Assembly (NCBI GenBank): GCA_041664225.1
Contig: JBAYLE010000004.1
Span: 10,640 to 74,639, forward strand
Direction of reading: 5' to 3'
Source of the DNA: Parcubacteria group bacterium
GTDB taxonomy: Bacteria; Patescibacteriota; Minisyncoccia; Moranbacterales; UBA2206
DNA: 64,000 nt
In this document: positions 1-64,000 of the stretch, one piece after another
Position numbering within the stretch: the stretch's first letter is position 1
Layout of the letters: the number at the start of each line of letters is the position of its first letter
The notes under the pieces: model-generated
Database searches by the model: none
What the model was told of the DNA's origin: nothing
The model's input: the letters and a program-made list of their open reading frames with translations, nothing else
Position numbers and translations under genes: made by a program

Positions 1-3
1 TAA

Positions 4-1164
4 ATGAAAAAAAACGGAAAAAAAAGAGAGCAGGAATTGCTTGAGAAGACAGCTCGGATTTATCAATCTATTACCCGCGATTCAATGGACGGGTTTTTGG
101 CAGTTGATATGCGGGGTCGGTTTTTGGATGTGAATGACGCTTATTGCCATTTGATAGGCCATAGCCGGAGCGAACTTTTGAAAATGAACATAGCCGATGT
201 TGAAGTTGGAAAAAAGTCGAAAGATGTCGTAAAAAATCTCCAAAGAATAAAGAAGGCGGGTGAAATTCGATTTGTAACTCAACATCGGAGAAAGGATGGA
301 AAAATTATTTTTATCGAAGCCAGCGCCAATCATGCCAATTATGCCAACTATTTGGGCGGATTGGTATTTATTTTTATCCGCGACATCAGCAAGCGCAAGA
401 AAAAAGAAGATAAGCTGGCCAAAAATCGCGCTAAATCAAAAAAGATAATGGAGGGGCAGCTGGCCGACGCATACAAGCATTCTGAAGATCAGGACAAGTC
501 AAAAAAGAAAATGGAGGGACGGCTGGCTGATTCATACCAGCATTCTAAAGACCAGGTCAAGTCAAAAAAGAAAATGGAGGGACGGCTGGCTGATTCATAC
601 CAGCATTCCAAAGATCAAGATAAATCAAAAAAGAAAATAGAAGGACAACTGGCTGACGCATACAAGCATCTGGGAACAATCAACAGAAAAATTTCCCTCC
701 TTCTGGAATTGGAATATTTTCCGAAATCAAAAAAACACGATCAAAAAATTATAGACCATGTTTTGAATTTAGCGATGAACATTTCGAATGCTCAAACGGG
801 CTACCTTTATGGTTCAAAAGGAAGAGGCAGGTTTGATTTATTATCCTGCAAAGGATGCGAAGAAGAGCAGAAAGAAAAAATCAAAGTTATCACATCCCGC
901 AAGGTCGAGCTTCTGAAGCATTTACTCAAAGAAAAAAATCTCATTAGCGGAAATATAAAGCAACACAGAGTAGAACTCTTGGCGCTGAATGATAAACTGG
1001 AATATTTTGTTACCCTGCCTCTTTCAAAAGAAACAGCTCTGGGAGGTTTTATTTTTCTCGGTTTTGATAAAAAGAAAAGCGTGGACGCGCAGGATTTAGA
1101 ATTTCTGGATGTATTCGCGATACACGCTTCAAACGCTTTAGCCAAAGCTGGTGTTTTGAAATAA
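4..1164 (+). CDS. PAS domain - coiled repeat - GAF-like domain sensor protein (no recognisable output domain)
   Basis: N-terminal PAS-like segment (SMDGFLAVD...RFVTQHRRKDGKIIFIE), four in-frame 21-aa repeats, C-terminal GAF-like region; stop codon at 1-3 just upstream so gene is complete. Confidence 0.6.
   Translation: MKKNGKKREQELLEKTARIYQSITRDSMDGFLAVDMRGRFLDVNDAYCHLIGHSRSELLKMNIADVEVGKKSKDVVKNLQRIKKAGEIRFVTQHRRKDGKIIFIEASANHANYANYLGGLVFIFIRDISKRKKKEDKLAKNRAKSKKIMEGQLADAYKHSEDQDKSKKKMEGRLADSYQHSKDQVKSKKKMEGRLADSYQHSKDQDKSKKKIEGQLADAYKHLGTINRKISLLLELEYFPKSKKHDQKIIDHVLNLAMNISNAQTGYLYGSKGRGRFDLLSCKGCEEEQKEKIKVITSRKVELLKHLLKEKNLISGNIKQHRVELLALNDKLEYFVTLPLSKETALGGFIFLGFDKKKSVDAQDLEFLDVFAIHASNALAKAGVLK
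436..687 (+). repeat. 4 x 63-nt in-frame tandem repeat inside the PAS-GAF gene (units 2 and 3 nearly identical)
   Basis: Units begin at 436, 499, 562, 625; each encodes SKKKMEGRLADSYQHSKDQDK-like 21-mer. Confidence 0.85.
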
Positions 1165-1192
1165 GCCACGATGGGTAATTATGCACCAGGGC

Positions 1193-1281
1193 TTAAATCA
1201 GGAATATACACACATTCCCTTTTATTCATAAAAATATTTCCAACATCCTTGACTGTGGCGTGCGGACATAAAAAAGAGGCT
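1193..1281. repeat. 89-bp direct repeat, copy 1 (identical to 4701-4789)
   Basis: ttaaatcaggaatatacacacattccc...gcggacataaaaaagaggct identical at both loci; each copy runs into a hairpin plus T-run. Confidence 0.9.
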
Positions 1282-1373
1282 TTGATTAGTCTCTTTTTTG
1301 GTAGGGACAGTAGAAAGTTAAAACTTTTAGTGGTAATATAAAAATAATAAAATAGATCAACTAAAACAAAAAT

Positions 1374-3410
1374 ATGGAACATAATCACAATCACGAACAA
1401 ATAAATTATTCTTCATCAATGGCCGGAATGAAACATGATCACGACCAAGAAGTAGAATACAACAAGCACGCAGGGCATTCCATTGATAATTTTAAAAGAA
1501 AGTTTTATATCTCCCTGATTTTGACTTTGCCAATTTTGTTTCTTTCCCCATTCATTCAGGGTTTGCTACATATTTCTTTCAGATTTCCAGGCGACCAACT
1601 GGTCTTGTTTCTAATCTCGTCTTTTGTTTTCTTTTTTGGAGGCAGTCCGTTTCTGGTCGGGGCGGTTAGTGAAATCAAACATAAGGCATTGGGAATGATG
1701 ACGCTCATTTCATTGGCTATCGGTGTGGCGTATTTTTACAGTTCGGCCGTAACTTTCGGACTAAAAGGCGAGGTGTTTTTCTGGGAACTAGCAACTCTGA
1801 TTGACATTATGCTTTTGGGGCACTGGCTGGAAATGAAATCGGTAATGGGAGTGTCCAGAGCATTGGAAAAATTATCCCAGCTCATTCCAGATAAAGCCCA
1901 CTTAAAAAAGGAAAATGAGGTAGTTGATGTTGATGTCAGCGAACTTAAAAAGGGAGATATTATTTTGGTGAAGCCAGGCGAAAAAATACCAACAGACGGT
2001 AGTGTAGTCAAAGGCGAAAGTTTCGTGAACGAGTCAATGCTCACGGGCGAAGCCAAGCCCGTTTCCAAAGAGACAGGCTCTAAAGTTATTGGTGGTTCCA
2101 TTACGGAAGAAGGTTCATTGGAAATACGAGTGGAAGGCGTGGGCGAAGAAACCTATCTTTCCAAGGTGATAAAACTGGTTAAAGATGCCCAAACTTCAAA
2201 ATCCAAAACACAATTATTAGCCGACAAAGCCGCTTTTTGGTTGACGCTTATTGCCATCAGCATTGGCACAATAACTTTTATTACCTGGCTGGCCTTAGGC
2301 AGAGACATTGCGTTTGCCATAGAACGAGCCGCTACAGTACTCATTATCGCTTGTCCGCACGCTTTAGGATTGGCTGTTCCACTGGTAGTGGCAATTTCTA
2401 CCACGCTATCCGCTCAAAACGGACTGCTTATCAGAAACAGAACCGCTTTTGAAAACGCCAGAAGAATTACGACAATTATTTTTGACAAAACGGGAACGCT
2501 AACCAAGGGAACATTCAGTGTTAAGAAGATTTATGCATTGGATAATAATTACAGTGAAAACAAAATTTTACAAATAGCCGCTGCGTTGGAGCGTAATTCT
2601 GAACACCCGATTGCCAGAGCGGTAATAGCAGATGCTGAAAGCAGGAAAGTTGAAAAACTGGAAGTTGCTAATTTCAAAGCAATAAAAGGGCAAGGTATAA
2701 AAGCGATAGTGGACAACAAAAAAATAATTATTGCCAGCCCTGGATATTTGAAAGAGCTGAAATTGTCAGTTTCGGACATATTCAATCAGGTGGAAGGCAC
2801 GGTAATATTTGTAGTAGTTGAAGATAATGGCTACAAGCTAATTGGAGCGTTGAATCTTTCTGATACCATCAGGGATGAATCGTACGGCGCCATTAAACTA
2901 TTAAGAGACGAAGGCATTAAAATGTGGATGCTCACTGGCGACAATGAAAGCTCGGCAAAAAGTGTGGCAGAAACACTGAAATTGGATGGCTACTTTGCTG
3001 GAGTGTTGCCGCATCAAAAACAAGAAAAAGTCAAAGAACTGCAAGATAAGGGAGAGTTTGTAGCAATGGTAGGAGATGGAATCAATGATGCTCCTGCTCT
3101 GGCTCAAGCTAATGTAGGAATTGCTATAGGAAGTGGAACGGACGTTGCTGCTGAGACAGCTGATATAATTTTGGTCAACAGCAATCCGCAAGATATTGCC
3201 TCGCTGGTTCTTTTTGGCAAGGCGACTTACAAAAAAATGGTTCAAAATTTGGCTTGGGCAACGGGATATAATGTGATTGCAATTCCTTTGGCGGCAGGAG
3301 TTTTGGCGGGCTATGGAATTTTACTTTCTCCTGCTTTGGGAGCTATCTTTATGTCATTAAGCACGGTGGTGGTGGCGATAAACGCCAAGATACTAAGAGT
3401 AAAAAAATAA
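1374..3410 (+). CDS. copB: P1B-type heavy-metal translocating ATPase, CopB-like (CPH motif, His-rich N-terminus)
   Basis: MEHNHNHE...HDHDQ His-rich N-term; TM motif CPH (IIACPHALGLAVP); DKTGTLT phosphorylation motif; MVGDGINDAPAL hinge. Confidence 0.85.
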   Translation: MEHNHNHEQINYSSSMAGMKHDHDQEVEYNKHAGHSIDNFKRKFYISLILTLPILFLSPFIQGLLHISFRFPGDQLVLFLISSFVFFFGGSPFLVGAVSEIKHKALGMMTLISLAIGVAYFYSSAVTFGLKGEVFFWELATLIDIMLLGHWLEMKSVMGVSRALEKLSQLIPDKAHLKKENEVVDVDVSELKKGDIILVKPGEKIPTDGSVVKGESFVNESMLTGEAKPVSKETGSKVIGGSITEEGSLEIRVEGVGEETYLSKVIKLVKDAQTSKSKTQLLADKAAFWLTLIAISIGTITFITWLALGRDIAFAIERAATVLIIACPHALGLAVPLVVAISTTLSAQNGLLIRNRTAFENARRITTIIFDKTGTLTKGTFSVKKIYALDNNYSENKILQIAAALERNSEHPIARAVIADAESRKVEKLEVANFKAIKGQGIKAIVDNKKIIIASPGYLKELKLSVSDIFNQVEGTVIFVVVEDNGYKLIGALNLSDTIRDESYGAIKLLRDEGIKMWMLTGDNESSAKSVAETLKLDGYFAGVLPHQKQEKVKELQDKGEFVAMVGDGINDAPALAQANVGIAIGSGTDVAAETADIILVNSNPQDIASLVLFGKATYKKMVQNLAWATGYNVIAIPLAAGVLAGYGILLSPALGAIFMSLSTVVVAINAKILRVKK

Positions 3411-3439
3411 TAAGAATATTTGAAAGGAGGTGAGAAATA

Positions 3440-3573
3440 TGATGGATTATAATATGATGAACGGAGCTGGCGGGAGCGGCATGATGCTTTTCGCTTGGGT
3501 TAATTATATTTTAGTAGTTGTCCTACTTGTTTTAGGCATCGTCGCTTTTTGGAAGTATATTAATAAAAATTAA
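3440..3573 (+). CDS. Met-rich small membrane peptide (44 aa) immediately downstream of copB
   Basis: Strong SD AGGAGGTGA 7 nt upstream; MMDYNMMNGAGGSGMMLFAW... then a single TM helix; not in ORF track (<60 aa). Confidence 0.4.
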
Positions 3574-3862
3574 ATGTTACAATTAAGATATAGTGAGCTA
3601 CACAGCGGGATAATCTATATTTGTAAGTTTGGTATATAAATATATTCTTTTTTATTAATAAAAATAGTTCCCGTTTGCTGGCAGGCAGGCTAATGTCCCT
3701 GACGACCCCGTGCTGGCCAAAACAAGGCTTAAACAAGTCTTGTTTTTGTATGGGGATGGTAGGAATTAGAACTGTATTGTTCTGTTACTATGATGTAATA
3801 AGTGTCTTTGGGTGTATAATTAAAATAAGCATTAACAATTTAATAATCAAAATTAAAAAACT

Positions 3863-4222
3863 ATGAAAAAAATCGCAGTTATAACATTAGTAGTAGCTGG
3901 AGCAATTGTCTTGGGTGGTTGTAGCTTGTATGGAGGAACCTCCAGCAATACTGCCACCTCTACGCCAGCGCCAACGCAGGGAACCAATATGGTTAATATT
4001 CAAAACTTTGCTTTTAACCTTGGAACGCTGACGATCAAGAAAGGCGAAACTGTAACCTGGACTAATAATGATTCGGTTCTGCACCAAATTAAATCCGCAA
4101 CATTCAATTCCAGTCAGTTGAGCAAGGGTCAGACTTTCTCATTCACTTTCGATGATGCAGGAACATTTGATTACTCGTGTGCCATCCATCCTTCCATGAT
4201 GGGCAAAATAATTGTTGAATAA
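3863..4222 (+). CDS. Cupredoxin (type-1 copper, plastocyanin/azurin-like) lipoprotein
   Basis: Signal peptide with lipobox LGGCS; C-terminal Cys-x2-His-x4-Met copper ligand motif (YSCAIHPSMMGKI) plus upstream His (VLHQIK). Confidence 0.75.
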   Translation: MKKIAVITLVVAGAIVLGGCSLYGGTSSNTATSTPAPTQGTNMVNIQNFAFNLGTLTIKKGETVTWTNNDSVLHQIKSATFNSSQLSKGQTFSFTFDDAGTFDYSCAIHPSMMGKIIVE

Positions 4223-4252
4223 GGTTCATAATTGGTAGTTTAACTTAATTCT

Positions 4253-4699
4253 ATGAAAAAAAATTATTTAACAATAGTAGCGGGCGCAGCGATAATCTCA
4301 GCAATAGGCGTCTTTATCATCGATTATTTTTCTCACTTGTTATTTTCAAATCCAATGGAGACAGGACCATATTTTGTTGCAAAAGCGGCTGTTTATTTCA
4401 TATTCTCTCTTGTATTCTTATCTGTTATAAATCTGGAGAAAAATGAATTTATTAAGGTGGCGGTTGGCGGAATTATCGTCGCATCGCTTTGGGGAATGTA
4501 TTATAATATTTTCCCATTGCTGTTTAATTACTATCCCTTCGGAATTTCTCTAAGCGGCTTAACTTTTTTAGGAACGGGACTTTTCGGAACTGGTCTTGCT
4601 TTCGGGATTGTTCACACTCTCGCATTTGTAGGTGGATATTATTCTTCTAAATTTATATTCAATTTTTTTGAAAATTTTAAAGTAAAGAGAGCATCATAA
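4253..4699 (+). CDS. Integral membrane protein, unknown function (4 predicted TM)
   Basis: ORF with hydrophobic segments; last gene inside the repeat-bracketed cassette. Confidence 0.55.
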   Translation: MKKNYLTIVAGAAIISAIGVFIIDYFSHLLFSNPMETGPYFVAKAAVYFIFSLVFLSVINLEKNEFIKVAVGGIIVASLWGMYYNIFPLLFNYYPFGISLSGLTFLGTGLFGTGLAFGIVHTLAFVGGYYSSKFIFNFFENFKVKRAS

Positions 4700-4700
4700 T

Positions 4701-4789
4701 TTAAATCAGGAATATACACACATTCCCTTTTATTCATAAAAATATTTCCAACATCCTTGACTGTGGCGTGCGGACATAAAAAAGAGGCT
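4701..4789. repeat. 89-bp direct repeat, copy 2
   Basis: Perfect match to 1193-1281. Confidence 0.9.
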
Positions 4790-4806
4790 CCCAAAAGCCT
4801 CTTTTA
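4781..4806 (+). terminator. Intrinsic terminator (aagaggct-cccaaa-agcctctt + TTTT)
   Basis: 8-bp GC-containing stem followed by T-run; uses 3' end of repeat copy 2. Confidence 0.6.
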
Positions 4807-4843
4807 AATTATAATTTTATTGTTGTCAAAAAATACGAAGCTA

Positions 4844-4871
4844 TTGACAAAACCAAGATTTCTGATATAAT
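4844..4871 (+). promoter_or_regulatory. Near-consensus sigma70-type promoter (TTGACA-16-TATAAT)
   Basis: TTGACA at 4844-4849, TATAAT at 4866-4871; drives the GC-rich three-gene operon. Confidence 0.6.
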
Positions 4872-4935
4872 GGATTACTCAGTCGAGATGCTGTTTAAAA
4901 TTTGCACAAATCTAACGTACTAGGGGGTACGAATA

Positions 4936-5295
4936 ATGAAGAAGATATTTATATCCGTTGGCGGTGAAAAGCCGGGAAATCCCATGGAGATGGCCCTCAA
5001 GCAGGTGGCCGGTCTCACGCAACAGGTAGTTGATAACCCCGAGGAGGCCGATCTCATTGTGGTCGACTCTGCATCGAATGCTCTCAAGATGTTGAAGGAA
5101 TACGATGAAGCGATCATAGCCGTAGCTTTAATAAGAGAAGCACGCTATGAAGAGCCTGGCGCTCGCTCGCTCAAAGAAGCGTATCCGAAGCAAGTCATTA
5201 TTGCCCAGATGTACAAAACCGAAGATGGAACCGACGATGTTTTATTGGTTCCTTATGTTATGACATTCACAAACGAAAGGAAGGAGAAAAAATAA
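4936..5295 (+). CDS. Small hypothetical protein (119 aa), paralog of 5764-6132; flavodoxin/receiver-like alpha-beta pattern
   Basis: SD AGGGGGT; ~40% identity to third gene of the operon (…NPEEADLIVVDSASNALKMLKE…YPKQVIIAQ vs …NPEAADVIIVSNHSDALRMLKE…YPERIIIGQ). Confidence 0.7.
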   Translation: MKKIFISVGGEKPGNPMEMALKQVAGLTQQVVDNPEEADLIVVDSASNALKMLKEYDEAIIAVALIREARYEEPGARSLKEAYPKQVIIAQMYKTEDGTDDVLLVPYVMTFTNERKEKK

Positions 5296-5296
5296 T

Positions 5297-5767
5297 ATGG
5301 GGAAAAGAATACTTTTAGTGGATGACACAAAAAAGCACAGAAAAGCCGGGATCGCACAGTTGACGGCCTTGGGGCACGAAGTAGTTGCTGTTTCGGGTTA
5401 CGAGGACGCAGTCAATGAGTTGAGGAAGGGTGAAAAGTTTGATATAGCTCTTCTGGATCTGCTGATGCCGGCCGAAGGCATGACGCTGGGCGGCGACGGT
5501 CTCAAATATCTCGGACAGCCAATAGACATCGGTTTCTCACTTGCGATGAAGCTGGCGCTTGAAGGCATCAAGGAAATAGCTGTAGTCACAGACATGGGTC
5601 ATCATTCTCATCCGGCCAGCGCTATCTTCGACTGGTTTTTAGGAAAGAAGCTGACTATTTGCGGAAGCAATGTGCGCTGTATGCATGCGCATATTATCAG
5701 AGATAACGATGATGTGAAAGACTGGGCGGCGGCGCTTGAGTCGCTGTTGGGAGGTGAAGAAGAATGA
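5297..5767 (+). CDS. Atypical response-regulator receiver-domain protein with His/Cys-rich C-terminus
   Basis: ILLVDD…, conserved Asp in FDIALLDLLMP (phospho-acceptor position), VVTDMG; ~25-aa insertion and C-terminal HHSHP…CGSNVRCMHAH; SD AAGGAG; start overlaps previous stop. Confidence 0.65.
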   Translation: MGKRILLVDDTKKHRKAGIAQLTALGHEVVAVSGYEDAVNELRKGEKFDIALLDLLMPAEGMTLGGDGLKYLGQPIDIGFSLAMKLALEGIKEIAVVTDMGHHSHPASAIFDWFLGKKLTICGSNVRCMHAHIIRDNDDVKDWAAALESLLGGEEE

Positions 5768-6132
5768 AGAAAAAGATCCTCATAGCTGTTGATGAAAGCA
5801 AGGCGGAAGGAATCACAAACTCTCTCAAAAGAGCCGCATATTTTTTAGGCAATGAGCTGGTTAATAATCCCGAAGCTGCGGATGTGATTATTGTCAGCAA
5901 TCATTCTGATGCACTCAGGATGCTCAAAGAGAATGATGATGCGACCGTGGTCATTGCTGCCGAGTTCCTTGCGGAAGATAACATCGGCATCAGGACTCTC
6001 AAAGAGAGATATCCGGAGCGTATCATTATCGGACAATATCTCGAGCATTATCTCAAACCGGGAGATGTAATGCTGGTCAATTACATTAAGGATTTAGGAA
6101 AGGAGAATCTGGAAAAGGAGAAAAAGAGTTAA
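5764..6132 (+). CDS. Small hypothetical protein (122 aa), paralog of 4936-5295
   Basis: ATGA overlap with upstream gene; SD GGAGGTG. Confidence 0.7.
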   Translation: MKKKILIAVDESKAEGITNSLKRAAYFLGNELVNNPEAADVIIVSNHSDALRMLKENDDATVVIAAEFLAEDNIGIRTLKERYPERIIIGQYLEHYLKPGDVMLVNYIKDLGKENLEKEKKS

Positions 6133-6165
6133 GGATCTACGCTTAGATCCAAAGAGATTGCAATA

Positions 6166-6200
6166 GGGAGTTTCTCGCGAGAGGGCTCCCGATTTTTTTT
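6166..6200 (+). terminator. Strong intrinsic terminator
   Basis: GGGAG-tt-TCTCGCGAGA-ggg-CTCCC hairpin followed by T8. Confidence 0.8.
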
Positions 6201-6267
6201 ATCTATTTTTTAGATATTTTAAGCAAACAGATTTGTTTGAGCCGAACTTTTCTGATATTATAAAAAA

Positions 6268-8049
6268 ATGATTAACACGCAGGAAAAAAATAATGGACTA
6301 GACTTGATCGCGTATTCCAATTGGGCGCTCATTAAGGATGTTGGAAGATTTGTAAAACCATACAAGGGACGCTTCATTTTTGCCAGTCTTTCCAGGTTTG
6401 TCAGTGATATTATCGGCCTATATCCTTCATACGGTTTTGCTTTGATTGTAACTTTTTTTAGTAATTATTCGCCGGGTGATTCATTGAGATATTTTTGGAT
6501 CATAATTATTATTCTAACCGCCGCCTATTTTTTTAAATATATATTTAGATTTTCAGCAAAGCAGGTTGGTTATCAGGTGGCGGAAAAAGTTGCTTTAGAC
6601 GCTCAAACTAAAACAATCAGCCATCTTTTTAGGCTGGATATTGCTTGGCATGAAAGAGAAAATAGCGGCAACAAGCTTAAAAGAATTCAAAAAGGGTCTG
6701 ATGGCCTGAATCGCATTTTACGTATGTGGATAAGTAATTTTATTGAAATTGGGATTAATTTGGTCGGCATGATTTTTATTTTAGGCAAGTTTGATTTGAA
6801 AGTTGGAATGGTGATGGTGCTTTTTGTCCTAACTTACTTTTTTATTTCTTTTTATCTTTTAACAAAGGCGTCTGCCGTTTCACAAGAGGTAGATATTCTC
6901 GAGGAAGGAGTTTTGGGCTTAATGTTTCAGTCGTTGAATAACATCAGAAGCGTTAAGATGCTGGATATGTCAGAAAGAATATTAAAAAAGATCAAACATC
7001 AGATAGGCGGATTATTTCAAAAAATACTGAAAAGAATCACAAGGTTTCAAACTCGGGGAGGCATTCTGAATCTATGGACGACATTATTTCGAGTAGGGGC
7101 AATAATAATAATTGCATATGGCATCATTGACAGAAAATATGAAGTTGGCTTCCTAGTTCTTTTTGTCGGTTATTTTAACAGCCTGGTTGACGCAGTAGAA
7201 GAACTTTCTGAGACTACCCAGGATTTGACTGTCAGTAAATATGGAATTGCCAGAATGCAGCGGACCGTCAACGAACCGATCTTGATCGACAATGAGTCTG
7301 GCAAGGTGGATTGTCCAAAAGATTGGCGAAAAATAAAAGTTATAAATTTATCTTTTGCGTATGGAAAGCGCAAAATTCTCAAAAATATTTCCTTTGAAAT
7401 AAATAGAGGGGAAAGGATTGGAATTATTGGTCTTTCTGGAGCGGGCAAATCAACGCTTATGAAATTGCTCATGAAAGAAAATGAGAATTATGAAGGCGAA
7501 ATCCTGATTGATGATTTATCCATAAAAAAAATAAAGAGAAGGTCGTATTTTGAAAAGTTGGGAGTCGTTTTACAGGACACAGAAGTTTTCAACTTTTCCT
7601 TACGGGAAAACATAATCTTATCCAGTCCAAAAGATTTTGGAGAAAAAGCTCTTAATGAAGCACTTTCCATTTCTTATGTCTCAGATTTTCTATCGAGACT
7701 TCCACAGGGGGTCGAAACCTTTATCGGAGAAAAAGGCATCAGGCTTTCTGGAGGTGAAAGACAAAGACTGGGAATCGCCAGAGCAATTTATAAAAAGCCC
7801 GAAATTCTTCTGTTAGACGAGGCGACTTCACATTTGGATCTCGAATCGGAAGAAAAAATTAAAGATTCTTTGCATAAGTTTTTTCAGAAAGTTACGGCTG
7901 TGGTTATCGCGCACCGATTGACGACGATCCGCCAGATGGACAAGATTCTGGTGATTGAAAAAGGCGAAGTTGTTGAATCCGGGAGTTTCGATGAACTGTA
8001 TAATGCCAAAGGCAGACTTTTTGAATTATGGGAAAAACAAAAATTCTAA
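6268..8049 (+). CDS. ABC exporter, fused permease + ATP-binding domains (MsbA/type-I exporter family)
   Basis: 6 TM N-domain; Walker A GLSGAGKST, signature LSGGERQRLGIARA, Walker B LLLDEATSHLD. Confidence 0.9.
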   Translation: MINTQEKNNGLDLIAYSNWALIKDVGRFVKPYKGRFIFASLSRFVSDIIGLYPSYGFALIVTFFSNYSPGDSLRYFWIIIIILTAAYFFKYIFRFSAKQVGYQVAEKVALDAQTKTISHLFRLDIAWHERENSGNKLKRIQKGSDGLNRILRMWISNFIEIGINLVGMIFILGKFDLKVGMVMVLFVLTYFFISFYLLTKASAVSQEVDILEEGVLGLMFQSLNNIRSVKMLDMSERILKKIKHQIGGLFQKILKRITRFQTRGGILNLWTTLFRVGAIIIIAYGIIDRKYEVGFLVLFVGYFNSLVDAVEELSETTQDLTVSKYGIARMQRTVNEPILIDNESGKVDCPKDWRKIKVINLSFAYGKRKILKNISFEINRGERIGIIGLSGAGKSTLMKLLMKENENYEGEILIDDLSIKKIKRRSYFEKLGVVLQDTEVFNFSLRENIILSSPKDFGEKALNEALSISYVSDFLSRLPQGVETFIGEKGIRLSGGERQRLGIARAIYKKPEILLLDEATSHLDLESEEKIKDSLHKFFQKVTAVVIAHRLTTIRQMDKILVIEKGEVVESGSFDELYNAKGRLFELWEKQKF

Positions 8050-8264
8050 TTTTTTAGAATATTCGCTGACTTTTTTGCTAAAAAACGAATCTTGTGCTAG
8101 TCTTGTTTTATGAATAAACAGACAGTTGTAAAAAATAATATCTGCGCTTGCTCTTGTGAAATCATCTCGAGAGCGGTTTGTTGTTGCGGCTGATAATTAT
8201 TCTGGACAACTTTCAAAAATAGCTCTCGGGATAACCGAGTTTTTTTATTCTTAAATCAAAAAAT

Positions 8265-9158
8265 ATGAAACATGAAAATATATTAAAAACAATCGGCCAT
8301 ACTCCGATGGTAAAAATTAACAGAATAAATTCGAACAGAAAAATAAATATCTACGCAAAAATTGAGGGTACAAATCCGGGCGGCAGCATCAAGGACCGGA
8401 TCGCACTCAAGATGGTTGAGCAGGCCGAGAAAGAAGGCAAGCTCGCAAAAGACAAAACGATTATTGAAGCGACTTCTGGCAATACCGGCATTGCTCTGGC
8501 TATGATCGGAGCCGTCAAAGGTTATGCTGTCGAAATTGTTATGAGTAAAGCGGTCTCCGCAGAGCGGATAAAAATGATCAAAGCTTTTGGCGCCAGGGTG
8601 ATTTTGACTGACGCGAAACTGGGGACCGATGGCGCGATCAAAAAAGCGCATGAGCTGGCCGAAAAAAATCCGCAAAAATATTTCATGCCCGACCAATTTT
8701 CCAACAAGTACAATAAAATCGCCCATTACGAAACGACAGCCAAAGAAATTTGGAAAGACACGCACGGCAAGATTGATTATTTTGTCGCGGCTATTGGCAC
8801 CTCCGGAACATTGATGGGGGTCGGAGCATATCTCAAAAAATATAATCCGAAGATAAAAATAATCTCAGCCGAACCGGTGAAAGGTCACTACATCCAAGGT
8901 TTGAAAAATATGGAAGAAGCCATTGTGCCGGCAATTTATAAAAAAGAATTGTTGGATGGCGTAATCATGATTGAAACCGAAGAGGCATTTGAGATGGCCA
9001 GAAAAATTGCAAAATTCGAAGGAATCTTTGTCGGGATGTCGAGCGGTGCGGCCATGTTGGCGTCTTTCAAAATCGCCAAGAAAATCAAAAAAGGCAATAT
9101 CGTCACGATTTTTCCCGATCGCGGCGAAAAATATTTGAGCACGGGCTTGTTTGGATAA
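8265..9158 (+). CDS. cysK: Cysteine synthase / O-acetylserine sulfhydrylase (PLP-dependent)
   Basis: GGSIKDRIALKMV (PLP lysine), TSGNTGIALA, GTSGT motifs. Confidence 0.9.
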   Translation: MKHENILKTIGHTPMVKINRINSNRKINIYAKIEGTNPGGSIKDRIALKMVEQAEKEGKLAKDKTIIEATSGNTGIALAMIGAVKGYAVEIVMSKAVSAERIKMIKAFGARVILTDAKLGTDGAIKKAHELAEKNPQKYFMPDQFSNKYNKIAHYETTAKEIWKDTHGKIDYFVAAIGTSGTLMGVGAYLKKYNPKIKIISAEPVKGHYIQGLKNMEEAIVPAIYKKELLDGVIMIETEEAFEMARKIAKFEGIFVGMSSGAAMLASFKIAKKIKKGNIVTIFPDRGEKYLSTGLFG

Positions 9159-9207
9159 AGATTTATTTTTTCTTGTAAAAAAGTAAATTTTACGCTAGAT
9201 TTATCTT

Positions 9208-10203
9208 ATGAATAAAATATTTCCCCAAAAATTGAAAAAGGGTGACACGGTGCAAGTTGTTGCGCCGGCTTGCTCGCTGGGAATCATCTCAAAAGAAAAC
9301 CGAGAAATTTCCAATCAGCGCTTTGAGGAAATGGGACTCAAAGTAATTTTTGGCAAGCATGTTGAGGAGATGGACGAGTTTCGCTCTTCTAGCATCGAAT
9401 CACGCATCAAAGATTTGCATGATGCTTTTAGCAATCAGGAAGCGAAAGCCATCTTTTCCGTGATTGGGGGTTTTAACAGCAATCAGCTTTTAAAATATAT
9501 CGATTGGGATCTGATCGGAAATAATCCTAAAATTTTTTGTGGCTATTCGGATATCACGGTTCTCAACAACGCAATTTTTGCCAAAACGGGATTGGTGAAT
9601 TATTCCGGGCCGGCTTATGCAACTTTTGGACAAAAACTGGGTTTCGAATATTCTCTGGATTATTTTCAAAAATGTGTATTTGATGATAAGGATTTTGAAA
9701 TTATTCCTTCCAAAAAATGGAGCGACGACGCGTGGTATCTGGATCAAGGGAAGAGAATATTTTTAGAAAATGAAGGTCCATTGGTCATCAACGAGGGAGA
9801 GGCGGAGGGAACAATTATTGGAGGAAATCTTTGCACACTTAATTTGATTCAAGGGACGGAATATTTTCCCGATCTGTCAGGCTCGATTTTGTTTTTAGAA
9901 GACGATGATTTAGGTGGAAAACTAACGGACGTGGAGTTTGACAGAAACCTACAATCACTTATCCAACAACCCGGCTTCGCGGGTGTTAGGGGGATAGTTA
10001 TGGGGCGTTTCCAAAAAAGCTCTGAAGTGAAAAATGAAAAATTGATAAAAATAATCAAAACTAAAAAAGAACTAGGCGGCATTCCAGTCGTTGCTAACGT
10101 AGATTTTGGACACACGCAATCGATGATAACTTTCCCGATCGGGGGAGAAGTGAAAATAATGGCAAAAAAAGACGGGGCTAAAATTGAGATATGGAGACAC
10201 TAA
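9208..10203 (+). CDS. LD-carboxypeptidase, peptidase family S66 (LdcA/MccF-like)
   Basis: Ser nucleophile context CGYSDITVL; overall S66 architecture. Confidence 0.8.
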   Translation: MNKIFPQKLKKGDTVQVVAPACSLGIISKENREISNQRFEEMGLKVIFGKHVEEMDEFRSSSIESRIKDLHDAFSNQEAKAIFSVIGGFNSNQLLKYIDWDLIGNNPKIFCGYSDITVLNNAIFAKTGLVNYSGPAYATFGQKLGFEYSLDYFQKCVFDDKDFEIIPSKKWSDDAWYLDQGKRIFLENEGPLVINEGEAEGTIIGGNLCTLNLIQGTEYFPDLSGSILFLEDDDLGGKLTDVEFDRNLQSLIQQPGFAGVRGIVMGRFQKSSEVKNEKLIKIIKTKKELGGIPVVANVDFGHTQSMITFPIGGEVKIMAKKDGAKIEIWRH

Positions 10204-10374
10204 AAAAGCGTAGAATTTCTTGACGAATAAAAACAACCGGATGGAATTTTGCCAGTTTCCGTTTTTTGTTTCAATGTCTACATGATACGTTTTGCTTTTT
10301 TGATTAATTTTAGTATAGTTTATTTATGCTAATTTTTCGGTAAGACTGCATAATTGAAAGCGACTAAGAGTTAA

Positions 10375-11869
10375 TTGGGTTTAAATTATGGCGCAATGAA
10401 AAATGTTGAAAATAATGATTATCGAGTGAAGATGTCGAGGCATTTGAAGCAAAAAAAACGAAAAAAGATCATTCTTTCAAAGAGATACTTGAAGGCCAGG
10501 TGGAAGCATTTTCTTAGTCAGGATGTGGACGGAATCTTATTGATAGAGGGAGTAGGGGTAATCGATCTGCAAAAAAAATATGGCACCCCACTGTTTATTT
10601 TGATTGAAGAAGAAATACGCGCAAAGGTGCGTGAATTTATTCACGCATTCGATTATGTTCCATTTAAGATGCGATATGCATCAAAATGCAATTCAAATTT
10701 AGAGGTTCTTAGAATTATTAGGGAAGAAGGAGCTGAATTAGACGCGAGTAGCATCGGAGAAATCATTCTTGGCTTACTAGCTGATTTTTTACCCGAGCAA
10801 ATAAACTTTACTAATTTGTATAAAACTGAGCAGGATATTATGTTTGCTGCCTCTGTTGGGGTACACTCGATAACTCTGGATTCTCTGGAAGAGCTAGATA
10901 TGGCCGTTACTATCTCTGAAAAATTCAAAAAAAGTATCCCAATAATGGTGCGGGTTAATCCAATGATTCACGAGGGTAAGTATAATACGCAACATCAACA
11001 ATACGGCATACCACACGCATATATACGGGGGGGCGTTGATAAAAATAAAAGAGGCAAAATATTTAAAATTAAGAGGATTCCATTTTCATGGATCATATGC
11101 ATACAATCATAGAGGGTATTTTTTGGCAGCGAAGAAAATAACATCCTTGGCGAAATTAGCCGAAAAATATGGACTAAAAATAGACAGCATCGACTTGGGT
11201 GGTGGGTTTCCGATTGAGTCTCCAAAGGCTATGCGACCGGGGAAATATTTTACTTTTAAAGAGTTTGCGGAAAAGTTTGTACCTTTTTTTAAAAAATTAT
11301 GCAAAAAACAAAATCTAGGAAATATTACATTAATATTTGAACCCGGTAAGTCGATTGTGGCTAACTCTGGCATTGGGTTAATACAGGTGGTTAGCCGAAA
11401 GAAATTAAATTCAAAAGAGATGCTAGTTACCAATTCGTCTTGTTATTCTATGTTACCTGACATATTAGTTTCCAAATGTGTTTATGATGTGCTGCCAGCA
11501 AGCAAGATGAAGGCTCCAAGAACGCACGAGTATGATATTGCTGGGTGTACTTGTGATTGCATTGATATTATTAAGAAAAAAGAATTAATGCCTAAGCTGG
11601 AAGGTAACGATTTGTTGGCTGTAATGGATTGTGGCGCGTATAGCTCAGTGTTGAGTTCAAATTTTAATAGTCTCAAGAGAGCACCAGTTATTATGGTAAG
11701 TAGGGATGGCAAAAGTCGACTAGTTCGTCGAGGAGATAGATTCTCCGAGATGTTTGGTCCAGAGTTGGATGTGCTCAAAGTAGCTGATCCGAAAGAGCTT
11801 AAAAAATTTTATAATTTAGCGAGATTAAACATAAATAAAGTTTGGGGAGGGCAAGATAAGAAGCATTGA
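10375..11869 (+). pseudogene. Frameshifted PLP-dependent decarboxylase of the LysA/ornithine-decarboxylase (fold-type III) family
   Basis: N-part (frame 1, to 11112) has YASKCNSN PLP-lysine motif; C-part (frame 2, from ~11036) has FHFHGS, DLGGGFP, EPGKSIVA, CGAYS motifs; +1 frame change located at a G7 homopolymer (11027-11033). Confidence 0.7.
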
Positions 11870-11959
11870 ATTTTCAAGGCATTGATTGGATTATAATTTA
11901 CTAAAAAGTTACATAAAAAAGCATGCGTTTGACAGTTTTCCATGTATATAATAAAATTA

Positions 11960-12096
11960 ATTTATGAATAAATCACAGATAAACTCACTGCGACGTCGTA
12001 GAAACCCGGAGGCTATGCTCAGAGTTGTTTGTTAGTGTTTAAAATAAGCGAAATTATTTAAAATATTGTCAAACGGCTCCGGTCGTTTGTTTTTGA
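11960..12096 (+). ncRNA. Candidate small RNA / cis-leader, copy A (conserved GTTGTTTGTTAGTGTTTAAA box + terminator)
   Basis: Promoter-like TTGACA/TATAAT around 11929-11955, conserved 20-mer 12024-12043, hairpin 12069-12089 + T-run; homologous to 14197-14332. Confidence 0.3.
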
Positions 12097-12204
12097 TTAA
12101 GAGGTTGACTTTTTTCAAAAATAGGGTTAGTCTTTATTGATGTCGCATTCGCGGCAGAAGTAAATAAATGTCCCTTGACAATATAAAGAAAGAGAGGAAA
12201 AAAT

Positions 12205-14046
12205 ATGACTATCAATAGTATTAAACTGCATATCTTAGGCATAACTCAAGAGGTTATCCAAAGGGTATTAGGAAAGCAAATCAACAATCTGTCAATCAGC
12301 TACCCTCCGGATGTTAAATTTGGAGATTTCTCGATTGAGTTTTTTTCGGTCGTGAAAGAGGAGGTTAAAAGTCTTTTGGGAGGCATTTCCAAGGAAGAAA
12401 TGGGAAAAGAGGAAAAAGAAGCCTACAAAAAGGGCATGGCGAAAGGGATTCAAGACGCTATTGCAAAAATAGCTAAATCTGTTGCCGAAATTCCTGCGGA
12501 CGATGTTATCGAAAAAGTGAGCATCGTTGGTCCATATGTGAATTTCAAAGTTAGAAACTCTGCCTATTTCGGATCAATTTTCTCGGAAGTTATTGAAAAA
12601 GGAGGATTATTCGGAACTTCAAATGTTGGATCAGGACAGAAAGTGATGGTTGAATATCTTTCACCAAACACCAACAAACCTCTTCACCTTGGACATTTGC
12701 GGAACGGATCGACTGGTATGTCAATTTCAAATATCCTCGCATTCTGCGGGTATGACGTTGTGAAGAGCAATCTTGTGAATGATCGCGGTGTGCATATTTG
12801 CAAATCAATGCTGGCTTGGCAGAGGTGGGGCAACGGAGAAACGCCCCAATCAGCGGGATTGAAAGGTGACCACTTTGTTGGTAAATGGTATGTGCGTTAC
12901 AGTCAGGAAGAAGAAAAAGATCCTTTACTCGCTGAAGAAGTCCAAGTGATGCTCAAGAAGTGGGAAGAGGGAGACCCGGAAACGATTGAGCTTTGGGAAA
13001 AAATGAATGGCTGGGTTTATGAGGGCTTTGCCGAAACCTACCGTGACTTCGGGTTGGAATTCGATACGTTTTATTACGAATCGCAAACCTATATGTTAGG
13101 CAAAGACATCATTGAAGAGGGTCTCGCAAAAGGAGTTTTCAAACGGGATGAAAAGAATATAGTTACCTTCTTCTTACCAGAAGAATTTGGAAAAGACAAA
13201 GAAGGTAACGATAAAAGGGTGACAGTTCTGCGTTCTGATGGCACCAGTGTGTATATCACCCAGGATCTGGGAACTGCCCTTAAAAAAGTGGAGGATCACA
13301 AGTTGGACCGTTCGATCTATGTCGTCGGTTCGGAGCAAGTTCACCATTTCAAGTGTCTGTTTATGATTCTCAAGGCCCTCGGTTATGAGTGGGCAGAAAA
13401 TTGCTTCCATCTTTCGTACGGGATGGTTTATCTGCCCGAAGGCAAGATGAAGTCTCGGGAAGGAAAAGTAGTGGATGCTGACAATCTCATCAAGGATGTT
13501 GAGAAAATAGTATCTGGTGAAATCGAAAAAAGAAATCTGGATATTTCTACGGACGAACTTGAAAGGAGGGCGCATATTATCGCAATAGGTGCGATAAAAT
13601 TTCATTTGCTGCGGGTAACCCCTGGCCAGGATATTCATTTTGATCCTAAGGAGTCAGTTTCTCTGGATGGGTTTACTGCCTCTTATTGCCAATATGCCTA
13701 TGTGAGGGCAGCGGCTATTTTGAGGGCAGTGAAAGATTCCACAGATGAAATCGATGATATTGACTTCTCAGTGTTGGGTGAGCGGGAAGAAATTATTCTT
13801 GCTCAGAAGATAATGCAATTTCCCGAGATGATCGAATTAGCTGCAAGGGAATTAAATCCATCGCGTATTGCCAGCCATGTTTTTGAAATCGCTCAGGCCT
13901 TCAGTCAGTTCTATAACAAACATTCTGTGCTTAAGATCGAAAATGAACTGACAAAAAAGGCTCGGCTCGCGCTCGTCAGGGCGACGTCCATTGCGATTAG
14001 CAACGGCTTGCATCTACTCGGGATTGAAACTGTGGAAGAAATGTAA
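12205..14046 (+). CDS. argS: Arginine--tRNA ligase
   Basis: Class I HIGH-type motif PNTNKPLHLGHLRN, KMSK-like GKMKSREG, DALR-type anticodon-binding C-terminus. Confidence 0.9.
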   Translation: MTINSIKLHILGITQEVIQRVLGKQINNLSISYPPDVKFGDFSIEFFSVVKEEVKSLLGGISKEEMGKEEKEAYKKGMAKGIQDAIAKIAKSVAEIPADDVIEKVSIVGPYVNFKVRNSAYFGSIFSEVIEKGGLFGTSNVGSGQKVMVEYLSPNTNKPLHLGHLRNGSTGMSISNILAFCGYDVVKSNLVNDRGVHICKSMLAWQRWGNGETPQSAGLKGDHFVGKWYVRYSQEEEKDPLLAEEVQVMLKKWEEGDPETIELWEKMNGWVYEGFAETYRDFGLEFDTFYYESQTYMLGKDIIEEGLAKGVFKRDEKNIVTFFLPEEFGKDKEGNDKRVTVLRSDGTSVYITQDLGTALKKVEDHKLDRSIYVVGSEQVHHFKCLFMILKALGYEWAENCFHLSYGMVYLPEGKMKSREGKVVDADNLIKDVEKIVSGEIEKRNLDISTDELERRAHIIAIGAIKFHLLRVTPGQDIHFDPKESVSLDGFTASYCQYAYVRAAAILRAVKDSTDEIDDIDFSVLGEREEIILAQKIMQFPEMIELAARELNPSRIASHVFEIAQAFSQFYNKHSVLKIENELTKKARLALVRATSIAISNGLHLLGIETVEEM

Positions 14047-14089
14047 AACATTAGCCGATTTGTTTAGTCAGAAAACGGATTTCTAGTAA

Positions 14090-14118
14090 AAAGCCCTGCT
14101 TTTTATAAGCAGGGCTTT
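14090..14118 (+). terminator. Hairpin after argS (12-bp stem AAAGCCCTGCTT/AAGCAGGGCTTT), weak T-run
   Basis: Perfect 12-bp inverted repeat with 4-nt loop. Confidence 0.5.
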
Positions 14119-14161
14119 CCCAAATTTATGCGAATTTCAACTTGTTATGCCTGTAACAATA

Positions 14162-14189
14162 TTGACAAAAAATTAATCCTTGTTATACT
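14162..14189 (+). promoter_or_regulatory. sigma70-like promoter TTGACA-16-TATACT
   Basis: TTGACA 14162-14167, TATACT 14184-14189. Confidence 0.5.
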
Positions 14190-14196
14190 TGGAAAA

Positions 14197-14332
14197 ACAA
14201 TAAACATGCAACACACAGCTCCAATAGTAGGCCACAGTAGAGTTTCAGATAAAATTCAAGGTTGTTTGTTGGTGTTTAGTTTAAATTAATTGAATACTGA
14301 CAAGCGACCGTAAGAGTCGCTTTATTTTTTTG
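14197..14332 (+). ncRNA. Candidate small RNA / cis-leader, copy B (GTTGTTTGTTGGTGTTTAGT box + terminator)
   Basis: Conserved box 14261-14280; hairpin gcgac-cgtaaga-gtcgc 14304-14320 followed by TTTATTTTTTTT. Confidence 0.3.
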
Positions 14333-14373
14333 TTTATTGCAATATTGACAATTAATAAGAGGAGGGTGAAAAG

Positions 14374-14853
14374 TTGAAAAAATGGGAAATCCTATCAATG
14401 ATGTTACAAGGAGAGGAATCGATAATGGGCTATCGGAATTCTTCGGATAGACTCAAAACCCAGTATGAGAATGATTTAGCAGCTATAATTGAGGATGCAA
14501 GGGGAAATATTATAGCCTTTTCAACTCTTTGGGAAACTGAAAGTCCTGATTGGTTGGAATTAGGATCAATATGGACTCATCCCGATTATAGAGGGCGAGG
14601 CTTGGCATCACGTGTGTTTGAGGCTTGTGTTAGAAAATACAAGCAAAAAAATCTTAAAGTCTTTACGATAACACACAATTCAAGAATTGTTCATCTTCTT
14701 AAAAAATATGGATGGCAAGAACGAGGTACTTTGACCTGGGATAAAGTTCCCTTTAGTGTTACTTGCGGTCCATGTGATCGCATCCATGAAAATTTCAAAG
14801 GAACTTGCGTCTTTAAGGCCGTAACTTCAGAGTGCAGGTTGTTTCATGATTAG
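14374..14853 (+). CDS. GNAT family N-acetyltransferase
   Basis: Motif A HPDYRGRGLASRVFEA. Confidence 0.8.
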   Translation: MKKWEILSMMLQGEESIMGYRNSSDRLKTQYENDLAAIIEDARGNIIAFSTLWETESPDWLELGSIWTHPDYRGRGLASRVFEACVRKYKQKNLKVFTITHNSRIVHLLKKYGWQERGTLTWDKVPFSVTCGPCDRIHENFKGTCVFKAVTSECRLFHD

Positions 14854-14933
14854 GATTGAGGGCGATCATCAATTAATTGATAATCGCCCTTTGTATTTTT
14901 ACATTAATAATTTTTTAATAAAATTTAAAAAAA

Positions 14934-15935
14934 ATGAAATATTCAAAAAAAAGACATCTATTGCAACAACTCCCCACAGGAGAGGAGCACTTGATTTTTT
15001 CATACCACTTTAAGGGGAGTAAAAAGGGTCCGAAAATTTATTTACAGGCCAATCTTCATGGACCAGAAATTTTCGGGACATTTTTGTTGGGTAATTTAAT
15101 CAATTACTTGGAGAATAAAAAAGATTTTCCCGGTGAGGTTATAGTAGTTCCCTGCGCTAATCCGATAGCAGTTAACTCTGTAGCTTACAATTCTATTATT
15201 GGAAGATATAATTTGCAATCAGGAAAAAATTGGAATAGAAATTTTGATGTTGATGCCGAATTTAAAGATCATGGAGAGGAAAAAAAATACTATGTCAAGC
15301 AATTGAAAGAGAGCAGTCTTCCGATTGAAAAAAGGATTTCAGCTATATTGAAACTAATAAGTTCCAATGCTGGTTATATTATAGACATACATACATCGGG
15401 ATCGGAGAGCATAGTGCATTTGTTTACATTTGCCGAATCAAATGAAGTATTTCTTCCGCTTAAGGCCCAAGTGCATATTAACCTTAATTATGATGGTGCC
15501 GTAGGCGCCTTTGATGAATCTAAGGTCGTACCGTTTGTCAATTCATTGTCTAAGTCTGAACTGCCGCATGTTTGTACATGGGAAGCATCTCGTCATGGAC
15601 ACATGAACCAAGAACAAATCGGGAAAAAAACTAAAGAACTTATTAGGTTTTTAGAATCAGTTTGGGTGAAAAATAAAGTAAAGCGTAAAGTTTTACCGAA
15701 AATATTTTCAATCGACAATTCTGATTATCTAGTTTCTCCCGCCAGCGGTTATTACTGCTGGAGAAAAAATGCCGGCACAATCATCAATAAAGGAGAAGTT
15801 TTCGCTGAAGTTTATCAACCATCATCAAATAAAAGAATAGAACTCAGGGCTGATTTTAAATTTATTTTAATTGCTAAATATGGAATCGGAGCTATTGGAA
15901 GAGGTGAACAGATCGGCTGGATGGCTCGATATTAG
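14934..15935 (+). CDS. Succinylglutamate desuccinylase / aspartoacylase (AstE/AspA) family zinc deacylase
   Basis: LQANLHGPEIFG (His-x-x-Glu zinc site) and IDIHTSG motifs typical of the family. Confidence 0.6.
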   Translation: MKYSKKRHLLQQLPTGEEHLIFSYHFKGSKKGPKIYLQANLHGPEIFGTFLLGNLINYLENKKDFPGEVIVVPCANPIAVNSVAYNSIIGRYNLQSGKNWNRNFDVDAEFKDHGEEKKYYVKQLKESSLPIEKRISAILKLISSNAGYIIDIHTSGSESIVHLFTFAESNEVFLPLKAQVHINLNYDGAVGAFDESKVVPFVNSLSKSELPHVCTWEASRHGHMNQEQIGKKTKELIRFLESVWVKNKVKRKVLPKIFSIDNSDYLVSPASGYYCWRKNAGTIINKGEVFAEVYQPSSNKRIELRADFKFILIAKYGIGAIGRGEQIGWMARY

Positions 15936-16194
15936 TTGTCTCTTGATATGTAGCAAGGCTAACTCAAAGCAAAAATGGTTTTCCGGTCGCGCGGAGGCGG
16001 AATGCATCAAGACGGAGAATGGGTGGACATCCAGTCGCTAATAAAATTTCAGGCCATAATCCTCAATTTTTTGAGAGAAGCGTAGTGTTTTTTAAAGGGA
16101 TGATCAATTGGCCATCCTTTTTGCTAACTAAATTTCTTTGTGCTATTATTTGGCTAGTTTTAAATAAGGGCATTTTATTTCTAATTTTAACACT

Positions 16195-17469
16195 ATGCAA
16201 AAAGAATCAATTTATAAAAAAGTAGCTTCTCATGAAGCAAAAAAGGGAGAATTTAGTAAATGTCTTCTGCTCTACTCAGGCGGCTTGGACACATCTGTAA
16301 TGCTGAAATGGATTCAGGAAAATTATGAGTGCGAGGTTGTTGCTCTAACGATAGACATTGGCCAAACAGCCGATGATCTCGAATCTATAAAGCAGAAAGG
16401 ATTAAATTTGGGAGCAAAAGATGTAATTATTTATGATGCAAAAGATGAGTTTGCTGATGTTCTTCTTGTTGAGGCAATCAAGGCAAACTCTGATTATCAA
16501 GGAGGCTATGCCTTAAGCACACCGCTTGGAAGGGTTATTATTTCTAAAATTGCGATAGAAGTTGCTAAGCAATATGGTTGTGAGGTTATCGCTCATGGCT
16601 GTACCGGCAAAGGAAATGATCAGGTGAGATTTGAGGGATATCTAACAACGCTGAATCCCAAAATAAAAACTATCGCACCGGTCAGGGAGTGGTCAATGGG
16701 AAGACAAGAAGAAATTGAATATGCGGAAAAACACGGGATTCCAGTAAAGCAACAGAAGGATAAACCATATTCTTACGATGAAAACATGTGGGGAAATACT
16801 GGAGAAGGAGGGGAAATAGAAGATCCAAAACTTATTCCACCACTAAAAAATATTTTACAATGGTGTAAAACTCCCGAGGAATCTCCTGATAAAGAAGAAA
16901 TTATGGAAATTGAATTTTATCAAGGTGTGCCAATTTCATTGAGCGGCCAAAAAATGAAACTGAGCGAGTTAATCATGCAGTGCAATAAAATTGGGGGCTC
17001 GCATGGCGTTGGCGTTTTTCATCTTATTGAAGATAGGATTGTTGGCTTAAAAGTAAGAGGAATTTACGAGAATCCGGGAGCGAGTATTCTGATTGCTGCT
17101 CATAAAAAGCTGGAACAATTAGTATCCACCAGAGAAGAGAACGAACTCAAGTCATTTATAGACAATAAATGGGCGTACTTAACATATGGTGCGAAATGGT
17201 ATGATCCAGCCATGTATCATATCCGTGCCTATATCGGCAGTCAAAATAAAAAGGTTACTGGGAAAGTGAAAGTGAAGCTTTTCAAGGGTAACATAACCGT
17301 GGTTGCGCTGGAATCACCCTATTCACTATTTAATGCTGATCTCGCAACATTTGAAAAAAATGCAACATTCAATCAAAACGCATCTGCCGGATTTATAGAG
17401 ATATATAATCTTGCTCAAAAAACAGCATTTAATGTGTACAGTTTTGAGGATGATTTGTTAAAAAAATAA
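16195..17469 (+). CDS. argG: Argininosuccinate synthase
   Basis: PP-loop LLYSGGLDTSV; length and C-terminal domain consistent. Confidence 0.9.
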   Translation: MQKESIYKKVASHEAKKGEFSKCLLLYSGGLDTSVMLKWIQENYECEVVALTIDIGQTADDLESIKQKGLNLGAKDVIIYDAKDEFADVLLVEAIKANSDYQGGYALSTPLGRVIISKIAIEVAKQYGCEVIAHGCTGKGNDQVRFEGYLTTLNPKIKTIAPVREWSMGRQEEIEYAEKHGIPVKQQKDKPYSYDENMWGNTGEGGEIEDPKLIPPLKNILQWCKTPEESPDKEEIMEIEFYQGVPISLSGQKMKLSELIMQCNKIGGSHGVGVFHLIEDRIVGLKVRGIYENPGASILIAAHKKLEQLVSTREENELKSFIDNKWAYLTYGAKWYDPAMYHIRAYIGSQNKKVTGKVKVKLFKGNITVVALESPYSLFNADLATFEKNATFNQNASAGFIEIYNLAQKTAFNVYSFEDDLLKK

Positions 17470-17473
17470 CTTA

Positions 17474-18688
17474 ATGAAAATAAAAAAAGCTAATAAAAAA
17501 ATTTGGCAATTTTCAGGCGCCTCATTGCTGCATCCATTAGTGGAGAAATTTACGGTAGGGGATGATTATTTGTTTGACCAAAAACTCATTCCGTATGACA
17601 TTCAAGCAAGCTTAGCCCATACTGAAATGTTGAAAAAAATTAAAATTATTACAAATACTGAATTCGGTACTCTTAAAAAGGGACTGCAGGAGATCTTAAC
17701 GCAATGGGAGAAAGGAAAATTTGTTATACGACAAAACCAAGAAGACGGGCATACTGCAATCGAACAATTTTTAACTGATAAGTATGGAGAAGTTGGAAAA
17801 AAAATACATACCGGAAGAAGCAGAAATGACCAATCGCTTGTTATGTTGAGGCTGTATATGAAGAATCAGCTGCTTCTTATTGAAAAAATTGTTACTAAAA
17901 TTGAGAAATCATTAGACAAAAAAATTAGGAAAACAAAAGATATTCCAATGCCTGGATACACGCATATGCAAAAAGCAATGCCAACAACAGTTGGAGTATG
18001 GCTAGATTCTTACTTATCCGCGATTGATGACTGTTTGTTTTTAATAAAAGCTATTAAAAAGATGATCGACCAAAATCCCCTAGGTTCTGCTTCTGGATTT
18101 GGAATTATTAATTTTCCACTAGATAGAGATTTGACTACTAAAATTTTGAAATTTGCAAAAACACAAAAAAACCCGATGTATTGCGGATTTTCCAGAGGAT
18201 ACTTTGAAAATATCGTTCTGCAAACATTGTCGAATATTATGATAATCTTTGGGAGATTTGCAAATGATATGGTGATGTTTACAACCCAAGAATTTAATTT
18301 TTTCTCATTACCAGACAATTTTACAACAGGATCTTCTATTATGCCTCAAAAAAGAAATTACGATGTTTTTGAAATAATGAGAGGAAATACAAAAGTCTTT
18401 TGTTCTTTTCAGAATCAAATTCAAAATATCATATCTTCACTCGGAAGTGGTTATAATAGAGATTTGCAATTGACCAAAAAACCTTTTGTTCTAGCAACCA
18501 GCTTATGCGTGTCTACCTGTGAATTAATGCTAGAAATAATAAGTAATTTTAAAATTCATAAAAAATCCCTAAATAAAGCAATGACAAAAGATCTTTTTAT
18601 TACAAATGAAGTTTATGAATTGGTCAAGGATGGTAAAAATTTTAGAGATGCCTATTTGGAAATTAAGGAAAAATGGAATAAAAAATAA
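17474..18688 (+). CDS. argH: Argininosuccinate lyase (fumarate-lyase superfamily), somewhat short
   Basis: HTGRSRNDQ and signature GSSIMPQKRN. Confidence 0.85.
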   Translation: MKIKKANKKIWQFSGASLLHPLVEKFTVGDDYLFDQKLIPYDIQASLAHTEMLKKIKIITNTEFGTLKKGLQEILTQWEKGKFVIRQNQEDGHTAIEQFLTDKYGEVGKKIHTGRSRNDQSLVMLRLYMKNQLLLIEKIVTKIEKSLDKKIRKTKDIPMPGYTHMQKAMPTTVGVWLDSYLSAIDDCLFLIKAIKKMIDQNPLGSASGFGIINFPLDRDLTTKILKFAKTQKNPMYCGFSRGYFENIVLQTLSNIMIIFGRFANDMVMFTTQEFNFFSLPDNFTTGSSIMPQKRNYDVFEIMRGNTKVFCSFQNQIQNIISSLGSGYNRDLQLTKKPFVLATSLCVSTCELMLEIISNFKIHKKSLNKAMTKDLFITNEVYELVKDGKNFRDAYLEIKEKWNKK

Positions 18689-18833
18689 GCGGTTTTAGCG
18701 CACTTCGAAAACGACTTTTTTGACTAACATTTTTTCATGTAAGTCTTTTTTTTTGGGCGTTAATTATTTGACACAAGACAGTCCCAGTGCTAATTTTCTT
18801 GGAGGGAGGGCAGGCCTTTAACAACAAAATGAA

Positions 18834-20141
18834 ATGGAGGTTAAGTCAATGGAGCTTAAAGATTTAGCAGCAGAATTGGTTAGTATTGACACAGAAAGTA
18901 AGAAGTCCACGGTCAAGATGGCAGATTTCATCTGTGGTTATCTGGAGAGACGCGGTTTTGTTATCGAGAGATATCCATATTGGGACAAAATTAACAAAGT
19001 CGAAAAGGTGAATGTCATTGCGCGGAAGGGAGGACAGGAATCCAAACTGGTTTATTCCGGGCATATGGATACGGTTCCGTCCGGACCAGGATGGAAAACT
19101 CCCTCACTCACTCTCGTTGAAAAAAATGATAAAAAAGCTGGTGAAATATTTCAAGGCTTAGGTATCGCTGATATGAAATTCTTTCTCGCTGTTGCCATGA
19201 AAGCTGGCGAGGCCATTTCAACGGCAGAACTAAAGCACCCATTCGCTTTATGTTTCACGAGTGATGAGGAAGTTGGCTGTATTGGAGCAAGAAAACTTCG
19301 TGATGCTGTAAAACAACAAGGAAGAACAATCGGAGAATATATTGTTGTGGGCGAGCCGACAGAGTTTAAACCCGTGTATAGTCATAAGGGCTATATATCT
19401 CTCGAAGTTGTTATCGGTGTATTTGAGAAGGAGGGCAGGACAACTGGAGACAAAAGTAACCCATGCCATAGTTCTGATCCTAGCACAACGACAAATGCTG
19501 TCGAAAAGGCTCTATGTCCAGTAATCGATGAGCTTTGTAAATTCAGAGAAAATTTGGAAAATGTTCCTGATCCTCGCTTTAAACCGCCTTTTGCGACTAT
19601 GAATATTGGAGGAGACATTCATATAGGGAGAATAATCAAAAAGAAGAAAGAAAAGAAAGATTCTGCCGATGAAGATGATTATGAGTATATCCTGGATAAG
19701 GTCGCAAAGAATATTATTCCTCGGGGTTTCAGGGTTTATAGCGATATTAGACCACTACCAGGGCAGGTTCCAAATGATCTCGTAGAAATATTGGAATCAA
19801 ACATCAAAGAAAGGATTAATGGCATAAAAACTGCGGTTTCTAACGAGGAGTTCTATATTAAGGTTGGATGCCCGACGGGTATATCCGTCTCTCATCCAAT
19901 GGAGACTTCAAAAGATTCTTTGTTACTCAAGTCCATCGAAGAGATTAGCGGCTTTCAGGCCGGTACGGCTGCCTATAACACGGAAGGAGGCATATTTAAC
20001 CGAGCCGGAAGCGAATCAATTATTTGGGGACCCACTAATATTCTTCAGGCGCATAAGGATAATGAATATGTCCTTGCCGAGTTGTTCAAAGAAGAAACTG
20101 TGGAAAAATACATACAACTCATAAGGCGTATGTGTACCTAA
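18834..20141 (+). CDS. M20-family metallo-deacylase (acetylornithine deacetylase ArgE / DapE-like)
   Basis: YSGHMDTVP, GIADMK, DEEVG metal-ligand motifs; genomic context with argG/argH. Confidence 0.75.
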   Translation: MEVKSMELKDLAAELVSIDTESKKSTVKMADFICGYLERRGFVIERYPYWDKINKVEKVNVIARKGGQESKLVYSGHMDTVPSGPGWKTPSLTLVEKNDKKAGEIFQGLGIADMKFFLAVAMKAGEAISTAELKHPFALCFTSDEEVGCIGARKLRDAVKQQGRTIGEYIVVGEPTEFKPVYSHKGYISLEVVIGVFEKEGRTTGDKSNPCHSSDPSTTTNAVEKALCPVIDELCKFRENLENVPDPRFKPPFATMNIGGDIHIGRIIKKKKEKKDSADEDDYEYILDKVAKNIIPRGFRVYSDIRPLPGQVPNDLVEILESNIKERINGIKTAVSNEEFYIKVGCPTGISVSHPMETSKDSLLLKSIEEISGFQAGTAAYNTEGGIFNRAGSESIIWGPTNILQAHKDNEYVLAELFKEETVEKYIQLIRRMCT

Positions 20142-20145
20142 GGAG

Positions 20146-21213
20146 GTGTCAAAAATGGAAATCGTCAGAACAGTAAAGGAAATCCTTGATTATGTCAGAC
20201 AGTTCCGAGGAAAAATTATTGTTGTCAAAGTAAACAAGGATGTCTTGGCAGACAAGAAAAAACTCAACAATGTTATTCGGGACATGATTCTGTTGAAAAG
20301 CGCCGGGATTAAGATTGTCGCGACTCACTCGGAAGCTCGATTTACGCGTGACCAATGGCTCAGTCTCGAGCCCGTGTTTCTGGGTATTTCCACAATTTCG
20401 GGCATTACCGGCCAAATGGCAAAGGGAGCGACTCCGGTTGTTTATTTTGAAGAAACTCCGAAACTTTCGAGTGAAAAGGCAATTGTCAGTCTGGCCATAA
20501 AATTAGGCGCGGTAAAAATTGTCTATGTCACAAATTTCGATGGTATATTTGAGTCAGGGAAAAGATTGATTCATGAGATGGATGTTGAGCAGGCCAGAGA
20601 GCTTCTGAAAAAGTCTGGAGCTGTCACAGGGGAAGCAAGAAAACGTGTTGAGGTTGCGCTGATAGCCTGCGGACAAGGAATCCCGCGCATTCATATTATC
20701 GGGGCCAGAGAGGGAAGCTTGCTGAAAGAGATTCTGACCTGTCATGGAACAGGCACAATGATTTATAAAAGCATGTATCAGGAAATCGAACCGGCCAAGA
20801 AAAGTGAGGTAGCTGAAATATTCGGGATAATCAAGGAAGCGATCAAGCAAACATCGATTACCTTCGAACGTATCAAGAAAAAAATCGATAACTTCTGGGT
20901 CTTTGTGGTGGATGAGCAAGTCCATGGATGTATGTTGATCGAAAATGACACCGTTAGCAAAATATGTGAAATATCCTATCTAAGTGCTTCAGAAATGTAT
21001 AAAGATTCGCAGGTTTTCAAACGGCTCATTCTGTCTGCGCTCGAAAAGGTTCCGACTGATTTCAAATGCGTGTTTTTGTCTGTCGAAAAGAACACAAACT
21101 TGCTGGGCATTTACCCGTGGTTTAAGGAGCTTGGTTTTGCTAAAAGATTACCGGCGCAATGCGGGATAGCGGGAGAAAATCATTTTGAAGCATGGATAAG
21201 GATAACTGAATGA
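20146..21213 (+). CDS. Amino-acid kinase domain + C-terminal GNAT-like domain (N-acetylglutamate synthase ArgA-like / ArgB-like)
   Basis: N-terminal carbamate/amino-acid kinase fold signature (KIIVVKVNKDVL…), C-terminal acetyltransferase-like domain. Confidence 0.65.
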   Translation: MSKMEIVRTVKEILDYVRQFRGKIIVVKVNKDVLADKKKLNNVIRDMILLKSAGIKIVATHSEARFTRDQWLSLEPVFLGISTISGITGQMAKGATPVVYFEETPKLSSEKAIVSLAIKLGAVKIVYVTNFDGIFESGKRLIHEMDVEQARELLKKSGAVTGEARKRVEVALIACGQGIPRIHIIGAREGSLLKEILTCHGTGTMIYKSMYQEIEPAKKSEVAEIFGIIKEAIKQTSITFERIKKKIDNFWVFVVDEQVHGCMLIENDTVSKICEISYLSASEMYKDSQVFKRLILSALEKVPTDFKCVFLSVEKNTNLLGIYPWFKELGFAKRLPAQCGIAGENHFEAWIRITE

Positions 21214-21237
21214 AAATAAAAGCAGGATCATTTTGAA

Positions 21238-21276
21238 GCCGGAATTTGGTGTCTACCAAATTCCGGCATTTTTTAT
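21238..21276 (+). terminator. Strong intrinsic terminator
   Basis: Perfect 13-bp stem GCCGGAATTTGGT/ACCAAATTCCGGC, loop gtct, then ATTTTTTAT. Confidence 0.85.
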
Positions 21277-21343
21277 CAAAAAGTGCCAAAGAAGGATTTA
21301 TAGAAACAAAAAATTGAATTATTTTAAATAATTTAATTGTATC

Positions 21344-21372
21344 TTGATTAGATAAAAAGAATAGTGTATAAT
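21344..21372 (+). promoter_or_regulatory. sigma70-like promoter TTGATT-17-TATAAT (with GTG just upstream of -10)
   Basis: TTGATT 21344-21349, TATAAT 21367-21372. Confidence 0.55.
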
Positions 21373-21393
21373 CTAATGACGATTTTAAAAGGT

Positions 21394-21897
21394 ATGCATA
21401 TGAAAAATGAAATATCTGACAAAAACATTAAAATAGTTTCCGCAAAGCGTAAAGATTGTACGCATATTAGTCGGTTTATAAACGATAAATCGATGGGCGG
21501 AATTCTTCTGAAAAGAAGTCCTAAGCAGATTCTGGAAATGTGGAAAAATTTTTCGCTTGCCATGGACGGAGAAAAAATTATCGGGATAGTCGGTTTTAAA
21601 GTCCGGCTCGACGATCAACCGGAAATAATTTCTTTGGCGGTCAGCGATGTTTATCGCGGAATGGGAATCGGCACTAAATTGGTTGAACACAGCTTGGGAA
21701 AAATAAAGGAGCGTGGTTTTAAAATAGTCTTTGCGCTAACAACAGCGACACGGCTGTTTGAAAAACTGGGCTTTAAAAAAGTTTCTATAAAAAAATTTCC
21801 CCTTAAAGCTTGGGAAGATTGCAGATATTGTCCGCGCAATCTTGGCGGACCGGACAACCCGCTGTGTGATGAAGTCGCATTGAGCAAAAGATTGTAA
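21394..21897 (+). CDS. GNAT family acetyltransferase with C-terminal Cys cluster (CRYCPRNLGGPDNPLCD)
   Basis: VYRGMGIGTKLVEH motif A; ORF-track start 21364 is a GTG inside the -10 box so a downstream ATG (21376/21394/21400) is more likely. Confidence 0.65.
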   Translation: MHMKNEISDKNIKIVSAKRKDCTHISRFINDKSMGGILLKRSPKQILEMWKNFSLAMDGEKIIGIVGFKVRLDDQPEIISLAVSDVYRGMGIGTKLVEHSLGKIKERGFKIVFALTTATRLFEKLGFKKVSIKKFPLKAWEDCRYCPRNLGGPDNPLCDEVALSKRL

Positions 21898-22249
21898 CAG
21901 TTTTTTGCCAAAAAATTTCCTCTTTATTTTTAAATAGGCATCATGAATATTAGGTTTTAAATTTTTTACCAACACAATGAAATCACAAATTTACAATCAA
22001 GCCAGATATTATGAAATTGCTTTTAGTTTTGTGAATCCAAAAACCAAACTGCCTTAAATGGCAAATTTGAGTTTATCGGTTTTTTTGAAAGAGAAAGGGT
22101 CAGATTGCTTGATAAAATATCTTCTGATAACATCGCATTGCTCAGGAGAAAATAATAGTTTGAAAAATATCTTAATAAAACGCAAAAAATCTGGCCCCAA
22201 TCCGGTTTTTTTGTTTGGGGAATTGGCCTAAATGAGCTATATTTCATCA

Positions 22250-22278
22250 TTGACAAAAAGGCGTTTTGGGTGTATAAT
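22250..22278 (+). promoter_or_regulatory. Consensus sigma70 promoter TTGACA-17-TATAAT
   Basis: TTGACA 22250-22255, GGGTGTATAAT with TATAAT 22273-22278. Confidence 0.65.
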
Positions 22279-22351
22279 TGTTAATTCTGGTGATGGTAAG
22301 GTTTTTGACAAATAATCCCGCTTTCGCGGGAAAAAATATGGAGGAGGAAAG

Positions 22352-22612
22352 ATGAAAAAGATGTCAGTCGCGACAATTGTTTTTTTGCTCGTAAATATTC
22401 CGATTTTTGCGTTTGCAAAAGGCGGAAGAAGTTTTCTTAGTATGTTGAGAAAGCAATCCTATGACGAAGGATATGTCGTAGGCTATACAGCCGGATATGC
22501 TTCTATATCAATTCACACTTTCATTTGGGTGGCAGTTGGAGTGGTAATAGGAGCGGCAATAGGATTTCTCATTGCTAAAAAATATACTTACGGCAAAGGA
22601 GGCAAGTCATGA
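22352..22612 (+). CDS. Small membrane protein (signal peptide + C-terminal TM)
   Basis: SD GGAGGAGG; overlaps next gene by ATGA. Confidence 0.6.
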   Translation: MKKMSVATIVFLLVNIPIFAFAKGGRSFLSMLRKQSYDEGYVVGYTAGYASISIHTFIWVAVGVVIGAAIGFLIAKKYTYGKGGKS

Positions 22613-23622
22613 AGGCAAACAAGAAATGCGGGTTGGCGCTTACGGTTGCTTTTATTGTTTTATTCTGTATGACTGGAGGAGCGTACGCGGCGGATTTTGA
22701 TGGAGTGTTGAGCACTTCCATAAAAAATCTGCCAGGTAATGCGGATGTAGCGGGAATGGGCGGAGCTGATGTTGGAGCTCCGGTAGATTTTACTTCCCCG
22801 GATCCTTCGACTTTGGGCGCGGGCGAAGAAACAGCGTTTGGTTTCAGCGGAACATGTGGTTATATAACCGGCATGAACGGAAGATTCTGTGGCGGTTCAG
22901 TGGCAGCAAGATTGCCACTGGGAACACTGCAGGTTTCTTATTCCGGTGGGAATTCCGATTCGGTTTTCCTGCCGAAAGAGGGAGTTGATTTCAAGATCAA
23001 CCGCTCGAACTCCGCGACGATTCAATATGGAGTAAAAGTGGCCGAAAAAGTTTTTGGTTCGGAAGATAAGGTGTACGCCGGTGTCGGTGTCACGCCCTTC
23101 TCTGAAACAAGGACTACAATATTAATGGGCGGAACCAAACTGCTAAAAACCGACTCCAGCGAATATGCATTTAGTTTCGGGACTCATTACGAGAATAAGA
23201 ATTTTAATGCCGGTGCATTCTACGAATATTCTCATAGTTCTGATACTACAAAAGATCTCATTGCTGACGAAAAGGTAAATGAGAAATCAGAAAGCCATCT
23301 GTTCCGTACCGGTGCAAGCTACAAAATTGTCGAGGGTCTGATGGTCATTGCAAACTACCAATATGCAAATGTCGGTGGTTATGTGACCAACAGAATTTTC
23401 GGCGGTGCTGAAGTTTGCCCGATTGAATCTGTGTGTGGCTATGCCGGCCACAACGGCAGTGGATTCACAGGAGGCATCGGCATTTACCCATCAGACAGCT
23501 GGGGTATGAATCTAGCCTATGTCGACAATCTCGACAAAAAGCTGGAAGCCCAAATCGGCAAAAAACCATCGGTTATCATGTTTTCCCTTTATTATCTATT
23601 TCAGGATAAAAAGGGGAAATAA
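22609..23622 (+). CDS. Secreted Gly-rich protein, possibly beta-rich surface/porin-like
   Basis: Cleavable signal peptide (…GGAYA/ADF), alternating G/aromatic composition. Confidence 0.6.
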   Translation: MKANKKCGLALTVAFIVLFCMTGGAYAADFDGVLSTSIKNLPGNADVAGMGGADVGAPVDFTSPDPSTLGAGEETAFGFSGTCGYITGMNGRFCGGSVAARLPLGTLQVSYSGGNSDSVFLPKEGVDFKINRSNSATIQYGVKVAEKVFGSEDKVYAGVGVTPFSETRTTILMGGTKLLKTDSSEYAFSFGTHYENKNFNAGAFYEYSHSSDTTKDLIADEKVNEKSESHLFRTGASYKIVEGLMVIANYQYANVGGYVTNRIFGGAEVCPIESVCGYAGHNGSGFTGGIGIYPSDSWGMNLAYVDNLDKKLEAQIGKKPSVIMFSLYYLFQDKKGK

Positions 23623-23632
23623 ATAGATCAAA

Positions 23633-23675
23633 GCAAGTCCTTGCGGGAACAATCGCAAGGGCTTGATTTTTTTTC
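23633..23675 (+). terminator. Intrinsic terminator (11-bp stem, T8)
   Basis: gcaagtccttgcg…cgcaagggcttg then TTTTTTTT. Confidence 0.8.
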
Positions 23676-23694
23676 AGAAGTGTGCTAAGCTATT

Positions 23695-24426
23695 TTGAAA
23701 ACAAAAAACTTAATGCCCACGGGGCGGGAGGTGAGTTCGTTGAAAAAATCGATTGATTTTACAAGAATGACCAAAGTTTTTATCGGCCAAAATGCTGTTT
23801 CAGCCTTTTTTTTCTGGCTTGTTAGGATCTTCATACGTCCAAAAATTTATGGACTGGAAAAGCTTAGAGGCCTGCTTAAATTACACAAATCATCAGGGCT
23901 AGGCATCGTCTTTGTCAGCAACCATATCAATAAGTCAGATCCCTTGCTGATTCTTCACTCCATGCCGTTATCGCTAAAGGTTGGGTTAGGCGCGATAACC
24001 TTTTTGGGCAAGGAAGGACTTTTCAACAAGCCGTGGAAGGACAGGTTGATGAGATCGCTGGGAGTCGTTCCAGTTAGGGACAATTCCTTGCTCGGGTTGA
24101 GAGGTATTTTAAAACTGATAGAAAAAGGAGAAAAAATATTTTACTTTCCCGAGGGTACTGTCTCAAAGGACGGCAATCTTGGTGAAGATTCTGGGTCTGC
24201 TAACTTCTATGCCAAGCACGCTAAGTTTATTCTTCAGCCTGTGAGGGTGAGCGGTATGCGAGGCTGGAAAAAGGATTGGAAAAACATTTTTTGCTTTAGA
24301 CGAAAGTATACGATATGTTTTCTGGAACCTCTTATTGTGGAAAGGGGAACACAGATCAACGCTCTCGCGGAGACTCAAAAAGGGACACAAAACTATGTGT
24401 CAGATGCTAAGGTCAAGGGAGATTAG
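23695..24426 (+). CDS. Lysophospholipid (1-acyl-glycerol-3-phosphate) acyltransferase, PlsC family
   Basis: H-x4-D motif NHINKSD and FPEGTVS motif. Confidence 0.7.
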   Translation: MKTKNLMPTGREVSSLKKSIDFTRMTKVFIGQNAVSAFFFWLVRIFIRPKIYGLEKLRGLLKLHKSSGLGIVFVSNHINKSDPLLILHSMPLSLKVGLGAITFLGKEGLFNKPWKDRLMRSLGVVPVRDNSLLGLRGILKLIEKGEKIFYFPEGTVSKDGNLGEDSGSANFYAKHAKFILQPVRVSGMRGWKKDWKNIFCFRRKYTICFLEPLIVERGTQINALAETQKGTQNYVSDAKVKGD

Positions 24427-24480
24427 AACCGGAGATGATTAAAGGGTTTGCGCCTGATAATCAGCTCCGGTTTTTTGTTT
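24427..24480 (+). terminator. Long imperfect hairpin + TTTTTTGTTTT
   Basis: AACCGGAG…CTCCGGTT outer stem with inner gatgatta/taatcagc. Confidence 0.7.
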
Positions 24481-24528
24481 TCCCTGTTTTCGTGCTAGAA
24501 TATTTAAATCAACGAGAAACACAATAAA

Positions 24529-25635
24529 TTGCTTTTATTTATGGCGGAGAAAACAGCAAAAATTAACAGGAAAAATAGTAATCCAAATGGCATTCATTAC
24601 CTCATTGAATTTTTTGGGTGTGAGGCGGAGCAAATAGACTCCGTCGATTTTTGGAAAAAAATTCTTCCCGAAGCAGTCAAGGGAACAACGATGGGAGTGC
24701 TGCATAGTTATTTCCATAAATTTAATCCGAAAGGAGTTACAGGCTTTCTTCTCTTATCATCGTCCCATATTTCGGTGCATACTTGGCCAGAAAATGGATA
24801 TGTAGCTTGTGATATTTTTACTTGCTCCAGCAAAAAAGAAACTGATTTGGTTCTCGCGAGACTAACTGAAGGCGTGATCCATGATCATGCAAACATAGAA
24901 AAAGTTAATCGCGGATACCAATTCTTAAATCTGCCGATTTTTTGCAACGGGGATATGATGAAGATTGAGATAAATAAAGTTTTACATGAAGTTCAATCTG
25001 ATTTTCAAAAAATAGTCATTGCTGACACAAAGGAATATGGAAAATGCTTGATTATCGATGACGTGATGCAAACTGCTGAAACTGATCATGAAATCTATGA
25101 TAGTGAAATGCTTAGGCAAATGAAAAAAACCGATAAAAACATCTTGATTCTAGGTGGTGGAGATGGCTATGTTGCACAAATAGCTTTGCGAAACAATCCG
25201 AAGCTCAATATTGATATAATAGATTTAGATATTGAAGTGGTGAAGAGTGCTCAAAAATTTTTGAACCAGGTTGTTTTTGATGACAAAAAAGTTAATTTGT
25301 CCATCGGAGATGCGTTACATTTTTTGAAAGTCGGAGATAAGTTATATGATGGAATCGCGTGTGATCTGACGGATACGCCCATTGGTACTAAAAAAGAAGC
25401 AATTGAGTTCAAAAAGTTTTTCGAAAAGATCCTTGCGCTTTCAAAAAATAGATTGAGAAATGGAGGATGGGTGAGCGTCCAAAGTGGAGCTTCTTGCACA
25501 GCGGAAGGCTTCATTGATGAAGCGGCTATTATTGAAAAAATACTTCAGGTAAATTTTACAGACATAACTCGCAGTGATGTTTTTATACCGAGTTATGGTG
25601 AATCTTGTGCTTTTTTGTTCGGTAAAAAGGCGTAA
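24529..25635 (+). CDS. Fusion: class-1b S-adenosylmethionine decarboxylase proenzyme (SpeH/SpeD) + spermidine synthase (SpeE)
   Basis: N-domain HYLIEFFGCE…SSSHISVHTWPENGYVACDIFTC; C-domain ILGGGDGYVAQ, CDLTDTPIG. Confidence 0.8.
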   Translation: MLLFMAEKTAKINRKNSNPNGIHYLIEFFGCEAEQIDSVDFWKKILPEAVKGTTMGVLHSYFHKFNPKGVTGFLLLSSSHISVHTWPENGYVACDIFTCSSKKETDLVLARLTEGVIHDHANIEKVNRGYQFLNLPIFCNGDMMKIEINKVLHEVQSDFQKIVIADTKEYGKCLIIDDVMQTAETDHEIYDSEMLRQMKKTDKNILILGGGDGYVAQIALRNNPKLNIDIIDLDIEVVKSAQKFLNQVVFDDKKVNLSIGDALHFLKVGDKLYDGIACDLTDTPIGTKKEAIEFKKFFEKILALSKNRLRNGGWVSVQSGASCTAEGFIDEAAIIEKILQVNFTDITRSDVFIPSYGESCAFLFGKKA

Positions 25636-25673
25636 ATTTTGACATTTTGCTTTATTTAAGCTAAAAAACAGTA

Positions 25674-25701
25674 ACGCTCCTTGACGGAGCGTCTTTTTAG
25701 G
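25674..25701 (+). terminator. Intrinsic terminator acgctcc-ttgac-ggagcgt + CTTTTT
   Basis: 7-bp stem, T-run; loop supplies -35 of next promoter. Confidence 0.7.
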
Positions 25702-25709
25702 TGTATAAT
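25681..25709 (+). promoter_or_regulatory. Promoter TTGACG-17-TATAAT
   Basis: TTGACG 25681-25686, GGTGTATAAT with TATAAT 25704-25709. Confidence 0.55.
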
Positions 25710-25769
25710 AGACAATCAGGATAGTTTTTAACTATTTTGAGACAGTAACTTAAAAATTTTACCCGAGAG

Positions 25770-26315
25770 GTGTGTATCATGAACGCTATTTTTAGGCGCA
25801 TCGTTGACACCTTTTTCGGTGTCGAAGAATATCAGGAATTAAAGAAAAAAGGAATCATTACAGGATTTTCATTTTCAGCTCTTTTCGGGGCTGAGTGGGG
25901 ACTGGTCGTTTTGGCGCAAGCACTGGTGACATTTCTTGTGAAGATCCACTGGTCGGAGATGCAAATATTCCTGCTGTTGTGGATTGGCAATATGGTTGTT
26001 TCATCCATCATCATCATTGTAAATAGCAAGGTTGATGGTGATCCGACACTTATGGAGGGTTCCCGCCGGCTTGTCGATTTGGCTTTCAAAAAGTCAATAA
26101 TTGGCGGTTGCATAATGGAGCTTCTCTATTTCATCGGACTCGTTGTTTGGGCGGAAACATCCTCGTTCTATATTTTTTTTAGAAAGAGGCTTGGACCGTT
26201 TCCAATGCGCGTAATTACTTTTGTTGCAGTTTCAGCTGTCAAGATGTATATCTGGACGAAGGTGTATATGTTTGGTGTTAGCGTGATTGACGTAATTTGG
26301 AATTTACTAAAATAA
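25770..26315 (+). CDS. Integral membrane protein, unknown function
   Basis: Multiple hydrophobic helices; start may be 25779 (MNAIF). Confidence 0.55.
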   Translation: MCIMNAIFRRIVDTFFGVEEYQELKKKGIITGFSFSALFGAEWGLVVLAQALVTFLVKIHWSEMQIFLLLWIGNMVVSSIIIIVNSKVDGDPTLMEGSRRLVDLAFKKSIIGGCIMELLYFIGLVVWAETSSFYIFFRKRLGPFPMRVITFVAVSAVKMYIWTKVYMFGVSVIDVIWNLLK

Positions 26316-26334
26316 GGAGAGGAGGTGAATTGAA

Positions 26335-26862
26335 ATGAAGCCAGAATTTAAGTTCTTGCATCCAAATGATTTCACGCAGGAAATTAAAGACCAGATTATT
26401 GATCTCGGAAAAAGAAGCGGCGTATGGCAGGAATCGGATATCGAATATTACAAAAAGCAATTTCCAAATCCGAGAAATATCAACATTGTGTATCAGAACG
26501 AAGAGGGGCTAATTACTGGCTTTATTCTGGCAAGACCCCACAATGAGGCGGTGTTAGACTATTTGGTCGAAGATCCCAAAATGACAAAAAGTGACACGGG
26601 AATGTTTTACATTGATCACGTTGGTGTTGATGAGTCCGTTTCCGGGAAGTTTCTTGGGCTGCATCTCATTATTGAGATGATTAAAGAGGCTAACAAGCGT
26701 GGAGTTTTCAGATTCTCTGCACACTGCAGGGTGATTAATGGTCTCAGTAAGGTTATCCAACGCAAGTTCAGGGCAGGCGTGGATGTTGTTAGAAGAATTG
26801 AGGAGTATACAGACTGTAACAACGAACCCTGTGATTATCTGGAGATTGAAGTTGTTCTCTAG
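26335..26862 (+). CDS. Hypothetical protein, GNAT-like fold suspected
   Basis: FYIDHVGVDESVSGKFLGLHLIIEMIKEA resembles GNAT beta4-alpha3 acetyl-CoA site; weak. Confidence 0.45.
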   Translation: MKPEFKFLHPNDFTQEIKDQIIDLGKRSGVWQESDIEYYKKQFPNPRNINIVYQNEEGLITGFILARPHNEAVLDYLVEDPKMTKSDTGMFYIDHVGVDESVSGKFLGLHLIIEMIKEANKRGVFRFSAHCRVINGLSKVIQRKFRAGVDVVRRIEEYTDCNNEPCDYLEIEVVL

Positions 26863-26953
26863 GCTCCGTGGTGGAAATCATCACTGGGCCTTTTTTATTT
26901 TACTTCCTTTTGATTTTCTGTTATATTTTGAGAGTGGATATCCTTATTAATAT

Positions 26954-28645
26954 ATGTGCAACTCCGCACCACAATTACTTTATTATACATACATCCCAGT
27001 TTTAGTGGGGACACTTGTATTGGGCTTCTTAGTTTTTTTGAGCAATAGAAAAAATTTAAGCGGTCGTCTGTTTTTTTTATTATCCATAAATACTTCCCTA
27101 TGGATTTTTTTGAATATGATGACTTGGCGGAGCGTGAATCTTGATAGCGTAGAGTTTTTCGATAAGCTCTCCATAGTAGGGATTATTGTGCCGGCAATAT
27201 TTCTCTATTTCAGCTATGTTTTTCCAGATGAAAAAAATATATCGATGAAGAAGGCCATGATCATATTTCTGCCTCTTTTGCCTTTCATCTTTTTAGCAGC
27301 GACAAGTCTTAATATTAAGTCAATTAATTCCTCAACTTCTGATTGCGAGTCGGTTGTGGGCCCACTTTATTATTTAATCCCCCTGATTTTTATTTTGTAT
27401 TGTGTGTGGTCGGTAGTTATTTTATTTACAAAATTTAGAAACGGAAATGAACAGGCAAAAAAACAAATAAAACTTGTACTGGTGGGATTTGTGATTTTTA
27501 TAGTGTGGGCAACCATTACCAATGTAGTCGCTCAACTAGTTGGTCCTGATAGTCTTTCCTTTTTTGGTCCCATTGGAGCAATAATTTTTATGTCTTTTGT
27601 TGCTTATGCAATCGTCAAATACCAGCTTCTAAGTATAAAGCTTATTGCTGCTCAAGCATTGACAGTCGTGATTTGGATATTGGTTGCTTCACAATACTTT
27701 TTTACAGACTCAACTACAAATATAATTCTCATAACCTTTACACTTCTCCTTTCAATTGGCTTTGGCATAATGCTCGTTAAATCTGTCAAACTCGAAGTTA
27801 AGCGCAAAGAAGAACTTCAGCAGATGTCAGACAAACTGTCGGAAGCCAATGATCAGTTGCGGAAATTGGATAATTCCAAATCGGAATTTATTTCCATCGC
27901 CTCTCATCAGTTGCGCACCCCCCTCACTGCCATCAAGGGCTTTGTTTCATTGCTTTTGGAAGGATCGTATGGCCAAGTTGTTCCCAAACAGCAGGATGTT
28001 TTGAATAAGGTATATACATCAAACGAGCGGCTAGTGACGCTGGTTGAAGATCTTTTGAACATTTCTCGCATGGAATCAGGAAGAATGGAATTTAAATTCG
28101 CGCCGTGGAACATGGAAACGGTCTGCCAGGAAGTCATGGACACTTTCATCCAGCGGGCTAAGTTTGAAAAGAAGTCTTTGGAATTCAAAAAGCCGGAAAT
28201 TCCTCTGCCGGAAGTCATGATTGATGGCACGAAAGTGCGGGAAGTTATTTCCAATATGGTGGACAACGCTTTGAAATATACGCCGAAAGGGGGAGTTACC
28301 CTCAAAGTTGAGCAGGCTGACGCGTCGCGCTACACGCCGAATAAAAATGGAGACATTGAGGACAAACCGATTGTTGGTCCGGTTATTCGCGTCACGGTTT
28401 CCGATACGGGCATTGGAATTCCAGTTACCGAATTGCCATATCTCTTTGCTAAGTTTTCCCGCGGCAAAGACGTTTCGCGCTTGAACACCGGTGGAACCGG
28501 GCTGGGCCTCTATGTCGGCCGTTCCATGATTGAAAACAACGGCGGCAAAATCTGGGCCGAATCAGACGGCGAAGGCCAAGGCTCGCGCTTCATCATTGAA
28601 ATCCCGATGCACCAGAGCAAGGAGCTGATGGAAAGGTGGGGATAA
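26954..28645 (+). CDS. Sensor histidine kinase with N-terminal multi-TM (7TM-type) sensing domain
   Basis: H-box SHQLRTPLTAIKGF, N-box NALKYT, DTGIGI, GGTGLGL ATP lid. Confidence 0.9.
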   Translation: MCNSAPQLLYYTYIPVLVGTLVLGFLVFLSNRKNLSGRLFFLLSINTSLWIFLNMMTWRSVNLDSVEFFDKLSIVGIIVPAIFLYFSYVFPDEKNISMKKAMIIFLPLLPFIFLAATSLNIKSINSSTSDCESVVGPLYYLIPLIFILYCVWSVVILFTKFRNGNEQAKKQIKLVLVGFVIFIVWATITNVVAQLVGPDSLSFFGPIGAIIFMSFVAYAIVKYQLLSIKLIAAQALTVVIWILVASQYFFTDSTTNIILITFTLLLSIGFGIMLVKSVKLEVKRKEELQQMSDKLSEANDQLRKLDNSKSEFISIASHQLRTPLTAIKGFVSLLLEGSYGQVVPKQQDVLNKVYTSNERLVTLVEDLLNISRMESGRMEFKFAPWNMETVCQEVMDTFIQRAKFEKKSLEFKKPEIPLPEVMIDGTKVREVISNMVDNALKYTPKGGVTLKVEQADASRYTPNKNGDIEDKPIVGPVIRVTVSDTGIGIPVTELPYLFAKFSRGKDVSRLNTGGTGLGLYVGRSMIENNGGKIWAESDGEGQGSRFIIEIPMHQSKELMERWG

Positions 28646-28684
28646 TACGGCAATTTTCAATTTTCAATTTTCAAACAAAAGGAG

Positions 28685-28705
28685 AGGCCGGAAGGCCTTT
28701 TTTCG
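28685..28705 (+). terminator. Small GC hairpin aggcc-ggaa-ggcct + T6
   Basis: Directly after HK gene and an (AATTTTC)3 microrepeat at 28650-28675. Confidence 0.55.
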
Positions 28706-28740
28706 TTTCAAAAAATCTGATTTTGAACTATAATATAATT

Positions 28741-28959
28741 ATGTTTAGTAAAAAAGATTTTCAGCCGATAATAAAATATCTGAAACCATACAAAAAAGCT
28801 GTTCGCGTGGTAGTCGCCTTTTTGATTTTGGAGCACGCCACCTATTTGGTTTTGCCCTTGATTTATGGAAAGATTGTGGAATCTGGCGACCACGTCGAAC
28901 TGCTCCAGCACGGCGGTGTATATCAGAAGCTAAGCGAATTGCAAAAGATAAGCGTTTAA
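28741..28959 (+). pseudogene. Remnant of an ABC exporter gene (N-terminal ~45 aa joined to C-terminal ~30 aa)
   Basis: MFSKKDFQPIIKYLKPYKKAVRVVVAFLILEH…PLIYGKIV (typical ABC permease N-terminus) abruptly followed by ESGDHVELLQHGGVYQKLSELQ (typical ABC ATPase C-terminus). Confidence 0.5.
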
Positions 28960-28964
28960 AATAT

Positions 28965-28993
28965 TTGACATTTTTTGACTCATTTGCTATGAT
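28965..28993 (+). promoter_or_regulatory. Promoter TTGACA-17-TATGAT
   Basis: TTGACA 28965-28970, TATGAT 28988-28993. Confidence 0.55.
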
Positions 28994-29003
28994 TTAGTCA
29001 GAT

Positions 29004-29096
29004 ATGAAAGGAAAACAATTTGTAAAAATTAATGTTGCAGGTCTCTTGCTACTCCTACTCGAAAATAGGATGGCAAGTTTTGTTTCTCAAAAATAA
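29004..29096 (+). CDS. 30-aa leader-like peptide with six consecutive Leu codons (MKGKQFVKINVAGLLLLLLENRMASFVSQK)
   Basis: Starts 11 nt after the -10; followed by alternative pairing segments and a terminator; no obvious SD. Confidence 0.3.
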   Translation: MKGKQFVKINVAGLLLLLLENRMASFVSQK

Positions 29097-29124
29097 TAAT
29101 TTAAGATAGGGAGTGAACGGCGAG

Positions 29125-29147
29125 CCATCCTAGAAGATGGTTTTTTT
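29125..29147 (+). terminator. Intrinsic terminator ccatc-ctagaa-gatgg + T7
   Basis: 5' arm (gccatcct) can alternatively pair with aggatggc at 29072-29079. Confidence 0.65.
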
Positions 29148-29203
29148 GTTGTTTAACAATTCAATCCACTGGATCATAGATTCAGCTAAATAAAGGAGGG
29201 GTT

Positions 29204-29413
29204 ATGGTTGAAAAAAGAGCAAATAGAAAGTGTAATCGTCTTTATCGTAGCAGCCGTTGTAAGAAGAAGCAGGATAATGAGTTCTGTTCCGGAAATGATG
29301 ATTATTGTCCATCCAGGGATGGACTCCGCGGGGAAAAAGATTTTGTCGGTGAATTTCATTTTATTCCCAAAAGTAGCGCGCCAATAAGGCAGCCGAATGC
29401 CGATGCCGCTTGA
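29204..29413 (+). CDS. Small basic Cys-rich protein (69 aa), unknown function
   Basis: Excellent SD AGGAGG 6 nt before ATG; four Cys (possible zinc ribbon). Confidence 0.35.
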   Translation: MVEKRANRKCNRLYRSSRCKKKQDNEFCSGNDDYCPSRDGLRGEKDFVGEFHFIPKSSAPIRQPNADAA

Positions 29414-29455
29414 TCTTTTCTGAAGGGTTGTCCAAACGGGCAATCCTTTTTTAAT

Positions 29456-29483
29456 TTGACAAAAAACAACATTATGCTAGACT
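29456..29483 (+). promoter_or_regulatory. Promoter-like TTGACA-16-TAGACT
   Basis: TTGACA 29456-29461. Confidence 0.35.
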
Positions 29484-29615
29484 AGAAATAATAAATAAAC
29501 ACATGAGTAGTTTTAATTACAAACAACAGCATTGGCTTCGCCGTCGTTCTGATGAAATAGGCTGTTTTTTTGTGTTTGAAATACGTTATTAAATAACTTC
29601 ATTATACGCAGACAA

Positions 29616-29645
29616 AAACAGCTTGTTTCACAAGCTGTTTTTAAA
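29616..29645 (+). terminator. Intrinsic terminator acagcttg-tttca-caagctgt + TTTTAAATT
   Basis: Perfect 8-bp stem. Confidence 0.75.
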
Positions 29646-29823
29646 TTCACAAAAAATACTATGATTAAAAATACGCCAAAATTAAACCATTGGGGACGCA
29701 GGAATTTCGATTCGAAGATCGGTGTATTTTTGCGTTTTGTTTTGCAGTAAGAGGCTTCAATAAAACATGACAATAGACCGGTCTTAGACCGGACTATTTT
29801 TGTACCTTGAAAGGAGGACCGTC

Positions 29824-30633
29824 ATGGTTATCGGCGATTATGGTTCGTGGGTAGTGGAGAGTGAAAAAGCGTATCTCAAGGCTGATCCTGAAGTTGCAAT
29901 CAGTCTTTGCCCAAGTGATGCGCAGGCAGTGTCAGAGGGCTGGTGGGGATATCCCACCTGCGAGAAAGACTTGGTTAGTGGCATCTGTATTTTTGATGCC
30001 AGGTGGGCGCTGGAATTTGATAACGGGAAAGAAGCGGGAACGAGAAAATCTCTTTCTCTTCCGCGAGAAAGAGAAAAAGCGTTCAAGATGATGGAAAAGG
30101 GGCGTAAGATAAAAAATCTTTATGTTCCTACGGAACTTAGCGCCTATCATCTAAAGTTGCTCCAATGGCAAGTGAAAAAAATTTGCCAGCTTTCTCCGAA
30201 GAGAATACTCTATCATCTGCCAGTGGGTGAGTACGAAATCTTTATTCAGGAGCTTGAGACAGCGGCGGGAATAGATTTGCCTTGGCTGTATGTCCGCCTG
30301 GAAGAAATCTCCGAGAAAATAAAAAATTATTTTCTTGAAAACCTCACTCGGCAAGGCGTCGATGCAGGCAAAGTTGAGTTTATAAGGCCGCTTGAAATGG
30401 GGGCGCAGAGCACGGATGATTCATTCGGTTATCCATACTTGTTCCCGTACAAATTTGGGATGTCGCCGGAAAGTATGATGGGATTAGAGGACTTAGTTGA
30501 GCTCAGGATATTACTGAGGGCGAAAATGGAGATGAATTATGACATCCCGGTTCTTTGCGCGGTGTTGGAGGTTCCGCATCCATATCTGATTAGGGAGGAT
30601 AATGGCGGCGGGGTCATAACCGTGGAAAACTAA
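29824..30633 (+). CDS. Hypothetical protein (269 aa), no recognisable family; locally G+C-richer
   Basis: SD AGGAGG 6 nt upstream of ATG at 29824 (ORF-track start 29800 less likely). Confidence 0.7.
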   Translation: MVIGDYGSWVVESEKAYLKADPEVAISLCPSDAQAVSEGWWGYPTCEKDLVSGICIFDARWALEFDNGKEAGTRKSLSLPREREKAFKMMEKGRKIKNLYVPTELSAYHLKLLQWQVKKICQLSPKRILYHLPVGEYEIFIQELETAAGIDLPWLYVRLEEISEKIKNYFLENLTRQGVDAGKVEFIRPLEMGAQSTDDSFGYPYLFPYKFGMSPESMMGLEDLVELRILLRAKMEMNYDIPVLCAVLEVPHPYLIREDNGGGVITVEN

Positions 30634-30637
30634 GCTT

Positions 30638-30672
30638 GGCGGAGGATTTTAACAAAAATCCTCCGGCCACTT
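30638..30672 (+). terminator. Hairpin cggaggatttt-aac-aaaatcctccg with weak T-run
   Basis: 11-bp perfect stem. Confidence 0.5.
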
Positions 30673-30719
30673 TTGAAAATCACTTAATTTTGATAACATA
30701 ATAATTAATTGCAAAAAGT

Positions 30720-31760
30720 ATGTTAGAAATCACAAATAAAAATTTTAAAATTTATCTGCAAGGAAGCATCTTCTTGGCTACGGGAGGCGGGCTGCCCTTT
30801 TCTGTCAGTCAAAAAATTTTTAAATTTATATTCAGCCGAAAAAAATCGATAAAGATCCTTGACTTGGATGAAATTTCCCCAAATGGTTATCTGGCGTCTG
30901 TTTATGGAGTAGGCGATCCGTCAAAGGCCGATTCAGTTAAGGAATCAGCATTAGTGAAAACGGCTCTGAAGAAATTTAAAAAGCTGACCGGTATAAACAT
31001 TGCTGGGGTGATTCCCGGAGAAATCGGCGCGGAAGTTTCTTCTTTTTTAGCCGCTAGTTTTTTGAATTTGCCCGTGGTCGACTCCGATCTAGTAGGAGGC
31101 AGAGCGGCTCCCGAGATACAAATGGATGTTTTTTCAATAGCCGGCCTGAAAATAACGCCAGTAATGGGCTTTTCTTCCAATAGCAAAAGCATCTTGCTGG
31201 AAAAAAATATCAGCGCGAACGAAATCGAAAAAACGTTACGCCCTTTTTTTGGAAAAAATGGCGGGAGCGGCATAATCATCGGCTATTTGGTGAAAAATTC
31301 CGTATATGGCAAATTCGGTATGCGGGACACTCTGTCGTTGGCTTTAAAAATCGGAAATATTTTGGAAAAAAAAGACATCGCAGAGCTTAAGCGAATAACA
31401 AAATGTAAAAAAATTATTAAAGAAAAAATCATCAGAACAAACTTAAAAAGTAGCAGCGGTTTTTTGCAGGGGAAAGTAATTTTTGAAAATCATGAGATTT
31501 TGGTGAAAAATGAAAATATCTTGCTTATCAGAAAAAACAAAAAAATAGCCGAAGCGCCAGAACTTATAATTATAATGGATGAAAATTTGAAGCCGATCCA
31601 TAATACCGAGATTGGGGAAAAGGTGGGCAAAAAAGTTCTTATTGTCGTTTTACCCGCGATGGGTTATTGGAAAAGTAGGAAGGGCTCCCAGCTGTGGGAA
31701 GCAACTGTAAAAAATTTGGCAAATAGGGCGATTTATAATAAACTAACTGTATTAAGATAA
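30720..31760 (+). CDS. Hypothetical protein, DUF917 / hydantoinase-like (S-Me-THD-like) family suspected
   Basis: LATGGGLPF and VVDSDLVGGRAAPE motifs recall the family; from memory only. Confidence 0.45.
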   Translation: MLEITNKNFKIYLQGSIFLATGGGLPFSVSQKIFKFIFSRKKSIKILDLDEISPNGYLASVYGVGDPSKADSVKESALVKTALKKFKKLTGINIAGVIPGEIGAEVSSFLAASFLNLPVVDSDLVGGRAAPEIQMDVFSIAGLKITPVMGFSSNSKSILLEKNISANEIEKTLRPFFGKNGGSGIIIGYLVKNSVYGKFGMRDTLSLALKIGNILEKKDIAELKRITKCKKIIKEKIIRTNLKSSSGFLQGKVIFENHEILVKNENILLIRKNKKIAEAPELIIIMDENLKPIHNTEIGEKVGKKVLIVVLPAMGYWKSRKGSQLWEATVKNLANRAIYNKLTVLR

Positions 31761-31764
31761 ACCT

Positions 31765-32994
31765 ATGAAACAATCGCAACTTTTTACCAAGACTCAAAAA
31801 GACGCGCCGAAGGACGAGGTGAGCGTGAACGCGCAACTTTTGATCCGGGCCGGCTTTGTGGACAAACTCATGGCGGGAGTTTACACATTTTTGCCGTTGG
31901 GGCTCCGCGTCATGAAAAAGATTGAAAATATCATCCGCGAAGAAATTAACGCGATCGGCGGACAAGAAATTTTTATGCCAACCTTGCAACCGAAGGAAAA
32001 CTGGCTGAAAACCGGGCGCTGGGACACGATGGATGATTTGTATAAGGTGAAAGACGCGAGTGGCAAAGAATTCGCGCTCGGGCCGACGCACGAAGAAATC
32101 GTGGTGCCTTTGGCGCAAAAATATATCAATTCCTACCGAGACTTTCCGTTTTATGCCTATCAATTCCAAAATAAATTTCGGATGGAACTACGCGCGAAAT
32201 CCGGCATCTTGCGCGGGCGGGAATTTATGATGAAAGATTTATATTCTTTCCATTTGAGCGAAGATGATTTTAACGCATATTACGAAAAAGCGGCCAAAGC
32301 TTATGAAAAGATTTTTCAGAGAACAGGGATTGGCGAAAAAACTTACAAGACTTTTGCTTCGGGTGGATCTTTTTCCAAGTATTCGCACGAATACCAAACG
32401 GTGACGCCGGCCGGTGAAGACCTGATTCATATCTGTAACCAGTGCGGACTGGCGATCAATGAGGAGATAAAAGGCGAGGTTGATGTTTGTCCGAGCTGCA
32501 AGGGCGCGGATTTCCGCAAAGAAAAAGCCATTGAGGTGGGAAATATTTTTAATTTGAAAAACAAATATACCCAGCCGTTCGATTTCAAAATAAAAGACGA
32601 AAAAGGCGAGGAAAAAGAAGTGATCATGGGTTGTTATGGTCTGGGACTCTCGCGGCTCATGGGAACAATCGTGGAAGTTTTTCACGACGATAAAGGCATT
32701 ATCTGGCCGGAATCGGTCGCGCCTTTCAAAGTGCATTTGATCAGTTTGGGCAAAAACGACGAGGCAGAAAAAATTTATAACGACCTAATAAAAAAGAGCG
32801 TGGAAGTTTTGTTTGATGACCGAGAGGAAACAGCTGGCAAGAAATTTGCTGACAGCGATCTCATTGGCATTCCGTACCGCATTGTTGTGAGCGAAAAATC
32901 ATTGCAATCTGGTGGCGTAGAAATTAAAAAAAGAAACCAAAAAGAGACTGAAATTATAAACCAAAATAGTATTATTGAAAAATTGAATGCCTAA
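31765..32994 (+). CDS. proS: Proline--tRNA ligase, compact bacterial type without INS editing domain, with zinc-ribbon insert
   Basis: LLIRAGFVDKLMAGVYTFLPLGLRV, motif 2 REFMMKDLYSFH, CNQCG…CPSCKG, C-terminal anticodon-binding domain. Confidence 0.85.
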   Translation: MKQSQLFTKTQKDAPKDEVSVNAQLLIRAGFVDKLMAGVYTFLPLGLRVMKKIENIIREEINAIGGQEIFMPTLQPKENWLKTGRWDTMDDLYKVKDASGKEFALGPTHEEIVVPLAQKYINSYRDFPFYAYQFQNKFRMELRAKSGILRGREFMMKDLYSFHLSEDDFNAYYEKAAKAYEKIFQRTGIGEKTYKTFASGGSFSKYSHEYQTVTPAGEDLIHICNQCGLAINEEIKGEVDVCPSCKGADFRKEKAIEVGNIFNLKNKYTQPFDFKIKDEKGEEKEVIMGCYGLGLSRLMGTIVEVFHDDKGIIWPESVAPFKVHLISLGKNDEAEKIYNDLIKKSVEVLFDDREETAGKKFADSDLIGIPYRIVVSEKSLQSGGVEIKKRNQKETEIINQNSIIEKLNA

Positions 32995-33301
32995 GACAAG
33001 CAGAATCAAATATTTGTTGGGGCTCATCATATTAATTTTTCCCGCGGTCGTTCTCGCGGCCACGGAACATCCTTTAGTTGATATTTTGACCAAAATCCTG
33101 AGCTGGCTCTTGGGAATTTTTGGTTCATTAGGGCTGATTGGTTTTGTGGTTTCGGGCATATTGTATCTCACAGCGGCGGGTGACCAAGAGCGGATCGAAA
33201 GGGCAAAAAAATCTTTCACTTATTCTATCTTGGGTGTGCTCATCGGGCTGATGGGCATAATCATTATAAAGGTTATCGAAGCGAGGTTGTCTGGGCAATA
33301 A
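32987..33301 (+). CDS. Small membrane protein (signal peptide + two hydrophobic helices; VirB2/TrbC-pilin-like topology)
   Basis: Topology only. Confidence 0.5.
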   Translation: MPKTSRIKYLLGLIILIFPAVVLAATEHPLVDILTKILSWLLGIFGSLGLIGFVVSGILYLTAAGDQERIERAKKSFTYSILGVLIGLMGIIIIKVIEARLSGQ

Positions 33302-33334
33302 AAATCGCAAAAATAATATCGTAAATTTTCAGAT

Positions 33335-34207
33335 ATGCAAATTACTTTAAGCAAATATGCCGGGTTTTGCGATGGCGTGGACCGGGCCTACAAAATGGTC
33401 AAAAAAATTGCAGCAGACCCTAAGGTCAAAAAACCTATATATGTTTTGGGTTTGCTGGTTCACAATCGGGATGTGGTTGAGAGCGTCGAAAAACTAGGCG
33501 TGAAAAAAATCCGTGTTGGCAAGGATCTGTTTAGAATTTTGGATTCAATGCAAAACAAAATTGGCACACTAGTTGTTACGGCACACGGCATGGGGCCGAA
33601 AATTTATGCCTATGCGGCCAAGAAAGGCATTGATATGGTGGACACTACTTGCCCGAAAGTTGTGCGGGCGCAAAGATTGGCCAAAATTTTCAAAGATAAG
33701 AATTATCAAATTGTCATCATCGGCGAAAAAGAGCACAAGGAAGTTAAAGGTGTTTGTGAATGGGCCGACAACAAGGCGTTTTTCGTGCAGAAAAAAGCCG
33801 ATCTCAAAAGATTGAAGCTGGATCCGCGGAAAAAAATCGCGGTGATTTCGCAAACCACGCAGAATCAAGAATTTGTGAAGCGCGCTTGGGAATTCATGCA
33901 CAGTAATTATCCACAGGTGGAAGTCGTGGATACGATCTGCTTAGCAACTCACAATCGTCAGGACGAGGCGCGCCAAAAAGCTTCTCAAAATGACGTTGTG
34001 ATTGTGATTGGTTCGCCTGAAAGCGCTAACTCAAATCAGCTTTGGGAAATTGCCAGCGGAATAAATTCGAAGTCATATTTTATCGAGAGCGCGAAACAAC
34101 TCAAAAAAACTTGGTTTAAAGGGGCTAAAAAGGTCTGGGTGACTGCTGGAGCTTCCACGCCGGATTGGATAATCAGCGGAGTGATCGGGATATTGAAAAA
34201 AATGTGA
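33335..34207 (+). CDS. ispH: 4-hydroxy-3-methylbut-2-enyl diphosphate reductase
   Basis: GFCDGVDRA N-terminal signature, conserved Cys positions. Confidence 0.9.
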   Translation: MQITLSKYAGFCDGVDRAYKMVKKIAADPKVKKPIYVLGLLVHNRDVVESVEKLGVKKIRVGKDLFRILDSMQNKIGTLVVTAHGMGPKIYAYAAKKGIDMVDTTCPKVVRAQRLAKIFKDKNYQIVIIGEKEHKEVKGVCEWADNKAFFVQKKADLKRLKLDPRKKIAVISQTTQNQEFVKRAWEFMHSNYPQVEVVDTICLATHNRQDEARQKASQNDVVIVIGSPESANSNQLWEIASGINSKSYFIESAKQLKKTWFKGAKKVWVTAGASTPDWIISGVIGILKKM

Positions 34208-34284
34208 CGGATTTGTTTTTTTTGCATATTTACGCTATAATTCAGTCATAATAAGACCCATATATTTTTGGGGGAGTTAAAGAT

Positions 34285-35082
34285 ATGACCAAACTTATTC
34301 TTGTTGAAGATGATCCGATGATCTCTGAGATTTATCAGAAAAAGTTTATTGATGCCGGTTTCGAAGTTTTTCTGGCGGAATCAGGAGAACAAGCCATAAA
34401 TATCGCCAAAAAAGAAACGGTGGACGCGGTGATCACTGATTTGATTATGCCCAAAATGGATGGTTTCGAATTGATTAAAAATTTACGGAGCGGCGATTTC
34501 GATCCTAGCATAAAAATAATCGTTTCCAGCAATCTGAGCCAAAAAGATGATCGTGATAAGGCTCTGCATTTGGGGGCGAATGGATTTTTAGCCAAATCTG
34601 ATTTTAGCCCGAGCGAGCTGGTGGCTGAAGTAAAAAGGTTGCTTGACCAATATCGTGAGCAGCAAAAAAATCTTGCCAAGCAGGAGAAGGCTCCCGATGA
34701 AATTGCCAGAAAAGGAGCCAAGCGGATTTTGATGATTGAGGACGAGGAGATAATTATCGAAATGTTTGTGGACAAACTTGAGCAGGAAGGTTTTGCGGTT
34801 TCGATTGCAAGAAATGGCGCCTGGGGAGTAAAGGAAGCGATGAAAGAAAATTTTGATTTGTTTATCATTGACATGGTGATGCCGGCGATGACGGGCGAGG
34901 AAATGATCGCCAAATTAAAAATGGAAGAAAAGACCAAAAATATTCCCATCATTGCTTTCTCAGCTTCCGTAGAAAATGAAATTATGCGGAGAGTTGAGGA
35001 AATGGGCGTACAAGCTTTTTATCAAAAAACGCAAATAACACCGAGCGAATTGGTAAACAAAGTTGAGGAGTTATTGAAATAA
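34285..35082 (+). CDS. Response regulator with two tandem receiver domains, no output domain
   Basis: LILVEDDPMI…DAVITDLIMPKMDGFEL and ILMIEDEEII…DLFIIDMVMPAMTGEEM. Confidence 0.85.
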   Translation: MTKLILVEDDPMISEIYQKKFIDAGFEVFLAESGEQAINIAKKETVDAVITDLIMPKMDGFELIKNLRSGDFDPSIKIIVSSNLSQKDDRDKALHLGANGFLAKSDFSPSELVAEVKRLLDQYREQQKNLAKQEKAPDEIARKGAKRILMIEDEEIIIEMFVDKLEQEGFAVSIARNGAWGVKEAMKENFDLFIIDMVMPAMTGEEMIAKLKMEEKTKNIPIIAFSASVENEIMRRVEEMGVQAFYQKTQITPSELVNKVEELLK

Positions 35083-35124
35083 TTTCATCCAGTTAAATAA
35101 TTTTCACCCCGTTAAATAATTTTT

Positions 35125-36444
35125 ATGGAAAGAAAATTAGTCAGCGAAACGCCGGAATTGGTCGGCCAAACTGTAAAATTGGCAGGCTGGGTCAATGTTC
35201 GCCGCGATCATGGCAAGCTTATTTTTATCGATTTGCGCGACCGGAGCGGCATGATCCAGATGGTAATTATTCCTGATAAAGAAGAAGCATACAAAATCGC
35301 GAAAGAAGTCCGCAGTGAGTTTGTGATTGAGATCGAAGGGTTGGTAAAGCAAAGACCAGGCGGTGCGGCGAAAGCCGGGATGGCTACCGGCGGGGTGGAG
35401 ATTGAAGTGGAAAAAATGAACGTTTTAGCCAAGCCGGAAGGCGAATTGCCGGTGGATATTTCGGAAGATGATTTTAATCTGCATCTGGACACGCTTTTAG
35501 ATAATCGCGTGCTGACGCTTCGTAATGAAAAAGTAAAAGCAATTTTCCGCATCTATTCTGAAATCCTGAAGGACTATGCTGATTTCATGAAACGGGAGGG
35601 ATTTACAGAAATAAAAACGCCGAAAATTTTAAGCGCGGCGACAGAGGGCGGGGCTAATTTTTTCAAAATAAAATATTTTGAGCGGGAAGCCTATCTAGCT
35701 CAGAGCCCGCAATTTTACAAGCAGGCAGGCGTGGGCGTCTTTGAAAGAGTGTTTGAGATCGGTTCGGTTTTTCGGGCGGAACCGCACTATACGACGCGGC
35801 ATGTCAATGAATATATCGGTATGGATGCGGAAATGGGGTTTATCAACAGTTTTGAAGACGTGATGGACGAGCTGGAAAAAACAATGGCGTATATTATGGA
35901 ATCAATAGTCAGGGATTGCGCCAAGGATCTGGAAAGATACAAAGTCGAAATTTTGCCGGTCGCCGCAATTCCGCGGATAAAGCTGACGGAAGCATTGGAA
36001 ATTTTAGACAAAGAGTTCGGTAAAAAAATGGATGCGATTGATATTGATGCCGAAGGAGAAAGAATGATCGGGGAATGGGCGTTGAAAGAACATGGCAGTG
36101 AATTTGTCTTTCTCACACATTATCCAGCCAATATCCGGCCCTTTTACTCGATGCCGAGCGCCGATCCGCAATATACGGAAACTTTTGATCTTATATACAA
36201 AGGTGTCGAGATTGCGAGCGGTGGGCAGAGAATTCATGATTATCATCAGCTCGTGGCAAATATTAAAAAGCACAAACTGAAACCGGAGGATTTTGAACAT
36301 TATCTGGATATTTTCAAATACGGCATGCCGCCGCACGGCGGCTGGGGTCTGGGTTCGGAAAGAATCGTCCAGAGAATGCTTGGGCTTAAAAGCATCAAGG
36401 AAGCCATTCTTTTTCCGCGCGATGTAAAAAGGTTGACGCCATAG
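35125..36444 (+). CDS. aspS: Aspartate--tRNA ligase, short archaeal/class IIb type
   Basis: LAQSPQFYKQ, motif 3 GMPPHGGWGLGSERIVQ; 439 aa without bacterial GAD insertion. Confidence 0.85.
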   Translation: MERKLVSETPELVGQTVKLAGWVNVRRDHGKLIFIDLRDRSGMIQMVIIPDKEEAYKIAKEVRSEFVIEIEGLVKQRPGGAAKAGMATGGVEIEVEKMNVLAKPEGELPVDISEDDFNLHLDTLLDNRVLTLRNEKVKAIFRIYSEILKDYADFMKREGFTEIKTPKILSAATEGGANFFKIKYFEREAYLAQSPQFYKQAGVGVFERVFEIGSVFRAEPHYTTRHVNEYIGMDAEMGFINSFEDVMDELEKTMAYIMESIVRDCAKDLERYKVEILPVAAIPRIKLTEALEILDKEFGKKMDAIDIDAEGERMIGEWALKEHGSEFVFLTHYPANIRPFYSMPSADPQYTETFDLIYKGVEIASGGQRIHDYHQLVANIKKHKLKPEDFEHYLDIFKYGMPPHGGWGLGSERIVQRMLGLKSIKEAILFPRDVKRLTP

Positions 36445-36496
36445 ATAGTTTTCAGTTTTTAGTAAAAAAACGATACCAATTCTAACAAATACAAAA

Positions 36497-37708
36497 ATGA
36501 AAAAACATGATGAAAAACTGGATGAGAACCGGATCAAGCTGGTGACCTTCATCACCTTTCTGATGGGTTTCGCGCAGGCCATTTTGGCGTACATCATGTC
36601 ATCCTATTTCAAGCTGGCGGCAGGTACCGAAAATGTTGGGCTATTTTATGCTGTCGCCTACATAATATTTTTGGTAATTCTCTTGAATTTGCACAAATTT
36701 GTCAGAACATTGGGCAAAGCCAATGTTTTTTATTTTGCGCTGCTGGCAAAAATAATCGTGATTGTTGGTTTGATTTTTACTAATCCTTCGAAAGTCGGCA
36801 TTTTTTTGCTGGTATTGTATATCATTCTAGGCAGCATAGAGTGGGTGGCGCTTGACGTTATCATCGAAGGTTTTTCGACTGACCGGATGTCTGGGCGCAT
36901 TCGCGGAATGCATCTGACTATATTAAACGCCGGAATTCTATTTGGACCGTTCGTTTCGACTTATATTTTAGATCGGATGGATTTTCACGGCATTTTCGTT
37001 TTTTCCTTGATTTTTAACGCCTTCGTGTTTATTTTTGCCTTGATAAGCTTTCGCAATGTTAATCATCGCTTTGAACAAAAACTGAAAGTCGCGGACATTT
37101 TGAAAAAAGTTTTTGCCAGGAAAAACATCATGCGGGTATATTATATTTCTTTCGTGCTCGAATTTTTTTACGCGCTGATGATTATCTATACGCCGATTTA
37201 TTTGCGCAACATCGGTTTCTCTTGGGAAGAAATCGGATGGATTTTTACCGCGATGCTTATTCCGTTCGTGCTGATACAATATCCGATGGGAATTTTGGCT
37301 GACAAAAAAACCGGCGAGAAGGAGCTTTTAATTGTTTCTTTGCTATTGATGGGTTTTTCCACATTGGCCATTTACTTTATGGGTACAGGCAGTATTTTCA
37401 AATGGGCGGTAATTTTGTTTGTGACCAGGATCGGAGCGGCGCTGATTGAGATTTTGCGTGACTCGTATTTTTTCAAGCGAATCGATGAGCACGATGTGGA
37501 TGTGATTAATTTTTTCCGGACATCTGCGCCGGTGGCCGTTATCCTCGCAACTATTTTTTCATCCTTTGTGTTTTTCTTTCTGCCGGTGCAATATGCCTTT
37601 ATTCTGACCGGGCTTGTGGTTCTCTCGGCGCTTTATCCGGCTTGGAAGCTACAGGATAATCAGTGCGAAGCCGAAATTTTGGCTAAAGAAAGCATCAAAG
37701 AATGCTAA
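36497..37708 (+). CDS. MFS-type transporter (12 TM)
   Basis: Topology; two 6-TM halves. Confidence 0.65.
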   Translation: MKKHDEKLDENRIKLVTFITFLMGFAQAILAYIMSSYFKLAAGTENVGLFYAVAYIIFLVILLNLHKFVRTLGKANVFYFALLAKIIVIVGLIFTNPSKVGIFLLVLYIILGSIEWVALDVIIEGFSTDRMSGRIRGMHLTILNAGILFGPFVSTYILDRMDFHGIFVFSLIFNAFVFIFALISFRNVNHRFEQKLKVADILKKVFARKNIMRVYYISFVLEFFYALMIIYTPIYLRNIGFSWEEIGWIFTAMLIPFVLIQYPMGILADKKTGEKELLIVSLLLMGFSTLAIYFMGTGSIFKWAVILFVTRIGAALIEILRDSYFFKRIDEHDVDVINFFRTSAPVAVILATIFSSFVFFFLPVQYAFILTGLVVLSALYPAWKLQDNQCEAEILAKESIKEC

Positions 37709-37792
37709 TCAGCAAAAAACGGGGGCATTTTTTGTGTTTGAAAAAATCTTTTTTTAATGCTATTATGAATAAGTAAAAAATTATAAGAATTT

Positions 37793-38293
37793 ATGGCAAT
37801 TTCCCAGAAAATAATCAAATATTTGGAAGATAACAAATATAAATACGAGATTATCGAACATAAGACGACTTTCACGGCTTGGGACACGGCGCAAACGGAA
37901 AAAATCAAACCGCAAGAAGTAGTGAAGGCCTTGGTAATGAAAGTCGACAATGATTACGTCTTGGCGCTGATCCCAGCCAATCGTAATTTAGATAAGCAAA
38001 AATTGTTGAAAACTATCAATGCCAGTAGAAAAAGGGCGGGTATGAAAAATTTCAAAAAAATAGATTTTGCCAAAGAAGTCTGGATGAAGAAAAATTTGCA
38101 GGGTAAGGTGGGCGCGGTGCCGCCCTTCAACAAACTTTTGAAGATAGGTATTTTTATAGACAGCTTGTTGACCAAAAATAAAAAGATTTATTTAGGTTCG
38201 GGCGAATACGTTTTTTCTATCAGGGTTAATGCCAGCCAGTATTTGAAGATTGAGCAACCGATAAAAGGAGTTTTTAGTAAGAAAAAAAGCTAG
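37793..38293 (+). CDS. YbaK/ProX-family aminoacyl-tRNA deacylase (trans-editing)
   Basis: YbaK-like pattern …EHKTTFT…KALVMKVDNDYVLALIPANRNLD…. Confidence 0.65.
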   Translation: MAISQKIIKYLEDNKYKYEIIEHKTTFTAWDTAQTEKIKPQEVVKALVMKVDNDYVLALIPANRNLDKQKLLKTINASRKRAGMKNFKKIDFAKEVWMKKNLQGKVGAVPPFNKLLKIGIFIDSLLTKNKKIYLGSGEYVFSIRVNASQYLKIEQPIKGVFSKKKS

Positions 38294-38298
38294 TCAGT

Positions 38299-39009
38299 AT
38301 GGCATATAATTTTAAACTGGAAAAATTCGAAGGGCCGCTGGATCTGCTTTTGGAGCTGATTGAAAAAGAAGAACTCGAGATAACGGAATTGAGTCTGGCG
38401 CACGTGGCCAACCAATATCTGGAGTACATAAGAAACAATGAGAATATCCAGTTGGATAATTTAGCCGAGTTTCTCTCTGTAGCTTCAAAGCTGATTTTAA
38501 TAAAGTCCAGAGCCTTGCTGCCAATCTTGGAATTTACCGAGGAAGAGGAAGAAGAAATCAAGGATTTAGCCAAGCAGCTTGAAGAATACAGAAAATTCAA
38601 GGAAGCGGCCATGGTCTTGGGTAAAATAGCGCAAATCGGCAAGATTTGCTATTCGCGCGAAGGTTTTAGCGGTGTGCGGACATTTTTTTATCCGCCGGAA
38701 AATATCAACATTTTTGATTTCAAAAAATATTTTCTATCTGTGCTCAGCGAAATTCCGGTCATTGAAAAGCTGGAAGAGGAAATAGTCAGGGAAGTGATGA
38801 CGCTGGAAGAAAAAATAAACGATTTACAAAATTTTTTGCGCCAAAGGATCGAGATGTCTTTCGCGGAAATTACTTCTGGCGCGACAGACAAGATTGATGT
38901 GATTATTTCTTTTTTGGCGATGCTGGAGATGGTGAAACAACGGATAATAGATGTTGATCAACAAGAATTATTTAGAGAAATTAAGTTGAAAGTAAAAACC
39001 GTAAACTAA
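38299..39009 (+). CDS. scpA: Segregation and condensation protein A
   Basis: FEGPLDLLLELIEKEELEITELSLAHVANQY. Confidence 0.85.
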   Translation: MAYNFKLEKFEGPLDLLLELIEKEELEITELSLAHVANQYLEYIRNNENIQLDNLAEFLSVASKLILIKSRALLPILEFTEEEEEEIKDLAKQLEEYRKFKEAAMVLGKIAQIGKICYSREGFSGVRTFFYPPENINIFDFKKYFLSVLSEIPVIEKLEEEIVREVMTLEEKINDLQNFLRQRIEMSFAEITSGATDKIDVIISFLAMLEMVKQRIIDVDQQELFREIKLKVKTVN

Positions 39010-39014
39010 TATAA

Positions 39015-39557
39015 ATGGATTCGGATAAATTAAAATCAGAAATTGAGAGTATTTTGTTCATTAGCGGCGAACCGGTAAAGATTTCCCGCATTGCCAAAAT
39101 TACCGGCGCCAAGAAACCGGAAATAGAAAATGCCATTATGGTTCTGCAAGGAGAATATTCCGGCCAGGGCGGCTTGATAATATTAACCAAGGAGGATGAA
39201 ATCCAAATGGCGACCAACTCGGAGAATGCCGGCATTGTTGATCAGTTGATTAAGAGTGAAATCCAAGAGAATTTAAGCAGAGCGGCCCTAGAGGTGTTGT
39301 CAATCGTGGCTTATCGCGGTCCCATGACCAGAATGGAAGTAGAAGCGATTCGGGGTGTAAATTGCAGTTTTACTTTGCGTTCTCTTTTGATGCGCGGTTT
39401 GGTTGAGAGAATTGAAAACCCCAAGGATAATCGCGGATATTTATATAAGATTTCTTTTGAATTTCTGAAAAAATTAGGCATTGACAGCGTTGCCAAGTTG
39501 CCGGATTTTGAAACGCTTTCAAAAGATGAACGGATTGATAGTATTTTAGGAAACTAA
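39015..39557 (+). CDS. scpB: Segregation and condensation protein B
   Basis: IESILFISGEPV… and winged-helix repeats. Confidence 0.85.
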   Translation: MDSDKLKSEIESILFISGEPVKISRIAKITGAKKPEIENAIMVLQGEYSGQGGLIILTKEDEIQMATNSENAGIVDQLIKSEIQENLSRAALEVLSIVAYRGPMTRMEVEAIRGVNCSFTLRSLLMRGLVERIENPKDNRGYLYKISFEFLKKLGIDSVAKLPDFETLSKDERIDSILGN

Positions 39558-39560
39558 CTT

Positions 39561-40622
39561 ATGCTTAATATTTTGTTAACTCTAATATTCCCCTTCATTC
39601 CTATCTGGATGTATGGAAATTTTATGACAGTTGCTGACAGCCAGCAGTCGGGTTGTGACGCAAGCCGATTCCCGGTTTGCTTCTTGGAACCCAAAGTTTT
39701 GGGGGAAAAAGATGATGCCGCTGCTAATGAAAACCAAAACGATAATTCCGGATTCGGTAATTATAATATTTTTCCCATTGACAAAGCTCAGGCCTCCGGA
39801 CTTATGCCGATCCGTATAAACAATGTTTCAGATGTAAAGTTGTGGGCCGGATCATCGGTGGCTATTGATGCCGATAGCGGTACAATTCTGCACTATGAGG
39901 ATGGGCGCAAACGAACGCAAATTGCATCCCTCACCAAAGTGATGACAGCGGTTCTGGCTATGGAAAAAATAAAAAACTTAAACGAAGAAGTTACGATATC
40001 CAAAGAAGCGCTGAATGTCGCGGGAACGGTTGTTGGTTGTCCAACCAGCACTTATTGCGACGGCAAACGGCTGACTACCGGAGAAAAGGTAAAGGCGATG
40101 GATTTAATGAAAGTTATGTTGATGAATAGCGCTAATGACGCGGCGACAGCGCTTGGCATCCATATGGCAGGCTCAATTGACCAATTTGTGGACATGATGA
40201 ATGTTAAAGCGAAAAGCTTAGGCTTGACCGATACGCACTTCTGTACCCCCTCCGGTCTGGAGATCGATGGCCAAGAGGATCAGTGTTATTCTTCCGCTTA
40301 CGATATTGCCCGAATAGCGGCTTATTCTTTGCGTTACGATACGATTTGGAATGCAATGCGCATTCCAGAGGGCCAGTTTTATTCAACTGACGGCAAGTAT
40401 GTGCATGTATTGAAAAATACCGACCTGCTTTTGAACACATTGCCAAATTGCATCGGAGGAAAAACCGGCTTTACGCCCCTGGCGGGCAAATCATTGCTCT
40501 TGGGAGCAACCGACGCTACCGGCAAGCATAAAATAATATCCGTTGTTTTGAATGATGAAAAGCGCTGGGACGATATGAAATTTTTAGTAAATTGGATCGG
40601 TCAGAATTATAAATGGCAATAA
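39561..40622 (+). CDS. D-alanyl-D-alanine carboxypeptidase (S11, PBP5-like)
   Basis: SxxK (ASLTK), SxN (NSANDAA), KTG (KTGFT) motifs. Confidence 0.85.
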   Translation: MLNILLTLIFPFIPIWMYGNFMTVADSQQSGCDASRFPVCFLEPKVLGEKDDAAANENQNDNSGFGNYNIFPIDKAQASGLMPIRINNVSDVKLWAGSSVAIDADSGTILHYEDGRKRTQIASLTKVMTAVLAMEKIKNLNEEVTISKEALNVAGTVVGCPTSTYCDGKRLTTGEKVKAMDLMKVMLMNSANDAATALGIHMAGSIDQFVDMMNVKAKSLGLTDTHFCTPSGLEIDGQEDQCYSSAYDIARIAAYSLRYDTIWNAMRIPEGQFYSTDGKYVHVLKNTDLLLNTLPNCIGGKTGFTPLAGKSLLLGATDATGKHKIISVVLNDEKRWDDMKFLVNWIGQNYKWQ

Positions 40623-40623
40623 T

Positions 40624-41724
40624 ATGCAATTAGCTCAAATACAAACCATTCCTCTCGTTATCTGTGTGCTAAAAATTCTAACAGTTGGTTTGTCGGCCTT
40701 TGTTTTAGCTTTTGCTATCACGCCGATTATGACTCATTTTCTGTACAAATATAAAATTGGCGTCAAAATAAAAGACAAGTCTGTTGATGGCAAAGAGCTG
40801 ACTTTTGTGAATAAGCTTCACGAATACAAAAATGGAACGCCAACGATGGGCGGGATTTTGATTTGGGTCTCTGTCGGAATTTTAATTTTGCTTTCACACT
40901 ATGTTTTTCCGTATCTGGCGGCATGGACGCATCATAATTTTTTCGCCAGGCTGGACTTTTTCAGCCGCAAAGAGACTTGGCTTCCGCTTTTTACGTTGGT
41001 TACCGCGGGAATATTGGGACTCTGTGATGACTGGATGAGCATAAAAGGCATTGGAAAAAATAAAGGCGGAGGCATGCGGTTTGCCAAGCGTTTTGGGTGG
41101 CTGATCTTAATCGCGGCGGCTGGTGCTTGGTGGTTTTATTACAAGTTGGGCTGGGATGTCATCCATGTTCCGGCTGTTGGAAACTTTAGCATCGGCTGGT
41201 GGTATATTCCGCTTTTTATCTTTGTTATTCTTTTTTCAGCTATTTCCTCAAATGAAACTGATGGTCTGGACGGATTGAATGGCGGAGTGCTGCTGATCGC
41301 TTTCAGTTCGTTTGCGATTATTTCTTTTGCTCATAATAAATTGGATTTGGCTGCATTTTGCGCGGCGATTGCCGGCGCGCTACTGGCCTTTTTATGGTTT
41401 AATGTTTATCCGGCCCGATTTATTATGGGTGATACCGGCGCGGTGTCCTTGGGAATAACACTGGGGGTAGTAGCGATGCTCAATAATGCTGCGATTGTCT
41501 TGTTCATCATTGTTTTTATTTATGTTTTAGAATCTTTGAGTGTTGCGATCCAACTGACGAGCAAAAAATTCTTCAAACGCAAAGTTTTTCTGGCAGCGCC
41601 AATCCATCATCATTTTGAGGCCAAGGGCTGGCCGGAAACCAAGGTGACGATGCGCTTTTGGATCATTACTGCCCTCACTGCTTTTTTTGGTGTGGTAATC
41701 GCGTTGTTTGGGATGGGGAAATAG
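40624..41724 (+). CDS. mraY: Phospho-N-acetylmuramoyl-pentapeptide transferase
   Basis: NGTPTMGGILI, DDWMS, 10-TM topology. Confidence 0.9.
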   Translation: MQLAQIQTIPLVICVLKILTVGLSAFVLAFAITPIMTHFLYKYKIGVKIKDKSVDGKELTFVNKLHEYKNGTPTMGGILIWVSVGILILLSHYVFPYLAAWTHHNFFARLDFFSRKETWLPLFTLVTAGILGLCDDWMSIKGIGKNKGGGMRFAKRFGWLILIAAAGAWWFYYKLGWDVIHVPAVGNFSIGWWYIPLFIFVILFSAISSNETDGLDGLNGGVLLIAFSSFAIISFAHNKLDLAAFCAAIAGALLAFLWFNVYPARFIMGDTGAVSLGITLGVVAMLNNAAIVLFIIVFIYVLESLSVAIQLTSKKFFKRKVFLAAPIHHHFEAKGWPETKVTMRFWIITALTAFFGVVIALFGMGK

Positions 41725-41785
41725 TTTAAAATTTCTAATTTCTAAACAAATCCCAATTTCTTAATGACTAATTTCCAAAATAATT

Positions 41786-42820
41786 ATGCGTAAAATTCAA
41801 GACGCCGATGTGAAAAATAAAAAAGTTTTAGTGCGGGCTGATTTTAATGTGACGGTGGAAAATGGAAAATCTAAAGAAACCTTCAAAATTGCGGCATGCA
41901 AAGAGTCAATCAAATATTTGTTGGGAAAAGGCGCGAAAGTGGCTTTAATTTCGCACTTGGGCCGTCCCGACGGAAAAATTAATCCGGAATTTTCGCTCGG
42001 GCAAATTAAAAATGAAATCGAAGCAATCCTGGAGGTTAAAATTAAATTTATAGATGATTGCGTCGGAGAAAAAGTGGGAGTCGGTCTCGATAGCCTGCTG
42101 GGGGGTGAAGCAGCGCTTTTAGAAAACGTCAGATTTTATCCTGGCGAAGAAGCCAATGACAATCAATTTTCGAAAAGCCTGGCTTATAATTTTGATATTT
42201 TCATAAACGATGCTTTTAGCGTAAGCCATCGCGATCAGGCTTCAGTCACGGGCGTGACCAAATTTTTACCGAGCTATGCCGGTTTTTGGCTACAAAAAGA
42301 AATTGAAAATTTGGACAAGGCGAAAAATAATCCGGAACATCCAGCAGTGGCGATTATTGGCGGGGCCAAGATTGAAACGAAGCTGCCTGTAATCGGTAAG
42401 CTTGAAGAAAATTATGACTTTGTCCTAGTTGGCGGAAAAATTGCCAATGAAGCCAAGGATCAAGATATGAGCTTTTCAGAAAAAGTAATTCTGCCGATTG
42501 ATTATGCTGGGGACCGGCTGGATATTGGTCCGGAAACTATCAAAAAATTCAAGGAAATAATCGCTTTCGCCAAAACAATTGTCTGGAATGGCCCACTGGG
42601 GAAATTTGAAGAAAAGCCATATGACACCGGAACCAATGAGGTTCTCAAAGCTGTTATGGAAAGCGGGGCTTTTGTGCTGATGGGCGGGGGAGAATCAGTG
42701 GAAATTCTGGAAGAACAAGACGCAATGGAAAAAATTTCCTTTGTTTCAACTGGCGGAGGTGCCATGCTTGAATACATGAGCGGAAAAGAATTGCCGGGGA
42801 TTAAGGCTTTGGAAGCGTAA
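41786..42820 (+). CDS. pgk: Phosphoglycerate kinase (short form)
   Basis: VLVRADFNV N-terminal and FSVSHRDQAS motifs. Confidence 0.85.
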   Translation: MRKIQDADVKNKKVLVRADFNVTVENGKSKETFKIAACKESIKYLLGKGAKVALISHLGRPDGKINPEFSLGQIKNEIEAILEVKIKFIDDCVGEKVGVGLDSLLGGEAALLENVRFYPGEEANDNQFSKSLAYNFDIFINDAFSVSHRDQASVTGVTKFLPSYAGFWLQKEIENLDKAKNNPEHPAVAIIGGAKIETKLPVIGKLEENYDFVLVGGKIANEAKDQDMSFSEKVILPIDYAGDRLDIGPETIKKFKEIIAFAKTIVWNGPLGKFEEKPYDTGTNEVLKAVMESGAFVLMGGGESVEILEEQDAMEKISFVSTGGGAMLEYMSGKELPGIKALEA

Positions 42821-42952
42821 TATATTTTGTGAATAATGGTAAAAATGGGGATAGTCCCCCTGTTTTTTGTTTCAAACAAGCTATGATATAATATAATCAT
42901 AAAACACGAAGCCTGCCGACAGGCAGGCATATAACATGTAACAAATTTTATT

Positions 42953-44209
42953 ATGTCGAAGATCAAAAAGATTTATGCCAGGGAAATTTTGGATTCAAGG
43001 GGAAATCCGACGGTGGAAGTTGAGGTCGAGTTGGAGTCAGGAATAAAAGCGACAGCGGCGGTGCCAAGTGGAGCGTCAACCGGAACCTATGAAGATTTGG
43101 AATTGCGGGATAATGACTCCAAAAGATATGGTGGATTGGGAGTTTTGACGGCGGTGAATAATGTGAACACAATACTTCGGGAGGCCGTGGTTGGGATGGA
43201 GGCCAGTGAACAAGAAAAAATTGATCGAAAAATGATTGAAGTTGATGGCACGAACAATGAATCAAATCTAGGAGCCAATGCTATCCTGGGTATTTCTTTA
43301 GCCGTTTGTCGGGCTGCGTCAATGGAAGCAGGACTGCCGCTTTATGAATATATAAACAAGACCTTCAATCTAAAGAATAAGAAATTCAAAATTCCGGTGC
43401 CGATGTTTAATGTTTTGAATGGCGGTATGCACAGTGATTCAGGCTTGAGCATTCAGGAATTTAAAATTATTCCCAAAGGCATAAAAACATTTAAGGAACA
43501 ATTGCGGGCAGGAAGCGAAACTTTTCATGCGCTCAAAAAAATACTATCTTCACAAAAACAGACTGTGGGTGTTGGAGATGAGGGCGGCTTTGCGCCACAC
43601 CTAGAAAGCAACGTAAGTGCTTTGGAAATAATAAGCAAGGCAATTGAGGCTGCTGGATACAAAAGAGGAAAAGATATTTTTATAGGTGTAGATGCAGCCG
43701 CCAACTCATTTTTTGATGAAAAAGAATCAAAGTATATATTTAAACCGGAGAATGCGATGTTAAGCAGGGAAATGCTTATCAATATCTATGCGGAATGGGT
43801 TCAAAAGTATGATGTAATTTCCGTGGAAGATGGGCTCAATGAAAATGATTGGGAAGGCTGGCACATGCTGGAAGAAAAATTAGGTGGAGAAACGATAATT
43901 ATTGGGGATGATTTGCTAGTCACAAAAGTTGAGCGACTAAAAGAAGCGCTTAAGGAAAAAGCTTGCAATGCTGTCTTGATAAAAGTCAATCAAGCGGGAA
44001 CACTTTGGGAAACTATTGAAACAATAAAATTAGCTCAGAAAAACAAGATGAAAGTGGTCGTTTCGCACCGCTCTGGGGAAACCGCGGATGATTTCATTGC
44101 CGACTTGGCCGTCGGCGCCAATGCCGATTTCATCAAATCCGGCTCGCTTTCTAGAGGGGAAAGAATTTGTAAATATAATCGATTGTTGAGAATTGAGGAA
44201 GAAATATAG
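42953..44209 (+). CDS. eno: Enolase
   Basis: IYAREILDSRGNPTVEVEV, SHRSGETAD. Confidence 0.95.
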   Translation: MSKIKKIYAREILDSRGNPTVEVEVELESGIKATAAVPSGASTGTYEDLELRDNDSKRYGGLGVLTAVNNVNTILREAVVGMEASEQEKIDRKMIEVDGTNNESNLGANAILGISLAVCRAASMEAGLPLYEYINKTFNLKNKKFKIPVPMFNVLNGGMHSDSGLSIQEFKIIPKGIKTFKEQLRAGSETFHALKKILSSQKQTVGVGDEGGFAPHLESNVSALEIISKAIEAAGYKRGKDIFIGVDAAANSFFDEKESKYIFKPENAMLSREMLINIYAEWVQKYDVISVEDGLNENDWEGWHMLEEKLGGETIIIGDDLLVTKVERLKEALKEKACNAVLIKVNQAGTLWETIETIKLAQKNKMKVVVSHRSGETADDFIADLAVGANADFIKSGSLSRGERICKYNRLLRIEEEI

Positions 44210-44213
44210 AGGC

Positions 44214-44335
44214 AATTTCTAATTTTCAATTTCTAATTTCTGAACAATTTCCAATGAATTAATTTCTAAATTTTGGAATTAAAAAATTGGTTTGAAAATT
44301 TAAAATTGAAAATTGAAAATTTGGAGAATAATATA
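44214..44335. repeat. AT-rich AATTTC/GAAAATT microrepeat block forming a ~110-bp imperfect palindrome
   Basis: caatttctaattttcaatttctaatttc … gaaaatttaaaattgaaaattgaaaattt; related half-copies at 28650-28675 and 41725-41775. Confidence 0.7.
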
Positions 44336-44360
44336 ATTTCAGAAAATTTTTTATCATAGC

Positions 44361-45917
44361 ATGACTAATAAAAAATCACCTACGCTATTGGTAATCCTCG
44401 ATGGCTATGGCATTGCGCCTCCTGGGAAAGGCAATGCGGTAACGCTTGCCAAAAAGCCGACACTGGACCGGCTGTTTGAGATTTATCCATCGACGACTTT
44501 AGGCGCGACCGGAACTTCAGTGGGGCTCCCTGACCACAAAATGAGCGGATCGGAATCCGGGCACATGAATATTGGCGCCGGCCGAATTGTGCCACAGGAT
44601 TCTAAATATATAACAGACAGCATCAAGGACGGCAGTTTTTTTATGAATCCGGCGCTTATGGGCGCGGTGGAGCACTTGAAAAAAGGTGGTGGAGTATTGC
44701 ATGTTATGGGTCTCATGGGAAATTCTGATAGTCCGCATAGTGATCCGGAGCATTTTCGCGCGGTTCTAAAACTAGCCAAAATAAATAATGTCAAAGAAGT
44801 TTATTGCCATCTGTTTACTGACGGCCGTGACTCATATCCCAAGAGCGCGCTAGAACATCTCAAATATTTCCGTAAAATTATAGCTGAAGAGGGGATTGGA
44901 AAAATTGCGACGCTTTCCGGCCGCTTTTACGCCATGGATCGCGCTAAAAACTGGAAAAGGCTGACGCTAGCCTATGATGCGATGGTGTTCGGACGAGGCG
45001 AAAAGGCGAATTCAGCTGAAGAGGCGATTGAAAAAGCCTACAAAAATAACCTGACTGATGAATATCTTTTGCCAACAGTCATTCTGGAGCAAGGCGAGCC
45101 AGTTTCAGAAATTAAAAATGATGATGCGATCATATTTTATAATTTCCGCTCTGACCGAGCTCGCCAATTTAGCAAGCTATTCATCGCGATTGATGAAAAA
45201 AGCATCCTGAGCGATGATATGCCGGTTATTGATAAGATAAAAAATTTATATTTCGTGACGTTAACTGAATTTGGCCCGGGACTGGATGAGCACACGGCTT
45301 TTCCGGGGCATACCCTGAGCGCGACTCTTCCAATGGCGGCTGGAAAATTAAAACAGCTATATATTGCTGAGTCGGAAAAATTCGCACATGTGACATATTT
45401 TTTGAACGGTGGTTATGCGGATCCGGTGGACGGAGAGGAAAGAGTAATGATTAAATCTCCAGTTGTCGATTCTTATGCCAAGAAGCCGGGAATGTCTGCT
45501 GATTTGATCACAAAATATGTGGTTGATAAAATAAAAAGCAATGCTTATGACTTTGTGGCCATCAATTATGCCAATGCGGACATGGTCGGGCATACGGGTG
45601 ATCTCACGGCGGCCATCAAATCCGTAGAATGTCTGGATAAGCAAGTTGAAATTTTGGAAAAAATTGTTTTGGAGAAAGGCGGAAATTTGATTATCACGGC
45701 CGATCATGGCAATGCCGATGATATGGTTGACTTTGAGTCCGATCAGCCCAACACGTATCATACTAAAAATCCGGTGCCGTTTCTTTTGGTTAGCGAAAAA
45801 TATAAAAATGCCAAATTGCGCGATGGCGGAGTTTTGGGGAACATCGCGCCCACTATTCTGGATATTTTGGAAATAGAAAAACCAAAAGCGATGAAAAAGA
45901 ATTCCTTGTTAAATTAA
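44361..45917 (+). CDS. gpmI: 2,3-bisphosphoglycerate-independent phosphoglycerate mutase
   Basis: LLVILDGYGIAP N-terminus, overall iPGM length/motifs. Confidence 0.9.
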   Translation: MTNKKSPTLLVILDGYGIAPPGKGNAVTLAKKPTLDRLFEIYPSTTLGATGTSVGLPDHKMSGSESGHMNIGAGRIVPQDSKYITDSIKDGSFFMNPALMGAVEHLKKGGGVLHVMGLMGNSDSPHSDPEHFRAVLKLAKINNVKEVYCHLFTDGRDSYPKSALEHLKYFRKIIAEEGIGKIATLSGRFYAMDRAKNWKRLTLAYDAMVFGRGEKANSAEEAIEKAYKNNLTDEYLLPTVILEQGEPVSEIKNDDAIIFYNFRSDRARQFSKLFIAIDEKSILSDDMPVIDKIKNLYFVTLTEFGPGLDEHTAFPGHTLSATLPMAAGKLKQLYIAESEKFAHVTYFLNGGYADPVDGEERVMIKSPVVDSYAKKPGMSADLITKYVVDKIKSNAYDFVAINYANADMVGHTGDLTAAIKSVECLDKQVEILEKIVLEKGGNLIITADHGNADDMVDFESDQPNTYHTKNPVPFLLVSEKYKNAKLRDGGVLGNIAPTILDILEIEKPKAMKKNSLLN

Positions 45918-45987
45918 CGCGCTTTTTGTAATTTTGTAAAAAATTAAATATTTATAGAATAATAATTTAATTAAAAAACTCAAATTT

Positions 45988-46959
45988 ATGGAAAATATTA
46001 AAGTGGTTTGTATTGGGTCATCTTGCAAAGATATTTTTTTCCCAACTAAAGAAGGAATAGTCATAAAAACACCTGAAGATGTGACCTCACAGAAAAAAAT
46101 TGCGTTTGAAGTAGGAGAAAAATATCATATCAATGACCGCTTCGAATCATTGGGAGGCTGCGGAGTCAATCAGTCGATTGGTCTTACGCGTTTGGGTGTG
46201 CCGGCGGCATGCTATACGGTTTTAGGAAACGATGTGATTGGCGAATGGATGCGCCAGGAAATTCAAAAGGAAGGTGTTGATGACAGCTTGATTGTGAATG
46301 AAAATTGTTTCACCGGGCTGTCTGCTATTATTGTGAATGAAATAAGCGGAGAAAGGGTGATTTTTTCAAATCAGGAAGCTATGGAACGGATGAAAATAGA
46401 TGTGGCAAAATTGGAATCAGCTGACTGGATTTCAGTGAGCGATTTGAGTGGTGATTGGAAAGCTATAATGGACAATATCTTAACAATGGATTTCAAGACT
46501 GGCGCTCGAATCGTTTTTAATCCACGCGGTCGGAATATTCAAGAGGATGCCCAGAAAGTTTTTGATTTAGCGAAAGAAGTGGAGATATTTTTCGTAAACA
46601 AAGATGAAGCAATTGAAATTCTGGCAGCGCGAAAAGCGGATCAGGGAAAATTGAATGACGAAGAATTTTTGCTGAAAGAATTGAAAAAATCTGGCGCAAG
46701 GGTTGTGGTGATTACGGATGGCGGAAGAGGTGCGTGGGCGTGTGACGGAAATGAAATTGTGCACGAAGAAGCATTGCTCATCAAAACAATGGACACGACT
46801 GGTGCTGGCGATGCTTTTGCCAGCGGATTTTTGGCGGCACATATCAAGGGCAAATTTTTGCGAGAATGCGTGAAATGGGGCATCAAAAATGGTGCTAGCG
46901 TGGCTCAGCATTATGGGGGCGTAGAAGGATTACTGAAAGCAGACGAGATTGAAAAATAA
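45988..46959 (+). CDS. PfkB-family carbohydrate/nucleoside kinase
   Basis: DTTGAGDAFASGFL signature. Confidence 0.85.
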   Translation: MENIKVVCIGSSCKDIFFPTKEGIVIKTPEDVTSQKKIAFEVGEKYHINDRFESLGGCGVNQSIGLTRLGVPAACYTVLGNDVIGEWMRQEIQKEGVDDSLIVNENCFTGLSAIIVNEISGERVIFSNQEAMERMKIDVAKLESADWISVSDLSGDWKAIMDNILTMDFKTGARIVFNPRGRNIQEDAQKVFDLAKEVEIFFVNKDEAIEILAARKADQGKLNDEEFLLKELKKSGARVVVITDGGRGAWACDGNEIVHEEALLIKTMDTTGAGDAFASGFLAAHIKGKFLRECVKWGIKNGASVAQHYGGVEGLLKADEIEK

Positions 46960-46974
46960 TATTAATTTTATTTT

Positions 46975-49014
46975 ATGGAATTAAATAATTTGTTCAATCC
47001 ATCTTCGATCGCCATTGTCGGCGCGTCAGAAGAAGAAGGTAAGGTTGGCAATGTGATTGCCAAAAATATTTTGAATCTTGGCTACCGGGGCGAAGTTTTT
47101 TTGGTGAATCCAAAACACGAAGAGTTGCTCGGCCGAAAATGCTATAAGAATTTGAATGATATTGAAAGCCGGGTTGATTTGGCGATCATGGTCATTCCGG
47201 CGAAGCTTGTAAATGAAGTGATAAAAACCAGCGCGGATAAAACAAAAAATTATGTGGTTGTTTCAGCCGGTTTTGGAGAAATAAACGAAGACGGCAAAGC
47301 GCGGGAAAAAGAATTAAATCAGATTGCTGCAGACAATAGTCTGAATATTTTGGGGCCGAACTGCCTTGGTTTCATTATTCCCCAATTGCGGCTCAATGCT
47401 TCTTTTGCCGGTGGGATGCCAGAGGTTGGTAATATTTCCCTTGTTTCACAGTCCGGCGCTTTGGCAGTGGCAATTATGGATGTGGCTAAAAAAGAAGGGC
47501 TTCGATTTTCAAGTATTATTTCAGTAGGCAACAAGATGCAGCTTGGAGAATCAGAACTTTTAGAATATCTGGACAATGATACCGGCACAAAAGTAATCGG
47601 CATGTATTTAGAAGGCATCAAGGATGGGCGGAAATTTATCGAGGTCGCGCAGAAAATAAAAAAGCCCATTGTGATTTTAAAGGCCGGGAAGACTGAAAAA
47701 GCTCAGAAGGCTATCTCGTCCCATACCGGGGTCTTGGCGGGCAGCGATGAAATTATGACCGCAGTTTTTGAAAAAACCGGGGTTATTCGCGCGGAGAACA
47801 TGGACGAATTTTTAGGGCTCTTGAAATTAATTTCAAGCTCAAATGCTCCGCTGAATGGGAAAGTGGTTATTGTGACCAACGCTGGAGGGCTGGGAGTGCT
47901 GGCAACGGACGCATTTAAGAATAAAAACATAAAAATGGCTGAGATTGGAGAGAAAACGCAGGCGGAGTTGCAAAAGTTTTTGCCGGAAGAATCATCAGTG
48001 GCAAACCCCGTCGATGTATTGGGTGACGCGGATGAAAAAAGATACGGCAAAACCTTAGAGATATTGAAAAAAGAGCCAGCAGGAACAGTTCTTTGTTTGC
48101 TGACGCCTCAAGACCAAACTCCAGTCGGAAAAATTGCCGGAAAAATTATTAAATTCAAAGAAAAATACGAAGAAAATATCATTACTGTTTTCATGGGCGG
48201 AGAAAGAGTTACAAAAGCAGTAATCAAGCTGAGAGAAAATAATATCCCCAACTTTTTTCTGGCGGACCAAGCCGTTGCCGCACTGGATAAATATTTTGGA
48301 TGGCAGAGAAATAAATCAGAAGAGCGCCTGTCCAATTGGGAAAATCATCCGGAACGGCAACAAAAAGCATCGGAAATAATCCAAAAAGCAAAGTCAGAAA
48401 ATCGCGGAGCTTTGTCATTTTCAGAAGCGAAAGAAATCATGGAAATGTATGGGGTGAAGGTTGCGGATTTTTGGAAAGAAGCTCAGATTAATGATGCCGT
48501 TTTTCCGGTGGCAGTCAAGGTCGATAGCGATAAGGTTTTGCACAAGACTGAGAAACAAGGCTTGATTCTTAATATAAAAAATCAAGAGGAATTGCGAAGT
48601 GCGATTGAAAAAATTAAAAGCAACTTTCCGGGAGAAAATTTTATCATCCAGCCGATGCAAAAAATACAAACAGAACTGATAATCGGGGTGAAATATGATG
48701 GAATTTTCGGGCCAATAATCGTTTTCGGCTTGGGCGGAATCTATACGGAAGTTTTTAAAATGGTGGATTTTCTGGTGCCGCCGGCAAATCAGGAGGAAAT
48801 CAAAAACAAAGTTTTGGAAAGCAAGCTAAAATTTTTGTTTCAGGAAACCCGCGGCCAAATGCCATATAGCGCCGGCGAACTGACGGACATCTTATGGGGA
48901 ATCGGCTTCTTGACACAGGAATTGCCGCAAATCAGGGAACTCGATATAAATCCGCTTTTGGTTTATAATGATGGGAAAGAAAGTGTCGCGGTGGATATTA
49001 AAATTTTAATATAA
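46975..49014 (+). CDS. ADP-forming acetyl-CoA synthetase (fused alpha/beta, NDP-forming acyl-CoA synthetase family)
   Basis: CoA-binding N-domain (IAIVGASEEEGKVG), succinyl-CoA-synthetase-like middle, ATP-grasp C-domain. Confidence 0.8.
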   Translation: MELNNLFNPSSIAIVGASEEEGKVGNVIAKNILNLGYRGEVFLVNPKHEELLGRKCYKNLNDIESRVDLAIMVIPAKLVNEVIKTSADKTKNYVVVSAGFGEINEDGKAREKELNQIAADNSLNILGPNCLGFIIPQLRLNASFAGGMPEVGNISLVSQSGALAVAIMDVAKKEGLRFSSIISVGNKMQLGESELLEYLDNDTGTKVIGMYLEGIKDGRKFIEVAQKIKKPIVILKAGKTEKAQKAISSHTGVLAGSDEIMTAVFEKTGVIRAENMDEFLGLLKLISSSNAPLNGKVVIVTNAGGLGVLATDAFKNKNIKMAEIGEKTQAELQKFLPEESSVANPVDVLGDADEKRYGKTLEILKKEPAGTVLCLLTPQDQTPVGKIAGKIIKFKEKYEENIITVFMGGERVTKAVIKLRENNIPNFFLADQAVAALDKYFGWQRNKSEERLSNWENHPERQQKASEIIQKAKSENRGALSFSEAKEIMEMYGVKVADFWKEAQINDAVFPVAVKVDSDKVLHKTEKQGLILNIKNQEELRSAIEKIKSNFPGENFIIQPMQKIQTELIIGVKYDGIFGPIIVFGLGGIYTEVFKMVDFLVPPANQEEIKNKVLESKLKFLFQETRGQMPYSAGELTDILWGIGFLTQELPQIRELDINPLLVYNDGKESVAVDIKILI

Positions 49015-49032
49015 TTCATTCAAAATAAATTT

Positions 49033-49608
49033 ATGGCAGAAGATAAAAAAATAAAAATTTTAATTATTGATGACGATGATGCTACACGAAGCCTGTATGC
49101 GGAGGTTTTTAAAAGACATGGTTTTGATGTTGCCGAAGCAGTCGATGGCGTGGAAGGTCTCGACAAAGCATCAATAAATATTCCCGATGTCATTTTTACC
49201 GGAATAATTATGCCACGGATGGACGGTTTCGCTTTGATGGAGGCTCTAAAGAAAAATATGGTGACCAGCAGTATCCCAGTAGCTGTTTCTTCACATATGG
49301 GTCGGGAAGAAGATCAAAAAAGGGCAAAGGAATTAGGAGCCGGTGATTTCATCCCAAGGGATATGAATACCCCAAATGAAGTGGTGGAGCGGATAAAGGT
49401 TATGCTTAATCTGGCTAAATATAAGATAAAATTTTATACTGATGAGCTGGATGCGTTGAAATTAGCACAGGATATGCATCTTAATGAAAAATTTCAGTGT
49501 GCCTCTTGCGGAGGGGAAGCAATCTTGTCCTTGCATCTAAAAGAGGTGGCCAGCCATGAATTCATCGCTAAATTCGTGTGTTCCAAATGCGGAAAGGAAC
49601 AAGACTGA
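49033..49608 (+). CDS. Receiver-domain protein with C-terminal zinc-ribbon (CxxC…CxxC)
   Basis: ILIIDDDDATR…DVIFTGIIMPRMDGFAL; CASCGGEA…CSKCGKEQD. Confidence 0.8.
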   Translation: MAEDKKIKILIIDDDDATRSLYAEVFKRHGFDVAEAVDGVEGLDKASINIPDVIFTGIIMPRMDGFALMEALKKNMVTSSIPVAVSSHMGREEDQKRAKELGAGDFIPRDMNTPNEVVERIKVMLNLAKYKIKFYTDELDALKLAQDMHLNEKFQCASCGGEAILSLHLKEVASHEFIAKFVCSKCGKEQD

Positions 49609-49675
49609 TCTTAAATATTACGCTTTAAATAATTTGAAAGCGGGGTGGAAAACCTCGCTTTAAATTGAATACCAT

Positions 49676-51394
49676 ATGAATCGCGCTTGGAGAGTAAAAG
49701 AAAAAAGCAATATAAAAAACATTGAATTGGAGAAAAAATATCATCCGCTTGTTTTGCAGCTTTTGGCGAGCCGAGGCCTTTTGGAGGAAACTGAAATAAA
49801 TAATTTTTTCAAACCCGATTATGCGACTGGTATTTATGATCCGTTTATTTTTCCAGATATGGGCAAAGCGGTTGAGCGGATAATTAGGGCCAGAGAAAGC
49901 CAGGAAAAAGTCGCAATTTTTGGGGATTATGACGCTGATGGTGTCACATCCACTGCAGTGCTTTTTGAAGTTCTGGAAAAACTTGGTCTTAAATGTGCGG
50001 AAATATATATACCCGACCGTCAGCTTGAGGGATATGGCATGAATATCGAGGCGATAAATTTCTTACAGAAAAAGGGAATCACATTAATAATAACAGTAGA
50101 CTGCGGTATAACCAATATTGAGGAAGTTAGACAAGCGGGGAAATTAGGAATTGATGTTATAATCACCGATCATCATCATGTGCCCGAAAAAATTCCTGAA
50201 GCTTTTGCGATAATCAATCCTAGCGGTGAAGAGTCCGTGTATCCTTTTAAAAATTTAGCCGGAGTCGGAGTGGCTTTCAAGTTGGCTCAGGCCTTGTGTC
50301 AAAAAATTGAACCAGAGGGCATCGAGCGATTGAAGTGGTTGCTGGATCTGGTGGCTGTCGGGACTATCGCTGATTGCGTGCCGTTGATCGATGAAAACAG
50401 AGTTATCGTCAAGTATGGATTGGTGGTTTTGTCTAAAACGCGCAGACAGGGGCTCTTGGAAATGTTCAAGGTCGGTCGGATCATGATCGACGAAAATAAT
50501 ATTCCGGATACGCAAAAAATTGCTTTTCAGATCTCACCGCGCATCAACGCGGCTGGCAGAATGGATCATGCCAGTGTTTCTTTCAAATTGATGATTGAAA
50601 AAAATACGGCTGTTGCGCGGGATATGGCTTTGGAGGTTGAAAGTAAGAATCAGGAAAGGCAAAAGGTTACCGCGGAAATCGTTCGAGAAATTCGGATCGT
50701 TGCCGAAAATATGTACAAAGACAAAAAATTAATCTTTGTGCATAATGAGCATTGGCAAGTCGGCATCCTGGGGCTGGTAGCTGGGAAAATTGCCGACGAG
50801 TTTAATAAGCCGACCGTAGTTTTGCAAAAACAAGATCAGGAATTTGTCGGGTCGCTCAGAAGCATTCCGCAAATCAATATTATCGAAGCTTTGGAAAAAT
50901 GCTCAGATTTGCTGATTCGATTTGGCGGGCATGCGCAAGCAGCAGGTGTGCGGGTGGCGCCGGGCAAAATAGAAAAATTTTACGAAAAGCTCTCTCAAAT
51001 CATCGAAAAAGAATTGCAAGGCAAGGATATTATTCCCGAAATAGAAATAGACGCGGAAATAAAAGCTCAGGACATCAATTGGGATCTGGTTACGGAGCTC
51101 AAAAAGATGGAGCCTTTCGGCGAAGGGAATGTTGAGCCGGTTTTTCTAATGAAAGAAATGTTGATTCAGGATTTGCGGATTGTGGGCAACGGAAGCAAGC
51201 ATTTAAAATTGGCTTTGCGCCCAAAAGACGGCAGCCCGAAAATCTTTGACGCTATTGGATTTGGTTTCGGTGATAAACTGCCCGACTTAAAAAATGGAGA
51301 CCTGATTGATATTGTTTTTAATCTGCAAGAGGATGAATGGAATGGCAACAAAAAAATCCAACTGAAGCTGATTGATTTAAAAGTAATTAAATAA
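49676..51394 (+). CDS. recJ: Single-stranded-DNA-specific exonuclease RecJ
   Basis: FGDYDADGVTSTA, ITDHHH (DHH), DHHA1 C-region. Confidence 0.9.
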   Translation: MNRAWRVKEKSNIKNIELEKKYHPLVLQLLASRGLLEETEINNFFKPDYATGIYDPFIFPDMGKAVERIIRARESQEKVAIFGDYDADGVTSTAVLFEVLEKLGLKCAEIYIPDRQLEGYGMNIEAINFLQKKGITLIITVDCGITNIEEVRQAGKLGIDVIITDHHHVPEKIPEAFAIINPSGEESVYPFKNLAGVGVAFKLAQALCQKIEPEGIERLKWLLDLVAVGTIADCVPLIDENRVIVKYGLVVLSKTRRQGLLEMFKVGRIMIDENNIPDTQKIAFQISPRINAAGRMDHASVSFKLMIEKNTAVARDMALEVESKNQERQKVTAEIVREIRIVAENMYKDKKLIFVHNEHWQVGILGLVAGKIADEFNKPTVVLQKQDQEFVGSLRSIPQINIIEALEKCSDLLIRFGGHAQAAGVRVAPGKIEKFYEKLSQIIEKELQGKDIIPEIEIDAEIKAQDINWDLVTELKKMEPFGEGNVEPVFLMKEMLIQDLRIVGNGSKHLKLALRPKDGSPKIFDAIGFGFGDKLPDLKNGDLIDIVFNLQEDEWNGNKKIQLKLIDLKVIK

Positions 51395-51395
51395 A

Positions 51396-51428
51396 TAAAA
51401 AAGAGCGCGGGTTTTATTCGCGCTCAGG
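51396..51428 (-). terminator. Minus-strand terminator (gagcgcg…cgcgctc hairpin then T-run on minus strand)
   Basis: On minus strand the hairpin is followed by TTTTTTATTT. Confidence 0.5.
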
Positions 51429-51552
51429 ATAGACTGCTATTCAGCAATCGTTTAACAGTAGTATTTCGCCAAATATATAATGGCAGAAGCCTCACTGACC
51501 ATGAGAAAAAGTAAAGAAAAGATTTCCGGCTTGTGTTTCATGGTAACCCCCC

Positions 51553-51696
51553 CTATTTTTGCGGTTTTTCAAATAAGTCGCGAGAATCATATGGCTTGTT
51601 GGTGTCTTTGTACGGACTGGGTTTGCATCCGGCCATTATTATGGCCAAGCTCGCGGAAATAACCAAAATTACTAAAAGAACCTTGAATTTTTTCAT
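51553..51696 (-). CDS. 47-aa lipoprotein (MKKFKVLLVILVISASLAIIMAGC…)
   Basis: SD GGGAGAT 6 nt upstream; signal peptide with lipobox; below ORF-track size cutoff. Confidence 0.5.
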   Translation of the reverse strand: MKKFKVLLVILVISASLAIIMAGCKPSPYKDTNKPYDSRDLFEKPQK

Positions 51697-51778
51697 ATTT
51701 TATCTCCCGTATTTTTGATAAGAATATAACATATACAGGATATTTTTCAAGTTTTGTTTTTCGTGTTAAACTGATTCT

Positions 51779-52207
51779 ATGGAAAAAATAGTCATGTATA
51801 CCGATGGCGGGTCGAGGAATAATCCCGGGCCGGCGGCGGTTGGTGTTTGGATCGAGACGCTCAATAAAAAATATGGAGAGTGTATCGGTGAAAAAACCAA
51901 CAACGAAGCGGAGTACGAAGCGCTGATTTTCGGGCTCAAGAAACTCAAATCGCTCTTAGGCAAAGGCAAAACAAAATCCGCTGAAATAGTTTGCTATTTA
52001 GACAGTGAATTGGTGGTGAAACAGTTAAGTCACGAATATAAGTTGACCGAAGAGCATATCCAAAAACTATTCATCCAGATTTGGAACTTGATGCTGGATT
52101 TTGGCAAAGTGACTTTTCATCACATACGCAGAGAAAAAAATACCATCGCGGACGCCCTGGTGAATGAAGCGCTTGACGCGCGAGAAAGGCAAAATAAACT
52201 TTTATAA
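51779..52207 (+). CDS. rnhA: Ribonuclease HI
   Basis: YTDGGSRNNPGPAA, NNEAEYEAL, DSELVVKQ catalytic motifs. Confidence 0.9.
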   Translation: MEKIVMYTDGGSRNNPGPAAVGVWIETLNKKYGECIGEKTNNEAEYEALIFGLKKLKSLLGKGKTKSAEIVCYLDSELVVKQLSHEYKLTEEHIQKLFIQIWNLMLDFGKVTFHHIRREKNTIADALVNEALDARERQNKLL

Positions 52208-52216
52208 TCTTTTTTT

Positions 52217-53233
52217 ATGATTAAGTACAAGAAACGGATAATGTGGGGGATAATTATTATAGCGGTGGTTGCTGGCGGCTATTATCTTCTCCGTCCCAAG
52301 GCGCCGGTGACGGTTTACACAACAGCTGATGTTGCGCGCGGAAATCTAGCGCAAACAGTTTCTGAGACCGGTACAATCATGACGGTCAATCAGACTGATT
52401 TGTCTTTTAAAATTAGCGGCAGAGTAATCAAGCTTTTGGCCGATGTGGGCGACCAAATCAAGACTGGCCAGCTTCTGGCGCAATTGGACCTGGGAACTCT
52501 TGGATCGCAATTGGCGCAAGCGCAGTCAGAAGTAAAGGTGCAACAGGAAACTTTGGATAATCTGGTAAAACACGAGGGCTCACAATCATCTACGGGAGAT
52601 CAGCGCGACGCGCAACGCGCCAGACTAAAACAAGCCAAGGAGGGTGTGGTATCGGTTTGGTCCCAGATCCGCGATACGTATATGTATTCTCCGATTGATG
52701 GCGTTATTCTCAAGCGCAATGTCGATCCTTTTGAAACCACAGTGGCCAACAGTCCGACGCCGGTTTTCACAGTCGGCGATCCGCATGACCTGGTCATTGA
52801 AACGAATGTTCCGGAATCAGACATTGCGAAAATAAAAATTGATCAGACGGCCAGCATTACATTTGACGCTTTGCCGGCCGATGAAATTTTTGATGCGAAA
52901 GTCACGGAAATTGATCCGGCTTCGACAGAGATCCAGGACGTTGTGTATTATCGGATAAAATTGAAACTGGATAAAATTAATGAAAACTTAAAGTCCGGCA
53001 TGACGGCCAATATCGATATCCACACTGCGGAAGCGGACAATGTCTTGATGATTCCCATTCGCGCCGTGCAAACGGAAGGCAAGGAGCAAGTCGTCCAGAT
53101 TCTTAATGCTGATGGAAAAACAACGGCGAAAATTAAGGTTCAAACCGGATTGCAAGGCGATGAAGGCATGGTGGAGATTAAATCAGGCCTCACGGAAGGG
53201 CAGAAGGTGGTGACTTTCGCTCAAACTCAATAA
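52217..53233 (+). CDS. HlyD/MacA-family periplasmic adaptor (efflux membrane-fusion protein)
   Basis: N-terminal TM, coiled-coil, beta-barrel C-domain; adjacent MacB-type ABC. Confidence 0.8.
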   Translation: MIKYKKRIMWGIIIIAVVAGGYYLLRPKAPVTVYTTADVARGNLAQTVSETGTIMTVNQTDLSFKISGRVIKLLADVGDQIKTGQLLAQLDLGTLGSQLAQAQSEVKVQQETLDNLVKHEGSQSSTGDQRDAQRARLKQAKEGVVSVWSQIRDTYMYSPIDGVILKRNVDPFETTVANSPTPVFTVGDPHDLVIETNVPESDIAKIKIDQTASITFDALPADEIFDAKVTEIDPASTEIQDVVYYRIKLKLDKINENLKSGMTANIDIHTAEADNVLMIPIRAVQTEGKEQVVQILNADGKTTAKIKVQTGLQGDEGMVEIKSGLTEGQKVVTFAQTQ

Positions 53234-53243
53234 TCTTTTTATA

Positions 53244-53279
53244 GGACCTATAAGACTTATGGGTCCTATAAGTCTTATG
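53244..53279. repeat. Tandem 18-mer with palindromic core (ggacctataagacttatg / ggtcctataagtcttatg)
   Basis: 16/18 identical copies; each core ataagNcttat is self-complementary; sits on the adaptor/ATPase junction. Confidence 0.7.
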
Positions 53280-54005
53280 GAAAAATTAATCCAAGTCCAA
53301 AATCTGTGCAAAACGTATGACAACGAAGGCGTGAAGACGCAGGCGGTTTGCGACGTGACTTTTTCCATTGAAAAAGGGGAGTTTGTTTCGATTATGGGAC
53401 CATCGGGCTCCGGAAAGTCGACGCTGATGCAGATGTTGGGTTTTTTGGATCGGCCGACAAATGGCGGATATATTTTTGAAGGGCGAGACACATCGAAATT
53501 CACCGAAGACGAGCTGGCGGATTTGCGCAACCAAAAGATCGGGTTTGTTTTTCAAACTTTCAATCTGCTTCCGCGGACTTCTGTTTTTGAAAATGTAGAA
53601 CTGCCCTTATTATACGACAGAAAAAAAGCGACCAAAGAAAGTAATGCGGAAAAAGTTATGCAGGCGCTAAAAGCGGTTTCCATGGATCACCGCGCCAATT
53701 ATCTTTCCAACCAACTGTCAGGCGGAGAAAAACAAAGAGTGGCGATCGCCCGCGCGCTGGTGCTGGACCCGGAAGTGATTTTTGCTGATGAGCCGACGGG
53801 CAATCTCGATTCGAAAACCGGGACGCAAATTATGAAAATTTTCCAGGAGCTGAATAATCATGGCCACACCATAATTTTGGTTACGCACGAAACATACACA
53901 GCCGAACATGCTAAAAGAATTTTACAAGTCAAAGACGGGAATATTATTTCGGACATTCCGGTCGCGAACAGAAGAATAGCCAGGGATGGAGAGATGCTGA
54001 AATAA
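53259..54005 (+). CDS. MacB/LolD-type ABC transporter ATP-binding protein
   Basis: [36 protein letters not shown]; true start may be ATG 53277 (MEKLIQ…). Confidence 0.9.
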
Positions 54006-54009
54006 AAAT

Positions 54010-54047
54010 TGTCTTGCCCTTAATATTAAAAAGCAAGACAGTTTTAC
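54010..54047. terminator. Hairpin ttgtcttgc…gcaagaca between convergent genes
   Basis: 8-bp stem, T-rich tail on + strand. Confidence 0.55.
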
Positions 54048-54301
54048 AATTTTGCAATTCCGACAACCGGTTCTTCATCTTCAACGAAAACAAAGCTTCC
54101 ATTCCCGTTGAATTTCGCATTTGCTAACATTTCAACATTGTTTACGGTTATCAGATCAGGCGTTATTTTTACAAAGTACTTTTCATTTCTGAGGATGGAT
54201 ATGTAATCCATTAACTTCGATTTTTTGTATAAGGAGTCTGGTAAAAAACCATCTCCGATATCCAAATTTTTAAAACAAAATCCATTATTTGCGGGTTTCA
54301 T
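54044..54301 (-). CDS. Hypothetical 85-aa protein on the minus strand
   Basis: Strong SD AAGGAGGT 8 nt upstream of ATG (minus strand); inserted between MacB ATPase and its permeases. Confidence 0.6.
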   Translation of the reverse strand: MKPANNGFCFKNLDIGDGFLPDSLYKKSKLMDYISILRNEKYFVKITPDLITVNNVEMLANAKFNGNGSFVFVEDEEPVVGIAKL

Positions 54302-54349
54302 TTTTTTACCTCCTTTTTCTAAATTATAATACTTATCTAAACAAAATCA

Positions 54350-55591
54350 ATGTTATTGGCCAATCCGATAAAAATATCCTACAAAAACCTGATGGCGGCG
54401 AAGTGGCGGTCGTTTTTGACAGTGCTGGGAATCATTATCGGCGTGGCCTCGGTGATTATCGTTATGGCGATCGGTGCCAGTGCCCAGCAGCTGATTTTGG
54501 ACCAGGTGTCAGGCGTCGGTTCCAACCTGGTGGGAATTCTCCCGGGTGGGTCGGAAGAAAAGGGCCCGCCAGCTACCGTTTTTGGAGCAATTATTACCAC
54601 GCTAAAATATAAAGACCTAAAGTCAATCGGAAGCAAGAGCAATGTGCCGGACGTTACAAATGTTTCCGGTTACGTGACTGGTTCGGCAACAGCCAAACAT
54701 CAAGACAATAGTTTCGCTGTGACATTTCAGGGCGTGAGCTCTGATTTAGTCAACATTGAAAACATTAAAGTGGCTCACGGCAGATTTTTTATGTCCGAAG
54801 AAGAAACGAATCTAGCGCGAGTGGCAGTGTTGGGTGCCGACAGGGTGCGAGATTTTTTCCCCAACGAGGATCCAATCGGCAAAATACTCACCATCAAAGA
54901 CCTGAATTTTACAGTAATCGGAACTCTGGAGAAAAAAGGATCATCCGGTTTTTCCAATACTGATGAGACCATATACATACCGCTTTTTACGGCACAAAAA
55001 TTGATTTTGGGGATTGATTACCTTAATTTTATCCGTGCCAAGGTTGATAACCCGCAAAATTTGGACCGGTCGGTCGCGGATATCAAAATCACGCTGCGGC
55101 AAAATCACAACATCAAAGATCCAACAGACGATGATTTTTCAGTGCGCACGACAGCCCAAGCTCTTTCTACTTTAGCTAGCATAACCGACATTTTGAAATA
55201 TTTTTTGACATCCATCGCGGCTATTTCGCTTTTGGTCGGCGGAGTGGGGATTATGAATATCATGCTGATTGCAGTTAATCAGCGTATCCGTGAAATTGGC
55301 CTCAGAAAAGCCGTGGGAGCTCGGAATGCGAATATTGTTTCGCAATTTTTGATCGAGTCGGTTTTTATAACATTTGCAGGCGGATTTCTGGGGATATTTT
55401 TTGGAATTTTAGTTTCCTATCTGGCGGCATTGGTTATTAACCGTTTGGGATACACTTGGCAGTTTTTAATCACTAGTGATTCGATAGTTATTGCTACGGC
55501 AGTCACGATTTTGATCGGCCTGATTTTTGGCATGTATCCGGCGCGCAAAGCTTCACGGGTTTCTCCTATGGAGGCATTGCGATATGAATAA
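54350..55591 (+). CDS. FtsX-like ABC permease (MacB-type, large periplasmic loop)
   Basis: N-terminal TM, ~220-aa periplasmic domain, C-terminal FtsX 3-TM bundle. Confidence 0.85.
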   Translation: MLLANPIKISYKNLMAAKWRSFLTVLGIIIGVASVIIVMAIGASAQQLILDQVSGVGSNLVGILPGGSEEKGPPATVFGAIITTLKYKDLKSIGSKSNVPDVTNVSGYVTGSATAKHQDNSFAVTFQGVSSDLVNIENIKVAHGRFFMSEEETNLARVAVLGADRVRDFFPNEDPIGKILTIKDLNFTVIGTLEKKGSSGFSNTDETIYIPLFTAQKLILGIDYLNFIRAKVDNPQNLDRSVADIKITLRQNHNIKDPTDDDFSVRTTAQALSTLASITDILKYFLTSIAAISLLVGGVGIMNIMLIAVNQRIREIGLRKAVGARNANIVSQFLIESVFITFAGGFLGIFFGILVSYLAALVINRLGYTWQFLITSDSIVIATAVTILIGLIFGMYPARKASRVSPMEALRYE

Positions 55592-55594
55592 TTT

Positions 55595-56851
55595 ATGTTC
55601 CACGAACTGATATTATCTATAAAATTAGCCTTCAAAAATCTTCGCATGAATCTCGGGCGGACGATTTTGACGCTGTTTGGAATCGTGATCGGGATCACTT
55701 CGGTGATTGTCATTATGTCAAGCGGCCAGGGTGTCAAAAGTTTTATTCTCGATCTGATTGGAACCTTTGGTAATGATGTGATCCAAGTTGAAGTAAAAGT
55801 TCCTGCCACCGGCAAGACTTCCTCGCAAAACGCTATGGGTCAGGCGATGGGCATCCAGATTACGACCCTGAAACAAGAAGACGCGGATGCAATTGCGAAA
55901 CTGCCCAATGTGGAAGCTTTGTACACGGCTAATTATACGCAGGAAATTGCCACCTACCAAGGCGTGAAAAAGCGCGCTTTACTTTTTGGCACCAGTGCCG
56001 GCGTCTTGCAAACGGATCCCGGCGTCAAAGTGGCGGAAGGAAATTTTTTCACGGAGGCTGAAGATCGCAGTCTGGCCCAAGTGGCGGTTATCGGACCTGA
56101 CATCAAGCAAACTTTTTTTGGGGACGGCGGAGCGGTTGGAAAAGAGATAAAAATCAGCAATAAAAATTACAAAGTTGTCGGCGTCCTGGAAAAACGCGGG
56201 ACGTTCGGTGTCATGAATTATGATGAGTTGATTTATCTGCCGGTGCGCACGCTTGGGAAAAAAATTCTGGGCATCGATTATTTGCGCAATGTTTTAATCA
56301 AGGTTCGCGATGTTAATCTTTTGGATGCGACGGGTGCGGACATCACGGATACCATGCGCCGCCAGCATAATATTATTGATCCAGACAAGGATGATTTTTC
56401 CGTGACTTCTATGAAGGAAGTGCAGGATATTATCGGCACGGTTTTTAACACGATCAATATTCTGCTTTTAGCGCTGACTTCAATTTCACTGGTTGTCGGA
56501 GGGGTGGGGATTATGAATGTCATGTATGTGGCGGTCGTCGAGCGGACTTTTGAAATCGGCCTCAGAAAAGCCGTGGGGGCTAAGTCCAGGGATATTTTGA
56601 AACAATTTTTATGGGAGGCGATTTTTGTGACTTTTGCCGGAGGGATTGCCGGGATTATTTTGGGATATTTATGTTTGTTTTTATTGGCTTTGATTTTTGC
56701 CAGATTAGGATTTGGCTTAAACCTTTCAGTCACCTTGCAATCGGTTCTTATTGCCACCGGTTTTTCCGTGGCAGTGGGAATAATCTTTGGCTATTATCCG
56801 GCGCGCAAAGCTTCGCAACTTTCGCCGATGGAAGCGTTGAGAAAGGAATAG
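55595..56851 (+). CDS. FtsX-like ABC permease, paralog of the previous gene
   Basis: Same architecture; shared blocks (GGVGIMN…EIGLRKAVGA…). Confidence 0.85.
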   Translation: MFHELILSIKLAFKNLRMNLGRTILTLFGIVIGITSVIVIMSSGQGVKSFILDLIGTFGNDVIQVEVKVPATGKTSSQNAMGQAMGIQITTLKQEDADAIAKLPNVEALYTANYTQEIATYQGVKKRALLFGTSAGVLQTDPGVKVAEGNFFTEAEDRSLAQVAVIGPDIKQTFFGDGGAVGKEIKISNKNYKVVGVLEKRGTFGVMNYDELIYLPVRTLGKKILGIDYLRNVLIKVRDVNLLDATGADITDTMRRQHNIIDPDKDDFSVTSMKEVQDIIGTVFNTINILLLALTSISLVVGGVGIMNVMYVAVVERTFEIGLRKAVGAKSRDILKQFLWEAIFVTFAGGIAGIILGYLCLFLLALIFARLGFGLNLSVTLQSVLIATGFSVAVGIIFGYYPARKASQLSPMEALRKE

Positions 56852-56857
56852 ATTTTT

Positions 56858-56906
56858 GGAAATAAAAAAACCACTGAAATCAATCCGACATCCGGATTGA
56901 TTTCAG
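56858..56906 (-). terminator. Minus-strand intrinsic terminator with perfect 14-bp stem
   Basis: ctgaaatcaatccg/cggattgatttcag; on the minus strand followed by TTTTTTTATTT. Confidence 0.7.
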
Positions 56907-56913
56907 CGGTAGA

Positions 56914-57147
56914 CTATTCGCAGTATTCTTGGGAATACTTTAGCCTGCAGGGATTGCATGTGCCAGTTGCCCGGTAACGCGTTTTTTCGGGGTGGGAAGG
57001 ATCGGTTCCTAGATGAATCCTTTTGACCCACACGGGCTTGTAGCAAACCGTGCACTTGCGCCGCTCATGCGTGAACAGATAGAACCCTGCATAAGAAAAT
57101 AGTAAGAATGTACCGATAATAAGTGCGACAACAAAAGCAGTATTCAT
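56914..57147 (-). CDS. Small membrane-anchored zinc-ribbon protein (77 aa)
   Basis: G-rich SD GGGAGGGGG; N-terminal TM; CTVC…CNPC. Confidence 0.55.
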   Translation of the reverse strand: MNTAFVVALIIGTFLLFSYAGFYLFTHERRKCTVCYKPVWVKRIHLGTDPSHPEKTRYRATGTCNPCRLKYSQEYCE

Positions 57148-57184
57148 GTAGTTTCCCCCTCCCGGCTCGTTGGCCGAATTTTTT

Positions 57185-57373
57185 TCAGATTTCCCTTACG
57201 GGTGATTTAGGATTGTAGGGCGTGATTTGTCTTTCTTCCTGGTTTGAATTGAAAAGATCATTAATCATCTGGCCTATGTTGACATCTTTCAGATTTAGGA
57301 CAAAAAGCAGAAATAAGCTGAACAAAATACCCAAGATTGCTGCTATAACTATCTCTAACGTAAATCTCTTCAT
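57185..57373 (-). CDS. Small single-TM protein (62 aa from MKRF…)
   Basis: SD GGGGGAAG upstream of internal ATG. Confidence 0.45.
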   Translation of the reverse strand: MKRFTLEIVIAAILGILFSLFLLFVLNLKDVNIGQMINDLFNSNQEERQITPYNPKSPVREI

Positions 57374-57499
57374 TTTTTCTTCCCCCTGTATTTGAAACAA
57401 TCGAGAGCTAATTTTTAATATACTGGCTCTTAATTATACACCCAAACTGGCATTTTGTCAAGCATTGCGCCTGATTTTAGCGCGTGGTAAAATTTAATT

Positions 57500-57820
57500 A
57501 TGGAAGACGAAAAAGACAACAACGAAGAGATAAAATTGCTGGCCGAACCGCAAAAGATTGAATCGGGCAAAAAGGATTTTTATGTTGAACTCGTATTGTT
57601 TTTGATTTTGGGAGCCTTAATTGGCATCACGGTTAAAACCGAAGCTAACAAAAGAATTACTATTGGATACAACGACTACAAAATGAAAACTGGAATTCAG
57701 CAATATAGCATTAATAAATTGCAAGCCGATCTTTTGAAAAAGCAAAGCGAAGCTGCTTCAAATAGCCAAGATTCAGCGCAGAATTCGGCGGAAGGCGCGA
57801 GTTGCACTAATAATCAATAG
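57500..57820 (+). CDS. Hypothetical single-TM protein
   Basis: ORF with one TM helix, acidic N-terminus. Confidence 0.5.
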   Translation: MEDEKDNNEEIKLLAEPQKIESGKKDFYVELVLFLILGALIGITVKTEANKRITIGYNDYKMKTGIQQYSINKLQADLLKKQSEAASNSQDSAQNSAEGASCTNNQ

Positions 57821-57848
57821 CAAGTAAAATATAAAAAATTTAAATTTT

Positions 57849-58862
57849 ATGGAAGAAGATAAGAAGATAAAAAACTTAATTTCTGCTGTAATTCTTCTGA
57901 TAGGACTTTTTATCGGTAGTCTTTTCGTGGACGTGGCGCAATTAATGCGAGGTGACGGTTTTTCGCAAAAAAACTTGAATCAAAGTGAGATTTTTGAAGC
58001 TGGCGGCAAAACTTGGGTGGCCTATGGTGAACCGATGGTAGAAGTGAAAGTCTTGAGCGATGATACTTGCGGCGACAAGTGCGACCCATCGGAAGCGCTC
58101 GTTTGGATGCGCAGGGTTATTCCGACGATTAGCGCCCGAAAGATCGATTACAATTCTTCCGAAGCTATGGACTTGATAAATAAATTTGGAATCAAAACCT
58201 TGCCGGCATTTGTTTTTGATTCGGCGGTGGCCAAGACTGATTTTTATTCCCAAGCGCAGGTGTTGTTCGATCAAAAGGACAATCAATACGCATTGAAAAC
58301 AGACGAACTTGGTTTGACGCCGGGAAAATATTTAGCAACTCCTCAAATCAACGATGGCGATGCAGTTATGGGAAGGGCAGATTCAAATGTTAAGGTTGTT
58401 GTTTATTCTGATTTTCAGTGTCCATACTGCAAACTTTTTTGGTCGACGCTTCGCGATACAATAAAGCAATATGAGGGGGAGGTCTTGTTCGGCTATAAAG
58501 AATTACCCCTATCAATCCATCCGCAAGCTAATGATGCGGCTCTAGCGGCCCAGTGCGCCCTGGAACAAAACAAATTTTGGGAATACGGCGATAAGCTTTT
58601 TGGGGACCAGGACGATTGGACGAACATTGCCGATACGCAAAAGTTTAAAGAATATGCAAAGACCTTAGGCCTGAATACAGTTCAGTTTAACCAATGTTTG
58701 GATAGCAAAAAATATCAAAACAAAATTGATAATAGCGTGAGTGAGGCTACTGGCTTTGGAGTTTCCGGCACGCCGGCAACTTTCATCAATAGCCAGTTCA
58801 AAAATGGCGTGACCAGTGCGGATGACTTGAAAACGGCGATTGAAGAAGAACTAGCCAAATAA
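57849..58862 (+). CDS. Membrane-anchored DsbA-like thiol:disulfide oxidoreductase
   Basis: Thioredoxin-fold CxxC (FQCPYC); N-terminal TM anchor. Confidence 0.8.
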   Translation: MEEDKKIKNLISAVILLIGLFIGSLFVDVAQLMRGDGFSQKNLNQSEIFEAGGKTWVAYGEPMVEVKVLSDDTCGDKCDPSEALVWMRRVIPTISARKIDYNSSEAMDLINKFGIKTLPAFVFDSAVAKTDFYSQAQVLFDQKDNQYALKTDELGLTPGKYLATPQINDGDAVMGRADSNVKVVVYSDFQCPYCKLFWSTLRDTIKQYEGEVLFGYKELPLSIHPQANDAALAAQCALEQNKFWEYGDKLFGDQDDWTNIADTQKFKEYAKTLGLNTVQFNQCLDSKKYQNKIDNSVSEATGFGVSGTPATFINSQFKNGVTSADDLKTAIEEELAK

Positions 58863-58924
58863 ATCGGTTTATTGCGTCGAATATCAATGATATTTATCAA
58901 ATACGCTGCTGGTCTTCGGCGGGG

Positions 58925-58952
58925 TTGACAGTCTTTTTCCCTGTGATACAAT
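58925..58952 (+). promoter_or_regulatory. Promoter-like TTGACA-16-TACAAT
   Basis: TTGACA 58925-58930, TACAAT 58947-58952. Confidence 0.45.
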
Positions 58953-59055
58953 TGGGCTGGTAATAGCTTATAACAGTTGATTTGGATAAATAAATAGTAA
59001 TCACGTACTGCTTAAAGCGGTATTTTTTAATAAATCGTTGTCAGCACTCGCTCGG

Positions 59056-59077
59056 AAATAAAAACTAGTTTTTATTT
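59056..59077. promoter_or_regulatory. Perfect 22-bp palindrome AAATAAAAACTAGTTTTTATTT upstream of greA
   Basis: Exact self-complement, flanked by gctcg direct repeats, 38 nt upstream of greA start. Confidence 0.5.
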
Positions 59078-59114
59078 CGCTCGCTTCGTTTGACAATAAG
59101 TTAAAAACAAGAAA

Positions 59115-59570
59115 ATGCCAAAATTTATAACCGAAGAGGGTTTGAAAAAAATTAAAGACGAACTTGAAGAAAGAAAAACAACAATAAGACAAAGAATTGC
59201 CAATGCGATCAAAGAAGCCAAGGAACAGGGGGATTTGAGCGAGAACGCGGAATATTCAGAGGCCAAACACCAGCAAGCGGAAAACGAAGCGCGCATCGCG
59301 GAACTTGAGTTTTTGCTCAAAGAATCGACCGTTGTTGCTTTCAATAAATCAGTAGATGTTGTCCAGATGGGCTCCAAAGTCAAGGTGAAATTCAACGGAT
59401 CGGAAATGGAATTTCAAATTGTCGGTTCCAACGAAGCCAACCCGAGCGAAATGAAAATTTCCAACGAGTCCCCGATGGGTAAGGGTTTTATGGGGAAACG
59501 CAAAGATGATGCGGTAGAAATTGAAACTCCCGGCGGGAGGATGAAGTATAAAATCCTGGATGTAAAATAA
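59115..59570 (+). CDS. greA: Transcription elongation factor GreA
   Basis: N-terminal coiled-coil with conserved acidic tip, C-terminal FKBP-like domain. Confidence 0.9.
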   Translation: MPKFITEEGLKKIKDELEERKTTIRQRIANAIKEAKEQGDLSENAEYSEAKHQQAENEARIAELEFLLKESTVVAFNKSVDVVQMGSKVKVKFNGSEMEFQIVGSNEANPSEMKISNESPMGKGFMGKRKDDAVEIETPGGRMKYKILDVK

Positions 59571-59584
59571 TTTTACCAAAAAAT

Positions 59585-59611
59585 AGTCCCGATGTACGGG
59601 ACTGTTTTTTT
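59585..59611 (+). terminator. Intrinsic terminator agtcccg-atgta-cgggact + T7
   Basis: Perfect 7-bp GC-rich stem. Confidence 0.85.
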
Positions 59612-59677
59612 ATTGCCAATTTTAGCTAAAAAGGGTAAAATTAGGACATGTATAGCTAAATACTAGGTGTTAAATTT

Positions 59678-61561
59678 ATGCGTGAAGATATCCTTCAAAC
59701 TAAGCTGGAAAAATTAGAGCAGATCAAAGAAGCTGGGCTGGACCCCTATCCGGAAAAAACCAAGCGGGATTTTGGCAATGGCGAAGTGCTGGCCAAATTC
59801 GACGAACTTTTGGAAAAAGAAATTACGTTGGTTGGGCGGGTGAAATCATTGCGGCTGATGGGCAATGTGGCATTTGCGCACATTGAGGACGAAACGGGGA
59901 AGATTCAACTGTTTTTGAATAATAAGGGCGCTGAAAATTATAAACTTTTCGTCAATGCGGTAGAAATTGGTGATTTTATTCAAGCATCGGGAAAACTATT
60001 TATCACCAAGGCTGGTGAAAAATCTCTAGAAGTCTCCGCCTGGTCTATTCTTTCCAAAAATATTCGGCCAATTCCGACGGAACATTTCGGTATTAAAGAC
60101 ATCGAAGAAAAGCTGCGTAAGCGTTATCTGGATCTCATGATGAATGAGGAAACACGCGAACTTTTCCACAAGAAAAATATTTTTTGGCAAACGATTCGCA
60201 ACTTCTTAGCGGGCAAAGGATTTTTGGAAGTCCAGACGCCAGTTTTGGAGCATATTCCCGGTGGAGCAGATGCGGAACCGTTTGTGACACATCACAACGC
60301 GCTGGATGCCGATTTCTACCTTCGTATCTCATTAGAGCTACCGCTCAAAAGACTTTTGGTCGGCGGATACGAAAAAGTTTTTGAAATCGGGCGAGTTTTC
60401 CGCAATGAAGGCATGGACAGAGATCATCTCCAGGAATTTGATCACATGGAATTTTACTGGGCGTATTCTGATTTAGAAAAAGGTATGGAATTTATAGAAA
60501 AAATGTATAAAGAGATTGTCGTTAAAGTCTTGGGCGGCCTTGAACATGAATATGAAGGCGAAAAAATAAATTGGGACAAAAAATTTCCAATAGTTGATTA
60601 TTTCACGGAATTCAAGAAAGAAACGAACATAGATTTAAATAAAGAAATTACTATCGAAGAGCTGAAAAAGAAAGCAGATGAGCTGAAAATTAAATATGAA
60701 AAAGGATATGGGAAAGGTCGCATGATTGATACGCTCTACAAAAAAACCGTGCGCCAGAAATTGGTTCAGCCTTGCTTTTTGACTGGACATCCATTGGAAA
60801 TTTCACCTTTGGCTAAAATTGACCCGAATAATCCAAAAAAAGTACTGCGCTTCCAAATTGTCGCTGGACGTAGCGAGCTCTGCAACGCTTTTGGCGAGTT
60901 GAACGATCCAATTGACCAAAGAAAGCGTTTTGAAAACCAGATGCAGGCGCGGGAAGCTGGGGACAAGGAAGCACAGATGATGGACGAAGATTTTGTGGAA
61001 TCTTTGGAGTATGGCATGCCGCCAGCTTTCGGTTTTGGCATGAGCGAGCGATTTTTTTCTTTCATAATGAACAGATCCGTGCGAGAGACAGTAATTTTTC
61101 CGACAGTAAGAGAAGTCACTAATGTTGAAGCAAAAGCAAAAGAAACCAAAATTGCTATGGCTATAGTCAACAAAGGATCGGATATGGAACCATGGCAAGA
61201 AATGAATACCATTGCTAATCTCAATGCCTCTTTTGCCGCCAGGGAAGGAAGGAAAATTTTGTACCAAGACAATATTTTTACCAAGGACAATGAAAAAATC
61301 AAGTTGAATATGCAGCATGCGACAATAATTAAACAAGCTGGATCAAACAAGGAGATACTAGATTTAATAAGATCAGCCAGAGAAAATAAACTCACGGCCG
61401 TTGAGTTCATTCGGGAGATGATAGTAACCTCAGATGACAAAAAAATAATCGATTCCGTTGCTGGAAAAAATGCGGACGAAGTTGAATATCTCGGGGTCTT
61501 AATCTTCGGAAAAAAAGCAGCGGTTGAAGAAATAACGTCTAAATTTGAATTGTATAAATAA
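59678..61561 (+). CDS. lysS: Lysine--tRNA ligase (class II) with ~150-aa C-terminal extension
   Basis: OB-fold N-domain; IPGGADAEPF, FRNEGMDRDHLQEFDHMEFYWAY, motif 3 GFGMSERF; extension 61105-61561 is not part of canonical LysRS. Confidence 0.9.
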   Translation: MREDILQTKLEKLEQIKEAGLDPYPEKTKRDFGNGEVLAKFDELLEKEITLVGRVKSLRLMGNVAFAHIEDETGKIQLFLNNKGAENYKLFVNAVEIGDFIQASGKLFITKAGEKSLEVSAWSILSKNIRPIPTEHFGIKDIEEKLRKRYLDLMMNEETRELFHKKNIFWQTIRNFLAGKGFLEVQTPVLEHIPGGADAEPFVTHHNALDADFYLRISLELPLKRLLVGGYEKVFEIGRVFRNEGMDRDHLQEFDHMEFYWAYSDLEKGMEFIEKMYKEIVVKVLGGLEHEYEGEKINWDKKFPIVDYFTEFKKETNIDLNKEITIEELKKKADELKIKYEKGYGKGRMIDTLYKKTVRQKLVQPCFLTGHPLEISPLAKIDPNNPKKVLRFQIVAGRSELCNAFGELNDPIDQRKRFENQMQAREAGDKEAQMMDEDFVESLEYGMPPAFGFGMSERFFSFIMNRSVRETVIFPTVREVTNVEAKAKETKIAMAIVNKGSDMEPWQEMNTIANLNASFAAREGRKILYQDNIFTKDNEKIKLNMQHATIIKQAGSNKEILDLIRSARENKLTAVEFIREMIVTSDDKKIIDSVAGKNADEVEYLGVLIFGKKAAVEEITSKFELYK

Positions 61562-61580
61562 CTTTTAAAATTTCAATCTT

Positions 61581-62162
61581 ATGACTAAGCAGCAGATTGA
61601 AAAAATATCCAAGAAAGTCAAAAAGCTTTTCTATAATCCTCCCAAGAAAAAGATGGACGCAGTGGAGAAGAAAATGCTACAAGATTTTTGGGATTTCCAT
61701 ATTGTGCCGGTAGCGAAAGAGAGCCGGAAAATGGCTAAAAAATACAAAGCGGACGAAAATATTGTTTGGCTGGGCGCACTTTTACACGACGTTTCACTCA
61801 CTGAGGATCGTAAAAATCATGATGAAATGAGCGCCAAAAAAGCCTATGAAATGATGATCAAAGAAGGCTTTGACAAAAAAACCGCGCTCAAGGTGAAAAA
61901 TATCGCACTCCGGCATCGTTGCCGCAAATATCATCCCAAGACACTGGAAGAAAAAATAGTAACGACAGCAGATGCCCTCAATCATTTTCTGCCGTCTTTC
62001 TATTTAGGAATCGCCGTTGTTGCTTCTGAAGAATACGCGGTAATGATGCGCAAAAATATTGAGAAATTGGAACGCGACTACCAGTATAAGATTTTTTTCA
62101 AAGACGAACAAAAGCAAGTCGCAAAAAGACTGAAAGATTTCAAGCGTTGGTTCGCGATATAA
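61581..62162 (+). CDS. HD-domain phosphohydrolase
   Basis: H…HD (LLHDVS) metal-binding motif. Confidence 0.7.
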   Translation: MTKQQIEKISKKVKKLFYNPPKKKMDAVEKKMLQDFWDFHIVPVAKESRKMAKKYKADENIVWLGALLHDVSLTEDRKNHDEMSAKKAYEMMIKEGFDKKTALKVKNIALRHRCRKYHPKTLEEKIVTTADALNHFLPSFYLGIAVVASEEYAVMMRKNIEKLERDYQYKIFFKDEQKQVAKRLKDFKRWFAI

Positions 62163-62165
62163 GCT

Positions 62166-62684
62166 ATGGAATTAAAAATTGTAAAATTTTTCAATAACTT
62201 AGGAGGCAAGCGTGTAAGCGATGTCACCGATTTTGCGAGCCGCATACCAGTGCTGGCCATTTTTTGGTCAGTTGTCGCTGTGCTGATTTTGATTTTAGAT
62301 AAAAATCAAGGAGGAGTCATTTTTTTGGCCCTGGCGATTGCGACATTTTTGCATTTTTTCATAAGCGAGGGAGTCCTTAAACATCTCTTACCCGTTTTCT
62401 TACCCAGAAGAATTAGGCCATATCTGGCTCATCCAGAGATGATTATTCCAAATGGAACCCTACATCAGAGTCCATCCTTCCCGTCCAGCCATATGTCCAT
62501 TACCCTGGGCATTCTAATGGTCTTGTTTTATTTTTATCCTGTCATCTGGCCAGTTGCTCTGCTTTATATTATTTTTATGGCCTACGCGCGTCTGCATAAC
62601 GGCATGCATTATCTGAGTGACATCATCGGTGGAATAATTCTGGGGATTTTGTATGGGATATTATCAATTTATTTAGTTAAATAA
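62166..62684 (+). CDS. PAP2-family membrane phosphatase (undecaprenyl-PP / lipid phosphatase type)
   Basis: PSFPSSH and SRxxxxxHxxxD-like (RLHNGMHYLSD) motifs. Confidence 0.8.
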   Translation: MELKIVKFFNNLGGKRVSDVTDFASRIPVLAIFWSVVAVLILILDKNQGGVIFLALAIATFLHFFISEGVLKHLLPVFLPRRIRPYLAHPEMIIPNGTLHQSPSFPSSHMSITLGILMVLFYFYPVIWPVALLYIIFMAYARLHNGMHYLSDIIGGIILGILYGILSIYLVK

Positions 62685-62687
62685 AAA

Positions 62688-63272
62688 ATGAAAAAAATTA
62701 TTTTAGCTACAACTTCACCGTATCGCCAGGAGGCATTCAAAATGCTGGACCTTGATTTTGAAGCGGCGGGAAGCGATATAGACGAAAATTTTGAAGGACG
62801 TCCGGGTCATCCGGAAGAACTGGTTTTGGAATTAGCCAAAAGAAAAGCGCAGTCAGTCGCGAAAAATTACAAAGATGGCATAGTGATCGGCTTTGATTCT
62901 ATTGGATATTTTAATAATGAAATCTTAGAAAAGCCGAAGGACAGAAGTGAGGCCTTTCAGCGGTTGCGAAAATTATCAGGCAATGTTCATAAATTTTACA
63001 CGGGCATCCATTTGATTAATATTTCTGAAAATAAAAATCTTTCCAGCGTGGCAGAAACCGAAATAAAATTACGCGAGCTTACTGACGCGGAAATCAATAA
63101 ATATCTCGATCAGGATCCCAAATTTACTACCTATGCGATTGGGTTTGATCCGTTATGCCACTATAGTTCCTCATTTACCGAGAGCATCACGGGAAGTTAT
63201 AATAATTATTTGCGCGGCATCCCGCTGGAAACAATTGTTGGATTGTTAAAAGAGGCCGGATATGATTTATGA
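62688..63272 (+). CDS. maf: Maf-like nucleoside-triphosphate pyrophosphatase
   Basis: N-terminal ILATTSPYRQEAFKMLDL… resembles Maf LASxSPRR. Confidence 0.8.
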   Translation: MKKIILATTSPYRQEAFKMLDLDFEAAGSDIDENFEGRPGHPEELVLELAKRKAQSVAKNYKDGIVIGFDSIGYFNNEILEKPKDRSEAFQRLRKLSGNVHKFYTGIHLINISENKNLSSVAETEIKLRELTDAEINKYLDQDPKFTTYAIGFDPLCHYSSSFTESITGSYNNYLRGIPLETIVGLLKEAGYDL

Positions 63273-63691
63273 GAATAGTAATTTGTGGCAGTTCAAAATT
63301 CAGGCACGAAATGGTCGAATACAAAGAGAGGCTCGAAAAATTGGGGCATGATGTTTTTGTGCATGAACACTACATAAAATCAGTGCGAGGAGAAATGCCG
63401 GAACTGATGGAAAGGATTGGAAGAGAACATGCTGTTCTGAAAAGAGAACAAAATTATATTAGGTTATATCATGATGAGATTAAAAATAGCGACGCAGTTT
63501 TGATTTTAAATTTTGACAAAAACGGAATTAAAAACTATATCGGCGGAAACACTCTAATGGAAATCGGCTTCGCGCACGTGAATGACAAAAAGGTATTTTT
63601 GCTTAATCCGATTCCGGATGTTTCTTATGTCGATGAAATCAAAGCGATGGCCGATGTAATTTTAGACGGCGACTTAAAAAAAATTGTATGA
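63269..63691 (+). CDS. Hypothetical; nucleoside 2-deoxyribosyltransferase-like fold suspected
   Basis: MRIVICGSSKF… Rossmann-like start; weak. Confidence 0.4.
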   Translation: MRIVICGSSKFRHEMVEYKERLEKLGHDVFVHEHYIKSVRGEMPELMERIGREHAVLKREQNYIRLYHDEIKNSDAVLILNFDKNGIKNYIGGNTLMEIGFAHVNDKKVFLLNPIPDVSYVDEIKAMADVILDGDLKKIV

Positions 63692-63879
63692 AAATAACCA
63701 ATAAAATTTTTGATTATGAGATCGCAATGTGCCGCAAGCTTTATAAAAAGACCAGGGGTTGTCAATGGGGGAAATGCAAAGATTGTGGCGTCGTGCCGTT
63801 ATTATATAAACTACATAGCGGTTTGTTGGTTGATAAGAAGAAAGATGTTGCCAAATTAAAAAAAGCATATTTGAAATAG
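63688..63879 (+). CDS. Small Cys-rich protein (63 aa)
   Basis: ATGA overlap with upstream gene; CRKL…GCQWGKCKDCG. Confidence 0.4.
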   Translation: MKITNKIFDYEIAMCRKLYKKTRGCQWGKCKDCGVVPLLYKLHSGLLVDKKKDVAKLKKAYLK

Positions 63880-63930
63880 CAATTGGATTCATTTTTTGCA
63901 TTTTTTAGGGGAATATTATAAACTACCAAT

Positions 63931-64000
63931 ATGTTAGATATCAAATATATCCACGAGAACAAGGAGAAATTAAAAAAGGCCATTGAAGATAAGGGCATAA
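63931..64000 (+). CDS. serS: Serine--tRNA ligase, 5' end only (truncated by window edge)
   Basis: MLDIKYIHENKEKLKKAIEDKG matches the SerRS N-terminal coiled-coil start. Confidence 0.55.
   Translation, partial: MLDIKYIHENKEKLKKAIEDKGI

What the first reader, a model, noticed from the sequence alone, without database searches (positions are those of the whole stretch)
1193..4806. Copper-handling cassette bracketed by identical 89-bp direct repeats
Two perfect 89-bp copies (1193-1281 and 4701-4789) bracket four genes: a CopB-type (CPH, His-rich) P1B-ATPase, a Met-rich 44-aa peptide, a type-1-copper cupredoxin lipoprotein and a membrane protein. Each repeat sits immediately 3' of a stop codon. 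Each contains an internal hairpin (ggaat…attcc) and runs into a terminator hairpin. No other long repeats are visible in the window. Perfect identity therefore implies a recent event: a cassette inserted by recombination between repeat copies, or a mobilisable MITE-like or terminator-associated element.
Basis: seen in the sequence. Interest (0 to 1): 0.65.

Follow-up and report, generated by a model that had tools for sequence, protein, structure and literature searches.

The report
Recombinase-gene relics bracketing a copper cassette
The two identical 89-bp repeats around the copper genes are leftover 3' ends of a serine-recombinase gene read on the opposite strand, part of a previously undescribed relic family that marks the borders of acquired gene modules in Patescibacteria (CPR) genomes.

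Summary
1193-1281 and 4701-4789 are identical, absent elsewhere in the window, and present in two independent assemblies.

The repeat is not a MITE, a REP or a structured RNA. Its minus strand reads as a conserved peptide (consensus WLRIVDNVRTIIQRQNEYIYIPDL) with a clear codon signature. Longer relatives join this tail to a resolvase catalytic domain, a weak zinc-ribbon match and a coiled coil. It is therefore most likely the extreme C-terminus of a Patescibacteria large serine recombinase (LSR).

At least 170 short ORFs carry it, all cut at the same Trp codon. Each DNA copy inspected abuts an intrinsic terminator.

A third, degenerate copy (3624-3713) splits the cassette into ATPase+Met-peptide and cupredoxin+membrane-protein modules.

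In other CPR contigs the relics form arrays next to a recombinase gene end (L039, L065). Copies within an array share a near-identical Trp-proximal core and differ in the distal half, as attachment sites would.

The ATPase module is horizontally shared. The closest relative lacks the cassette at this locus.

The window's array has no recombinase and its cores are mutated, so it looks like a fossil. The perfect 89-nt identity is best read as a recent homologous event. The relic origin is well supported; the attachment-site mechanism is inferred.

The parts
4..1164 (+). PAS/GAF sensor-like gene. This is the left chromosomal flank, and synteny with the closest relative ends 8 nt after its stop codon.
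   Evidence: Pfam PAS and GAF. 82% aa and about 85% nt identical to L012. Alignment with L012 stops at window 1169.
1179..1265 (-). Relic E1: the last 24 codons, a 4-codon tail (SPGA) and the stop of a serine-recombinase-type gene. It reads ..PHATVKDVGNIFMNKRECVYIPDLSPGA*. The conserved residues R, T and Y are mutated.
   Evidence: Six-frame HMM hit 1262-1194 at 24 bits. Codon alignment. The tail SPGA resembles the family tails SPQA and SPRA.
1193..1281 (.). Copy 1 of the perfect 89-nt direct repeat. It covers relic E1 without its tail, then 16 nt, then the 5' arm of terminator 1.
1270..1299 (.). Intrinsic-terminator-like hairpin 1: A-tract, GAGGCT / AGTCTC stem, then T6. It could terminate in both directions.
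   Evidence: MFE -14.8 kcal/mol, z -4.1
1331..1339 (+). TGGTAATAT, an extended -10-like candidate promoter for the ATPase module (inferred).
   Evidence: Read from the sequence. Similar TGnTAnAAT motifs follow the terminator in relic units of L039, L024 and L045.
1374..3410 (+). Copper-translocating P1B-type ATPase with a CPH motif, a His-rich N-terminus and no HMA domain.
   Evidence: TIGR01511 at 604 bits; Pfam E1-E2_ATPase and Hydrolase. Relatives at 85-88% aa lie in unrelated contexts.
3439..3573 (+). 44-aa Met-rich membrane peptide, co-transferred with the ATPase.
   Evidence: 73% aa identity in L003 and L004, directly after the ATPase. Nucleotide homology 1359-3574 ends at its stop codon.
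3624..3713 (-). Relic E3, a degenerate third copy: HGVVRD.. + roughly 19-nt GC-rich insertion (3672-3690) + ..TIFINKKEYIYIPNL.
   Evidence: tblastn and HMM hit 3668-3624 at 19 bits. Close to L049 through the relic, the terminator and beyond.
3721..3748 (.). Terminator-like hairpin 3: CAAGGCTT / AAGTCTTG stem, then T5.
   Evidence: MFE -24.7 kcal/mol for 3700-3760, z -3.7
3863..4222 (+). Cupredoxin (amicyanin/plastocyanin-like) lipoprotein.
   Evidence: PF00127 and PF13473. TIGR02657 E=5e-16, below its cut-off.
4253..4699 (+). 148-aa multi-pass membrane protein with no family match. Its stop codon lies 1 nt before repeat copy 2.
4701..4789 (.). Copy 2 of the perfect 89-nt repeat. It contains relic E2 (4702-4773, minus strand). 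The native tail is absent: the reading continues into the 3' end of the 148-aa gene.
4778..4805 (.). Terminator-like hairpin 2: GAGGCT / AGCCTC stem, then T4.
   Evidence: MFE -13.4 kcal/mol, z -4.2
4844..4871 (+). Consensus sigma-70 promoter (TTGACA-16-TATAAT with an upstream TG) for the next operon, which starts at 4936. This is the right flank.
   Evidence: 12 of 12 consensus matches

Best explanation
Each 89-bp repeat is a non-functional relic of the last roughly 24 codons of a Patescibacteria large serine recombinase (LSR) gene, lying on the minus strand. It is fused at a fixed breakpoint (the Trp-codon position) to an A-tract/hairpin/U-tract terminator.

Such relic-plus-terminator units delimit horizontally acquired gene modules in CPR genomes. 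Here three of them (E1, E3, E2) separate PAS/GAF | ATPase+Met-peptide | cupredoxin+membrane protein | next operon.

Inferred mechanism. The relic is, or derives from, the recombinase's attachment site, which is embedded in the recombinase's own 3' coding end. The crossover would lie near the invariant GTTAGAAC. Recombinase-less cassettes integrate next to the recombinase gene and push older 3' ends outward. This gives arrays of the form recombinase-E-cargo-E-cargo.

The window's array has lost the recombinase and its cores are mutated, so it is a fossil. The perfect identity of E1 and E2 runs across the whole relic and into the terminator arm, so a site-specific crossover does not explain it. 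It reflects a recent homologous event: gene conversion, or insertion or duplication by recombination between relic copies. It also leaves the 3.5-kb copper cassette deletable by RecA-type recombination.

Shown: the repeat, the coding signature, the family, the fixed boundary, the arrays, and HGT of the ATPase. Inferred: the attachment-site role, the order of events, and excisability.
For: 1. Coding signature on the minus strand. Pairwise differences at codon positions 1/2/3 are 218/161/369. Synonymous codon differences are 37%, against 7-26% in the other five frames. There is 1 stop against 8-24.
2. Family. Profile searches find 140 short ORFs and 349 cluster representatives at E<=0.001. Where named, they are from Patescibacteria.
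3. Parent gene. P0315 joins a Resolvase domain (PF00239, E=1e-10, above cut-off; weak NCBIfam hits, all far below their cut-offs, to IS607 transposase, YneB, XisF and the SCC recombinases CcrA/CcrB) to the tail. P0404 has a weak Zn_ribbon_recom match, a coiled coil and the tail. The alignment shows a shared block of about 110 aa...EKRxLLNxLLQNxxLxGKKLxFxLKKPF...WLRIVDNVRT...YIYIPDL.
4. Fixed breakpoint. Information content falls from 1.6-2.3 bits at the Trp position to 0.3-0.5 bits one residue upstream, across 172 ORFs.
5. Arrays next to a longer recombinase-like ORF end:
   - L039 has relics at 9595 (continuing as an ORF to the contig end), 9014, 5852 and 5126, bracketing single genes.
   - L065 has relics at 131-205 (in a partial ORF at the contig end) and 875-946.
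6. Within one genome the Trp-proximal 33 nt are 94-100% identical, while the distal 39 nt are 67-79% identical. Between genomes the proximal part is only 61% identical.
7. GC-rich palindromic insertions sit in or next to GTTAGAAC in four independent copies.
8. The relative's single copy (L012:8735) and window E1 both lie at synteny breakpoints on either side of the shared Transgly_assoc-YggT-PAS/GAF block.
9. The ATPase module is horizontally shared, and in the closest relative it sits about 400 kb away.
Against: - No full-length recombinase carrying this tail was recovered. The longest informative ORFs are fragments or lie at contig ends.
- PDB sequence and fold searches are not significant. 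Serine-integrase chains appear only among non-specific coiled-coil hits at E>=0.1.
- No recombinase was found in the window (the Pfam survey showed only 25 of 79 families).
- No circular form, empty site or strain polymorphism was observed.
- E1 and E2 are identical while E3, between them, is diverged. A simple sequential-accretion history does not predict this.
- The high within-genome identity of the proximal part could come from gene conversion rather than from site specificity.
- The codon test uses only 9 copies, 4 of them from one contig.
Confidence: 0.6

Rival explanations
1. Neutral debris. The relics are only the last surviving pieces of decayed integrated elements or prophages whose integrase gene sat at the element end. 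They have no site function. E1=E2 is a chance local duplication.
For: The window copies carry non-conservative changes at the most conserved residues (R->G, T->N, Y->C). E3 is interrupted by an insertion. No recombinase is nearby. Several longer fragments look like pseudogenes.
Against: Random decay does not predict an identical breakpoint at the Trp codon in about 170 independent ORFs. It does not predict arrays of relics bracketing single genes (L039, L065). It does not predict a proximal half homogenised within a genome but diverged between genomes.
Confidence: 0.2
2. A self-propagating MITE/REP-like intergenic element consisting of relic + terminator + promoter. It spreads within and between genomes and happened to land on both sides of the cassette.
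For: Intragenomic near-identical units extend beyond the relic into the terminator and promoter: L039a versus L039c, w3 versus L049, and w1=w2 into the terminator arm. The family is dispersed across many unrelated intergenic sites.
Against: No terminal inverted repeats or target-site duplications were evident in the copies inspected (not formally scanned). Copy number is low: 3 in 72 kb, all at this locus, and one hit per pattern in the relative's 557-kb contig. Copies within a genome differ mostly at synonymous sites, which implies divergence while they were part of functional genes rather than copying of a dead element.
Confidence: 0.1
3. A functional plus-strand RNA: a 3'-UTR element, small RNA, or metal-sensing leader acting with the terminator on the downstream copper genes.
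For: The element always precedes a terminator and lies upstream of the ATPase and cupredoxin genes. It is conserved at about 80-88% between genomes whose other intergenic DNA does not align.
Against: No Rfam match at E<=10. The only internal hairpin shows no covariation. Folding of the copy-1 region is not exceptional (z -1.7). Substitutions follow minus-strand codons. Neighbouring genes in homologous loci are unrelated to copper, and in L012 no co-oriented gene follows.
Confidence: 0.04
4. An antisense micro-protein gene (about 26-36 aa, ..VxDVRTIIQRQNEYIYIPDL..) that is still expressed.
For: Clear purifying-selection pattern. Some family members have a start codon just before the block, for example MRGQIVKDVRTII.., MGRIVEDVRTIL.., and the MRDLVNNVRTDIKNHKG.. 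subfamily.
Against: Start positions and N-termini are inconsistent (ORFs of 24-89 aa). L059 has no start codon. In the window the only start lies inside the terminator. L024, w3 and L049 have stops or frame breaks. Longer relatives show the block is the end of a much larger protein.
Confidence: 0.06

Closest known systems
SCCmec / SCC composite islands (large serine recombinases CcrAB/CcrC integrating at the 3' end of rlmH/orfX)
   Same: Serine-recombinase family. P0315's catalytic domain gives weak CcrA/CcrB hits, far below their cut-offs. From general knowledge of SCC: the target lies in the 3' end of a gene, recombinase-less cassettes (psi-SCC) occur, and tandem arrays are separated by short direct repeats that contain the integration site.
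   Different: Here the repeated site is the 3' end of the recombinase gene itself, not of a housekeeping gene. The repeats are about 72-90 nt of former coding sequence rather than 15-27 bp. The cassettes are tiny (1-6 genes) and carry their own terminator and promoter. No recombination has been demonstrated.
Integron cassette arrays and CALINs (attC clusters lacking an integrase)
   Same: Arrays of small, co-oriented gene cassettes. Each is followed by a family-related recombination-site-like element, located next to a recombinase gene, and orphan arrays without the recombinase also exist.
   Different: Integrons use a tyrosine recombinase (IntI). Their attC sites are non-coding imperfect palindromes recognised as folded single strands. 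Here the element derives from coding sequence, has no attC-type symmetry, and the linked enzyme is a serine recombinase.
Genomic islands that target the 3' end of tRNA/tmRNA or protein genes and carry a replacement 3' end
   Same: Displaced copies of a gene's 3' end are left as direct repeats at island borders. Tandem accretion gives several displaced ends.
   Different: Those islands usually use tyrosine integrases and target host genes. The island carries its own integrase, and the repeats are identical only over the crossover segment.
Terminator-associated intergenic repeats (REP/BIME, ERIC, Correia, RUP, MITEs)
   Same: Short, dispersed intergenic sequences in a fixed orientation, associated with hairpins or terminators and sometimes promoters.
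   Different: No terminal inverted repeats or target duplications were evident. Copy number is low. The conserved core evolves like codons on the opposite strand and is homologous to a recombinase C-terminus.

Membership tests
Relic of a large serine recombinase (LSR) gene 3' end | Sequence evolves or evolved as protein-coding in one frame | tested here: met
   Codon positions 218/161/369; 37% synonymous against 7-26% in other frames; 1 stop against 8-24
Relic of a large serine recombinase (LSR) gene 3' end | Homologous block found at the C-terminus of proteins that carry serine-recombinase domains (Resolvase, Recombinase, Zn ribbon, coiled coil) | tested here: met
   P0315 has PF00239 at E=1e-10 plus the tail. 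P0404 has Zn_ribbon_recom at E=0.005, below cut-off, plus a coiled coil and the tail. Shared block of about 110 aa in A5. Caveat: all are fragments and no full-length protein was recovered.
Relic of a large serine recombinase (LSR) gene 3' end | Structural or sequence similarity of the tail region to solved serine integrases | tested here: inconclusive
   PDB sequence searches gave nothing. The AF2 model has pLDDT 70. Foldseek has no hit at E<=0.001; 9dxh, 9y66 and 4kis appear only among generic coiled-coil hits.
LSR attachment site (attB/attP-like) | Discrete site of about 40-50 bp with a fixed outer boundary and a conserved centre | tested here: inconclusive
   Sharp boundary at the Trp codon. 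Invariant GTTAGAAC about 24-27 nt inside. The proximal 33 nt are 94-100% identical within a genome. No clear dyad symmetry was found.
LSR attachment site (attB/attP-like) | Recombinase-dependent integration or excision, with circular or empty-site forms | not testable with these tools
   No reads and no strain variants. Both metagenome contigs carry the cassette.
LSR attachment site (attB/attP-like) | Cognate recombinase gene adjacent | tested here: not met
   None in the window (tblastn). Met only in other loci: a recombinase-like ORF runs to the contig end in L039 and L065.
MITE | Terminal inverted repeats and target-site duplication | tested here: inconclusive
   None evident when the unit's ends and flanks were read by eye across 14 copies; the flanks are unrelated. 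The whole-window inverted-repeat scan (30-nt minimum, 14-nt seed) could not detect short TIRs.
MITE | Many near-identical copies per genome | tested here: not met
   3 copies in 72 kb, all at this locus. One hit per pattern in the relative's 557-kb contig.
Structured cis-regulatory or small RNA | Match to a known RNA family, or covariation-supported structure | tested here: not met
   Rfam gave 0 hits at E<=10. The hairpin is 76.9% paired against 76.7% in shuffles, and 321 of 500 shuffles score as high.
Intrinsic (Rho-independent) terminator, for the hairpin that follows each relic | Stable G+C-containing stem-loop followed by a U-tract | tested here: met
   -14.8, -13.4 and -24.7 kcal/mol with z about -4, followed by T4-T6. 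Termination itself was not tested.
Integron attC | R''/L''-L'/R' imperfect palindrome and an IntI tyrosine recombinase | not tested
   No attC model was available. The element's coding origin and its link to a serine recombinase argue against membership.

The most novel reading that the evidence does not exclude
Patescibacteria carry a serine-recombinase-based gene-cassette system. The attachment site lies inside the recombinase's own last roughly 25 codons, with the crossover near GTTAGAAC. Each captured cassette consists of a terminator, a promoter, 1-6 genes and a replacement 3' end. It restores the recombinase C-terminus and displaces the previous one. This builds integron-like arrays whose fossils, such as the copper locus here, persist as relic-plus-terminator punctuation between acquired genes.
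Probability: 0.3. Interest if true: 0.8.

Novelty: new variant of a known kind. Interest (0 to 1): 0.6.

Why it matters
CPR/Patescibacteria have tiny genomes, and how they acquire accessory genes is poorly understood. A recombinase-derived relic with a fixed boundary, recurring at the borders of small gene modules, would give a sequence tag for recent acquisitions. Modules seen here include copper export, NUDIX hydrolases and toxin or defence genes.

If the attachment-site reading is correct, it would reveal an integron-like cassette platform driven by a serine recombinase. It would also supply natural att sites and recombinases of possible use in genome engineering.

For this locus specifically, it explains why the copper genes look like an insertion. 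It predicts that homologous recombination between the 89-nt repeats can delete the cassette.

Tried and rejected
- **Rfam.** Scans of 900-5200 at E<=10 and of the whole window at gathering thresholds found nothing.
- **Copper riboswitch or leader idea.** Dropped, because homologous elements sit next to unrelated genes and substitutions follow antisense codons.
- **tmRNA tag, group II intron end, IS200/IS605 end, integron attC.** Considered from memory and set aside. The sequence features do not fit, and longer homologues point to a serine recombinase.
- **Relic ORFs against Pfam, PHROGs and NCBIfam.** No family.
- **Literature.** A search for the peptide motifs gave 0 papers. Searches for serine recombinase together with Patescibacteria or CPR gave nothing relevant.
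- **Phage and plasmid collections.** No match with the DNA or with the longer proteins.
- **IMG/VR.** Protein-pattern and degenerate-DNA scans gave no confirmed hit.
- **GTDB genomes.** A scan with the 3' block found only the known relative plus 7 chance hits.
- **PDB sequence and fold searches of the tail region.** Not significant.
- **Full-length recombinase.** Look-ups of P0251, P0315, P0404 and P0318 gave only contig-end or fragment genes.
- **Invalid step.** An early protein alignment (A1) contained two sequences I had mistyped. It was discarded and not used.

Full report
**1. Observation**

The two 89-nt stretches 1193-1281 and 4701-4789 are identical, and identity does not extend a single base to the left. 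To the right, the loops of two terminator-like hairpins differ at 5 of 6 positions. The 3' arms (AGTCTC and AGCCTC) are again similar, which gives 105 nt at 94%. Sub-words of the repeat occur nowhere else in the 64-kb window even with three mismatches, and 0 matches are expected by chance. An ENA contig and a JGI contig from different samples carry the same 7 kb, base for base, with both copies.

- a copper P1B ATPase with a CPH motif and a His-rich N-terminus;
- a 44-aa Met-rich peptide;
- a cupredoxin lipoprotein;
- a 148-aa membrane protein.

**2. Organism and origin of the cassette**

The contig is a Parcubacteria-group (Patescibacteria/CPR) MAG (source names). Of 60 ORFs of at least 90 aa, 59 are on the plus strand.

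The ATPase has relatives at 85-88% amino-acid identity in many CPR lineages: Moraniibacteriota, Portnoybacteria, Buchananbacteria and Magasanikbacteria. These relatives sit in unrelated neighbourhoods, some next to a prophage. Nucleotide identity of about 80% is confined to the ATPase, with or without the Met-rich peptide.

The closest relative genome is JBAZPT010000001, a 557-kb contig whose PAS/GAF protein is 82% identical. It keeps the upstream Transgly_assoc-YggT-PAS/GAF block, but homology stops 8 nt after the PAS/GAF stop codon. Its copper ATPase lies about 400 kb away. The cassette is therefore an acquisition. No true empty site is available, because synteny is broken at that point anyway.

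**3. The repeat belongs to a family**

The relative has one homologue of the repeat. It sits 3' of an unrelated 400-aa gene and carries a 36-nt GC-rich palindromic insertion (L012:8735-8880).

A metagenome scan with the 5' 20-mer recovered further true homologues (L024/L055, L039, L045, L046, L049, L054, L059) among chance hits. Each lies in an intergenic region, after the stop codon of the preceding gene and before a hairpin with a T-tract. The neighbouring genes have nothing to do with copper.

The window itself holds a third, degenerate copy at 3624-3713, between the Met-peptide and cupredoxin genes. This copy resembles L049 through its own terminator. No other copy exists in the remaining 59 kb or in the 8.6 kb upstream.

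**4. The conserved core is coding sequence on the minus strand**

Read on the minus strand, all copies give ..V(D/N/K)(D/N)VRTI(I/F/L)x(R/K/N)(Q/K)xxY(V/I)YIPDL followed by 1-10 residues and a stop codon.

In nine ungapped copies:
- differences concentrate at third codon positions (218/161/369);
- 37% of codon differences are synonymous, against 7-26% in the other five frames;
- the frame has 1 stop, against 8-24.

Rfam finds nothing.

**5. The parent gene**

A profile of the peptide finds 140 short ORFs of 24-89 aa. None matches Pfam, PHROGs or NCBIfam, and all that carry an organism name are from Patescibacteria. An exhaustive profile search finds 349 cluster representatives at E<=0.001.

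The longer ones extend the homology upstream to about 110 aa: ITxxxYDxKxxEL...ADxxY...VLxLAxRAxEIFESSEPEEKRxLLNxLLQNxxLxGKKLxFxLKKPF...WLRIVDNVRT...YIYIPDL. Two tie this tail to a recombinase:
- P0315 joins it to a Resolvase catalytic domain (PF00239, E=1e-10, above the cut-off). Its weak NCBIfam hits, all far below their cut-offs, are to an IS607 transposase, YneB, XisF and the SCC recombinases CcrA/CcrB.
- P0404 places a weak recombinase zinc-ribbon match and a long coiled coil in front of it.

This is the domain order of large serine recombinases, as I know it from established work on that family. I could not recover a full-length member. PDB sequence and fold comparisons of the tail are not significant. 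I therefore put the assignment of the parent gene at about 0.75-0.8.

**6. Features that argue for more than random decay**

(a) *Fixed breakpoint.* Across 172 ORFs, conservation stops abruptly at one position, the Trp codon. Information content is 1.6-2.3 bits there and 0.3-0.5 bits one residue upstream. In the DNA copies, an A-tract and a terminator hairpin of unrelated sequence start at that point.

(b) *Arrays.*
- L039 has four relics within 4.5 kb that bracket single genes. The last one continues as a recombinase-like ORF to the contig end.
- L065 has a partial recombinase-like ORF end at the contig end, then one antisense gene, then a second relic, then toxin and defence genes.

(c) *Split conservation pattern.* Within a genome the Trp-proximal 33-38 nt are 94-100% identical among copies. 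The distal half is only 67-79% identical, and its differences are mostly synonymous. Between genomes the proximal half is the less conserved of the two, at 61% against 76%.

(d) *Invariant centre.* The boundary between the two halves is the string GTT AGA AC. It showed almost no synonymous variation in the 9 aligned copies; only the window copy departs. It is also the spot where four independent copies (w3, L049, L012, L024) carry different GC-rich palindromic insertions.

(e) *Synteny breakpoints.* In both this genome and its closest relative, a relic sits exactly at a synteny breakpoint flanking the shared four-gene block.

**7. Interpretation**

The most economical reading is that the relic is, or derives from, an attachment site embedded in the recombinase's own 3' coding end. 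Small cassettes lacking a recombinase would integrate there. Each would bring a replacement C-terminal end and displace the previous one.

This resembles three known systems: SCC elements at rlmH, tRNA-targeting islands, and integron arrays with their orphan CALINs. It differs from them in the enzyme or in the nature of the site. It is an inference, because no recombination product was observed.

**8. This locus**

The order is:

PAS/GAF | E1 + terminator | promoter-like TGGTAATAT, ATPase, Met peptide | E3 + terminator | promoter-like TGTATAAT, cupredoxin, membrane protein | E2 + terminator | consensus promoter and next operon.

No recombinase is present. E1 and E2 carry GTTGGAAAT in place of GTTAGAACY and have lost conserved Arg, Thr and Tyr residues. 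E3 is interrupted. The array is therefore a fossil.

E1 keeps a family-typical tail (SPGA*, compare SPQA and SPRA), followed by TAATTACC, which it shares with L054 and L049. E2 lacks that tail and abuts the stop codon of the 148-aa gene. The E1=E2 identity spans the whole relic, 16 further nt and the terminator's 5' arm, and ends in the loop. That is a signature of homologous exchange: gene conversion between two pre-existing relics, or Campbell-type insertion or duplication through a relic. It is not the signature of a site-specific crossover. With 89 identical bases in direct orientation, the 3.5-kb copper cassette should be deletable by homologous recombination.

**9. Verdict**

- The element is a new, undescribed relic family of a known kind of system: site-specific-recombinase-associated island or cassette borders.
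- The relic origin is well supported. The attachment-site mechanism is plausible but untested.

Noticed in passing
window 3672-3690; L012:8788-8823; L049 about 905-925; L024 about 530-565: Four independent relic copies carry different GC-rich palindromic insertions of 19-41 nt at the same spot, inside or next to the invariant GTTAGAAC. This could be an insertion hot spot or a footprint of DNA breakage at the putative crossover site.
   Followed up: partly
L039 5126-5200, 5852-5925, 9014-9090, 9595-9670; L065 131-205 and 875-946: Within one genome the Trp-proximal half of the relic is 94-100% identical among copies, while the distal half is as diverged as between genomes.
   Followed up: yes
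L039 9596-9758; L065 1-220; L066 4228-4731: The longer recombinase-like ORFs that end in the relic all lie at or within about 30 nt of contig ends. This suggests a multi-copy or mobile gene that breaks assemblies.
   Followed up: no
window 433-669: Tandem 63-nt (21-aa) repeats sit inside the PAS/GAF gene between the PAS and GAF domains. Relatives have proteins of 366, 383, 386 and 408 aa, so repeat number probably varies.
   Followed up: no
L005-L009 (ATPase loci of other CPR genomes): A copper ATPase about 87% identical lies directly next to a prophage-like block (SU10-type portal and major capsid protein). Two of these contigs come from the same samples as the window genome.
   Followed up: no
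window 4936-6132: Paralogous 119-aa and 122-aa proteins of unknown family (39% identical) flank a 156-aa receiver-domain-like protein. The region has higher G+C (0.43-0.49) than its surroundings.
   Followed up: partly
window 41722-41774 and 44220-44272; 22250-22279 and 57432-57461: A 53-nt AT-rich direct repeat (77%) occurs in two intergenic regions. A 30-nt promoter-consensus-like sequence (TTGACA..TGTATAAT) is present in inverted orientation 35 kb apart.
   Followed up: no
window 1171-1341 (+): JGI annotated a 56-aa plus-strand ORF across repeat copy 1 (L002 2408-2578). It has no homologues and is probably a spurious call over the relic.
   Followed up: partly
L001 6978-7530 (upstream of the window): Cluster of tRNA-like sequences with a small Cys-rich, ribosomal-protein-like ORF (assignments by eye only). 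It replaces the restriction-modification/helicase/NUDIX island plus relic found at the equivalent position in the closest relative (L012).
   Followed up: no

Follow-up and report, generated by a model that had tools for sequence, protein, structure and literature searches.

Within a 64,000-nt stretch of a Parcubacteria group bacterium genome (GCA_041664225.1, JBAYLE010000004.1:10640-74639; hereafter the window), three small genes and their expression signals occupy positions 4,844 to 6,200, and the middle gene resembles a CheY-type receiver. An earlier note on this DNA had described a compositionally foreign, probably horizontally acquired operon in which duplicated partner proteins flank an atypical receiver, and had suggested a phospho-relay or partner-switching module. 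The locus thus raises the questions of whether the operon is foreign to its genome, what the three proteins are, which part of the arrangement is conserved, and how the proteins would work together.

Operon Structure and Expression Signals

The locus is a real tricistronic operon, native and self-contained in having its own promoter and terminator. The first gene, g1 (4936-5295, + strand), corresponds to locus tag WCX17_02200 and encodes a 119-aa partner protein of the upstream type; g2 (5297-5767, +) encodes a 156-aa stand-alone atypical receiver (REC) identical to the WCX17_02205 product; and g3 (5764-6132, +) encodes a second partner paralog of 122 aa, of the downstream type. The TAA stop of g1 (5293-5295) is 1 base apart from the g2 ATG at 5297, and the g2 stop overlaps the g3 start in an ATGA (5764-5767). 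Each gene is preceded by a Shine-Dalgarno (SD)-like purine-rich run (GGGGG at 4923-4927 for g1, AAGGAG at 5281-5286 for g2, and GGAGGTG at 5750-5756 for g3), consistent with the three translationally coupled genes of the earlier description.

The proposed near-consensus promoter was also recovered: a sigma-70-type promoter (4844-4871, +) with TTGACA, a 16-nt spacer containing an extended TG, and TATAAT matches the consensus at 12/12 positions. The 5' leader as read from the sequence (4872-4935, +), which contains the g1 SD, folded no better than shuffled sequence (z = +0.2) and had no match in Rfam. Downstream of g3, a small hairpin (6133-6150, +) precedes an intrinsic terminator with a GGGAG...CUCCC stem (6166-6190, +) and a U8 tract (6193-6200, +). 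The 68 nt 3' of the stop codon (6133-6200) fold with -25.1 kcal/mol (z = -3.24 against shuffles, with 1/200 shuffles as good), in agreement with the strong terminator noted before; it was missed by a simple terminator scan because of its long loop.

Base Composition and Origin

The GC contents of g1 (0.464), g2 (0.497), and g3 (0.423) compare with 0.403 for the window and a gene mean of 0.412 (sd 0.034; 60 long ORFs), such that g2 alone is extreme and g3 is average. When each gene was simulated from its own amino acid sequence using the synonymous codon usage of the window, the excess in third-position GC (GC3) amounted to z = +2.2 for g1, +2.0 for g2, and +1.8 for g3 (+3.5 pooled), an excess that is equalled or exceeded by at least nine other window genes (e.g., 8265-9158, 31765-32994, 35125-37708, and 51779-56851). 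First codon positions of the operon genes are GC-high (0.52-0.59) because the encoded proteins are rich in Ala, Gly, Asp, Glu, and Val. The contrast visible by eye is attributable to the flanking genes (4253-4699 and 6268-8049), which are unusually AT-rich (z about -3), and the GC peak recurs over the receiver gene of a related trio (locus L065; see below). Thus, the operon is indeed G+C-richer than its surroundings insofar as g1 and g2 lie above the window mean and each gene has a GC3 excess of about 2 sd, but this does not extend to the GC content of g3 and owes its prominence to AT-rich neighbors. The GC contrast is real but local and is no marker of foreign DNA.

No mobility genes adjoin the operon. 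Homologs of g2 are overwhelmingly from Patescibacteria, the host lineage (a few bins carry other labels), and a scan of viral contigs yielded no phage-borne module, the single match being an ordinary CheY-like receiver beside a hybrid kinase. This distribution indicates that the family is native to Patescibacteria. Because the composition of the operon falls inside the range of the other genes of the window, which served as background, and its homologs belong to Patescibacteria, the operon does not stand out as a horizontal island, and the earlier proposals of foreign composition and probable horizontal acquisition are not upheld. Composition-based horizontal transfer was rejected on the window GC, the GC3 simulations, and the L065 GC peak.

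Receiver: Fold and Conserved Residues

Structural comparison assigns g2 a (βα)5 receiver fold, with signalling receivers as its only structural neighbors. By sequence, residues 5-59 alone match Pfam Response_reg (PF00072), with 25.4 bits, below the gathering cut-off of 30.2; PDB and CheY profile comparisons likewise end at approximately residue 59, and the C-terminal 60% of the protein is not recognizable as REC. Many g2 homologs do have a precomputed PF00072 match. The g2 family is large and uniform, comprising at least 121 clusters with proteins nearly all of 143-161 aa, from Uhr-, Morani-, Magasaniki-, Sung-, Adler-, and Kerfeldbacteria, Paceibacterota, and other lineages of the candidate phyla radiation (CPR).

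An alignment of 27 diverse homologs (mean column identity 57%) retains the DxxMP motif and contains the following invariant positions: D9, D10, L22, Y35, A51, L52, D54, L55, M57, P58, E60, G73, G79, V96, T98, H102, H103, H105, P106, D112, K141, W143, and L147. R15, H27, D99, S108, A109, and H130 are near-invariant, and a KHRxAG motif in α1 is strongly conserved. The signature of the family is T-D-x-x-H-H-x-H-P in the β4-α4 loop, beside the phospho-site, together with K141-D-W143 before α5.

The active site of a receiver consists of five residues (DD, D, T, K), and the loss of any one of them defines a pseudo-receiver (PMC12632262). The g2 family strictly retains four of the five: the acidic pair after β1 (D9, D10), the phospho-acceptor Asp after β3 (D54, which pairs with CheY D57 in hhalign), and the Ser/Thr at the end of β4 (T98, which closes predicted strand 93-98 and pairs with CheY T87 when hhalign is run with relaxed settings, in a region of low confidence). 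No conserved Lys follows the predicted β5 (118-121) in the 27-homolog alignment. When the family was aligned by hhalign with CheY and a small receiver alignment, the non-conserved K117 paired with K109, with C-terminal confidence near zero. The invariant K141 lies approximately 20 residues past the canonical Lys position, immediately before α5; judging solely from the V-K-D-W motif, set against V-K-P-F of CheY, and from secondary structure, it may replace CheY K109.

Spacing differs from that of CheY in both halves (D54-T98, 44 residues vs. 30; T98-K141, 43 vs. 22), owing to two insertions, of approximately 14 aa after β3 and approximately 21 aa between α4 and α5. The first insertion and the His triad loop are the low-confidence parts of the g2 model (pLDDT 57-63; approximately 63 for the loop). 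The earlier characterization of g2 as an atypical CheY-like receiver with a phospho-acceptor Asp context is therefore supported by the fold and by the alignment of D54 with CheY D57. Extra sequence is present as described, but as two insertions rather than one of about 25 aa; and of the His/Cys-rich tail, the His triad (H102/H103/H105) and H130 are conserved and the cysteines are not.

Partner Family: g1 and g3

The products of g1 and g3 are 40% identical (E = 2e-21), in keeping with the paralogy claimed for them. A word-index homolog search with g1 gave just three, later 13 proteins, and the family emerged only when a profile of 14 sequences was run exhaustively with HMMER: it then comprised 139 cluster representatives (50% identity), almost all of them stand-alone proteins of 100-135 aa. 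K54 is the sole invariant residue; A38, A49, L50, P84, and R86 are near-invariant. Scans of g1, g3, and 18 homologs against Pfam, NCBIfam, and PADLOC gave nothing above noise, and the g1 family profile found no match among PDB sequences, such that the paralogs belong to no described family, as the earlier note had supposed. They are members of an uncharacterized α/β family of approximately 120 aa.

The AlphaFold2 model (pLDDT 88) is a small three-layer α/β sandwich of five strands and four helices, with a short β2-β3 link. Its fold scores are those of a generic three-layer α/β sandwich, corresponding to a generic flavodoxin-like fold only, and Foldseek found no match at E <= 1e-3. The flavodoxin- or receiver-like alternation previously attributed to these proteins is thus apparent in the general fold but has no counterpart in sequence: neither g1 nor g3 matches a flavodoxin, universal stress protein, or ordinary CheY profile. 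Both lack all five receiver active-site residues and appear to be one helix short of (βα)5. A descent of g1 and g3 from degenerate receiver copies was considered and is not demonstrable by sequence, as hhalign found no homology between the g1 and g2 families (probability 3%).

Conserved Partner-Receiver Pair

The g2 profile retrieved 62 genome loci, of which 20 have a g1-type gene directly upstream of a short-type receiver, with stop and start abutting. When contigs of close relatives and metagenome loci are included, a g1-type gene directly precedes the receiver at 25/26 short-type loci with upstream sequence; at one of these (L021) the upstream match is weak (E = 8e-4), and the remaining locus (L029) may encode a fusion (E = 0.025). 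At least three clear fusion proteins, L024 (341 aa), L026 (348 aa), and P0265 (287 aa), join a g1-like N-terminal domain to an HHxHP receiver C-terminal domain, with L029 as a possible fourth; L024 and L026 are from Bdellovibrionota-labelled MAGs. One outlier (P0228) has a g1-like domain fused to an AAA_5 ATPase, and its next gene is not a receiver. The combination of adjacency, translational coupling, and fusion is strong evidence that partner and receiver function together, as the earlier note had proposed, and the two most likely form a complex. Across these loci, the conserved unit indicated by gene order is a two-gene pair, partner then receiver, translationally coupled and mainly from Patescibacteria/CPR.

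A second partner gene downstream of the receiver, with overlapping stop and start, was found in the window and at L065 only. The L065 receiver is 81% identical to g2 and its downstream partner 56% identical to g3; that trio has a promoter-like TTGATT-16-TATAAT with TG approximately 70 nt upstream, and its own terminator. A partial metagenome sequence (L069) encodes a further protein with 57% identity to g3, which forms a separate clade with g3 and its L065 ortholog. No receiver lies downstream of the L069 gene, in keeping with a position at the end of a trio, of which it is probably the second partner copy. At L063, with a receiver 79% identical to g2, the pair occurs alone. The occurrence of the trio in just two or three sequences, compared with more than 25 simple pairs, identifies the partner-receiver-partner order as a duplication specific to a subclade. 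Duplicated partners around a receiver, which had been taken as the defining layout, are therefore a local elaboration confined to the window, L065, and probably L069.

Genomic Neighborhood

Clustering of neighboring ORFs across approximately 46 related loci revealed no recurrent histidine kinase or Hpt protein linked to the receivers. The sole kinase of the window, a 7TM HisKA-HATPase_c protein (26954-28645), lies 21 kb from the operon, such that neither the operon nor its neighborhood co-encodes a kinase in the manner of a classical two-component system; the window also encodes a REC-REC protein (34285-35082) and a REC protein (49033-49608). The immediate neighbors of the operon are unrelated (a PAS-GAF protein, a P-type ATPase, a cupredoxin, an ABC exporter, and a PLP enzyme). 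Across the related loci, the only other recurrent neighbors are TrmB-family HTH regulators (Pfam PF01978; approximately 25 loci), mostly beside longer relatives of g2 (long-type receivers), although TrmB-type genes are also near at least five pair-containing loci. The gene order at L006, L008, and L019 is TrmB, long-type receiver, partner, short-type receiver. Neither a TrmB gene nor a long-type receiver was found within the window.

Proposed Function and Alternatives

The reading that we favor, with a probability of roughly 0.55, is that g2 is a single-domain, divergent response-regulator receiver acting as a phospho-switch, with g1 and g3 as paralogous copies of its obligate partner. In this scheme, g2 would be phosphorylated on D54 by an unlinked histidine kinase (e.g., that at 26954-28645) or by a small-molecule phosphodonor. 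Phosphorylation would remodel the β4-α4 / α4-β5-α5 face of g2, where the His triad loop peculiar to the family and the second insertion are located, and would thereby change the engagement of the partner(s). In the subclade represented by the window, duplication of the partner would leave g2 a choice of two partners, A and A'. The output would most plausibly be transcriptional, as suggested by the repeated position of relatives beside TrmB-type HTH regulators. Strict retention of the Mg2+- and phosphoryl-binding residues in a very divergent domain argues for retained phospho-chemistry; against the phospho-switch stand the lack of a linked kinase, the non-conservation of the canonical Lys, and a C-terminal 60% that cannot be recognized as REC. 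In addition, g1 and g3 are fast-evolving (K54 being the only invariant residue), in contrast to the high conservation of g2, whose strongly conserved surfaces (e.g., the α1 KHRxAG motif) may therefore serve some other partner.

The main rival to the phospho-switch is that g2 does not switch by phosphorylation at all and binds a metal through H102/H103/H105 and H130 with D99, D112, E60, and possibly the acidic pocket, serving as a phosphorylation-independent pseudo-receiver scaffold or sensor (of metal or redox state) or as a small hydrolase, with g1 and g3 as subunits. We consider this a less likely alternative. The four conserved His cluster near the β4-α4 loop and the strand end at 124-130, and some long-type relatives contain CxxCxGxG zinc-ribbon-like insertions; the unconserved canonical Lys and the lack of a linked cognate kinase also accord with it, and under the published definition (PMC12632262) the loss of that Lys would make g2 a pseudo-receiver. 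However, the invariance of DD, D, T, and DxxMP over deep CPR lineages is what retained phosphoryl/Mg2+ chemistry would predict. In long-type relatives T-N takes the place of H130, and one long-type paralog (at L006) has lost two of the three His of the triad. No known metallo-hydrolase resembles g2, its structural neighbors all being signalling receivers. A further reading is that the pair is a signalling device that has not been described before, is largely specific to CPR, and needs no histidine kinase of its own, in which the His triad binds a metal or is an internal phospho-acceptor or catalyst, the partner (a new family) is a dedicated effector or modulator, and the duplicated partner creates a two-output switch; we judge this unlikely. 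Were the pair a kinase-independent or metal-coupled switch, it would represent a new mechanism in receiver-domain signalling; otherwise, it would be another orphan single-domain response regulator with a lineage-specific adaptor.

The remaining alternatives concern the partners and the origin of the operon. That g1 and g3 are small flavodoxin-like or SLOG-like sensors or effectors that bind a nucleotide or cofactor and carry the real biochemical activity, with the receiver merely regulating them or being regulated, would fit an invariant Lys54 and a near-invariant Arg86 that could bind an anionic ligand, as well as the family member fused to an AAA_5 ATPase with no receiver adjacent. We consider it improbable: glycine-rich loops for nucleotides or cofactors are absent from the family, which also matches no family of that type by sequence, the generic fold scores and the Foldseek result at E <= 1e-3 lend it nothing specific, and the conserved residues, judging from predicted secondary structure, appear to be located along the N-terminal edge of the sheet and not at the C-terminal edge where ligands are usually bound. 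Least probable of all is a cassette for partner switching or phospho-relay that is foreign in composition, was acquired horizontally, and is defined by two paralogs flanking a receiver. Its own promoter and terminator, GC and GC3 above the window mean (pooled GC3 z = +3.5), and a genomic context that varies among close relatives could be taken in its favor; they are outweighed by the window genes of equal or higher GC3 excess, the average GC of g3, the AT-rich flanks, the matching L065 peak, homologs that are overwhelmingly from Patescibacteria with no phage-borne copy in the viral-contig scan, and the rarity of the flanked layout. Moreover, Pfam and NCBIfam scans of g1, g2, and g3 gave no signature of a STAS domain, an RsbW-type anti-sigma kinase, or a PP2C phosphatase, such that the partner-switching assignment is not supported; the sole match of that kind was a sub-threshold RsbU_N in the Pfam scan (12.7 bits vs. 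a cut-off of 25.5).

Comparison With Known Systems

The evidence points to receiver-domain signalling in which neither the partner family nor the signature of the receiver subfamily has been described before, and shows no mechanism beyond the known repertoire; the partner-receiver module did not turn up in our literature searches, which covered response regulators of Patescibacteria/CPR, TrmB, and pseudo-receivers. Genomes of Patescibacteria/CPR are small, and their regulatory proteins are almost entirely unstudied. The definition of a compact, widely conserved two-gene signalling module offers residues for direct testing: D54, T98, H102, H103, H105, and K141 of the receiver, and K54 and R86 of the partner.

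Like g2, the single-domain response regulators CheY, Spo0F, and DivK (PF00072) have a stand-alone receiver fold without an output domain, an acidic pair, a phospho-acceptor Asp in a DxxMP context, and a Thr ending β4; proteins of this type act via protein-protein contacts. Unlike them, g2 is recognizable only over its first 59 or so residues, with a score below the Pfam gathering threshold, and has two insertions (approximately 14 and 21 aa), an invariant TDxxHHxHP loop, KDW before α5 in place of a Lys directly after β5, no linked kinase, and an obligate co-encoded partner of an undescribed family. RsbV/RsbW/RsbU partner switching similarly involves small co-transcribed regulatory proteins with possible alternative partners, but scans of the operon for a STAS domain, a GHKL serine kinase, or a PP2C phosphatase were negative.

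The fused proteins L024, L026, and P0265, in which a roughly receiver-like α/β domain precedes a real receiver, bear a likeness to tandem receiver/pseudo-receiver proteins. PleD (REC-REC') and FrzZ are architectures of this kind that are comparable with the fused forms. An adaptor pseudo-receiver combined with a phosphorylatable receiver is the arrangement that the fusions recall (for pseudo-receivers, see the review PMC12632262), although g1 and g3 differ from tandem receivers in not being detectable as receivers by sequence and in usually being separate polypeptides.

Further counterparts are the long-type HHxHP receivers, an uncharacterized CPR module (loci L021-L046) that shares with g2 the series DLLMP ... 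TDxNHHxHP ... KDW/KNW and sometimes adjoins the g1-g2 pair (L006, L008, and L019). In contrast to g2, the long-type receivers have 170-280 aa, extra insertions (some with CxxCxGxG zinc-ribbon-like segments), and no g1-type partner, and most have a TrmB HTH gene divergently upstream.

Long-Type Receivers and a Fusion Protein

In addition to the short, operon-type receivers, the receivers with a conserved His triad loop (HHxHP) include a second subfamily of longer proteins (170-280 aa), found in related loci L021-L046 from other genomes (examples are L042:3998-4639 and L008:1602-2420). The insertions in these long-type receivers are large, and some contain DnaJ-like CxxCxGxG motifs; a divergently transcribed TrmB-family regulator accompanies the receiver almost without exception. 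CPR bins contain the subfamily, as do two archaeal bins (L047 and L050). A match to the g1 family of partner proteins, P0228 (846 aa; L072:305-2845), combines an AAA_5 (MoxR/dynein-like) ATPase domain with a C-terminal g1-like domain; the gene immediately following it in L072 does not encode a receiver.

Genomic Context of the Operon

The operon promoter begins 39 nt past the end of the second copy of a 105-nt direct repeat (1193-1297 and 4701-4805), and the two copies, which share 94% identity including 89 nt without any mismatch, flank a 3.5-kb cassette encoding a P-type ATPase, a cupredoxin and a membrane protein. The 3' end of each copy is a terminator-like hairpin, with a loop and 3' arm that are not alike between the copies. 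No further copies were found in the window, and an Rfam search with the repeat gave no match. Possible readings of the repeat are a 3' UTR or terminator module that was duplicated, a small RNA, and a scar left when the cassette inserted.

Markedly low G+C at third codon positions (GC3 of 0.27-0.37) characterizes the genes at 14374-18688, as well as those at 4253-4699, 6268-8049, 11036-11869 and 24529-25635, with z of -3 to -6 relative to the expectation from amino-acid-matched simulations using the synonymous codon usage of the window. One of them, 17474-18688, also departs further in codon usage than any other gene of the window (zB = 5.0). As candidates for atypical or acquired DNA, these genes come ahead of the operon, which the earlier note had considered probably horizontally acquired.

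Canonical two-component parts are encoded on the same contig, namely a 7TM-HisKA-HATPase_c kinase (26954-28645), a tandem REC-REC protein (34285-35082), and a REC protein whose C-terminal tail carries CxxC...CxxC (49033-49608); none of them adjoins the operon.

Other Features of the Window

Greedy longest-ORF selection across 1-64000 gave approximately 60 long ORFs, all but one on the + strand; the sole - strand ORF is short (10653-10928) and overlaps a + strand ORF. Two + strand ORFs, 10375-11112 and 11036-11869, overlap out of frame with each other. The Orn/Arg decarboxylase N-terminal domain is matched by two proteins of the window; if these are the products of the two overlapping ORFs, the pair would fit a frameshifted or split decarboxylase gene.

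ORF 4-1164 encodes a sensor-like protein without an output domain. Within it, a 111-nt unit occurs three times at 63-nt spacing, with the copies overlapping (433-669), and encodes a KSKKKMEGRLADSYQHSKDQ-like 21-aa repeat that is situated between the PAS and GAF domains.

Follow-up and report, generated by a model that had tools for sequence, protein, structure and literature searches.

The arginyl-tRNA synthetase gene argS (613 aa, 12205–14046, + strand) of the window, here the whole 64,000-nt stretch of DNA analysed, is flanked by two related promoter-to-terminator units. The first (unit 1, 11929–12094, + strand) is most probably a ribosome-mediated leader-peptide transcription attenuator tying argS to the supply of charged tRNA-Arg, with the second (unit 2, 14162–14331, + strand) as its paralogous copy. 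Judged by its sequence, the box shared by the two units fills the place of region 2 in a leader-peptide attenuator of the classical four-region type, and is neither part of a riboswitch nor the seed of a small RNA. The case is made from observed sequence features and their conservation, an ORF with its pattern of Arg codons, the pairing potential of the RNA and linkage to particular genes. The mechanism is a familiar one; what is new is the amino acid and the little-studied bacterial group.

Two units flanking argS

Unit 1 opens with promoter P1 (11929–11957, + strand; TTGACA at 11929–11934, a 17-nt spacer and TAAAAT at 11952–11957; 11/12 positions). A 6-nt gap separates its −10 hexamer from the ATG of a 23-codon, argL-like leader ORF (11964–12035, + strand; MNKSQINSLRRRRNPEAMLRVVC*), whose stop codon (TAG, 12033–12035) sits within the box. 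The ORF has no Shine-Dalgarno sequence and, because the −10-to-ATG gap is invariantly 6 nt (8/8 argS leaders including that of the window), its mRNA is probably leaderless, with a predicted start at, or within 1–2 bases of, the A of the ATG. Codons 10–13 (11991–12002, + strand) read CGA CGT CGT AGA and are the putative regulatory Arg codons; as a background, 3.46% of all codons in genes of the window encode Arg, CGT and CGA being used least often among the Arg codons. In the geometry of the unit, the Arg codons occupy nt 28–39, the box nt 59–78 and the stop codon nt 70–72. A candidate ArgR operator (ARG box) at TGAATAAAT, 3′ of the −10 hexamer, was rejected, its half-site spacing being unfit and its sequence not conserved.

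The four regions follow in order on the + strand. Region 1 (ACAGATAAACTC, 11975–11986, codons 4–8; CAAACAA-type in orthologs) pairs with the box to give helix 1:2. Region 2 is the box itself (GAGTTGTTTGTTAGTGTTTA, 12022–12041), and region 3 is AAUAUUGUCAAACGGC; together they form the antiterminator hairpin 2:3 (12024–12077), in which 12024–12046 pairs with 12055–12077 and which is strand-specific because it contains many G·U pairs. Region 4 supplies the 3′ arm of the intrinsic terminator 3:4 (12070–12094; CAAACGGC-TCCG-GTCGTTTG, then T5). A possible weak promoter, P2 (12105–12133, + strand; TTGACT-17-TAGTCT), called from sequence alone, lies between the terminator and argS, the start of which is 110 nt past the T tract.

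Unit 2 has the same architecture and differs in its leader. Its promoter (14162–14189, + strand; TTGACA-16-TATACT; 11/12 positions) is followed by a decayed leader region (14196–14259, + strand) that begins AAC AAT AAA where unit 1 has ATG AAT AAA; the distance from this start position to the box is 65 nt, no multiple of 3, and the canonical frame is interrupted by stop codons. Whichever frame is read, unit 2 contains no run of Arg codons: an out-of-frame ORF (14206–14289, MQHTAPIVGHSRVSDKIQGCLLVFSLN*) has one AGA codon. Within its box (14261–14278) TGG replaces the leader stop codon (TAG>TGG). All three helices are retained, with region 1 at about 14202–14219, an antiterminator (14260–14309, + strand) of 22 uninterrupted bp (14260–14281 with 14288–14309) and an intrinsic terminator (14302–14331, + strand; AAGCGAC-CGTAAGA-GTCGCTT, then TATTTTTTT). 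The two window copies are thus, on their sequence, not equivalent, the leader ORF having been lost from unit 2; given that loss, unit 2 is probably a decayed copy, constitutive or differently regulated. A conserved peptide shared by both units and encoded by the box was rejected as an explanation, the reading frame through the box differing between them. The genes that follow (14374–18688, + strand), an arginine-metabolism operon, encode a GNAT acetyltransferase, an AstE/AspA-like deacylase, ArgG and an ArgH-like lyase, with an M20 peptidase and an amino-acid kinase beyond; a neighbouring decarboxylase gene is also frameshifted.

Most of this layout had been described in the original prediction and was recovered here. 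The two units flank argS at the positions then given, and with their exact common box they go far beyond what chance would give. Their sigma70-like promoters are the two best such sites within 9–18 kb; the common box GTTGTTTGTTRGTGTTTA is exact at 12024–12041 and 14261–14278 (+ strand); the hairpin terminators are indeed similar (12070–12089 with T5, and 14302–14322 with a T-rich tail). The proposed unit size of ~135 nt agrees with about 132 nt (unit 1) and 136 nt (unit 2) from predicted start to T tract, and the downstream gene starts are as described, with the GNAT ORF beginning at 14374, about 42 nt past the T tract of unit 2. Allowing ≤3 mismatches, the box had three matches in the window, compared with 0.15 expected by chance, the third (3 mismatches) lying inside argS on the minus strand. 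The homology of the units was likewise borne out: one covariance model, whose training set included both, had exactly two matches along the window's + strand (64 kb), units 1 and 2, though they hardly align outside the box and terminator arm. Absent from the earlier description was the short ORF of conserved length with its cluster of Arg codons.

Scanned against Rfam at gathering thresholds, the whole window gave no matches, and a permissive scan of 11880–14400 gave matches at chance level only. These included a T-box hit of 12.9 bits (gathering score 93; E = 8.3), in agreement with the earlier statement that the units are not T-boxes. A search of the window for tRNA and tmRNA genes found none.

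Alternative structures and the predicted switch

The box is base-paired in every predicted fold, with a partner that depends on how much of the RNA is present. In minimum free energy folds its partners are the AT-rich spacer and the terminator 5′ arm (z = −3.0 and −3.1); when the 5′ part is folded alone, it pairs with region 1 in 9 of the 10 units of alignment A3 (10 sequences). Across that alignment 94.5% of cells are paired in helix 1:2, 97.1% in helix 2:3 and 91.1% in helix 3:4, compared with 36–49% and 38–54% when the partner strand of 1:2 or 2:3, respectively, is slid, and 17–58% for slid controls over all three helices. Helices 1:2 and 3:4 are compatible with one another, and the antiterminator 2:3 excludes both. 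The compensatory changes that the original prediction had proposed looking for were found in part, in the form of several exchanges between G·U and A-U and a small number of double changes; covariation is thin, the sequences being close, and shuffle controls for 1:2 and 3:4 were not significant, so that support for the helices comes mainly from conservation, the slid controls and the G·U/A-U exchanges. The box, then, would be conserved because it has three jobs, as partner of region 1, as partner of the terminator 5′ arm and as carrier of the leader stop codon.

Folding with ribosome-covered positions masked was applied to the nine units that carry the box (eight argS leaders and unit 2 of locus L001). 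A stall at the Arg codons gave the antiterminator in 9/9; with the ribosome at the stop codon the terminator formed in 6/9, and in the other 3/9 it was not the optimum of the full-length fold. The predicted switch was not reproduced by two paralogous leaders discussed below (L098 and L099), which keep the terminator even when a ribosome is stalled at their Arg codons.

The switch logic is inferred from comparable attenuators (trp, his and pheST), and the sequence suggests the following course of events. Transcription would begin at P1, at or near the leader ATG. Were Arg-tRNA plentiful, the ribosome would reach the stop codon and mask the box, 3:4 would form and transcription would stop at 12094. 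Were Arg-tRNA scarce, the ribosome would stall at codons 10–13, covering region 1 and leaving the box free, so that 2:3 would form and RNA polymerase would read through into argS. If the leader were not translated, 1:2 and 3:4 would form together and termination would be expected. Transcription start, leader translation, stalling and regulatory outcome are all predictions of this scheme. As to geometry, the Arg codons follow region 1, and a ribosome stalled at the last of them would no longer cover region 1 fully. P2 may provide basal expression of argS. A P2-like promoter, conserved past the terminator, leaves room for transcription of argS that does not depend on unit 1, yet it is missing from L087 and L089; there, with no such promoter between terminator and gene, argS would depend on read-through.

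Leaders in related genomes

Further copies, for which the original prediction had suggested a covariance-model search, do exist elsewhere. Orthologous leaders precede argS at seven further loci (L082, L083, L001, L084, L085, L087/88 and L089/90) from four more lineages of Patescibacteria/CPR, with ArgS 89–72% identical to that of the window, and a partial leader copy was found at a contig end (L081; ArgS 94% identical). The −35/−10 layout and the 6-nt gap to the ATG recur in all seven, in the unit-2-type copy of L001 and in L099. The leader ORF has 23 codons in 6/7 of these loci (7/8 including the window), in equal frame in L082, L083, L001, L084, L087 and L089, and 17 codons in L085, where it ends 6 codons early. 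The 57 nt before the box have accumulated no indels, compared with indels of 1, 2, 3 and 5 nt in the non-coding loop. Substitutions follow a different pattern: the ORF before the box is 45–71% identical, compared with 89–94% for box, loop and terminator, and within the ORF identity is lowest at third codon positions (0.49, as against 0.67 at first and 0.56 at second positions).

Each of these leaders contains 2–5 Arg codons (just two in L084 and in L087), placed at codons 9–16 in the 23-codon argS leaders. Their clusters are diverse (CGA CGT CGT AGA; CGA AGA cag CGT; CGA CGG ata AGG tct AGA; CGT CGT; CGT CGA CGG), varying in position by 1–2 codons among orthologs and showing synonymous changes. 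Since the cluster is kept while its nucleotides change, it is, on this comparison, selected as codons rather than as nucleotide sequence. One locus, L086, keeps promoter, antiterminator and terminator and has no Arg leader ORF; with unit 2, it indicates that the module can persist, and perhaps work, without the putative sensor.

Paralogous Arg-rich leaders were found ahead of GNAT or PALP operons in four relatives. Orthologs of unit 2 were sought through homologs of its GNAT protein, of which there were only three; one came from the same MAG, and the remaining two led to L098 (MNHRRNPSFRKRLR*) and L099 (MRKTVATTKINRCTRRTHNLMRVLCAVE*), which have Arg-rich leaders and diverged boxes. A third paralogous leader, on the minus strand of L001 (MKNIQTTNLSIRRSSAKTSFEVVC*), also precedes a GNAT gene, and in the Berkelbacteria locus L007 the covariance model detected (40.5 bits, E = 4.6e-5) a leader (MNIIRRRNLLNRLRLLDGNLT*) ahead of a PALP / ATP-grasp / MR_MLE operon. 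In L098, L099 and L007 the box has been replaced by co-varying sequences and the Arg ORF persists.

No leader of this kind precedes argS at the more distant loci, with ArgS of about 72% identity or less (L002–L007, L091–L093 and 73 from Bacteroidota and others). A strict pattern (promoter, 5–8 nt, ATG, ≥3 Arg within 4 codons, T run) scanned over about 1.1 Mb of retrieved loci, both strands, recovered argS leaders only. The pattern TTGTTTGTTR-N18-45-AATAYTGWCAARCG had four matches in metagenomes, judged to be chance because promoter, ORF and terminator are missing in all of them, and none in viral contigs. The attenuator family is therefore rare or absent in the scanned viral and metagenome collections, the latter of which evidently excludes the JGI and Logan contigs that carry it.

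Competing readings and known attenuators

The original prediction had offered a small RNA family, or a cis-acting attenuator or riboswitch of a novel class; the cis-acting attenuator was upheld, and the others fit poorly with a stretch between promoter and box that is the least conserved part of the unit and holds instead a short ORF with Arg codons. Were the units independent small-RNA genes, argS and the GNAT operon would use their own promoters and the box would be a seed for C/A-rich targets, in the manner of GcvB. Each unit is indeed discrete from promoter to terminator, the box is G/U-rich and the most conserved segment, and a P2-like promoter follows the unit 1 terminator; moreover, terminated attenuator RNAs with trans action are known, rnTrpL of Sinorhizobium being a reported example (PMC6614838). 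We nonetheless regard this reading as very improbable, given that the box is locked in a long helix in every fold, that the unit always lies directly before argS or an Arg-linked operon and in its orientation, that the conserved length, frame and Arg codons of the ORF would be needless in a small RNA, and that L087 and L089 lack a promoter of their own for argS. The abundant terminated leader RNAs predicted here, with their G/U-rich box, might still act in trans in addition to cis attenuation. Equally little weight, or slightly less, is given to a switch that senses a ligand or factor (a riboswitch, a T-box-like tRNA sensor or an antiterminator-protein site on the box) and to which the ORF is incidental. 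Unit 2 and L086 do keep box or antiterminator together with terminator in the absence of an Arg ORF, and the box is near-invariant even in L085, where it would be untranslated. Against this, there is no Rfam match at gathering thresholds (T-box included), three overlapping constraints account for the invariance of the box, and L098, L099 and L007 exchange it for co-varying sequences with the Arg ORF in place. A metabolite riboswitch calls for a conserved upstream aptamer, to which the roughly 60 nt from promoter to box, the sole segment of sensor size, are unfit because they are the least conserved (45–71% identity); they vary like a coding region and have no conserved structure besides helix 1:2.

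Two further readings concern the ORFs. That they encode functional small basic peptides, the terminator merely closing a small protein gene, is hardly credible: ORF length and frame are conserved and the peptides are alike at their ends (an MxK...QT... N terminus and a GVVC C terminus), but those ends overlap RNA regions 1 and 2, the middle is free to vary save for its Arg codons, and the nucleotides for ‘VVC’ are unchanged in L085 past its early stop, so that conservation there is at the level of RNA. Unit 2 might, alternatively, be a working attenuator that senses a general slowdown of translation, or AGA decoding, through its out-of-frame 27-codon ORF (AGA at position 12), a proposal that we consider unlikely while according it more weight than the foregoing. 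Its ATG (14206) lies within region 1, and the ORF spans the box and ends in the antiterminator loop; the masking folds give antiterminator with a stall at codon 12 and terminator with the ribosome at the stop codon, and all three helices are intact, 2:3 as a perfect duplex. That ATG, however, has no Shine-Dalgarno sequence and lies about 10 nt downstream of the predicted 5′ end, the Arg codon is single, no ortholog of the ORF was retrieved (the only close GNAT match being from the same MAG), the altered start (AAC for ATG) points to decay, and the decarboxylase gene nearby is frameshifted as well.

The preferred reading, leader-peptide attenuation, is a textbook mechanism for Trp, His, Phe, Leu, Thr and Ile/Val, as in the trpL, hisL, pheL, leuL, thrL and ilvL attenuators of E. 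coli/Salmonella. With this class, pheL included (PMC3082878), unit 1 shares a short leader ORF containing consecutive cognate codons, an RNA of four regions that form mutually exclusive 1:2 / 2:3 / 3:4 helices, an intrinsic terminator ahead of the putatively regulated gene and a stop codon set so that a terminating ribosome would mask region 2. It differs in its specificity for arginine, in a leader ORF that is apparently leaderless and without Shine-Dalgarno sequence, in its Patescibacteria/CPR host and in Arg codons that lie just downstream of region 1, not within it. Rfam 15 holds no Arg-specific family of classical attenuators, and none was found in the literature searched.

Attenuators before synthetase genes have precedents. 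In E. coli, the pheM leader provides an attenuator ahead of pheST, and in Firmicutes argS is usually controlled by T-box leaders (RF00230). The latter likewise lie upstream of a synthetase gene and form a terminator/antiterminator switch responding to tRNA charging; unlike them, unit 1 has no specifier stem or T-box sequence, and would sense through the ribosome, not by direct binding of tRNA. Bacilli have a His-codon leader upstream of hisS paralogs (PMC2965389). As with pheST and these hisS paralogs, a synthetase gene here follows a short ORF rich in its own codons and then a terminator; amino acid and lineage are different, there is no sequence similarity, and the module here is also duplicated before biosynthetic operons. 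Similar in arrangement is the mycobacterial ‘Cys ribulon’ (a ribosome-coordinated regulon), in which leaderless polycysteine short ORFs (bioRxiv 10.1101/834739), like the putative ones here, sense one amino acid through runs of its codons and stand before several loci of its metabolism. Control by the elements described here would be transcriptional, as distinct from that system, since they combine an intrinsic terminator of canonical form with an antiterminator. Arginine itself is reported to be sensed by ribosome pausing at consecutive Arg codons in orf34 of the Salmonella speF leader (PMC6386406), an upstream ORF that likewise chooses between alternative mRNA structures. Unlike the units here, the speF system is reported to work by way of Rho-dependent termination, unfolding of the RBS and sensitivity to RNase G, and not through an intrinsic-terminator attenuator, its target being ornithine decarboxylase.

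Taken together, the argS and operon leaders raise the possibility, which we put forward tentatively, of an ‘arginine ribulon’ in CPR, in which leaderless Arg leader peptides and a shared terminator/antiterminator module would coordinately control argS, residual arginine-synthesis genes and an uncharacterised cluster of PALP, ATP-grasp, enolase-type (MR_MLE) and M20 genes. To our knowledge, almost nothing is known of gene regulation in CPR/Patescibacteria, these organisms being largely uncultured, and an attenuator that can be predicted from sequence offers a direct handle on how they sense amino acids. If the proposal is true, no classical attenuator specific for Arg and no leader-peptide attenuation in CPR would have been described before, and attenuation would now extend to arginine and to a leader ORF that is itself leaderless. 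In unit 2 and the L086 variant, the sensing part of an attenuator would have been lost and the RNA switch retained. The elements would also serve as a regulon marker, linking the GNAT genes to arginine metabolism and flagging the PALP / ATP-grasp / MR_MLE / M20 cluster as arginine-linked.

Two promoter-to-terminator units beside arginine genes

The 18-nt box GTTGTTTGTTRGTGTTTA occurs in exactly two exact copies on the + strand of the window, at 12024–12041 in unit 1, the element 5′ of argS, and at 14261–14278 in unit 2, its look-alike 5′ of GNAT and arginine genes (0.15 matches expected by chance in shuffles at ≤3 mismatches). Box, promoters, terminators and gene order were all present as the original prediction described. 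Both promoters lie on the + strand (TTGACA-17-TAAAAT, 11929–11957, in unit 1; TTGACA-16-TATACT, 14162–14189, in unit 2) and are the two best sigma70-like sites in 9–18 kb, and each unit has a terminator-like hairpin with a T run (12070–12089 and 14302–14322, respectively). The pair is real, rather than random. Across the whole window, Rfam returned 0 families at the gathering score, and no tRNA genes were found.

Arginine genes lie 3′ of both units. Unit 1 precedes argS (12205–14046). The proteins closest to its product carry Parcubacteria group, Candidatus Azambacteria and similar labels, which puts the organism in Patescibacteria/CPR. A likely argS terminator (hairpin AAAGCCCTGCTT-TTTAT-AAGCAGGGCTTT, 14090–14118) lies ~45 nt past the stop codon and, since argS has this hairpin of its own, unit 2 begins a new transcription unit, with genes for a GNAT acetyltransferase, AstE/AspA-like deacylase, argininosuccinate synthase, argH-like lyase, M20 peptidase and amino-acid kinase. 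The row at 14374–21897 (argG, argH-like lyase, M20 (ArgE-like) peptidase, amino-acid kinase and two GNAT genes) amounts to part of an arginine pathway, unusual for a CPR-type genome; to our knowledge this lineage is generally described as lacking amino-acid biosynthesis. The upstream neighbour of the units and arginine genes is an Orn/DAP/Arg decarboxylase gene (10375–11869), in which a frameshift near 11010–11110 leaves two overlapping ORFs; its orthologs at two relatives' loci (L082 and L083) are undamaged, with 490 aa. Either the gene is a pseudogene or the assembly has an indel here.

An arginine-rich leader ORF upstream of argS

Unit 1 contains a leader ORF, overlooked in the original prediction, at 11964–12035. 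It encodes MNKSQINSLRRRRNPEAMLRVVC*, has four Arg codons in a row (CGA CGT CGT AGA, 11991–12002) and has its stop codon, TAG, within the box. In genes of the window, 3.46% of codons specify Arg, and among these CGT and CGA are used least. The ATG lies 6 nt past the −10 hexamer; transcription therefore probably starts at the AUG and gives a leaderless mRNA.

Relatives' argS loci were obtained by a genome-contig scan and exact look-ups of ArgS homologs, and the leader was found 5′ of argS in L082, L083, L001, L084, L085, L087/88 and L089/90 (ArgS 89–72% identical); that of L081 is interrupted by the contig end. In 8/8 argS leaders, window included, 17 nt separate TTGACA from the −10 hexamer and ATG follows after another 6 nt; in 7/8 a 23-codon ORF terminates within the box, the ORF of L085 stopping 6 codons early. 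The pre-box ORF segment has 45–71% identity among orthologs, yet zero indels, with variability highest at third codon positions; box, loop and terminator have 89–94% identity, and the non-coding loop has indels of 1, 2, 3 and 5 nt. The Arg cluster is kept in argS leaders despite synonymous and positional change (RRRR, RRQR, QRQR, RRIRSR, RRQ, RRR). A variant argS leader at a further locus (L086 55–209, ArgS 78% identical) keeps the promoter, antiterminator-like helix and terminator; neither an ORF starting with ATG nor any Arg codon was found in it.

Alternative pairings and a proposed attenuation switch

In the minimum-free-energy fold of both units, the box pairs with the AT-rich spacer and terminator 5′ arm in a long G·U-rich hairpin, an arrangement that makes it the 5′ strand of an antiterminator. 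When only the 5′ part was folded, the box in 9/10 units paired close to the 5′ end, with A/C-rich sequence that reads CAAACAA in most orthologs. Since the box pairs both ways, the RNA has the classical four regions, the box being region 2, with 2:3 as antiterminator and 3:4 as terminator; as modelled, helices 1:2 and 3:4 can coexist, and 2:3 rules out both. Paired cells in a 10-sequence alignment came to 94.5% (1:2), 97.1% (2:3) and 91.1% (3:4), against 17–58% in slid controls for the three helices. Helix columns had G·U/A-U exchanges and a few double changes, and the shuffle control was notable for 2:3 only, because the aligned sequences are close.

By analogy, we infer that switching in unit 1 follows trp/his logic. 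Low charged tRNA-Arg would stall the ribosome, allowing the 2:3 helix to form and transcription to read through into argS; at high Arg the ribosome would sit on the box, the 3:4 helix would form and transcription would terminate. With 28 nt masked around a ribosome whose A site holds the cluster's first Arg codon, the antiterminator formed in 9/9 box-carrying units, and with the ribosome at the stop codon the terminator formed in 6/9; in the other three, the full-length optimum joins region 1 over a long range to the box-like terminator 3′ arm. No promoter was found between leader terminator and argS in L087 and L089, lending support to cis control; in the window and its closest relatives, a weak P2-like promoter (TTGACT-17-TAGTCT, 12105–12133) could give basal argS expression.

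This second promoter is followed 6 nt on by an ATG and then by a 6-bp hairpin, TGTCGC-ATTC-GCGGCA (together 12105–12156), which shows compensatory changes in L001, L085, L086, L087 and L092, is found also in loci without the Arg leader, and appears to be a conserved 5′ stem-loop of argS mRNA. A conserved YTTGACAA motif at 12175–12181, 20–25 nt 5′ of the argS start codon, is also present in L001, L086, L087, L089 and L092; its closeness to the start rules it out as an argS −35 element. Being the reverse complement of UUGUCAA in region 3, it could pair long-range or be a protein-binding site.

Judged by sequence, unit 1 has every testable feature of a classical leader-peptide attenuator. Of the attenuator or riboswitch class originally proposed, the attenuator part is upheld by these features and the riboswitch part is not, the element having failed the riboswitch test; it likewise fails the T-box test, in line with the absence of a T-box consensus originally stated.

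Unit 2, further copies and known systems

At the canonical start, unit 2 reads AAC AAT AAA versus ATG AAT AAA in unit 1. The 65 nt between this point and the box are not divisible by three, stop codons interrupt the canonical frame, TGG replaces the leader stop codon in the box, and no Arg codon run was found in any frame. All three helices are intact, the antiterminator being a perfect 22 bp. An out-of-frame ORF (14206–14289) has 27 codons, one of them AGA; it lacks a Shine-Dalgarno sequence and does not lie at the 5′ end. We take unit 2 to be a copy that has decayed or been rewired; the L086 variant likewise has the module but no Arg ORF. The frameshift in the neighbouring decarboxylase gene makes local decay or assembly error plausible. 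On the best explanation, unit 1 is quite likely an arginine leader-peptide attenuator, with unit 2 as its degenerate paralog.

Related units also precede GNAT genes elsewhere. A second L001 unit, on the minus strand, has TTGACC-17-TACAAT, 6 nt and ATG, then leader ORF MKNIQTTNLSIRRSSAKTSFEVVC*, box GTTGTTTGTTAATGCTTA and a terminator, and the two homologs of the window GNAT are preceded by leader ORFs in L099 (MRKTVATTKINRCTRRTHNLMRVLCAVE*) and L098 (MNHRRNPSFRKRLR*), each accompanied by a co-varying antiterminator and terminator of its own. The 10-sequence alignment yielded a covariance model, trained with both window units included, that matched only units 1 and 2 on the window + strand. Further copies outside the window, sought in the original prediction, were recovered: the L086 variant (47.8 bits) and a new element in a Berkelbacteria locus (L007 8539–8674, 40.5 bits, E = 4.6e-5), with leader ORF MNIIRRRNLLNRLRLLDGNLT* 5′ of a PALP / ATP-grasp / MR_MLE operon; there were zero matches in 0.88 Mb of other loci. 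A strict pattern (promoter, 5–8 nt, ATG, at least 3 Arg in 4 codons, T run) found argS leaders only across all loci.

A cluster of PALP enzyme, PreATP-grasp ligase, MR_MLE (enolase-type) and M20 peptidase genes lies directly 3′ of argS in L081–L084 and L092, and in the Berkelbacteria locus (L007 8539–12389) comes with an Arg-rich leader attenuator of its own; the cluster is a candidate for a pathway under arginine control.

Control of a synthetase gene by a leader peptide, as proposed here for argS, is known from hisS paralogs in bacilli (PMC2965389). Other single features of unit 1 have precedents in Salmonella speF orf34, an upstream ORF sensing through Arg codons (PMC6386406), and in the mycobacterial polyCys ORFs, leaderless sensory short ORFs making up a regulon (10.1101/834739). 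The literature searched, which was not exhaustive, yielded no report of a terminator/antiterminator leader-peptide attenuator that is Arg-specific, or of one upstream of argS. The interest of unit 1, as an example of a known mechanism, would lie mainly in its Arg specificity, apparently leaderless leader ORF and CPR host.
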